A stretch of DNA of 32,000 nt from Candidatus Saccharimonadota bacterium (GTDB lineage: Bacteria > Patescibacteriota > Gracilibacteria > BD1-5 > UBA2023): positions 1,050,001-1,082,000 of the forward strand of contig OY970170.1 of assembly GCA_963706795.1 (NCBI GenBank), given 5' to 3'. The translations under genes and the position numbers were made by a program. How positions within the stretch are numbered: position 1 is the stretch's first letter; the number at the start of each line of letters is the position of its first letter. This document shows positions 1 to 32,000 of the stretch, in pieces. The notes beneath the pieces were generated by a model that saw only the letters and a list, made by a program, of their open reading frames with translations, did no database searches and was not told where the DNA came from.

Positions 1-3000
1 AATGACATCAAGACCGATAAGCGGTTCTCTGACTATGTTCAGGATGTTATTGCCTACCTTCTCTCGTTCTTGGCTCTGGTCTCAGTATGACTCATATTGT
101 GGGCGGGTTTCACGATCCTCACCTCCACCGGTGACGAAGAAAAAGTCAAAAAGGCCAAAAATATCATCGTCTATGCGCTGATCGGTCTTCTGTTGATCTT
201 CCTCGCATTCTCTATTACGAGATTTATCCTCGGAACGGGCAAGGACAAAAAAGAAGGAATCATCAATGCGATCTCTAATGCATTCACTATTGATGGCGCG
301 TATGCGGCAAGTGTCGATGATGGGAAGGGATTTGATTACTATCGCGCTCAGATTGAGGCAACATCTCAGGCTATCGGTCGAGATTATGATGTGGATGGTC
401 GCGTAAAGATTGCTTCACTTCAGGATCTCCAGACTGCAGTAACTAAGAGTATTGATACATTTCCTGATGGAAATCGCGATCTCAATACGGGTCTTGCAAA
501 TAGCGTGCTTACCTCTATTGCGCTTGTTAAGAAATATCCAGATTCTAATCTTTATACAGATCGTCTCGCACAGAGTCTCAAGGATTTCCTTACACGCGTT
601 GCGATTGGTCAGATCACTACTAAGATCACCGCGACTCCCGATCGTGGAAATGCTGCACTCACAGTAACGCTTCGTGCAAATGAAGCACGTGATCCATCAG
701 GCGTGCGCATCCCAGATGCGAACTATATTTGGTGGCTCAAGAATGCTGGTGGTATTCGTCAGGTTATTGGTAAAGGACCAACTATTGGTTACAAATTTAG
801 CGAAGAAGGTGTCTATACGGTCAATCTCCAGATCCTCTCGGCAAGCAAAAATTCAAATGGTCGAACAGACGTGCTTCCTTTTAATGGAACTCAGGAGATC
901 CGCGTAGAGCCAAAGCTCGCAAATATTCTCCTCTTCCTGAATGGGGCAAATGTTTCACAGCTTGATAATTACAAAATTACTCCAGCACAAGGAAGCGCAG
1001 GGGTGATTATTGATGCGACATCTTCGACGGCTGCTCAGGGGGCTTCGATCCTCAGAACAGAGTGGATTTTTGGAAATGGGAATAATTCAGTCTATAACGG
1101 ATCGCCTCGCGTAGAGCGTCAGGTCTTTGCGACGCAGGGGATTTATACTATCCAGCTCAAGGTAGTAACGAACGAAAAGGCTGAAATTATCAAGACAATT
1201 CGTCTCCAGGTTCAGGATCCTATTGCTTCTATTCGTACTGATAAGACAACAGGATTTGCGGGTGATGATTTTAAGTTCCAGGCAACTTCCAATGCTGCGG
1301 GTGTTCTCTTAACATATGACTGGAGTATTCTCGAGTCTGATACAGGAAAGATTCTCTATACAACCAAGGCTTCGTCTATCAACTACAAATTCCCACGAAT
1401 GGGGAACTATGTAGTGAAGCTCAAGACACTCTCATCGAGTGGTCGTGAAGACACAGATAATGTTTCGATCCACATTGATTCGAAGGATCCAATCGTGCAG
1501 TTTGAGGTCAAGGCAGCATCTGCTGAGACTCCAAATATGATCTTGCTCGACGCAACGAAGAGCTACGATCCAGATAGTCTCGATGCTTCAAAACTCACAT
1601 TTAATTGGACGATCGACGGTGAACGCGTAGATCTCGATAATAGCTCACGCAATGGAGCTCTCGGATATTACACTTTTACAACAAAGGGTACACATAACAT
1701 CGTCCTCGATCTTGGTAATCAGCAGGGGAAGGTCACAAATGGTAAGAAGGAATTCAATGTCGAATCTCTTCTCTCGGTTAAGCTTATTGTCACTCCAAAG
1801 ATTTCTCAGCTTGGTGCACCAGTTGCACTCGTAGCCGAATCTAAAGAGGCGACTGTATTCGAATGGGATTACGGAGATGGATCGAGCGAAAACACGAGTG
1901 AAAGCCGTGCATTCCACACCTATAAAAAGGCAGGAACCTACGATGTTCGTCTCACAGTTCGTGGTAATCCAAATGCGGGGAATTCTAATACAATTTCACG
2001 TAAGGTCTATGTTTCAGATGCAGACTCACCATTTGCTTCTATCTCAGTAAAACAAGGACAGGATAGTGTCGAGCCAGTATCTGGTATTTGTTCCGAGGGT
2101 GATGCCTACCTCGTAGATCGTACAAATGCCGTGCGCATCACTGGTGAAGAAAGCGTCAATACTGATGGCACAACGAATGGCCTCACTTATACATGGAAAT
2201 ACGGAGGAAAAACAAGTACTCAGCGTGATTTTTCATATAAATTCGATGAGCTTGGATGTTTCCCAGTCAATCTCACTGTTCGTAGTCAAAAGACTGGCAA
2301 GACACATTCTTCAAGTGTGTATGTCAAAGTTGAAAATGTTCTCCCAACCTTTGCTTCGCTTTCAGTTGTTGCAAACAAAATAGACACTGATCCAGTAGTC
2401 GTTGATGTTGCAGTTAATAATGCGACAGACGCTGATGGTGTAATTGTGTCATATCTCTGGTATTACTACACAGACAGTGATCCTGAACCACAGGATTTCC
2501 GTATTACTCGTACGTCTAAGACTGTTTTTGTTCTTCCACGTATCAATGGTAAATACTATTTTGCTGTAACACTCGAGGACTCAAATGGTGCGAAGGTAAA
2601 TTCGGATGATTCTCGTGAAGAGCGTTATTCACTCACCCTTGCGTCTGACAATATCAATACTCCACTCATCTCACTCAAGTCATCAAAATCAAGTGCGAGT
2701 GTTGGTGAATCCGTATCATTTCAAGCCTCTGTCAAAAATATCCTCCAGCAGGATCTCACAGACAAGGCAGAATACAAATGGGACTACGATGGTGATGGAT
2801 TCTACGAAGAAACCACAACTTCACCGAGCGTAAAACATACCTACGACAAGCCAGGATCATATAACATGAAGGTCAAGGCGACATACAAGGGTATCTCAAA
2901 TACACGCTTTGCGCAGATTACTGTACGTAACGAACTTAAGCCAAATCTTGAGTACTATGCGATCGGCAACAGATATGTATTTATGAATACAACCACTGGT

Positions 3001-5217
3001 CTCTACACGACTGCAAAGTGGACGATTGGAAAATATACCTCTGATAATCGTGATTCGTTCGTAGTCAATCTTGATGACTCAGATGCTGCAGCAGAAGTTA
3101 CACTTAATGTTTCTGATGGCGCTGATACCAAGACCATCACTGTGCCACTTCGCAAGGATGTGCTCAATGCAGCTCGACTCAAGGATTCGACGGATAAGCT
3201 CGTTCTCTTCACATATCCAAAAATCGAAGACGGTGAAATCCATGTTGCTCGTTCGGATGACAAGGTCTTCATCTATCTTGGTGAATCAAAGGGGGATATT
3301 TCAAAATATACGATCGATACTGATACCAAGACTGACAGTGATCTCAATGGAGATGCTGCGGATGACGCTGACAATATCGGAACTGACTCATATGCGAGCG
3401 GTGCACCATATATGATCCGTAATCTCGGCTCAACGAAAGAGCGTCTTATGAAGGTCGCAATCTACGATGCTTCTGGTAAGCAGATTGCATCACGAGAGAT
3501 CAAACTTGTCCTCGATTTCGCTGATGAAAATGCGATCAAGCAAACTCTCGAAGGTTCTGGATCAACCAATACAGCGATCTCTGACGGAGATAAAGCTTCT
3601 CTCGAAAAACTCAAGGATCTCATCCGTACAAAGGCTCCTGAGAGCGAACGTGTAAAGCTCATGCAGAGTCTATCTCAGCTCCAGGATAGCTGGCAGGATA
3701 CAACCGAAAAAACCAAGGCAGTAGTTGCGCTTGAGCGTTCGGTTGCTGATCTCTCGGTGAGTGAAGATATCAAAAATGAATTCCTCACACTGCTTGATGG
3801 ATTCCTTCTCTCTGAGTCTGAAACTAAGGATGAGATGGCACTTGCGACAAGTGTCCTCAAAAAGCTCATTCCAAACTCAAATACTCATTACGAAGAAATT
3901 TTTGGAAAAGACGGTAATGCTGGTCTCGTAGGTGAAATCCTCGGACATCCAACAAATACAGAACTCAACAAAGGAATCGGTGAAAAAATCCTCGGCTATA
4001 TCAAGTCCGATGACAATATTAGCGACGCTGATAAGCTCACTCTCAAAGAGCAGCTCCGTATCGTAATCAATGGTGGTTCTAAAAATCTTCCACCTTCGAC
4101 TGAGCAGACTACTACGACGGATAGCTCAGGAATCATGGTGCTCATCCTTGGTATTATAAAAGCCTTTGGATACATCATTGGATTTGTGGTACTTGGATTC
4201 ATCGGACTCTTTGTATTCTTCCGCGCAACCAATCGTAATGACGCGATGGGATTTCAGGATTTCCTTATCGAAAAAATCTTCCACCGTTCATCGGGAGCAA
4301 CTGGTAATGCTCCACAGACTGTAGTGGCTACGCGAGTGGAGCCTGCTGCACCGGTAACTACTGATCTTCTCGGTAGTATGGATACCAAAGCCCCAGAGAC
4401 TACCGCTCAGACACCACATGTCTTTGATCCACTTCGCCCTGCCGCATCACTCGATGCAGAGAAGATTGCTCCAGTCGAGCCTGCACAGATTCCTGATTGG
4501 CTCAAGGGCACAACCGACCGTCTTGCAGCTGAAAAAATCGAAGAAACTCCTGCTACTTTGGCTCCAGAACCTGAAACTCCAGATATGCCAAGTTGGCTCA
4601 GTCCTACTGCAGAAACCCCTGTCGAAAACCTCGCCCCAGAGCCTGCGGTCATACCAGAGACAATCGCAGAACTTCCTACTGAATTACTCGAAACTCCAGT
4701 AGTTTCAGAGTCGACTCCAAGTGTGGAACCTGCTCCTGCCGAGCTTCCAAGTTGGCTCTCTGGATCGTCAATCGATGCCGAGTCTGCAGAAGTTGCCGCC
4801 TCATCTACTCCGATCGTCACAGAGTACCTTCCAATTGCAGAAGAAACTGTAGAAACTCCAGCTCAGACTGAAGCAGCTCCAGTAGCGGACGATCTCCCTG
4901 ATTGGCTTCGCAATACAAATGTGCCAGTTACCGAAACAGTAACTCCAGTGGTCGAAGAGTCAGTTATACCGCAGGAGTTTCCAATCTCTGAGCCAGCTAT
5001 CACTGAGGCATCACTCGCAGCTCCACAGCCAGCAAGCGATGATCTCCCTGATTGGCTTAAGGATCTTCAGCCTACTACTCCTCAGGCAGAGCCTGCTGTC
5101 GAATCAAAACCAAAGCCAAAGACGTCACCAAAAAAGAAGCCAACGCTTCCGACGACCGAAGCTCCAATCTTGCCTCCATCGACCAATACGGACGATCTCC
5201 CTGATTGGCTTAAATAA
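1..5217 (+). CDS. Giant cell-surface protein, 5'-partial at the window edge: TrbC/VirB2-like (T4SS-pilin-like) N-terminal membrane domain, about 10 PKD/Ig-like repeats, one TM helix, Pro/Glu/Thr-rich C-terminal tail
   Basis: Frame 1 is open from nt 1 if TGA 88-90 is Gly, so the TTG start at 97 in the ORF track is an artefact. The N-terminus reads ...VQDVIAYLLSFLALVSV[G]LILWAGFTILTSTGDEEKVKKAKNIIVYALIGLLLIFLAFSITRFILG, the two-helix pilin-like motif common at CPR protein N-termini. Repeated PKD signatures are present, e.g. WDYGDGSSENTSESRAFHTYKKAGTYDVRLTVRG (about nt 1861-1965), FSEEGVYTVNLQILS and YDKPGSYNMKVKATY. A TM helix GIMVLILGIIKAFGYIIGFVVLGFIGLFVFF lies at about nt 4132-4221. Stop is TAA 5215-5217. 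Confidence 0.8.
4489..5214 (+). repeat. Six in-frame copies of a short motif (IPDWLKG, MPSWLSP, LPSWLSG, DDLPDWLRN, DDLPDWLKD, DDLPDWLK-stop) in the tail of the giant protein
   Basis: Motif codons start at nt 4489, 4582, 4741, 4888, 5038 and 5191. The last four are spaced 147-153 nt apart. The exact 18-mer gatctccctgattggctt occurs at 4891-4908, 5041-5058 and 5194-5211. The final copy is the C-terminus of the protein. Confidence 0.9.
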
Positions 5218-5228
5218 AGATTTCATCT

Positions 5229-7520
5229 ATGAATGCACCTGAGAACAACGAAAATGGACGCCCGAGTTTCTTAGATACTATAATTGCCGAATGAGCCTCT
5301 TCTCCAACAGAGGCTTCTTCGGCATCTAGTGGTTCTACGCCTCCGAAGCCCGCAGGCACTGCGCCAACGCCACCACCACCACCAAAAAAGCGCGAACCAA
5401 TGAAGCCTGCCCAATTTATGAAGATACTTGGGGCACTCTTCTTGGTGTCGCTTATCTTTTTTGGATCGTTCCTGGCCTATATTGTTTTTAATCCAGGGCA
5501 GGCACGATTTTTTATCCGATTTGGTATCAATCCAAGTCAGGTTGCAAGTCTTCTGAGCAATCTCGTCAATGGTATTTTTGGATCGATCACATTTATCCTC
5601 AGTGTGACGTGGGTGATCTTCCTCTTCCGTGCGATCATTACCAAGAAGGAATACAAGCGTAAAAAGACCATCTCGGCGATTATAGCTGCGTTTCTCGGGA
5701 TTTTGCTCTTCTCGCACATTGGTTTTTGGGCTTTTCTCTTTAAAAAAATTGGGGCCTCTGACTTTGTAAATCCAAATGGGGGAGTAGTAGCATACGACAA
5801 TGATCGATATCTCTCAGATAGATTTAAGGATTCGGCAGATATTGTCGATTTTAATAACATGATTGGTCCGATTACGATCCGATATGATCTTGCTTCGGAT
5901 GTAAAATTTGCATCAAAAAATATTGAAATCCAGGACTTTGAAATCGACTTCGATGGCGATGGTCTTCCAGACAAAAAGGGCTCTGATCCATCAGGTGACA
6001 AGAGTCTCATCTATACCTATGATCGTAAATGAAAATTTACACCAAAAGGAGCCTACGCTGGTCTCGACACTGTCACTCGTGAGAAAAAAGTCGTGCCCAT
6101 TGTTTTTGATCCTGTAAATATCGTCGGAATCGTCGATATTAAAGAAGCAGACAAAAACATCGTCTATGATGCTACCGATCTCAAAACATTTGGTAATCTT
6201 GCATGGTACACGAGCGACAATCTTGATGTTCCCGCTTCGCGTGAGCTCAAATTTACGACCAAGATCGATAAAGCCGACAAATTTGTCTGCCTCGCGATCA
6301 GTAACGACCCCAAGCAAAAAGACACTTGTGACCGCATATTTTTCGTAAAATCCAAGTCAGATTCTCCGATTAGTGCGACGATTAAATATGTAGTGGATCC
6401 TACCGATCCTCGCAAATACAGCTTTTCGCTCGCGGACAAAAAATCTAAGAGTGGAGGTGAAATCGAGTCTGTTAAATGGATCCTCGATGATACGAGCACT
6501 CTCTCAAATGACGAGAGTTTTGATACGAGCTTCTCGACGTATTGAGATTTTAAAATGAGTGCCAAGCTCACAGATACTGCAGGCAATAGCGTCACAATCT
6601 CTGAGAAAATAAGTGTGAAGGCTCCGCTCGCGCTCATTAAAGATTCGAATTCTGACTCTTCGATCAAGGTAACTGATGAGGCAGGGAATTCAATGCTTAA
6701 AGGCACGTATAATAGCGATCTGCGAGCATATAAGATCGAGTCTATGACGATCCCATCAAAGCTCACGTTTGATGCATCCGATGTCCGCGTCAAAAATGCT
6801 GGCTTTGAGCTCAAAAATGTCAAATGGGATATTGACGGCAGCGAAAAACAAGGCCTCGTAGTCACCCATGAATTTGTCACTGAGAAGCGCTATGAGATCA
6901 ATATTAAGTACCTCTTCGCGAAAACTGGCAGTGATGAAGAATTCAGCGCTGACGAAAAAATCATCATCGAAGGGAAAAAACAAGAAATCGCACCAAGCTT
7001 CAAGATGATTTTCCCAGATGGACAGTCTGATGTTGATAGTCTCTACGCACCTACCAAGATTACATTTGATGGCTCAGCCTCGAGTGTTCGTTCAGGCAAG
7101 ATTTCCAAATTTATCTATGACTTCGGCGAAGGTAAAGAACCAAGCGAAGGTGATGCTGTAAAAACCTACGAGTATGACATTCCAGGCGAATACACCATCA
7201 CACTCACTATTGTCAAAGATGATGGCTCTCGTGAGTCTGCCAAACGCAAAATTATTATCAAAGAAGTTCCTAAAAATCTCACGATTCACTCAAGTGTATC
7301 GTCTGGTAAAGTAGGACTTGGAGTCGACTTTGATAGCTTTGGCAGCGTCGGGCAGATCGAAAAATACGAATGGAATTTTGGAGACGGATCAACCACCGCT
7401 TCCGAGCCAAATCCAACTCATGTCTTCACAACTGCTGGCACATACACGGTCAAACTCTCCGTGACCTATATCGACGGTACAGTCCGCACCGCTGATATGG
7501 ATATGAAGGTGGCAGAATAG
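5229..7520 (+). CDS. Multi-pass membrane-anchored PKD-domain surface protein (about 763 aa)
   Basis: ORF fragments 5400-6032, 6093-6545 and 6555-7520 share one frame and are joined by TGA=Gly at 6030 and 6543. The frame stays open upstream to ATG 5229 through TGA 5292. The N-terminus is MNAPENNENGRPSF...TPPKPAGTAPTPPPPPKKREP, followed by three hydrophobic helices. C-terminal PKD signatures include YDFGEGKEPSEGDAVKTYEYDIPGEYTITLTIVKDDG and WNFGDGSTTASEPNPTHVFTTAGTYTVKLSVTY. ATG 5400 is an alternative start. Confidence 0.8.
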
Positions 7521-7521
7521 C

Positions 7522-7551
7522 AAAAAATCTCCGCATGCGGAGATTTTTTTT
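7522..7551 (+). terminator. Rho-independent terminator (A-tract, perfect palindrome, T-tract)
   Basis: aaaaaatctccgca|tgcggagatttttttt lies directly after stop 7518-7520. The stem is perfectly self-complementary and centred at 7535/7536. Confidence 0.8.
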
Positions 7552-7570
7552 GTACCTTTCGCAAAGTACA

Positions 7571-7579
7571 TGATATAAT
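7571..7579 (+). promoter_or_regulatory. Candidate extended -10 promoter element (TGaTATAAT) for the pilin gene
   Basis: tgatataat at 7571-7579 lies 35 nt upstream of ATG 7614 and just after the upstream terminator. The -35 is poor (tgtacc, 7551-7556). Confidence 0.35.
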
Positions 7580-7613
7580 TCTGGCGTCTTCTCCTCCATA
7601 GCTCCTCCTTTTT

Positions 7614-9482
7614 ATGTATTATTTAAGCTCTCGTGCGACCTCGGTCCGTGCGAATGCCTTCACCCTCATCGAAATCATTGTCGTAGTCTCCATCATCGCT
7701 GTGCTCTCAACGATTGGGTTTCTTGCGTATTCGGGTTCGGTGACAGATGCTCGCGATACTACGCGTAAAGCAGATATGGCAGAACTCAAGGTACGTCTGC
7801 GAGCTACCAAACAAAAGACAGGAGCTTATCCACTTCCTACAAGCTATTTCTCTCTCACTAATAGCTGAGTACTTGCTGCATACCAAGGAACCTCAGATGC
7901 GATCACTATGGAGAACGGAAGTGCTTTTAGATCTGATCCACGTACTCTTAAGCCCTATGTGTATTCGAGTATGAAGAATCGACAGGGATACCAGATCGGC
8001 ATGACCTTCGAATGAAACAATACTCTCAAGACCTACATAGACGGAGATTACATGGTGCTCACTCCCACGACCTTCCCAAGTCTTCTCCTCTCAGGAGGAA
8101 GTAGTGGAAGTACGATAGAAGTAAATCCCACTATTGGAGCCTGAGCTACAAACAGACTCAAATTCGCAGTCAACAACGGGAGCTACAATATTCCCTATGA
8201 CATGAATGGCTCACCCGTAGCCAGTGCGAGTAGCTTTGCAGGGATTACTACAGAGTGAGGAGTGAGTCTCCCAATGCTCAGTACCTATCCTACATGTCAG
8301 GCGATCTACGAAGCCTGAAAGGGTATGGGACCAGGAATGTATCTCATTCTTGAAGCATCTGGTACAGTGACGAGTACAGGCTGTACTATGACTGAGACTC
8401 TAATCGCAGCTCTTCCTTCTGGATGTAATGCTACGACCTACTCAGGATATGCTGTACCGGTTATGGTGAGTGGTACAAATACCATCCTTACCAAGACAGG
8501 ATCTATCTCGAATGGAGTTCTGGGCTATACCCTCCCTGCATCGTGTTCGAATACGCTGATGTCGTATGGGGTGGAAGCAAGTTCTCCAACTTGTAATACA
8601 GGATATACCTGGAATGGAAGCGCTTGTACCGATGCTATTCCACCAACGATTGCGAGTGTAACAAGCGCTTCACCAAGCTGTAATACCATCCGTATGACCG
8701 TCAATGGTGCCACGGATACAGGAGGACTCAATGCTACACCGTACTCATTTGACGGAGGTTCGACTTGGCAGGCTGCAAATTACAAGGATTATTCTAATAC
8801 GAGCTATACAGTACCTGCAAACCAGATCAAGGTCCGTGACCTCTCGGGTAATGCCTATACCTACGCAAGTGCTGCCAGTGGTACCGCCTCAAGCTGTATC
8901 GTTATGGTCGATGTTTCAGGGAATGGTAACATCATTATTCCAGCTGGCTCAACGACCATGTCGCTCTATGGTAATGGATGATCAGGTACCGTCAGCACCT
9001 ACAATCCTGGACAAGCATACCAAGCACCATTCAAAGAAGGGGATCTTGTAAGCGCGAATGACACATTTGGAAACAATAATTATACTACATGGGTAACTCG
9101 CCCCTGTAATACACATATACAAGAACCGTTTAGTGGCATCGAATGTATTGGATTTGGATCATGACCATATCAGTATTCCAGTGAAGATGCGACCTATATG
9201 TATTTTACGAATACAGCAAATCCAGCTCTTATTAATACCTATACCCTTAGTATTAACCCATGACATCCATATGTCGCTCCATCTTGAGCCATGGCGACAG
9301 CAGGACAGGATACCACAGTCATGGTTGATGGAAATACCTATACATTTAGCGGATCACCGAGTGGCGTGACCACCGTTCCAGCACCAACTACGCAGTATCC
9401 AACTCTTCCAGCAGGATCAACGACACTCTCATACAGTGTAGCGGCAGGACAGACACTCAGGATTACATATACCACGAACTAA
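7614..9482 (+). CDS. Oversized type IV pilin-like protein (about 622 aa) with a prepilin N-terminal methylation-type signal
   Basis: The N-terminus MYYLSSRATSVRANA/FTLIEIIVVVSIIAVLSTIGFLAYSG is a class III signal with an FTLIE hydrophobic helix. Fragments 7614-7868, 8325-8981 and 9291-9482 are in one frame. I translated every intervening codon and found nine in-frame TGA (7866, 8013, 8142, 8256, 8316, 8979, 9162, 9261, 9285) and no TAA/TAG. The globular part is Cys-rich, with an Asp-box-like SFDGGSTW at 8745-8768. Confidence 0.8.
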
Positions 9483-9487
9483 AAAAT

Positions 9488-9515
9488 AAATCCCTCTGAG
9501 AGGGATTTATTTTTG
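9488..9515. terminator. Bidirectional rho-independent terminator shared by convergent pilin genes
   Basis: aaatccctc-tga-gagggattt is a 9-bp perfect stem flanked by an A-run on the left and atttttgg on the right. The minus-strand gene's stop codon (9507-9509) lies inside the right arm/T-tract. Confidence 0.8.
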
Positions 9516-10154
9516 GTAATACTGGTATTTCCAATTGGTGAGTGAGTGTTTGAGACTGATGGTGTATGGTTCAGCACGAGTATTATCTCACCATGTGACA
9601 ACGGATTCTACCTCGATTGTGCTTCGATCTGCAGGTCGAGTGATGCGGATTTCTCTCGAGAAAATAGATCTGCAATTACGAGAGATACTTCCTGCACAAG
9701 GTATAGATGGGGGAGTACCTGTTTGAGTTATGAGTCCGTTAATATCAAAGTACACTGGGAAGCTTGTGAGATATGTAGCTCGAGAGCTTCCTGTTGCGAT
9801 GGCAGTAGTCGTAACTCAGCTGAGTGTCCAAGCGCCTCAGGGAAGTCATGCTACTATATATGAGCCAGAAGTTATGCCGCCGGATCCTGTTCCAATACAG
9901 AGTGCGTTATAGTTTGCTGTGTCGTAGCATCCGTTGTAATCACTCGAAAATTTAATCCAGTTAGTATTGCGGATATTCTCAACTGCTTCGATTCATTCGC
10001 GGGCGATATTGACGGCTTTGATTCGATTTTCAGTTGTGGTTGCAAGTGATCTACCACTCGTGAGGATTTTGTATGCTCCAACTATGCCGGTCGTTAAGAC
10101 GAGCATCACTATCATGACTTCTATGATCGAATTTCCTCGAACGTTTCGTTGCAT
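9507..10154 (-). CDS. Minor pilin / pseudopilin-like protein (215 aa) with a prepilin-type N-terminus
   Basis: This gene is absent from the standard-code track because five in-frame TGA cut it into pieces under 60 aa. Hand translation from ATG 10154 gives MQRNVRG/NSIIEVMIVMLVLTTGIVGAYKILTSGRSLATTTENRIKAVNIAREGIEAVENIRNTNW...TNWKYQYYQK, ending at TAA (9509-9507). The start lies 3 nt after the stop of the upstream gene. Confidence 0.7.
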
Positions 10155-10157
10155 GTC

Positions 10158-11624
10158 TTAGAGTGAAGGCTTGGCGCTACCAGTACCAGTAGCAGGCGGA
10201 GTGGTTGTTGTAGGAGCAGGAGTGATGACAGGAGTCGAAGATTCCTTTACGACATAGACCTTGGTAGTTGCGAGTACTTCGTCGCTTGGTCCGTAGTAGG
10301 TGATGAGATACTCATTAACCCCTTCTTCCATATTCCCGTTATCAATGCTGGCATTGTAGCTCCAAGAAGTTCCAAACGCCTTAAACTGCTGAAGCTGATA
10401 ATTATTGACCTTGATGAATTTTACGATATTTGGTGCGAATGATCCCTTAAGCTTTACAGAAGTTTCTGTAGTCTTGTATGGATTGTCGAGAGGGCTCGTG
10501 ATCTTAAAGTCTTTATTTGAAACTGGATAGTTTACGACATCTGGTTTTTTAATGGGTGTAGCCTTTTTGCCAGACACATTGACAGTAATGATTCCCTGAT
10601 CAATCTTAACACCTGAGTCATCAAAGACCTTGTATGAAATATCATTTGAAGCATCTGGAAGCGCGTAATCTTTGAGTCGGAATGACTTGTCTTCTTTGAG
10701 GATCTGAGCTTCTTTTTTGCCGATGACGATCTTAGCAACGCTTGGATTATTGATCTTCCCTTCGATATTTACTGTCTGTGTATCAACACTCATTTCGTCT
10801 TCTGGATATGTAAAGGTGATAGCCTTCTTTGAGTTTGTAGTACTTGAGCTTGTTGAACCAGATGCTGAGGTAACACTGCCACCTACTGATCCTGAGCTGC
10901 TCATTTCGCCTGCGCTTCCACCTACACTCGTGAGAACTGAGGCCCCATCTTTTTTAATGAAGATGCTCGATTGTTTAATGAAGTCATCAATCACTGCAAC
11001 CTGATCGGTGATATTTGTGTTCTTTGCTTCTGAGAGAAGAAGTGAGAGCATTTGATTACTTCCTACACTTGCAGTTGCCGCGTCTGTTGAGGCTGTTGTG
11101 CTTCCTTTGAGGATGTAGGCGTTACTTGAGCGAGTATTTTGGTACGCAATAAACACGGTCCCCTTATCTGGCGTCACTGTAAAGAGCTTGAGTTTGATAA
11201 CTACGTCACCATTCGGGCTATCTACCCAAACATAGCCATTACCCACGGTGAAGGTGTGCTTGCCATTAATGAGGCCATCGTAGTGCAACTCAGAGAGACT
11301 CTCGATCGCGATCTTCGAAGTCGATCCCTCGATTTCGATATCTGCATCACCAGAGTCTACTTTGACCATCTTGTCATTTGGATAGAGTTTCGATGGACCT
11401 TTGAGCTCAGTTTGAGCGTCAGAAGACATATAGATGCTGACTTTTGCATCCTTTTTTGGTATCACCTGTACCGTAGGTGTCCCTGGAGTTTCGCTTCCAT
11501 TGGTTTTGCTCGATGATGAGCTTCCCATGATGGCCTTAACGATGATTACGAGGATAATGATCGCAATACATACTGGAAGTACGAGAGTCATCGCATTCGT
11601 GCGATTATTTCCGCCTCGTCGCAT
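10158..11624 (-). CDS. Membrane-anchored extracytoplasmic protein (488 aa), possibly FecR-like plus Ig-like beta domains, with Ser/Thr-rich linkers
   Basis: The ORF is uninterrupted. The likely start is MRRGGNNRTNAMTLVLPVCIAIIILVIIV at 11624, because the ORF-track start at 11678 lies inside the upstream terminator. There is one N-terminal TM helix, S/T-rich linkers and a C-terminal TPVITPAPTTTTPPATGTGS. The FecR-like call is a weak motif impression only. Confidence 0.6.
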   Translation of the reverse strand: MRRGGNNRTNAMTLVLPVCIAIIILVIIVKAIMGSSSSSKTNGSETPGTPTVQVIPKKDAKVSIYMSSDAQTELKGPSKLYPNDKMVKVDSGDADIEIEGSTSKIAIESLSELHYDGLINGKHTFTVGNGYVWVDSPNGDVVIKLKLFTVTPDKGTVFIAYQNTRSSNAYILKGSTTASTDAATASVGSNQMLSLLLSEAKNTNITDQVAVIDDFIKQSSIFIKKDGASVLTSVGGSAGEMSSSGSVGGSVTSASGSTSSSTTNSKKAITFTYPEDEMSVDTQTVNIEGKINNPSVAKIVIGKKEAQILKEDKSFRLKDYALPDASNDISYKVFDDSGVKIDQGIITVNVSGKKATPIKKPDVVNYPVSNKDFKITSPLDNPYKTTETSVKLKGSFAPNIVKFIKVNNYQLQQFKAFGTSWSYNASIDNGNMEEGVNEYLITYYGPSDEVLATTKVYVVKESSTPVITPAPTTTTPPATGTGSAKPSL

Positions 11625-11658
11625 AGTTGAATAGAAAAAGATATGGGTGAAATATATC

Positions 11659-11692
11659 AAAAAACTCCCCGAGGGCAAGCGGAGAGTTTTTT
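11659..11692 (-). terminator. Rho-independent terminator for the upstream minus-strand gene
   Basis: The minus strand reads AAAAAACTCTCCG-cttgccct-CGGGGAGTTTTTT, a stem with one G-U pair followed by a T-run. It lies 17 nt downstream of stop 11709-11711. Confidence 0.7.
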
Positions 11693-11708
11693 GTTTTTAT
11701 TTATTGGC

Positions 11709-12248
11709 TTATAGGTCCTTTGGAATAATAGCGTCAACTGCAGCATAGGTTGCATCCTTTCACATTGGGATACGCACTGAGACAGTATCTCCGATCTCTG
11801 CCTTGAGGAATGTTACACTCGCCATGAGGACATTGTAGGTCTTGTTTTCTGAGACTACCTGATATTTATCACGGTTCATAGTCAGAAGCCCGATAACAGT
11901 ATCATAAGGAATTTCCTCAATGATCTTGTAGGTAATCTTACCGTCAGATCCGATGATTGCCTTGAGCTTGCTTCCTTGCACGAGGTGCGATTTGGAAGCG
12001 TAATTCTGTGGCACCGGATAGATGGCTCCATCAGAACCAAGCATGGATTCTCCTGTGAATACTCACTCAACAATCTTGTCCGAACCACTTTTGTAGTTCG
12101 TAAGGCCGCTGGCGTTGATGTATTCTAATGCTTCTGTTTCTCCGTCTTCTCAGGCAAGAGTCGCGAGGATCTTTCTTGCTGCTGAGACTGATTTGCCTGC
12201 ACTCTCCAACAAGTCGCGAATAGCCGCAAGCTTTTTTTGGTCGGTCAT
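11709..12248 (-). CDS. Conserved hypothetical protein (179 aa)
   Basis: Hand translation from ATG 12248 gives MTDQKKLAAIRDLLESAGKSVSAARKILATLA[G]EDGETEALEYINASGLTNYKSGSDKIVE[G]VFTGESMLGSDGAIYPVPQNYASKSHLV...VRIPM[G]KDATYAAVDAIIPKDL, ending at TAA. It has three in-frame TGA, and track fragment 11760-12044 is its core. A TATAAT hexamer (plus coordinates 12274-12279) lies 26 nt upstream. Confidence 0.7.
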
Positions 12249-12335
12249 GATATTTGTATGAATGAACCTTCTTATTATAGCGATAACCGCTACACAGCAA
12301 TGAAAGCTGAATTGACAAAATCTCTTTTAAACGCC

Positions 12336-13172
12336 TAATAATCAAAAGTACCAACGAAGAATCTCCGTATGAAAAAAGAGTGCGAGATAGAGTCCCACTG
12401 CCAAATACGGACCGAAAGGAACTTCGATATTGCGTCGACGCTTAATCGCAATAATTCCGACACCCACTACGCTTCCCACTATATAGGCAAGGAAGAGTCC
12501 AAGAATGGCGATTTTTGCGCCTGCCACGAGTCCCATAAATATCGCGATTCGTAGATCGCCTCCGCCCATCCAGACTCCGTTAGAGACCAAAATCTGGAAA
12601 TAAAAAAATCCAAAAATAATTACCGCACCAAGTAACGCATTTGTCAGTGGCGATGTCAGCCACGGTGTTACAAATGGCAAATAGTGACTCATAATATTTG
12701 CCTGCGAAAAATGATCTACCGAGATCACCACGAATAATATGGCAAGGAAGGGGAGAATCACTCTATCAGGGATCTCCATATACAGCAGATCGTACACACT
12801 AAATGTTACTGCCACGAATCCTGCACTGAGGAGTATTGCGAGTCGGATTGTTTCAAGTCCACTTCAGGCAACTATTGCTGGCATATCTATGAGATACATT
12901 CCCGTGAGCACAAAGACGACGGTCATCAGACATTCGAGCAAAAAGTGGTATGCTGGAATTTTTGCTCCGCAATATCGGCATTTCGCGCGCAGTCCGAGAT
13001 AGGACACAATTGGCATGAGATCGAGCACGCCGAGTGTGTGATTGCATTTTGGGCAGGCACTTCGCTCATGTGACATATTGCGTCCTTCTCTCAGGCGTGG
13101 AATGAGCGCAGACGCGAAGCTTCCAAATATTGCTCCAAAGATTGCGAGTGCGAAATAGGCGAGATTTACCAT
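12336..13172 (-). CDS. pilD: Prepilin peptidase / N-methyltransferase (A24 family)
   Basis: Fragments 12864-13172 and 12342-12815 are in frame and joined by TGA 12864-12866. The N-terminus has a Cys pair motif (CPKCNH...CRYCGAKI). Conserved Asp motifs MEIPD and MGGGDLRIAIFMG are present. TGA 12342-12344 is read through to TAG 12336-12338 (...RWYF[G]L). Confidence 0.9.
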
Positions 13173-13747
13173 GATGATCGAGATTGGAATATGCGGAGGT
13201 TATGTTCGTGGATGAGCTCAATATGTTTTTCGTTTATTCAGCGTATATTCATGAGCTGTTTGAGCGAATTTGAATGCGCGAGATGGACGAGTTTTTCGAG
13301 TGTAGGATCGGATTTTCAAGGATCTTGTATTCCAAAAAAGTGACCAATGCGCAAGCAGAAGAGACTCGCGAGTTGCAAAAATGGAATATCCGGATTTTCT
13401 GCTGCTTCTAAAAAATAGAGCGTCTCAGCAAAGAGTTCACTCTCTTCGAGTCATTCTGGTAGAGACTCAGCCAGAATTTTGATCACAAAAAGAAATCGGA
13501 TCATTTCGTCATAATTGCGTCATTCTTTATGGAATGCTCGCTTGCTGCGCACACTTCGGAGTCGATTGATTGTTCATTTGCGATCAATGGTGCACTCGAC
13601 AAAGGTACCAAGGTCAATATATCCCGCCGATGGAACCTCCTTACGAAAGGCGGTGATCTTGCCAAATTGCTTTGTAAAGAGCGTATAAATACGCTCTTTA
13701 TCTTTGACCTCGCTCCATTTGAGTAATACCGCGTCGGTGACGTACAT
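13166..13747 (-). CDS. recO: RecO-like recombination mediator (193 aa, short form)
   Basis: This gene is absent from the standard-code track because it has five in-frame TGA. Hand translation gives MYVTDAVLLKWSEVKDKERIYTLFTKQFGKITAFRKEVPSAGYIDLGTFVECTIDRK[G]TINRLRSV...LASLFCLRIGHFFGIQDP..., which resembles the RecO N-terminal OB-fold pattern. The start is 2 nt after the upstream stop. The stop overlaps the pilD start (ATGGTAA, 7-nt overlap). Confidence 0.55.
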
Positions 13748-13749
13748 GA

Positions 13750-15684
13750 CTAGTGAATATTGATCTTGCCGTCTGAGATTTCAAATTTAATCGAAGAGAC
13801 TCCTGTGTCTGTGAGTGCGAGGATTTCTCCATCCTTTGGTATAACCACAGAGTAGACTTTTCGCTCAGAAATCTCGATCTGTCCTACATACTTAAGACCA
13901 CGAACGTCCTTAATATTTTTTGAATCCGGCTCAAATATCCAGATCTTATTTGCGAGGATGAGATAGAGGTAATTTGCGCTTGAGCTCGTAGTAATTTTTG
14001 GCGCTATTACCCCATCGCTTGCGCTGTAATTATCAGGAAGCTTATTGAGTACGAGCCCCTTGCGTGAGAAGGCTGGAGTTGTAAAAATCTTCTCAAAACT
14101 GAGATCATTCTTGATGATATAAAATCCACCATCGAGCGCGAAATCGAGCATGGTATTGCCCTTCATCCCTCATTCGATCATGCCGGATTTGCCAGTAAAG
14201 CCGTTTACACTTGGACGATGCTTGTAAACCTGGGTTCCATCTGCTGAGAGGAGATAGATATTGCCGATGAAGGTTCTGATCTTGGAGCTTGGCTCCCACG
14301 TACTCTGTCCTTCGACATTTACGTATGAGAAGGTACCCTTATTATATTTAATAACGCGATTGGTCTTTGTGAGGATATAGATCACGCCTTCTTGACTGAT
14401 ATCCGCACTGATCGCTTCTTCGCCGTCAGGGAATGATTCTTTTTTTGGATTTGAACCCTGTACATATGGACCGTAGAGTCCATTTTTACCTACAAAATAG
14501 AGCTTTTTTGAGTTTTCGAAGAGTTCGATTGGCTCAAAATCTCAGGCTCCAAAATTATAGAGTTCAGGATGGCTTGTGAGTGTATAGGTCTCGATTCCAT
14601 TCAGCTGTTTCTTGAGGATAGAGATCTGTGAGAGGAGCTCTTTAACATCATTTGCGAAGAGCTTTTGATCACGTACTTCAAATATGAGATCCTCCGCTTT
14701 TTTGATATTTTGCTTGAATGCTTCTTTGTTTGCAAGATCACGAGAAGAGCGATTGAGGATCTGGCCAGCTTCTACGAGCTTATTTTTGTATTCCTCAGGT
14801 ACAATTCATCCCATGCCAGAGTGAAATACTGAGCTCGTAATGAGATAGAGTAATCCAATCGCTACAACAATACCTGTGGCAAAAATACCAGTGCGGATTT
14901 TTTTGTTCGCAAGGGCTTTTTGTACGGATTCGTGGGCGAGGATTTTTCTGACGCGTCATTCGATATTGAGATCGAGGACAAATTTCTTGGTCCAGGCGTA
15001 TGCCTTTTCGCTACTCTCGAGTACAGTTGATACAAAACTCTCTGGACGGACAAAACGCGAAGACCGAGCATCAGAGTAGTCGCGCTCAAGCGAGTTCTGA
15101 AAAACGAGACACTCGATCGAATCACCTGCGGCTTCTCGTGATAAGAGATCTTCTACAATTGCAGAATCATTCGTGCGAGCAAATTCTGCGAGATCCTCTT
15201 TTGTGAGGAAGCTGAGGAGGTCTTTGTTGGCAATATAGAGTGCATCTCCGAGGCCAACTGTTCCACTCGAGACATATGAGAATTCTCGATTATTTGATCC
15301 CATCCCGTCTGAGATATTGGTGATGCGCTCTCCTTGCTGGAGATATGCTTGGTATTCACCACAAACCGAAAATGACAGGAGATCATTGCGGAGGATCGAC
15401 AAAAATACCTTGAGCTTGGATTTTGCAATGAGCGATTCTTTCATTAAAAGGAATCGATTGAGTGCCTCAAGTACTCGTGAAAAAAACACTTCGTCGGATT
15501 CGGTGGCAGATTTGCCATTACCGCAAAGGTCTACGAGTGCGCTTTCGAGAAGCGAAACAACGGACGAGCTTTCAGAGCTGACCTGAAAATAGATCTCTGC
15601 GCTCGCATCAATACGAATTTTTTTCGTAGAAACGGAGTTAGCGAGATGTGTTCCGCTGTGGCGATAAATGTGAGAAACAATCAT
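13750..15684 (-). CDS. Single-pass membrane protein (644 aa): cytoplasmic N-terminal domain (possibly a degenerate PP2C/SpoIIE-like fold), TM helix, extracytoplasmic beta-rich (propeller-like) domain
   Basis: Fragments 14956-15684, 14170-14385 and 13750-14166 share one frame. I translated 14386-14955 codon by codon and found TGA at 14956, 14806, 14542 and 14170 and no TAA/TAG. The TM helix is IFATGIVVAIGLLYLITSSVF. The C-terminal half has repeated hydrophobic beta-strand motifs (VIYILTKTNRVIKY, NIYLLSADGTQVYKH, NYLYLILANKIWIFEP). The functional label is tentative. Confidence 0.65.
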
Positions 15685-15696
15685 AGTTGTGCGAGA

Positions 15697-15727
15697 GAAA
15701 AGCCCAGAACGCGGTCCGGGCTTTTTT
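15697..15727 (-). terminator. Rho-independent terminator
   Basis: The minus strand reads AAAAAAGCCCGGA-ccgcgt-TCTGGGCTTTTCTCT, 12 nt downstream of stop 15739-15741. Confidence 0.65.
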
Positions 15728-15738
15728 GGATGAAAACA

Positions 15739-16116
15739 CTAAATATTGTCGAGCATGCCCAAGATGTTGTCTGCATCAGTATCTTTTTTGTCAGATGCTT
15801 CTGCCTGCGCTACCTTTGTACGTGCGTCGCGTGACTGGAATTCTTGCCACTCGATGAGATGTTTTTCATTGAGTGTGCGAATTTCTTCTTGGTACTTGAC
15901 CTCGAGTTCTTCGAGTTTTTTTCTTTCGGTTTCGAGAATGTCGAAGAGGCGATCAACTTGATCGTCTGTCATCGAAGGGAGAATATCGAACCAGTACTGC
16001 TTTTCGTTGTTGTCCATGCTCTCCGTTGCGAGCACAAGCTTCACGAGCTCAGGATACTGCTGCTCTATCTCATCAAGAATGGTGAATACAAATCCGTCTT
16101 TTGTAACCTGAGCCAT
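15739..16116 (-). CDS. Small acidic hypothetical protein (125 aa) with a predicted coiled-coil C-terminal half
   Basis: The ORF is uninterrupted with a true TAG stop: MAQVTKDGFVFTILDEIEQQYPELVKLVLATESMDNNEKQYWFDILPSMTDDQVDRLFDILETERKKLEELEVKYQEEI... A TATAAT (plus coordinates 16144-16149) lies 27 nt upstream. Confidence 0.7.
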   Translation of the reverse strand: MAQVTKDGFVFTILDEIEQQYPELVKLVLATESMDNNEKQYWFDILPSMTDDQVDRLFDILETERKKLEELEVKYQEEIRTLNEKHLIEWQEFQSRDARTKVAQAEASDKKDTDADNILGMLDNI

Positions 16117-16193
16117 AACCCTAAATGATTGAATACTGCGGGTATTATAGGGAGTTTTTTACGAACGCAAATTTTGCCCAAGACTCAAAATAT

Positions 16194-16221
16194 TTGGCTC
16201 ATCAAAAAAGCTCGCTATACT
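16194..16221 (+). promoter_or_regulatory. Candidate sigma70-type promoter for murF (TTGGCT-N16-TATACT)
   Basis: ttggct at 16194-16199 and tatact at 16216-16221 lie in the 120-bp divergent intergenic region, 15 nt before ATG 16237. Confidence 0.35.
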
Positions 16222-16236
16222 CTGCCTCGAAAGTTT

Positions 16237-17541
16237 ATGAAATCATTCTTCCTTCTTCTCTTACAAAAGCTTGCGCAAGCGGTTATCCGTCGGCACAAAC
16301 CCTTTATTGTAGGGATCACTGGTACGGTTTGAAAATCAACGGCTTCCCATTTTCTCTTCGATGCTCTCGAAGTTCTCTATGGAAAAGATCAGGTTTTCAT
16401 GTCGCTCCATAATTACAATGGTGAGTACGGGGTTCCGTTCACCATCCTCCAAACCGCATCTCCTCACTCGAATCCTTTCCAGTGGGCATGGGTTTTTGTA
16501 AAGGGAACTATTTTGCTCTTTAGCAAGCGTTATCCAAAATACCTCGTACTCGAGTATGGTATCGACCATCCAGGTGAGATGGATATGCTTCTCGATATTG
16601 CAGAGCCAGATGTGGGTGTGATGCTTGCCATCTCGCGTAATCATATTGCCAATTTCTCGAGCTATGACGAATATGTAGCCGAAAAACTCAAGATGGTTCA
16701 CCGCTGCAAGGCGTTCATCTATAATGGTGATGATGTCAAAATCCGTCGTGCGATCCTCGATAAGCCACGCGATTATACGTATTCATTTGGACGTAAATCG
16801 GTAGAACCAGTAGATTTCCGTGCTACGGAAATCGTCTCTACGCTCGAAGGGCTCTCATTTGAAGTCGAATCCGGTGACACAAAGGTTCCAGTAAAGGTTC
16901 CAGTTGTTGGTGGTCATCAAGTCTATAATATTCTCCCAGTATTTGTCCTTGCAAATGTACTTGGGAAGGATGTACATGAAGTAACTGGGATTTTTGAACA
17001 TCTCCATCCACAGAAGGGGCGAGGTTCGATTCTTCATGGAGTCAATGAGACAACCATTCTCGATGGTAGCTACAATGGAAGTCACGAAGCGATCGAAGCT
17101 GGTATCGAATACCTCAGCGAGCTCGACTCTGAGCTTATCAAGGCACTCTTCCTCTGAGATATGCGTGAACTTGGTTCTTCATCTAAAGAAATGCACGAGG
17201 ACCTCATCCCAAAGATCGAAGAACTCAATCCAATATTCGTCGTACTGGTCGGTGAAGAAATGCGCAAGTATGTCGTTGGACCGCTGACCGAAAAATTTGG
17301 CGAGACGCGAGTGTTCCACTTTGCAAACTCGCGCATTGCTGGACAAAAGATTCGCGAGCTTCTCTATGAGATCGAAGGCCAAAAAGCCATCTTTGTAAAG
17401 GGAAGCCAGAATACCATCTTCCTCGAAGAAGGGATCAAAGAATTTCTCTTTGATATGCGAGATATCGAAAATCTCTGCCGACAATCGCCTCGCTGGCTCA
17501 AGAAAAAAGGAGAGTACTTTGATCTGATCGCACCTTCGTAA
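16237..17541 (+). CDS. murF: UDP-N-acetylmuramoyl-tripeptide--D-alanyl-D-alanine ligase
   Basis: Fragments 16129-16332, 16399-17157 and 17161-17541 share one frame. TGA 16330 is the P-loop Gly (IVGITGTV[G]KST) and TGA 17155 is the Gly of L[G]DMRELG. Other MurF motifs are NYNGEYGVPFTIL and DGSYNGSHEAIEAGIEYL. Start MKSFFLLLLQKLAQAVIRRHKPFIVGITG (16237) is preferred over 16129, which would leave only 12 bp to the divergent gene. Confidence 0.9.
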
Positions 17542-17597
17542 TCGTAAGTTGCCTTTGCCTTTTTGTCAGAACCATTTAGAATCCCCTAAATCAAATT

Positions 17598-17849
17598 ATG
17601 ATCTGGTTCTGGACACTCTTCGCGCTCTATACTACATGACTTATGTTCGTGTGGGGATTCTTCTTGATTGCACGAATCCACGTATATAAATTTAAGCAGT
17701 ATTCGTCACACATCGTGCCGGCAACTAAGATTGTCTTTGTTGTGCTCTCAGTGCTCACAGTTGTTGGATACTATGTTGTGCTCTCTGAAATGCGCGCAAC
17801 GACTACTACCAAAACCGTTCAAAGCTCCCTTGTAAAAGAAACTTACTAA
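17598..17849 (+). CDS. Small two-helix membrane protein (83 aa)
   Basis: [13 protein letters not shown][G][51 protein letters not shown]... Track ORF 17643-17849 extends upstream through TGA 17637 to ATG 17598. Confidence 0.55.
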
Positions 17850-17857
17850 AAAATCCC

Positions 17858-18946
17858 ATGAAAGTTGGAATTGTTGGTCTCCCAAATGTCGGGAAATCTA
17901 CCTTATTTAATGCCCTCACCAAGTCGTATGCGGCTGAAGCGGCAAATTTTCCATTTTGTACTATCGAGCCCAATGTTGGGATTGTTAATGTGCACGATGA
18001 TCGCCTCGAAATCCTGCGCTCGACTATTAACGGAGCCAAGACAGTTCCTGCAAATGTTGAGTTTGTGGATATCGCCGGTCTCGTTGAATGAGCGTCTAAG
18101 GGTGAAGGACTTGGAAATAAATTCCTCTCACATATTCGTCAGGTAGATGCGATCTTGCAGGTGGTTCGTGGGTTTTCGGACTCAAATGTCCACCATGTTT
18201 CCGGATCGGTTAATGCAAAGCGCGATATCGAAATCATCAATACCGAGCTCATTATCGCCGACCTCGAAACCCTCGACCGCCGAATTGGAGACAACGAAAA
18301 AAAGATCCGTGCTGGCGACAAAGAAGCTAAAGCCAAACAAGATATCTACGCTCGACTCAAGCCACATCTCGAAGCCGGCAATCTCGCCTGTCTTCTCGAA
18401 AAAACCGATGAGGAAGCGATTCTCCTCAGAGATCTTTTTCTTCTTACAAATAAGCCATTTGTCTACGCAGTAAATGTAGATGAGTCGAGCGTTAATGAGT
18501 CAGAAGCAAAGCTCCGAGAAATCACAGGAATCCAGGATATATCTATTCCTGTGCTTCCAATCAGTGCCAAGATGGAGCTCGATATGATGGAATTCTCTCC
18601 CGAAGACCGCACTGAATACATGAAAGATCTCGGAATTCTCGAGAATCCTACAGATATCCTCATCAAGAAGTGTTACGACCTCCTTGGTCTCCAGTACTAC
18701 TTCACTGCAGGTGAAATCGAAGTCCGAGCCTGGACAGTCCGCAAGGGCGCAAAAGCTCCGGAAGCTGCTGGAGTTATCCACACTGACTTCGAAAAGAAAT
18801 TTATTAAGGCTGATGTCGTCAACTGGAATGATCTCGTCCAGTCAGGAGGTTGGTCTAAGGCCCGAGAGAATGGGCATGTGAGGATGGAAGGGAAGGAATA
18901 TGTTGTACAGGATGGCGACGTAATGCTCTTCAAATTCGGAGCATAG
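17858..18946 (+). CDS. ychF: Ribosome-binding ATPase YchF (Obg-family GTPase-like)
   Basis: The N-terminus is [21 protein letters not shown]. Fragments 17858-18091 and 18155-18946 are in frame. TGA 18089-18091 falls on the Gly of FVDIAGLVE[G][16 protein letters not shown]. The C-terminal TGS-like end is [17 protein letters not shown]. Confidence 0.95.
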
Positions 18947-18947
18947 G

Positions 18948-19070
18948 GAAGATTGCATATAGCTTTGATCTTTGCATTCAGTTCTGCGCTTCCTCGCTCG
19001 GAGTAGCTACCGCTACACCTTGCTCCGGTGCTCGAACTTCATACAAATATCTTTGCTCTCTGCAATCTTT
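18948..19070 (+). other. 123-nt long imperfect inverted repeat (extended hairpin) immediately after the ychF stop; candidate structured RNA or MITE-like element
   Basis: The left arm gaagattgcatatagctttgatctttgcattcagttc... pairs with the right arm ...gaacttcatacaaatatctttgctctctgcaatcttt. The basal 9 bp (aagattgca/tgcaatctt) are perfect and the middle carries internal loops. The apex is gtagc-tacc-gctac at 19003-19016. Confidence 0.5.
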
Positions 19071-19187
19071 GGGAATTCTGTCTGAGAAGTTTTTGGGATC
19101 ATACTTACGATGTCTTTCCGTCATTGCGAGGCACGAAGCAATCCAAGCTAGATAAATTCATAGAATTCATTTACTGAATACATAATT

Positions 19188-19210
19188 TGGGGTCGATAGC
19201 CCCATTTTTT
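19188..19210 (+). terminator. Rho-independent terminator
   Basis: tgggg-tcgatag-cccca is followed by tttttt, about 240 nt downstream of the ychF stop. Confidence 0.65.
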
Positions 19211-19237
19211 GCGCCTACAAAATTATTGTGATAGCAT
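19209..19237 (+). promoter_or_regulatory. Candidate promoter for the M23 peptidase gene (TTGCGC-N17-TAGCAT)
   Basis: The hexamers lie at 19209-19214 and 19232-19237, 21 nt upstream of ATG 19259. The match is weak. Confidence 0.25.
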
Positions 19238-19258
19238 TCATGTAACTTTTGTATTTGC

Positions 19259-20797
19259 ATGGACCAGTCTCTTTCCCCACTCTCGCTCACACGGCTTTGG
19301 CTCTTCAACTTGGCCCTTCTTGTTATATATGTAACTGGAATTGTTGGTTTACCCTTCTTGAAGTCATCAGTACTCGAGTATCAGAACGTAAAATCTGATC
19401 CTTTCGACGGTACTATTTATCCTCTCAAGTTCGTTCCGAATTGGCTGGATTCTAAATATTCCGACAAATCGATTCGTTTTGAGAATATTCCAGTTGCTGA
19501 TTTTATTGAGCTTCCGTATTACGATCCTGAGATTTTTGAGGATGAGACTGCAAAAGGCAAGATCGCACTTCTCCAGCGAATGACCTACATCACGCCATAC
19601 ATGGGGAGTTATCGCATGAATTTTAAAGAATATGATGGATCACATCTTGGTGTCGATATCCGTGCTCCTCTCGGAACTCCAGTACTCGCGATCGCAAATG
19701 GTGTTGTGACTAAAGTAAATCTCAGCAATGGCGGTGATGGAATCTACGTAACGATCCGTCATGATGGCGTGAGCTTCAATGGTCAGCCAAAGCAGTCATA
19801 CTATTCAAGCTATCTCCACCTCGAGTCTGCATCAGTTACTGAGGGTACAAAAATATCTAAGTGACAAGTACTTGGTAAGGTTGGAATGTCGGGCGTAACT
19901 ACTACACCACATCTTCATTTTCAGATTGATAAGGCAGATGCCCCGTTCCATGCGTATTGGCCGTATACCTTTAGGGATGCACAAGATCTCGGACTCGATT
20001 TCTTTGATGCGGTTAACGTAGGGCTTGGTAAAGAAAACGCTATTAAATATACCGTTCATCCACTCGATTTTGTCCAAGATCTCTCAGATGGTCAGGGACA
20101 AGAAGCACCTATCGTGCCAGATGTGAAGGTCGCAGCTGGAGGCTCAAATGGTGCGCCCCAGACTATTGTGACAGGTGTTGTTGTCACTCCAAAACCTACC
20201 ACGCCTACCGTCGTAGTTCCACCACTCAATGCTGCGCCAGATCTCGACAGTAAGCCACCGGTGAGTCCTATTGTTGCAGTCAAGCCAACCGTTCCGGATG
20301 GCCAGGCATTTAGAGATATTGGACGTAATTCAGTCTATTTTACAGCTACAAAATATCTCAAAGACAGTGGAGTTTCACAAGGATATGATGATGCGACCTT
20401 CCGTCCTGATACTCGAATGACTCGCCGTGATGCAGTCATTCTCCTCGCACGTACATTTGGTATTGAGGCACAGGCGGGCGCAGAGAGCACATTTCCTGAT
20501 GTTCCAAAGACTGATTCTGCAAATGGGTATATTGCCGCACTTAAAGCGAAGGGCGTTATCCAAGGATCATTTGTTTTCCGTCCAGATGACATCATCACAA
20601 AGACAGAATTCGCAAATCTCGTAGTTCGACTTTCGGGCGATCAGGTCTCAACAACAACACGTATTCCTCAGGATGTTGCGACACTGAGTTATTTCTCAAG
20701 CAAGAGCGGATATCGAGTAACAAGATTTCAATCAAATATTGCTGTAACTCGTGGTGAAGGAGCTCGAATGCTCTATATGTGGAAAAATCAGAGCTAA
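19259..20797 (+). CDS. M23-family metallopeptidase with N-terminal membrane anchor, Pro/Thr linker and C-terminal SLH (S-layer homology) repeats
   Basis: Fragments 19259-19864 and 19886-20797 are in frame. TGA 19862 is the Gly of TKISK[G]QVLGKVG. M23 metal motifs are GSHLGVDIRAP and TTTPHLHFQI. SLH-like repeats from about nt 20309 are FRDIGRNSVYFTATKYLKDSGVSQGYDDATFRPDTRMTRRDAVILLARTFG and FPDVPKTDSANGYIAALKAKGVIQGSFVFRPDDIITKTEFANLVVRL. Confidence 0.9.
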
Positions 20798-20828
20798 TCC
20801 TAGGCCTGATTACGAAATAGTTTTCCCA

Positions 20829-20858
20829 AAAATCCCCTCGCAATTGCGAGGGGATTTT
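20829..20858 (+). terminator. Rho-independent terminator (perfect 15-bp palindrome)
   Basis: aaaatcccctcgcaa|ttgcgaggggatttt lies 32 nt after stop 20795-20797. Confidence 0.85.
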
Positions 20859-20881
20859 GTATACTTCCGCCAACAAAAACT

Positions 20882-23080
20882 ATGCTCAATTCCGAACAAC
20901 AAAAGGCTGTCAATCACATTGACGGACCGCTTCTTATTCTCGCTGGTGCAGGTGCCGGCAAGACTCATACACTCACAGAACGTGTGGGCTATTTGGTTAT
21001 GGAAGTCTGAATTCCACCTGAGAGTATTCTTTGTGTAACCTTCACCAATAAGGCTGCCAAAGAAATGCGCGAACGAACTGCCCGCAAACTCGGTATGGAA
21101 ATGTGAAGTGTGAATCCGTATCGCCAAGCCGGAATCCCAATGGTCGGGACATTTCACTCCGTGGGTGTGTATTTTCTGCGTCTATTCATTGACCGCATTG
21201 GGTATTCAAAAAGCTTTGTCATTTTTGATGAAGATGACAAAATCCGACTGCTTAAAGATATTCTCAAAGCTCAAAACGTAGATGATAAAGAGGTCCCACC
21301 ACGTCAGGTTGTCGGGATGATTTCGAGCGCAAAAAACGAAGGAATCACGCCTTCCGAATTTCGCAGATCGGCAGACAGCTACATCAAGTCGATCGTAGCT
21401 GCCGTCTACGGTGAATACGAAAAGCGCATGAAAGAGGCAAATGCGCTCGATTTTGATGATATTCTTCTCAAGGTATACGAAGTTCTCCAAGTGCCTGAAG
21501 TAAAGGATTATTTCCATAATCGATTTCAGTATGTCATGGTCGACGAGTATCAGGACACAAACGAAATCCAATACCGCATCATCGGACTTCTCGCCGAAAA
21601 ATCCCGAAATCTTGCGGTAGTTGGTGATGACTGGCAGGGGATTTATAGCTGGCGTGGAGCGAATATTCGCAATATTCTCCATTTCGAAAAAGACTATCCC
21701 GATGCCAAAGTCGTCAAACTCGAAGAAAACTACCGTTCCACCAAAACCGTCATTGAGGCTGCAAACGCACTCATCAAAAACAATAAAGAAGCCCTCGATA
21801 AAACGCTCTGGACCGGCAACGAACAAGGTGAAAAAATCATCGAACTCGAAACCTCTGACGAAAAAGAAGAATCCCGCGAAATGATTAACTTCATCCAAAA
21901 TGATGTGGATGACAAGGGAGGGAAGTATGCTGATTGGGCAATTCTCTACCGCACGAATAGTCAGTCACGACTCATCGAAGAATCACTCATTCGTAAAAAT
22001 ATTCCCTACCGCGTCTACGGCGGAGTAAAGTTTTATGAGCGCAAAGAAATCAAAGACATTCTTGCATACCTACGTCTCATTTTTAATCCTGCAGACATCG
22101 CGAGTCTCGCTCGTATTATCAATGTTCCAAGTCGAAAACTTGGTGATAAATCAGTCTGAGATCTCACAGAATTTATGGCCCGCTACAGCCTCGATTTCGC
22201 CACTGCTATCCAACGCGGCCTCCAAGAAAATGCCTTCGGCTCAGTAGCTATGCGAGGATTTGAATGATTCTTGAGTCTCTATAACGGACTCCAAGAATTC
22301 TCCATGACCAAATGAGTCCGCGAAACACTCGAAGAAGTCATCAAACGCGTAAAATACGTGGATTATCTCCAAGCTGAATACTCCAAAGAAGAATCTGAAG
22401 GAAAAGAAGAAAATCTCCGAGAATTTGCCAATATGGCCTCACGCTATGATGGTCTTGAACCTCGCGAAGCCCTCTCAATGTTCCTCGAAGACATTGCTCT
22501 GATCACGGATTCTGATCGTGAAGAAAAAGGCGAAAACCTCGTCTCACTCATGACTATTCACCTCGCCAAAGGCCTCGAGTTTAAAAATGTAATTATCGCC
22601 GGTGCCGAAGAAGGTGTCTTCCCACATTCACGCTCTCTCCAAGATAGCAAACAGCTCGAAGAAGAGCGTCGACTCATGTATGTTGCCCTTACTCGAGCCA
22701 AAAAGACACTCTTCATCACCCGAGCCCGAGAGCGCTATAGCTTTGGTACATATAGTGCCAATCCACGCTCCAGATTTATCAAAGAAATCCCCGAACACCT
22801 TCTCGAGAGCAAGCGAGTCGAGCCAGAGTACCGATTTGGTTCAATGTTCAGCTCATCTACTTTTGGTACTTCTGCAACTTCTACCAAGCCACAAACGAGA
22901 TCCATCAAAGAACACATCCCAGGAGAATTCTCCCTCGGCAACCGCGTTCGTCATCCCCAATTCGGTGAAGGCATGATTGTTAGCATCCGCGATGACATCG
23001 CCGAAATTGCATTCGGAGGCCTCTACAAAGGCATCAAGAAACTCAATATTCGTATTGCACCGCTTGAGAAGATTGGGTAG
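20882..23080 (+). CDS. pcrA: ATP-dependent DNA helicase, UvrD/PcrA family (732 aa)
   Basis: From ATG 20882: [42 protein letters not shown][G][22 protein letters not shown]. Fragments 21110-22159 and 22358-23080 are in the same frame. In-frame TGA lie at 21008, 21104, 22157, 22265 and 22313, each checked codon by codon. Motifs present: [31 protein letters not shown] and [13 protein letters not shown]. Confidence 0.9.
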
Positions 23081-24574
23081 TTATCTCCCATACAACTCCA
23101 TCACAAATGACTCAGCATCGAGTCATTTTTTGATACGTTCAAAATGGTAAGTGAGTTTCCTTTCTATGAGATCATTATTGAGGAAGGTATTCCCAAGAAC
23201 CGTCCAAAATCGGTACGCAATCTTTGGATCGAGGCGGTGGAGAAAATTGCAGTAGAGCTCTTGTTTGCCAGCGAGGAAATCAGAGAGATCATTGGCAAAA
23301 TATCGCTCGTCGATACGTGGATTTGCAGTGGTATTTTCACGGACAAAACCCTGATGTCCGAAGCTCCAGCTATAGTGTCGAACTTCGGTTGATCAGGTTG
23401 GACCATATGCTATCTCAATGCAATAGGTTCGATCAGGATTGCGGAGCACGATGTGCTTGAGGTTGTCATAGACATCTGCCAGCTTCGTAGGTAAAAATTT
23501 CGCATTTAGGGCTTCTATAATGCCGTTTTCCTGTACTTCAAAATCGTACTTATCATGTGAAAGTGGACTATTTTGGCGTTCAAAAATAGCAGTATGTTCG
23601 AGATTTCGGACAGTCTGTTTTTGGATATGGAGTCCAGGAATAGTGCTCTTTACTTTTTGTATTCCAGAAGCTTCTAAAATGAGACTATTTCCGCCCGTGA
23701 GTCCGAAGACTTCAAATTTTTTGTGGTAGCGGCGTGCGGTCGATCGCTCGATTTCGGCAATTTCATCGAGTGGGAAGATTTTGGTGGCGGCGAGTTCGGG
23801 CGAGATTTGCTCGGGACACTGCATTCCTTGTCAGATGAGGGCGAGTGTAAATCCTGTGAGATCGCGAATATCGGGGTATTCAACAGCTTCGACTTCAAAT
23901 TTTTCGTATTGCCATTCGATCCATTCTTTGCGGGTGGCTCGGTACTGTTTTTCGTAGTTTTTTCGCTTTTCTGGTGCGATGTCGAGGATGCTGAGATTAC
24001 CCTCGAGTTCGTTGCGTGATGAGATGTAGAGACGTTGTTTGAAGGGCTTTTTATTAAAGAGTGCTGCCAACTTCTTTTGCTCTGCTGGGTCTTCGGGTGG
24101 GATAGTATCGATTTCAAAATAGGCACATGCATTTTCGTCCTCCACAAAGAGTGACATGACATCTTCTTCGTTGCCAATTTCCTCGTTTTCAAATATGAGC
24201 CCCGTGAGTTTTATGCCGTCGATTTCATAGGATGTGAGCTGCTTCAGTATCTCAATTTTTGTGTTCGGGAAATATTTTTGAATCACAGGAATCGTGTGCG
24301 CAAGCGTTTCCGCCAAAAGAAGAGTAGGGGATTGGTGTGCAAAAAGCTCACTCAAAAAGTATGGATCGAGGTGATCCAGATGCGAATGACTAATATATAC
24401 CACATCAATCTTTGGAAAAACATTCCAGTCAATCGTGATTTTTGGTGAGCGCTCCATGAGGTCAGCGACCGAAAAACCAGAAAGCCACGCATCCAGCAAA
24501 ATGCGGACGGTGCGTGATTTTCCTGAAGCTTCGATGAGGCATTCGGTATGTCCGAGTGAATGAATCTGTAACAT
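23081..24574 (-). CDS. MBL-fold metallo-hydrolase with a long C-terminal extension of unknown function (497 aa)
   Basis: Fragments 23831-24574 and 23393-23824 plus a hand-translated tail (TGA at 23831, 23393, 23123) form one frame ending at TAA 23081-23083. The HxHxDH motif is VVYISHSHLDHLD. The stop abuts the pcrA stop with no spacer. Confidence 0.75.
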
Positions 24575-24828
24575 TATTTCGTGCCGCTTATATCAGTTGG
24601 AAGCCCCTGAAGACTGCTCGTCATATTTCCAGTCAGCCCCTTTGTCATCTCAAAAATGGCTTCTGGGTGGAGATAGAGCCAGAATGTGCTTGCAATGAGG
24701 AAGAATCTCCAAATCCATTTCCAGACTCGAGACCAGCGTCGGTCGCTTTCTCACTTTTTGAGTTCTTCGTAGATGTAGTCGAGTTTTTCGTCATTCGTGA
24801 GCGTGTATTCGATATGTGATCCAAACAT
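24574..24828 (-). CDS. Small membrane protein (84 aa)
   Basis: Hand translation gives MFGSHIEYTLTNDEKLDYIYEELKK[G]ESDRRWSRVWKWIWRFFLIASTFWLYLHPEAIFEMTKGLTGNMTSSLQGLPTDISGTK. The stop overlaps the MBL start (TAATG). The start is 9 nt after the permease stop. Track ORF 24556-24819(+) is its antisense shadow. Confidence 0.5.
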
Positions 24829-24837
24829 GGGAGAGAT

Positions 24838-26223
24838 TTATTGGGTAATGCGCATCATTTTTTTCTGCCAGTGACGATTGAGGAGGAGCGGAATAATCCC
24901 AATCGCAATTCCGCCTAATCCTACAATATTCGTGATCATATCAAAGTCTGGAATGCTATAAATCGCCACAAAAAACAAAAATCCACCACTGAGCGTCGGC
25001 CAAATAATATGTGTAATCGATGGCCAGATTTTACCAGTAATCATCTTGCGATAGTGCCACGCACAGGCAAATCCCGTCAGTCCCAAATAAAATGAAATCT
25101 GATATCCGAGGGCAGCAATCGACTTCGCAAGAATGTCATTAATGGTCGGTAAATATGATGAAGCAAATAAGAGAACCAGCCCTGCGAGCCAAATAAAAAT
25201 GATCGCAATATAGGGTGTTTTCCACTTTGGATGCAGCTTGGAATATCGAGGATGAAGCGCTCCATCTCTTCCTTTTGCAAAGAGTGTTCGAGTAAACTGA
25301 AGTATCTGAGTTTCTACGGTTCCAACTGTGCTGAGGAGTACCGCAATAATCGCGATATATCCCCAAGTCTGTCCAAAAAGTTTCTCAGCGATCGCAAAGA
25401 TAATATTGGTATTATAGTGCTGAATCTCTGCATCCGTGAGCATTGCGAGTGTCAGTGTGATAAAAATCAAAAAGAAGGCGATCAAAAATATCATCGACCA
25501 AAATGCAGCTCGCCCTGGAGTTTTATTTGGATCTTTCGTTTCTTCGCTGAGGTTCATTGTGACATCCCAGCCATAATAGAAAAAGATCCCAATCAGCGCA
25601 CTACTCGCAAAAAGCGTCGGAGAAAAGCTGAATGGTGAAAACCATGACCACGAAAACGGATGTGCCGTCAAAGTCGGGAATATCATGAAACTCTTCACGA
25701 TCACGGCGAGCAAAATAAGTCACTCGACTGCTGTCATGGCGATCTGAGCGTAGCTCGTGAGCTTCACTCATTTTACAACGATGATACTGATGGCGGTGAG
25801 CCAGAGAGCAGCTATTGCAGTAACCCAATTCACATTATTCATGAGATCAGGATTGAGTATGAGAAGCGTCGCATTGGCAGCTGGCACCATCGCGGACACC
25901 ATAAAAATACAACAGAGTACCAAGAGTGCCCAACCTGCAAAAAATCCTGCCGTCTTCCCAAAAATCATACTCACCCACGAATACGAAGTCCCTGCATTCG
26001 CTGAGATTTTATTGAGATTAATAAACGCGAATGTAATCCCAAACATAATAATCCCACACACCAAAATCGTTGCCGGCGAGAGCAGGCCAGCTGTAGCCAC
26101 AAGTGTTGAAGTTGTGATCTCGATACTATACGCTGGCGCAGTACCGGCGATTCACATGACGATGGATTCTCAAATTCCAAGAGTTCAGGCTGCAAGACCT
26201 CCCGTGGTTCATGGCTTTTTCAT
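24838..26223 (-). CDS. APC-superfamily amino acid permease (461 aa)
   Basis: Fragments 25768-26100 and 24838-25713 are in frame, and the linker 25714-25767 translates as [G]VKLTSYAQIAMTAVE[G]LY. The N-terminus from ATG 26223 is MKKP[G]TTGGLAA[G]TLGI[G]ESIVM[G]IAGTAPAYSIEITTSTLVATAG. The protein is hydrophobic throughout, with about 12 predicted helices. Confidence 0.85.
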
Positions 26224-26260
26224 AAAAATGCGCAGAAAGGAATAAGACCGTTCTGCGCAT
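26224..26260 (-). terminator. Terminator-like hairpin between the malic enzyme and permease genes
   Basis: The minus strand reads ATGCGCAGAA-(13 nt loop)-TTCTGCGCAT-TTTT, followed immediately by the permease ATG (26223). Confidence 0.5.
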
Positions 26261-26283
26261 AATAATTGTTTTTGAGCTTTGTG

Positions 26284-27420
26284 CTAGTCCATCATGGCCT
26301 TGGCAACGATATCTACTACAGATTTATCGAGTGCATTTGGGATAACCATATCAGCGGTTGGATTGACCACTGCGCTCGCAAGTGCTTCAGCTGCTTTGAG
26401 CTTCATTTCGTCTGTGATTTTTTTCTTACCGCTCGCGAGTACTCCCTTAAATATTCCAGGGAAGGCGAGTACATTGTTGATCTGATTTGGCATGTCAGAG
26501 CGTCCGGTTCCGACGATTGCTGCACCTCCAGCCTTGGCTTCATCAGGCATGATTTCAGGAGTGGGATTCGCCATTCCAAAAATAATTGCATCCTTATTCA
26601 TCTTTGCTACGTCATGTCGGTCAAGGACACCAGGAGCCGAAACTCCAATAAAGACGTCCGCTCCAACAATGACTTCTTTGAGAGTTCCATCAATATTCTC
26701 AAGATTGGTAAACGAGAGAAGTGATTTCTTTGCGTCATCAATATCCGTGCGGTTTTTAGAGAGCGCACCCTTTGAGTCACAGGCGATGATATGCTTCACT
26801 CCATAGAGACTCAAAAGCTTCATAACAGCGGTTCCTGCAGCGCCTGGTCCTGAGAGAACCACTTTGATATCTTCTTTGTTCTTACCAACTACTTTGAGTG
26901 CATTAATCAGTCCAGCAAGCGTCACAATCGCAGTTCCGTGCTGATCGTCGTGCATCACTGGAATATCGAGCTCAGCCTTAAGACGTTCCTCGATCTCAAA
27001 ACATTTTGGCGAAGCAATATCCTCGAGATTGATTCCGCCAAATGTTGGAGCAATTGCCTTTACCGCGGCAATAATTCCCTCTACATCATGGACATCCAAC
27101 ACGATTGGAAATGCATCGAGCCCAGCAAATTCCTTAAAAAGTACGCACTTTCCTTCCATAACAGGAAGTGCGGCCTCAGGTCCAATATTCCCAAGTCCAA
27201 GAACCGCACTTCCGTCTGAAATAACGGCAACAGTGCGGCCTTTGAGTGTGTAGTCATAGACCTTTGATTTGTCCTTGGCGATCTCACGACATGGCTCGGC
27301 AACTCCAGGTGAATAGGCGAGTGAGAGATCATCTCGTGTTTCAACCTTCATGCGTGTGTTCGTCTCAAGTTTTCCTTGATAAAGCTTGTGCACACGAAGA
27401 CTTTCTGCGTAGTAATCCAT
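26284..27420 (-). CDS. NAD(P)-dependent malic enzyme (short form, about 378 aa)
   Basis: The ORF is uninterrupted with a TAG stop: MDYYAESLRVHKLYQGKLETNTRMKVETRDDLSLAYSPGVAEPCREIAKD...VISDGSAVLGLGNIGPEAALPVMEGKCVLFKEFAG...GINLEDIASPKCFEIE...SGPGAAGTAV. Start 27420 (MDYYAE) is preferred to the track start 27447. Confidence 0.9.
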   Translation of the reverse strand: MDYYAESLRVHKLYQGKLETNTRMKVETRDDLSLAYSPGVAEPCREIAKDKSKVYDYTLKGRTVAVISDGSAVLGLGNIGPEAALPVMEGKCVLFKEFAGLDAFPIVLDVHDVEGIIAAVKAIAPTFGGINLEDIASPKCFEIEERLKAELDIPVMHDDQHGTAIVTLAGLINALKVVGKNKEDIKVVLSGPGAAGTAVMKLLSLYGVKHIIACDSKGALSKNRTDIDDAKKSLLSFTNLENIDGTLKEVIVGADVFIGVSAPGVLDRHDVAKMNKDAIIFGMANPTPEIMPDEAKAGGAAIVGTGRSDMPNQINNVLAFPGIFKGVLASGKKKITDEMKLKAAEALASAVVNPTADMVIPNALDKSVVDIVAKAMMD

Positions 27421-27537
27421 AGTTTTTAAAATTAAATAACTGCGCATTATATCGTTTCGGCACCGGAGTCAAAAAAGTATTTCCAAGTCGGAGTAATCCC
27501 TTATACTTGCCACATCTACCAAATTTTCGCTCTTCGC

Positions 27538-28053
27538 ATGAATTCATCAGACTTGTTTCGTGGGTGTTCGAGTACGTACTATGACTTTTTTGGAAATTGT
27601 TCGACAGTCATGAGTTTGCCAGGGACTTCAGGCATTTTCGGTGGTACAGCCTGTATCTATGGCGGCCTGATTTCAGAATATAAGCTTCCGCTCCGTATCT
27701 ATGTAGGGATTGAACGGACTACAGCCCCACTTTCTCTTGGCGAATACTATCAGTATATATCTAAGTCAGAAAGATTTGAGATAATTAATACTCAGGACAG
27801 TTTCGTAGTACCTGATGAGCAATTTATTACTGAACTCACTCGTCTTTTTCCAGATTTTCGAGGTAAAATCCGAATTCTTTCTGAGGTTTCCTGAAAGATG
27901 ACCGATGCAGTTTCGCTGCTTACTCTTCTCTGTATTGAAAAGGAGCTCGGAATAACGACTGATGGCATGATTGAGGCGCTCGCAAGACTCCGGTTTCGAA
28001 GCTTGGTGATGATCCCATCTTTTCTGATCTCATTCAAAAAACTACGAGACTAA
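27538..28053 (+). CDS. Hypothetical protein (171 aa), no recognisable domain
   Basis: Track ORF 27538-27894 reads through TGA 27892 to TAA 28051-28053 (...ILSEVS[G]KMTDAVSLLTLLCIEKELGITTDGMIEALARLRF...). Confidence 0.5.
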
Positions 28054-28055
28054 GA

Positions 28056-29339
28056 GTGCATTTTAATGCAGAGACTAAAGGGCGCTCGAGTATGTCTTCG
28101 ATTTTTGCGAGTATTTCAAATGGTGGACTTCCAATCGCGCATATGAGCGAGGCAAATATTCCTCTCGTGAGCAAAGATGACCTCATAGCGAGCAATCCAA
28201 CGAAACGTAAGTATTTCTCAAAGTCACTCTCTGAGTTTAGTGTACTACAGTCAAATGACATGCCGTTTGATGCCATCATTTTTCATATTTGAGATATCAA
28301 AAATCGCTATTGGTCAGGCATGATGACCAAATGGATGTCCGATGCATCTCGTATGCTCAAGCGAAAAGATATCCAAGAAGCTCTTCAAAATGGTAACTTT
28401 GTCGCTGGAAACGCAGAGTGAGATACCGATAATATTGATCTCATCACCAGTGTAATCACTGCTATTAATGCACACTCATTTGCGACACTTTCAACCCTTC
28501 GTGCCGCTATTGATGCTGAGGTGCCAACACGCGAGCTTTTTTTCTTCATCGAAAGAAACTATGAGTCTATCAAGACATTTCTTGGAAAATCCAATCTCTC
28601 ATATGACCAACGAAGCGCATATATTGTAGAATCCATCCCCGCGCTTATTGCATCGATTTTCCCTGGGATTACTCGAAGTGATTTTGCGATTTATCTCACC
28701 GGCATCTCTATCAATCTCGATATTGCAGTTTTCTTGCCCAAGGATTCGCCAAAGCTTTCTCTGGAATATATCAAACACAAAATCGAATCCCAATTTTGAC
28801 CCGAATCCCCAGTGAGCTGCTTCTTTTATAGCGCGAATGATAGCTATGGTATGAGCTGAATTCGCCAGGATTCAATATCTTCGTTTGATGTCTGATCACA
28901 AGGAAAAGATACCTATACACTCTTGGATATTTTCTCAAAAAAGACGCACTATGGCACTCAGTCAGAGCTTCTACAAAAATTTTGAAAAACCTCGATTATT
29001 GCTGATGAAGACCGTGGTGTAATCCATGCTGGATGAGAAGAAGTCAACGCCAAGATGCTCTTTTCACAAAACTTTACGATCATGCTCTTTAAAACGATCG
29101 CGAAATCTACGGATTTCGTTGTCAAAAGTGCAGAATTACCGGTTTCGTCTTACTCAAAATCTCGCTCAGAATTCACCGGAAAGATCCTCGCGCCCCTCAA
29201 AAAGATATTTACCCAGGTCACCGGAAACGATCTCTATATTGAGTGCGTTGGCTCCCAAGATTTCCAGATCCGATTCCAAAAACAAGAGACTCTCGGCGGA
29301 ATTTACCTACTAAAACGCATACAAAAACCAAGAGCCTAA
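28056..29339 (+). CDS. Hypothetical protein (about 427 aa), no recognisable domain, UGA-rich
   Basis: Fragments 28056-28292, 28521-28799 and 29055-29339 share one frame. The intervening codons were translated by hand, with seven in-frame TGA (28290, 28419, 28797, 28857, 28893, 28983, 29034) and no TAA/TAG. The start is either GTG 28056 (2 nt after the upstream stop) or ATG 28092. Confidence 0.55.
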
Positions 29340-29383
29340 CGCTTTGATTTGCTCTATAATCGCGTCTCAATATCATAACAGCC

Positions 29384-29731
29384 ATGAATCTCCTCCAACT
29401 CATATTCGTCGTATCTGGTGTCATTATTTTTATATTGGCACTGGATATCTCGAGACGACAGAAATTCAACGCACTTCACTTCCTCGTTTTTTTGGGAGTA
29501 GGGGCTGGTCTTTTAGTCTTTACATTCTTCCCTGAATTTCTCAATACTATAGGTCGCATCTTTGGTCTCCCTCGTGGAGCTGATCTGCTCGTATATGTGA
29601 GCATTCTCTTCCTCATGTATTTTGTTCTACTTTTGCTCGCAAAGGCCGAAAAAAATCGTGAAGATATCACCAGACTCGTCCGTGAAGTGGCGATTCTCCA
29701 ATCCAAAATCAATGACAGCGAAAATAAATAA
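29384..29731 (+). CDS. DUF2304-family small membrane protein (115 aa), typically partnered with a GT2 glycosyltransferase
   Basis: MNLLQLIFVVSGVIIFILALDISRRQKFNALHFLVFLGVGAGLLVFTFFPEFLNTIGRIFGLPRGADLLVYVSILFLMYF... It contains the family-typical G-x-x-RGADLL-x-Y core and a coiled C-terminus. It overlaps the GT2 start by 21 nt. Confidence 0.75.
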   Translation: MNLLQLIFVVSGVIIFILALDISRRQKFNALHFLVFLGVGAGLLVFTFFPEFLNTIGRIFGLPRGADLLVYVSILFLMYFVLLLLAKAEKNREDITRLVREVAILQSKINDSENK

Positions 29732-30428
29732 GAGCGACATCATCTTTCTCATACGGGCCTACAACGAAGGGACCCGCATTTGAATCGTTATCGACTGAAT
29801 CATTAAAGCTGGCTACAAAAAAATTCTCGTCGTCAACGATGGATCCCGCGACAATACCGAAGAAATCGTCCGCACATACCCCAATGTCATCTACATAGCA
29901 CACCCTCAAAACCGCTGAGCTGGTGCCGCTCTCGAAACCGGATTTGAGTTCCTCAGACGCAATGCCGAAGCAATCGAAGTAAAATACGTCGTCACTTTTG
30001 ATGCCGATGGCCAGCATGCGATTACTGACATGCCAAAATTCCTCAAAGCCTTCGAAGTCGATCCACAGCTCGATATTGTCTTTGGCTCACGTTTTGTTAT
30101 CAAAACCGACTCCAATGTCCCATTCTTCCGCCGCATCATCCTCTGGGGAGGGAAGTGGTTTACATGGGCTATTTCGGGGATTAAACTCACCGATGCACAT
30201 AATGGGTACCGCATGCATACCATCGGTGCCATCCGCAAAATAATGCTCACCATGGACGGCATGGAATACGCATCCGAACTTATCGAACAAGTGCGTATCA
30301 ATGAGCTAAAATTTACTGAGGTTCCAGTGAATATCTTGTATGACGAATATACCATGAAGAAGGGGCAAAGGTACGGTGGAGCAATGAGAATCGCAGCGAG
30401 AATTATTTGGAAGAAATTTTTTGGATAG
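29711..30428 (+). pseudogene. Family 2 glycosyltransferase (Dpm1/polyprenol-phosphate GT-like) interrupted by a 1-nt frameshift at the DXD motif; either a pseudogene, a sequencing error or recoding
   Basis: From ATG 29711 (frame 2): MTAKINKSDIIFLIRAYNEGTRI[G]IVID[G]IIKAGYKKILVVNDGSRDNTEEIVRTYPNVIYIAHPQNR[G]AGAALETGFEF...KYVVTF. The homology then continues in frame 0 (NADGQHAITDMPKFLKAFEVDPQLDIVFGSRF..., track ORF 30030-30428). The sequence acttttgaatgccgatggc would read TFDADG if one A of gaat (29999-30002) were absent. Frame 2 itself runs into nonsense and stops at TAA 30182. Confidence 0.7.
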
Positions 30429-30429
30429 C

Positions 30430-32000
30430 ATGAATCATTCTGCGATTCTTGTCACTGGTTGACTAGGATACATAGGCTCACACGCAGTCGTTGCACTTGA
30501 AGAAGCTGGATTTAAAACGATTATCATAGATAGTCTCGTAAATTCATCTATCGCATCACTGAATGGCATAGAGGATATCTTGGGATATCGTCCCGTTTTT
30601 TTTCGTGGTGACTTTGGCGATAAAGAACTCTTAACCAAGATATTCCACGACTACGATATTGAGCTCGTAGCACATTTTGCTGCACTAAAAATCCCAAAAG
30701 AAAGCTGTTACGAACCCTTTCGTTATTACGAAAATAATGTCGTAAGCACTATTGAGCTTGTGCGCGTAATGGAACAGTTCTGAGTCAAAAAGATTTTGTT
30801 TTCTAGTTCAGCAGCAGTATATCACCCAAATAACATCAGCCCCATCACTGAGGACTGAAGGACTGGCGCTGAGCATCCATATGCGGGAACTAAACTTGTT
30901 TGCGAGCGGATACTCGAGGACTTAGCTCGTCATGCAGATTTTTCGGTGGTCGCACTGCGATACTTCAACCCTGTCTGATCTCATATTTCTGGTAAAATTT
31001 GAGAAACGCCATCAGGTACTCCGGCGAATCTTTTCCCATATGTGCTTGATGTGGCAGCAGGGCTACGAGACACTGTTTTTATTTATGGGGAAGACTACGA
31101 TACGAGAGATGGTACAGGAGTACGAGACTATATTGACGTCAATGATCTGGTTGATGCACATGTACTTGCCGCGAAGCGACTATGTACTGATTGGGGAAAT
31201 CCTGGATTTCAAACATTCAATCTTTGAACCGAAAAAGGCACATCTGTCCGTGAGCTTATCCATGCGGTCGAAAAAGAATCGGGCAAAACTATTCATACAA
31301 CCTCTGCGCCACGAAGACTAGGTGATCTAGGTGAAGTCTATGCGTCCTTTGATAAGGCAAAAAAGATGCTTGGCTGGTATCCCAAGCGAAGCTTGATTGA
31401 ATCAGTTGCAACTGGTTGGAACTTCCGGAAATTTCGCGAAACCAATTCACTTCTCCTCTCTGTGTCACAATCATATAAACTCCTTCATGTACTCCCGTAT
31501 TTTCCTCCACATAAAGGGGGGTTGGAGGCGGTGGCAGAAGAAATCTCGCGTAATCTTGTTGCGTATAGATTTGCTGAGGTCTGTAATCTAACTTTTGATG
31601 TAGGGCAGACTTCAGAAGATTATATGATTGATGGATATCGAGTAATTTCGATTCCTGCATTTGAAATGGTTCACAATTTCCCATTCCCTAAATTCTGGAC
31701 TCCTCGTTTTTGGAAAGCCCTAAAAAAGGCGAAGGATTTTAATCCTGATGTCATTCAGACACACACTCGTTTCTTTCTCTCGACTTTTTTGGGTGGAGTT
31801 CTCTCAAAGCTTTGGAAAAAACCTTGGGTCCACATTGAGCATGGAAGTGGATTTGTTGTACATTCCAGTGGATTTATTGCAAAGGCTGCATATTTCTATG
31901 ACCAAATTCTGGGGAAGTGGAGTATTAAAAATGCAGATCGCGTTGTTGCTATTAGTGATGCTTGTGCAAAATTTGTTCAAGAAAAACTTAAAGGTCGTGA
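30430..32000 (+). CDS. galE: UDP-glucose 4-epimerase (GalE) domain fused in frame to a GT4-type glycosyltransferase domain; 3'-partial at the window edge
   Basis: From ATG 30430: MNHSAILVTG[G]LGYIGSH...SSSAAVYH...HPYAGTKLV (the YxxxK motif)...LRYFNPV[G]SHISGKI[G]ETP...DGTGVRDYIDVNDLVDAH...FNL[G]TEKGTSVRELI...RRLGDL...LGWYPKRSL. In-frame TGA lie at 30460, 30781, 30856, 30976, 31000 and 31225. No TAA/TAG follows the GalE domain (about nt 31440). The frame continues as ...SQSYKLLHVLPYFPPHKGGLEAVAEEISRNLV..., a GT4 N-terminal signature, to nt 32000. Every codon was checked by hand. Confidence 0.85.

Follow-up and report, generated by a model that had tools for sequence, protein, structure and literature searches.

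The first 5,217 nt of the stretch of DNA analyzed here (the window, 32,000 nt in all) carry a forward-strand gene that joins a VirB2/TrbC-like pilin to a giant PKD-bearing membrane protein in one reading frame (1–5217). Its 5′ end is cut by the window edge, leaving 1,738 aa up to a TAA at 5215–5217. The gene is real, previously undescribed, and found across Gracilibacteria; our search of the literature found no published description of a pilin–PKD fusion architecture. We favor, at a probability of roughly 0.55, the reading that it encodes the precursor of a surface complex confined to Gracilibacteria, a translational fusion of pilin and giant that would be cut at the junction into a free pilin and an adhesin with a single anchor. 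The four parts that a preliminary description had named (pilin module, PKD array, second membrane anchor, and Pro-rich tail) all occur together in the ORF.

Reading Frame and Genetic Code

Under translation table 11, frame 1 is open from 97 to 5217 only, because of a TGA at nt 88–90. Reading TGA as sense raises the ORF content of the window from ~8.6k to 23.6k aa and opens frame 1 from its first nucleotide to the terminal TAA, with a single in-frame TGA at codon 30. Code 25 is used across the whole window, and codon 30 (88–90, forward strand) is read as Gly. When orthologues are translated with code 4, W appears at columns where the family conserves G (YAWF vs. YAGF; WDG vs. GDG), which supports the assignment. 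All family members use in-frame TGA, up to 89 times per orthologous gene, and their stop codon is always TAA or TAG. Public data hold an identical protein, P0001, of 1,706 aa, which was called from a TTG at nt 97; full-length orthologues span 1,750–1,870 aa.

The break in the table 11 ORF and the late start of the public call are what one would expect if the gene were chimeric through misassembly, or a run-on ORF that arises from treating TGA as sense. We consider such an artefact extremely improbable and reject it for practical purposes: the same architecture occurs in 54 independent MAG assemblies from many studies, TGA codes for an amino acid across both window and family, and codon 30 falls within pilin helix 1, a helix that no orthologue interrupts.

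The Pilin Module

The pilin hairpin (52–234, forward strand) was delimited by a PF18895 match, hydropathy, and the AlphaFold model of an orthologue. PF18895 (T4SS_pilin) matches aa 24–76 with 30.3 bits in a search of the whole protein and 38.7 bits when the module is searched alone, both above Pfam's own gathering cut-off of 26.6 bits, so the earlier pilin call holds. Hydropathy divides the module into helix 1 (aa 18–41), a cytoplasmic loop STGDEEKVKKAKN (aa 42–54), and helix 2 (aa 55–78), and orthologue P0002 (79% identical) is modeled as a helical hairpin in this region. Stand-alone Gracilibacteria pilins of ~143 aa share ~50–57% identity with the fused module. Comparison with orthologues places the true N-terminus, ~90–105 residues comprising the expected signal peptide and a Cys-rich head, upstream of the window edge. 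The generalization that modules of the pilin type are normally small subunits meets numerous exceptions; ~85 of the 150 best representative hits carry 2–13 tandem hairpins per chain.

The genuine pilin-family match and the close stand-alone paralogues would suit an adhesin borne on a pilus, in which the hairpin is extracted into a VirB2-type filament and the protein serves, by analogy with type IV minor pilins, as an initiating or minor pilin holding the PKD array on the pilus or at its base. VirB2-like pilin arrays are reported to be essential for a cultivated member of Patescibacteria, and the phylum has so far yielded no T4SS adhesin (PMC12102498), which also fits. We nevertheless think this arrangement unlikely, as the protein, unless cut, would stay in the cell's own membrane, held there by its C-terminal TM helix and the tail behind it. 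Type IV secretion genes (VirB4, VirB6, VirD4) were sought in the window and none was found, and the closest stand-alone pilin examined adjoins type IV pilus genes, not virB4. In Gracilibacteria, moreover, VirB6 is not detectable and T4SS genes are dispersed (PMC12102498).

Ectodomain, Membrane Anchor, and Tail

All features that follow lie on the forward strand. The predicted ectodomain begins with a four-helix bundle (331–615; aa ~111–205; AlphaFold pLDDT 85–91), whose Foldseek matches are all generic helical bundles (E ≥ 0.019). The bundle is followed by eight PKD-like Ig domains in tandem (646–2976; aa 216–992). Pfam PKD and PKD_4 profiles match the whole protein at E ~1e-39; taken singly, all eight units match PKD-type profiles, four of them above the gathering cut-off. 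Two further Ig-like beta-sandwich domains (2947–3513; aa ~983–1171; pLDDT ~80–93) are seen in the AlphaFold model only, with no match in a Pfam search, and resemble tandem Ig proteins in Foldseek (Fc receptors, titin, SiiE, Hoc; E ~1e-5). The second of these contains an invariant acidic loop, DSDLNGDAADDADN (3334–3375), whose D/N columns do not vary and whose sequence looks like a calcium-binding loop. A membrane-proximal, all-helical stalk (3583–4068; aa ~1195–1356; 8–9 helices in the AlphaFold model, pLDDT ~83–89) is conserved in sequence across the family. The preliminary description was therefore right about a tandem PKD/Ig array but overextended it to about 1,250 aa, as the PKD and Ig-like domains end near aa 1171 and are flanked by the helical bundle and the stalk.

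The second membrane anchor is present as a TM helix at aa 1377–1407 (4129–4221; hydropathy and AlphaFold), which is followed by RATNRND. The KVKKAK of the hairpin loop and the RATNR after this helix fit the positive-inside rule and hence the predicted topology, which puts the PKD array outside the cell. On the cytoplasmic side, alignment and AlphaFold identify a conserved juxtamembrane helix, GFQDFLIEKIF (4249–4281). Beyond it, composition indicates a disordered, acidic tail rich in Pro, Ala, Thr, and Glu (4282–5214; 16% Pro, net charge −36); the Pro-rich tail described earlier is thus there, at 311 aa after the short helix instead of roughly 330. We found no DNA tandem repeats in the tail region.

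Along the tail, an undescribed motif with the consensus [ILM]P[DS]WL[KRS] recurs six times, ~50 aa apart: IPDWLK (4489–4506), MPSWLS (4585–4602), LPSWLS (4744–4761), LPDWLR (4894–4911), LPDWLK (5044–5061), and a final LPDWLK (5197–5214) that forms the C-terminus of the protein. Every complete orthologue tail contains 2–8 copies, one of them C-terminal in most orthologues, and the rest of the tail is unalignable.

In the form D-[LI]-P-D-W-L-K, and in its location at the very C-terminus behind a disordered linker, this motif is similar to the FtsZ tail. Taken as a lead only, this likeness suggests an envelope or cell-cycle scaffold, such as a spacer or ruler in the wall or S-layer, or a cell–cell junction, linked through its tail motifs to division proteins of the FtsA or SepF type. 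The genomic setting is compatible with such a role, in that the near-universal gene keeps synteny with MurF, an M23 peptidase that carries SLH domains, and further envelope genes. The same motif, however, occurs in unrelated bacterial proteins, including a soluble TPR protein of a high-GC bacterium, and is thus not division-specific. Neither FtsZ nor FtsA was found in the fetched loci, and we give the scaffold a low probability.

Fused, Split, and Pilin-Less Forms

Relatives are encoded in at least 117 GTDB species genomes. The 80 that we fetched all come from Gracilibacteria, Peribacteria, or unclassified Patescibacteria MAGs, with no Absconditabacteria-labelled orthologue among the fetched loci. 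The pilin is fused to the giant in 54 loci, encoded by a separate upstream gene in 7, and absent from 11. In the split loci (L025, L041, L042, L043, L056, L071, and L074), genuine stop codons follow the pilin and the giant has its own signal peptide; the pilin-less giants form an 11-member clade with a plain signal peptide. Both kinds follow the plain order of signal peptide, ectodomain, TM helix, and tail. Split forms are nested within fused clades, and splitting arose at least twice.

Between hairpin and ectodomain lies a linker (235–306) that is disordered in the AlphaFold model of the orthologue (pLDDT <50) and, apart from its junction motif, variable in the orthologue alignment. It ends in A-Y-A (aa 100–102, nt 298–306), a putative internal signal-peptidase I site. 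The pattern [AVSTGLIC]-x-A is present here in 54/54 fused orthologues and at the signal-peptide cleavage position of 7/7 split forms (e.g. VSA↓AYTESD vs. TYA↓AYNESD, fused and split forms compared at the cleavage site). It precedes the helical domain by 5–10 residues, and Pro often occupies −5 or −6. As chance alone is expected to place the pattern somewhere in a 22-residue window in about half of random sequences, it is meaningful only because of its fixed position and its agreement with the split forms.

The preliminary description saw a protein anchored at both ends. Hairpin and TM helix are indeed both present, and the question is whether the double anchor is permanent. If the hairpin stayed uncut, it would serve only as signal-anchor and second membrane foot, and an ectodomain of ~1,300 aa would loop or arch between it and the TM helix. 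Several observations are in line with this arrangement. Fusion is the majority state; A-x-A lies 12–45 residues past helix 2 with no adjoining hydrophobic core, an atypical placement for signal peptidase I; and the conserved Ala could be just the residue with which the conserved YTESD..TF segment opens. Modules are also often kept covalently linked in the multi-hairpin proteins, many of which have no obvious A-x-A between hairpins, so that uncut hairpins are clearly tolerated. Set against these points, the split and pilin-less forms work without a covalent link, splitting happened repeatedly and independently, and A-x-A survived in all fused forms, whose former signal peptide has otherwise decayed. 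We therefore hold the permanent double anchor to be doubtful, if still a serious contender. The processed precursor is at least as likely, given the split and absent pilins, the repeated splitting, and an A-x-A kept within a disordered linker. Since this motif persists in every fused form at the very point of cleavage in the split forms, the mature giant is probably an ordinary single-anchor membrane adhesin, with the pilin released from the same precursor.

A Proposed Surface Complex

A co-oriented gene starts 11 nt downstream of the giant (5229–7520, forward strand) and encodes a 763-aa protein with a Pro-rich cytoplasmic N-tail, three TM helices, and a beta-rich ectodomain with terminal PKD domains. 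The N-tail carries a conserved motif, S-[LFM]-L-x-x-I-[IL]. Homologues of this partner occur in 57 loci and, in the 45 listed, lie 0–130 nt downstream on the same strand. The gene at 7614–9482 in the window is of the type IV pilus minor-pilin kind with a large C-terminal domain.

In the processed-precursor reading, the fusion would combine two units, which some relatives encode as separate neighboring genes. The first would be a complete VirB2/TrbC-type pilin, with signal peptide, Cys-rich head, and two-helix hairpin. The second, ~1,630 aa, has the predicted layout of a single-pass (type I) adhesin, with the bundle, ten Ig-like domains that include the eight PKD units, stalk, TM helix, and tail. 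Pilin helix 2 would replace the signal sequence of the second unit and thread the ectodomain out of the cell, and signal peptidase I would most likely cut at A-x-A, so that each translation would yield one free pilin and one single-anchor giant. The giant may then sit on the membrane with the putatively co-transcribed partner and project through the wall, while the six evenly spaced tail motifs could dock a putative cytoplasmic partner. Its domain types suggest a contact or adhesion structure facing host or neighboring cells.

Comparison with Known Systems

The hairpin resembles the VirB2-like pilins of Patescibacteria (PF18895; PMC12102498) in its above-threshold profile match; orthologues also share with them a signal peptide and a charged G-D-E-E-K-V-K-K-A-K loop. 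Those pilins are small (~100–150 aa) and often form tandem gene arrays near virB4; here ~1,650 more residues follow the hairpin in the same ORF, including a third TM helix, in a window where no T4SS gene was detected.

Vampirococcus lugosii, a code-25 CPR predator, encodes very large proteins, anchored in the membrane and equipped with PKD and further interaction domains, which are assumed to mediate host-cell recognition and attachment (PMC8080830). That report gives domain types only and describes no pilin fusion, conserved partner gene, junction site, or tail motif (PMC8080830). The present giant is likewise very large, membrane-anchored, and PKD-bearing, and the host-contact role proposed in the preliminary description is drawn from its domain types and from what is assumed of such CPR surface proteins. 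The fused gene is a good candidate for the means by which these tiny symbionts make contact with other cells.

Among type IV pilus minor pilins, those that bear a large C-terminal domain, such as the CofB/TcpB type, share a pilin-type N-terminal membrane segment and a large extracellular domain. They belong to an unrelated pilin class (N-methyl, single helix), however, and have neither a TM helix at the C-terminus nor a cytoplasmic tail. In layout, the giant is also like the single-pass receptors for adhesion that carry docking motifs in the cytoplasm (Mycoplasma P1-type adhesins, eukaryotic cadherins, and integrins): an Ig-like array precedes a single TM helix, and the Pro-rich tail is disordered and contains short candidate docking motifs. 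There is no sequence relationship. The conserved C-terminal peptide of FtsZ, D-I-P-x-F-L-[RK], has the same succession of acidic residue, I/L, P, x, aromatic, L, and K/R, and it too closes a disordered linker at the C-terminus or close to it; the giant's motif differs in having Trp for Phe/Tyr, repeating up to 8 times, and sitting on a membrane protein.

P-type pilin precursors provide a parallel for processing. The propilins RP4 TrbC and Ti-plasmid VirB2 are made as longer precursors whose termini are trimmed by signal-peptidase-type enzymes, the C-terminus of TrbC by host and signal-peptidase-like (TraF) proteases. The giant likewise contains a hairpin made within a longer precursor, here with a predicted cleavage. 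The known C-terminal extensions of the propilins run from a few to ~30 residues and are discarded, whereas here the "extension" would be a giant functional protein.

Recoding and extent of the giant ORF

With TGA read as a sense codon, the giant pilin-PKD ORF at nt 1-5217 (+) runs in frame 1 without a stop from nt 1 to the TAA at 5215-5217, giving 1738 aa (numbered here from nt 1); codon 30 is its only in-frame TGA. With the standard bacterial code, this frame opens only at nt 97, behind the TGA at 88-90, and the identical public record of the protein (P0001) is a table-11 call starting with TTG at this same nt 97. Treating TGA as sense increased the ORF content of the window (ORFs ≥150 aa) about threefold, from ~8.6k to 23.6k aa. 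The genes of orthologous giants have as many as 89 in-frame TGAs and stop without exception at TAA or TAG, and their deposited code-4 translations show W at conserved G positions (YAWF for YAGF, WDG for GDG); together, these results show that TGA encodes glycine. A programmed stop separating the pilin from the rest of the giant was ruled out, as the window TGA lies inside helix 1 and TGA is sense across the family. We conclude that the ORF is genuine and that the window edge truncates it.

Table-11 gene calls split or truncate this family in public databases, leaving N-terminally shortened giants and pilin-only fragments of 148-154 aa. Two records of that length, P0026 and P0029, were considered as pilin paralogues and rejected, since both look like giants cut short by table 11 at an in-frame TGA.

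An exact search with nt 1-60 of the window found no match in genome and metagenome contig collections. Because the upstream sequence was not recovered, the missing N-terminus was reconstructed from orthologues. Full-length examples (P0008, P0002, and the protein of locus L005) begin with a signal peptide ending in A-x-A, followed by a head of ~40 residues with four Cys and then the hairpin; by this comparison, the window protein is probably short of ~90-105 N-terminal residues.

The pilin module and its relatives

The preliminary description had recognized a pilin-like segment at the N-terminus, and this recognition was borne out by a match to PF18895 (T4SS_pilin, VirB2/TrbC superfamily) at aa 24-76, which scored 30.3 bits in the whole protein and 38.7 bits for the module alone against a curated cut-off of 26.6. 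The module has two hydrophobic helices (aa 18-41 and 55-78) joined by a short, positively charged loop, STGDEEKVKKAKN, and was predicted as a helical hairpin in an orthologue model. PF04956 (TrbC) reached only 17 bits on the window module, under its cut-off, and is on record for the stand-alone paralogues. A typical pilin is a small stand-alone subunit of ~100-150 aa and the present ORF has at least 1738 aa; the module would become such a subunit only after the putative cleavage at A-Y-A discussed below. No VirB4 or other T4SS machinery linked to the giant was present among the window's other genes, and comparing the module profile with PDB sequences revealed no relationship to the pilins of solved T4SS pili, spurious GPCR helices (E ≥ 0.013) being the sole matches.

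Stand-alone Gracilibacteria pilins of ~143 aa have a layout like that of the fused module and are ~50-57% identical to it. One of them, P0036, belongs to a cluster at 10001-13499 of locus L081, in which its gene immediately precedes those for two small single-TM proteins, T2SSF (PilC), and an N-methyl pilin, so that its neighbors are type IV pilus genes and not virB4. The two single-TM proteins look PilN/PilO-like by eye only. In the window itself, the gene at 7614-9482 (+), with 9 in-frame TGAs, encodes a type IV pilin-like protein of 622 aa whose N-terminus bears a methylation motif and whose large C-terminal domain contains Cys; in other genomes, it shows no synteny with the giant.

When all 1.84 billion representatives were scanned with the pilin module, 21,203 matched at E ≤ 0.001. 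Of the top 150, about 85 contained 2-13 hairpins in one polypeptide (e.g. 8 hairpins in a chain of 820 aa, or 13 in one of 1775 aa), a proportion that is not a frequency, as this ranking is biased to multi-copy proteins. Examples of these poly-pilins, with 2-13 tandem PF18895-like hairpins and no names in their source databases, are P0052, P0053, P0123, P0194, and P0067. There was no obvious A-x-A between poly-pilin modules. P0123 ends in a Cys-containing, Ser/Gly-rich segment outside the hairpins. Covalent linkage of this hairpin is thus common. The premise that the module normally forms a small subunit has many exceptions, and the idea that it is always small and free is weakened by this linkage.

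Domain anatomy and topology

Beyond the hairpin, the protein consists of a linker ending in A-Y-A (aa 79-102; disordered in AlphaFold and delimited by the family junction comparison), a predicted four-helix bundle (aa ~111-205), eight PKD-like units (aa 216-992), two predicted Ig-like domains (aa ~983-1171), a modeled helical stalk (aa ~1195-1356), and a transmembrane helix (aa 1377-1407) supported by hydropathy and the AlphaFold model. A juxtamembrane helix, GFQDFLIEKIF (aa 1417-1427), is conserved and modeled as such, and is followed by a disordered tail of 311 aa (aa 1428-1738) with 16% Pro and a net charge of -36.

The N-terminal model was built on P0002, an orthologue 79% identical to the window protein, together with 12 family sequences. 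It predicts a signal-peptide helix, a low-confidence Cys-rich head, the hairpin (pLDDT ~75), the disordered linker (pLDDT <50), the four-helix bundle with confidence (85-91), and the first PKD domain. The C-terminal model, covering window aa 960-1440 (pLDDT 77), predicts two Ig-like sandwiches, the second with an invariant acidic loop, DSDLNGDAADDADN, then a stalk of 8-9 helices, a short disordered stretch, the TM helix, and the juxtamembrane helix. Fold searches with the N-terminal model gave no match under E = 0.019, the four-helix bundle being generic, and those with the C-terminal ectodomain found just generic tandem Ig proteins and nothing informative for the stalk.

Searching the whole giant against Pfam located the PKD array in six stretches (PKD_4, E = 2e-39; PKD, E = 3e-38). 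Each of the eight successive segments that make up aa 216-992 matches PKD-type profiles, and four pass the threshold by themselves. The fourth unit, 1525-1803 (+), has polycystin-1 REJ instead of PKD as its best profile (E = 1.2e-5, 24.5 bits, cut-off 25), which probably reflects merely the PKD-like part of REJ. An array of about 1250 aa of tandem PKD/Ig-like domains had been described; the array is there, but its actual size is ~955 aa of Ig-like domains, flanked by two helical domains.

The array sits between the exporting helix and the TM helix, in the extracytoplasmic region. After cleavage of the signal peptide, the hairpin loop (KVKKAK) would be cytoplasmic and the hairpin C-terminus outside, which would place the giant ectodomain outside the cell. 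The last TM helix is followed by RATNR, placing the tail in the cytoplasm. Split and pilin-less relatives have the same topology with no assumption about the hairpin, and they agree with the earlier proposal that the PKD array lies outside the cell.

Fused, split, and absent pilins

Relatives of the giant fall into three arrangements. Pilin and giant form one ORF at 54 loci. At seven split loci, the pilin gene has real stops and is followed immediately by a giant gene with its own signal peptide. In the remaining 11 loci, all from one clade, the giant has a plain signal peptide and there is no pilin inside 10 kb. In a distance tree of the ectodomains, the six-member split group and a lone split locus, L025, fall in different fused clades; therefore, the link has been broken at least two times without gene loss.

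To compare the junctions, we aligned every sequence anchored on the HMM of the four-helix domain. All 54 fused forms have [AVSTGLIC]-x-A 5-10 residues ahead of this domain, frequently with Pro at -5 or -6, and in this alignment the site coincides with the signal-peptide site in 7/7 split forms. Examples are NVSA|AYTESD (split), KTYA|AYNESD (fused), and GAYA|ASVDDGK (the window, fused). The linker is otherwise variable in length and sequence, with 12-45 polar residues modeled as disordered.

We read the junction as what is left of a signal peptide, the core of which would have decayed once the genes were fused while its cleavage site was retained; such retention argues that the site is still in use. 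Against cleavage, the hydrophobic core expected of a processed precursor immediately upstream of A-x-A is not present in the linker, the site is distant from the preceding helix, and the Ala is possibly part of the domain's own conserved N-terminal segment. Weighing these sequence features, we would put cleavage at the fused junction at an even chance, perhaps slightly better. A double anchor had been proposed for this protein; both membrane segments do lie in one ORF, but their joint presence is probably a property of the precursor only, not a permanent state.

The giant is best seen as a pilin gene fused to the neighboring gene of a giant single-pass PKD adhesin, accompanied by a membrane partner. 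From this architecture, we infer a role in contact or adhesion, with docking via the tail. The family is undescribed, and a search of the literature on Gracilibacteria surface proteins found no description of it.

Distribution, partner, and neighborhood

Scanning one genome per species, we found relatives of the giant in at least 117 genomes. Human oral GN02 and two complete chromosomes are among the 80 that were fetched, all of them Gracilibacteria, Peribacteria, or unclassified Patescibacteria MAGs. The gene directly downstream, at 5229-7520 (+), starts 11 nt past the giant's stop and encodes the partner, whose 763 aa comprise an N-tail rich in Pro, three TM helices, and an ectodomain of the beta/PKD type. 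Partner homologues occur in 57 loci, and in the 45 listed they lie 0-130 nt downstream of the giant on the same strand. Giant and partner are a conserved two-gene unit, and the survey of other genomes that had been proposed earlier showed that the architecture recurs, with its 54 fused loci and its partner.

The partner's N-tail (5229-5410) has a conserved S-[LFM]-L-[DSG]-[DEQ]-I-[IL] near its start, here RPSFLDTII. This motif is somewhat like the giant's GFQDFLIE, and the cytoplasmic parts of the two proteins might interact.

A looser conserved neighborhood comprises genes for an anchored beta-rich protein of 488 aa, a 179-aa protein, the prepilin peptidase PilD, RecO, a 644-aa membrane protein, and an M23+SLH protein. 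The 488-aa (10158-11624, -) and 644-aa (13750-15684, -) proteins are conserved and membrane-anchored and accompany the giant's neighborhood, their genes being sometimes downstream and on the opposite strand, sometimes upstream and on the same one. The 179-aa protein (11709-12248, -) has no Pfam match, is 53-93% identical across the class, far above the conservation of its neighbors, and is always encoded beside the 488-aa protein, PilD, and RecO. At 19259-20797 (+) lies an M23 peptidase with two SLH domains and VPNWL behind its N-terminal TM segment; in ~24 other genomes, the gene for its homologue immediately precedes the giant. Elsewhere in the window, the gene at 28092-29339 (+) has 7 in-frame TGAs, and its 415-aa product is without a Pfam match. 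A single ORF at 30340-32000 (+), continuing past the window end, encodes a GalE-like, NAD-dependent sugar epimerase domain fused to a glycosyltransferase domain of family 4.

A recurrent motif in the cytoplasmic tail

The window tail carries six [ILM]P[DS]WL[KRS] motifs, at aa 1497, 1529, 1582, 1632, 1682, and 1733, the last five spaced 50-53 residues apart and the final copy forming the C-terminus. Every complete orthologue tail has 2-8 copies, in surroundings that cannot be aligned, and there is no DNA tandem repeat in the tail region. Retention under these circumstances shows that the motif itself is under selection. Used alone as a homology query, the tail returned one match, a 283-aa protein from a contig as long as that of the orthologue P0002, and literature searches for a PDWLK-type motif found nothing relevant.

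A metagenome scan with the pattern [DE]-x-P-D-W-L-K-stop returned further family members and two unrelated carriers. The first, at 7220-10954 (+) of locus L149 on a 61%-GC contig of a soil bacterium, is a 1244-aa protein with TPR repeats followed by ~1000 aa of acidic disorder, more than 30 PDW[LMF]/DWL motifs, and the C-terminus ...DLPDWLKGATDAPDSQQNDLPDWLK (DLPDWLK). The second, an ORF ending at 2576 of locus L082, has 796 aa with a signal peptide, PKD, a TM segment, and a tail with the C-terminus DDDDIPDWLK. The remaining single-copy matches may be chance. The pattern resembles the FtsZ C-terminal peptide, a likeness we take as a lead only; no FtsZ was found in the fetched loci for a comparison of C-termini.

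A more ambitious proposal is that the fused gene encodes a true polyprotein, yielding pilin and adhesin 1:1 through signal peptidase, and that [LIV]PDWLK is a new, widespread bacterial C-terminal docking signal. We consider it unlikely that both hold. If the motif did act in this way, it would tie adhesins that span the envelope to a conserved receptor in the cytoplasm, with a binder of FtsZ-tail-like peptides (FtsA, SepF) or a TPR-type reader of C-terminal peptides as candidates. Were polyprotein and docking both true, the result would be an integrin-like link from outside to inside in ultra-small symbionts.

Significance and comparison with known systems

Gracilibacteria are uncultivated, recoded, and host-dependent. 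The giant and its partner are conserved across the class and are among the largest Gracilibacteria surface proteins. The giant physically unites VirB2-like pilins and giant adhesin-like proteins, hitherto separate topics in these organisms. VirB2-like pilins were reported to be essential in a cultivated relative (PMC12102498). The fused, split, and absent arrangements form a natural experiment on whether pilin and giant must stay linked, and the junction site offers a concrete test case for signal-peptidase processing within a bacterial precursor. The occurrence of the tail motif in unrelated bacteria may indicate an unrecognized cytoplasmic docking system.

Among known giant adhesins, we compared the protein with the RTX/T1SS class (SiiE and LapA type). 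No T1SS genes are present in the window, and the likeness to SiiE is limited to the generic Ig fold. Whereas RTX/T1SS adhesins have a C-terminal T1SS signal and no TM anchor, the giant ends in a TM helix and a cytoplasmic tail.
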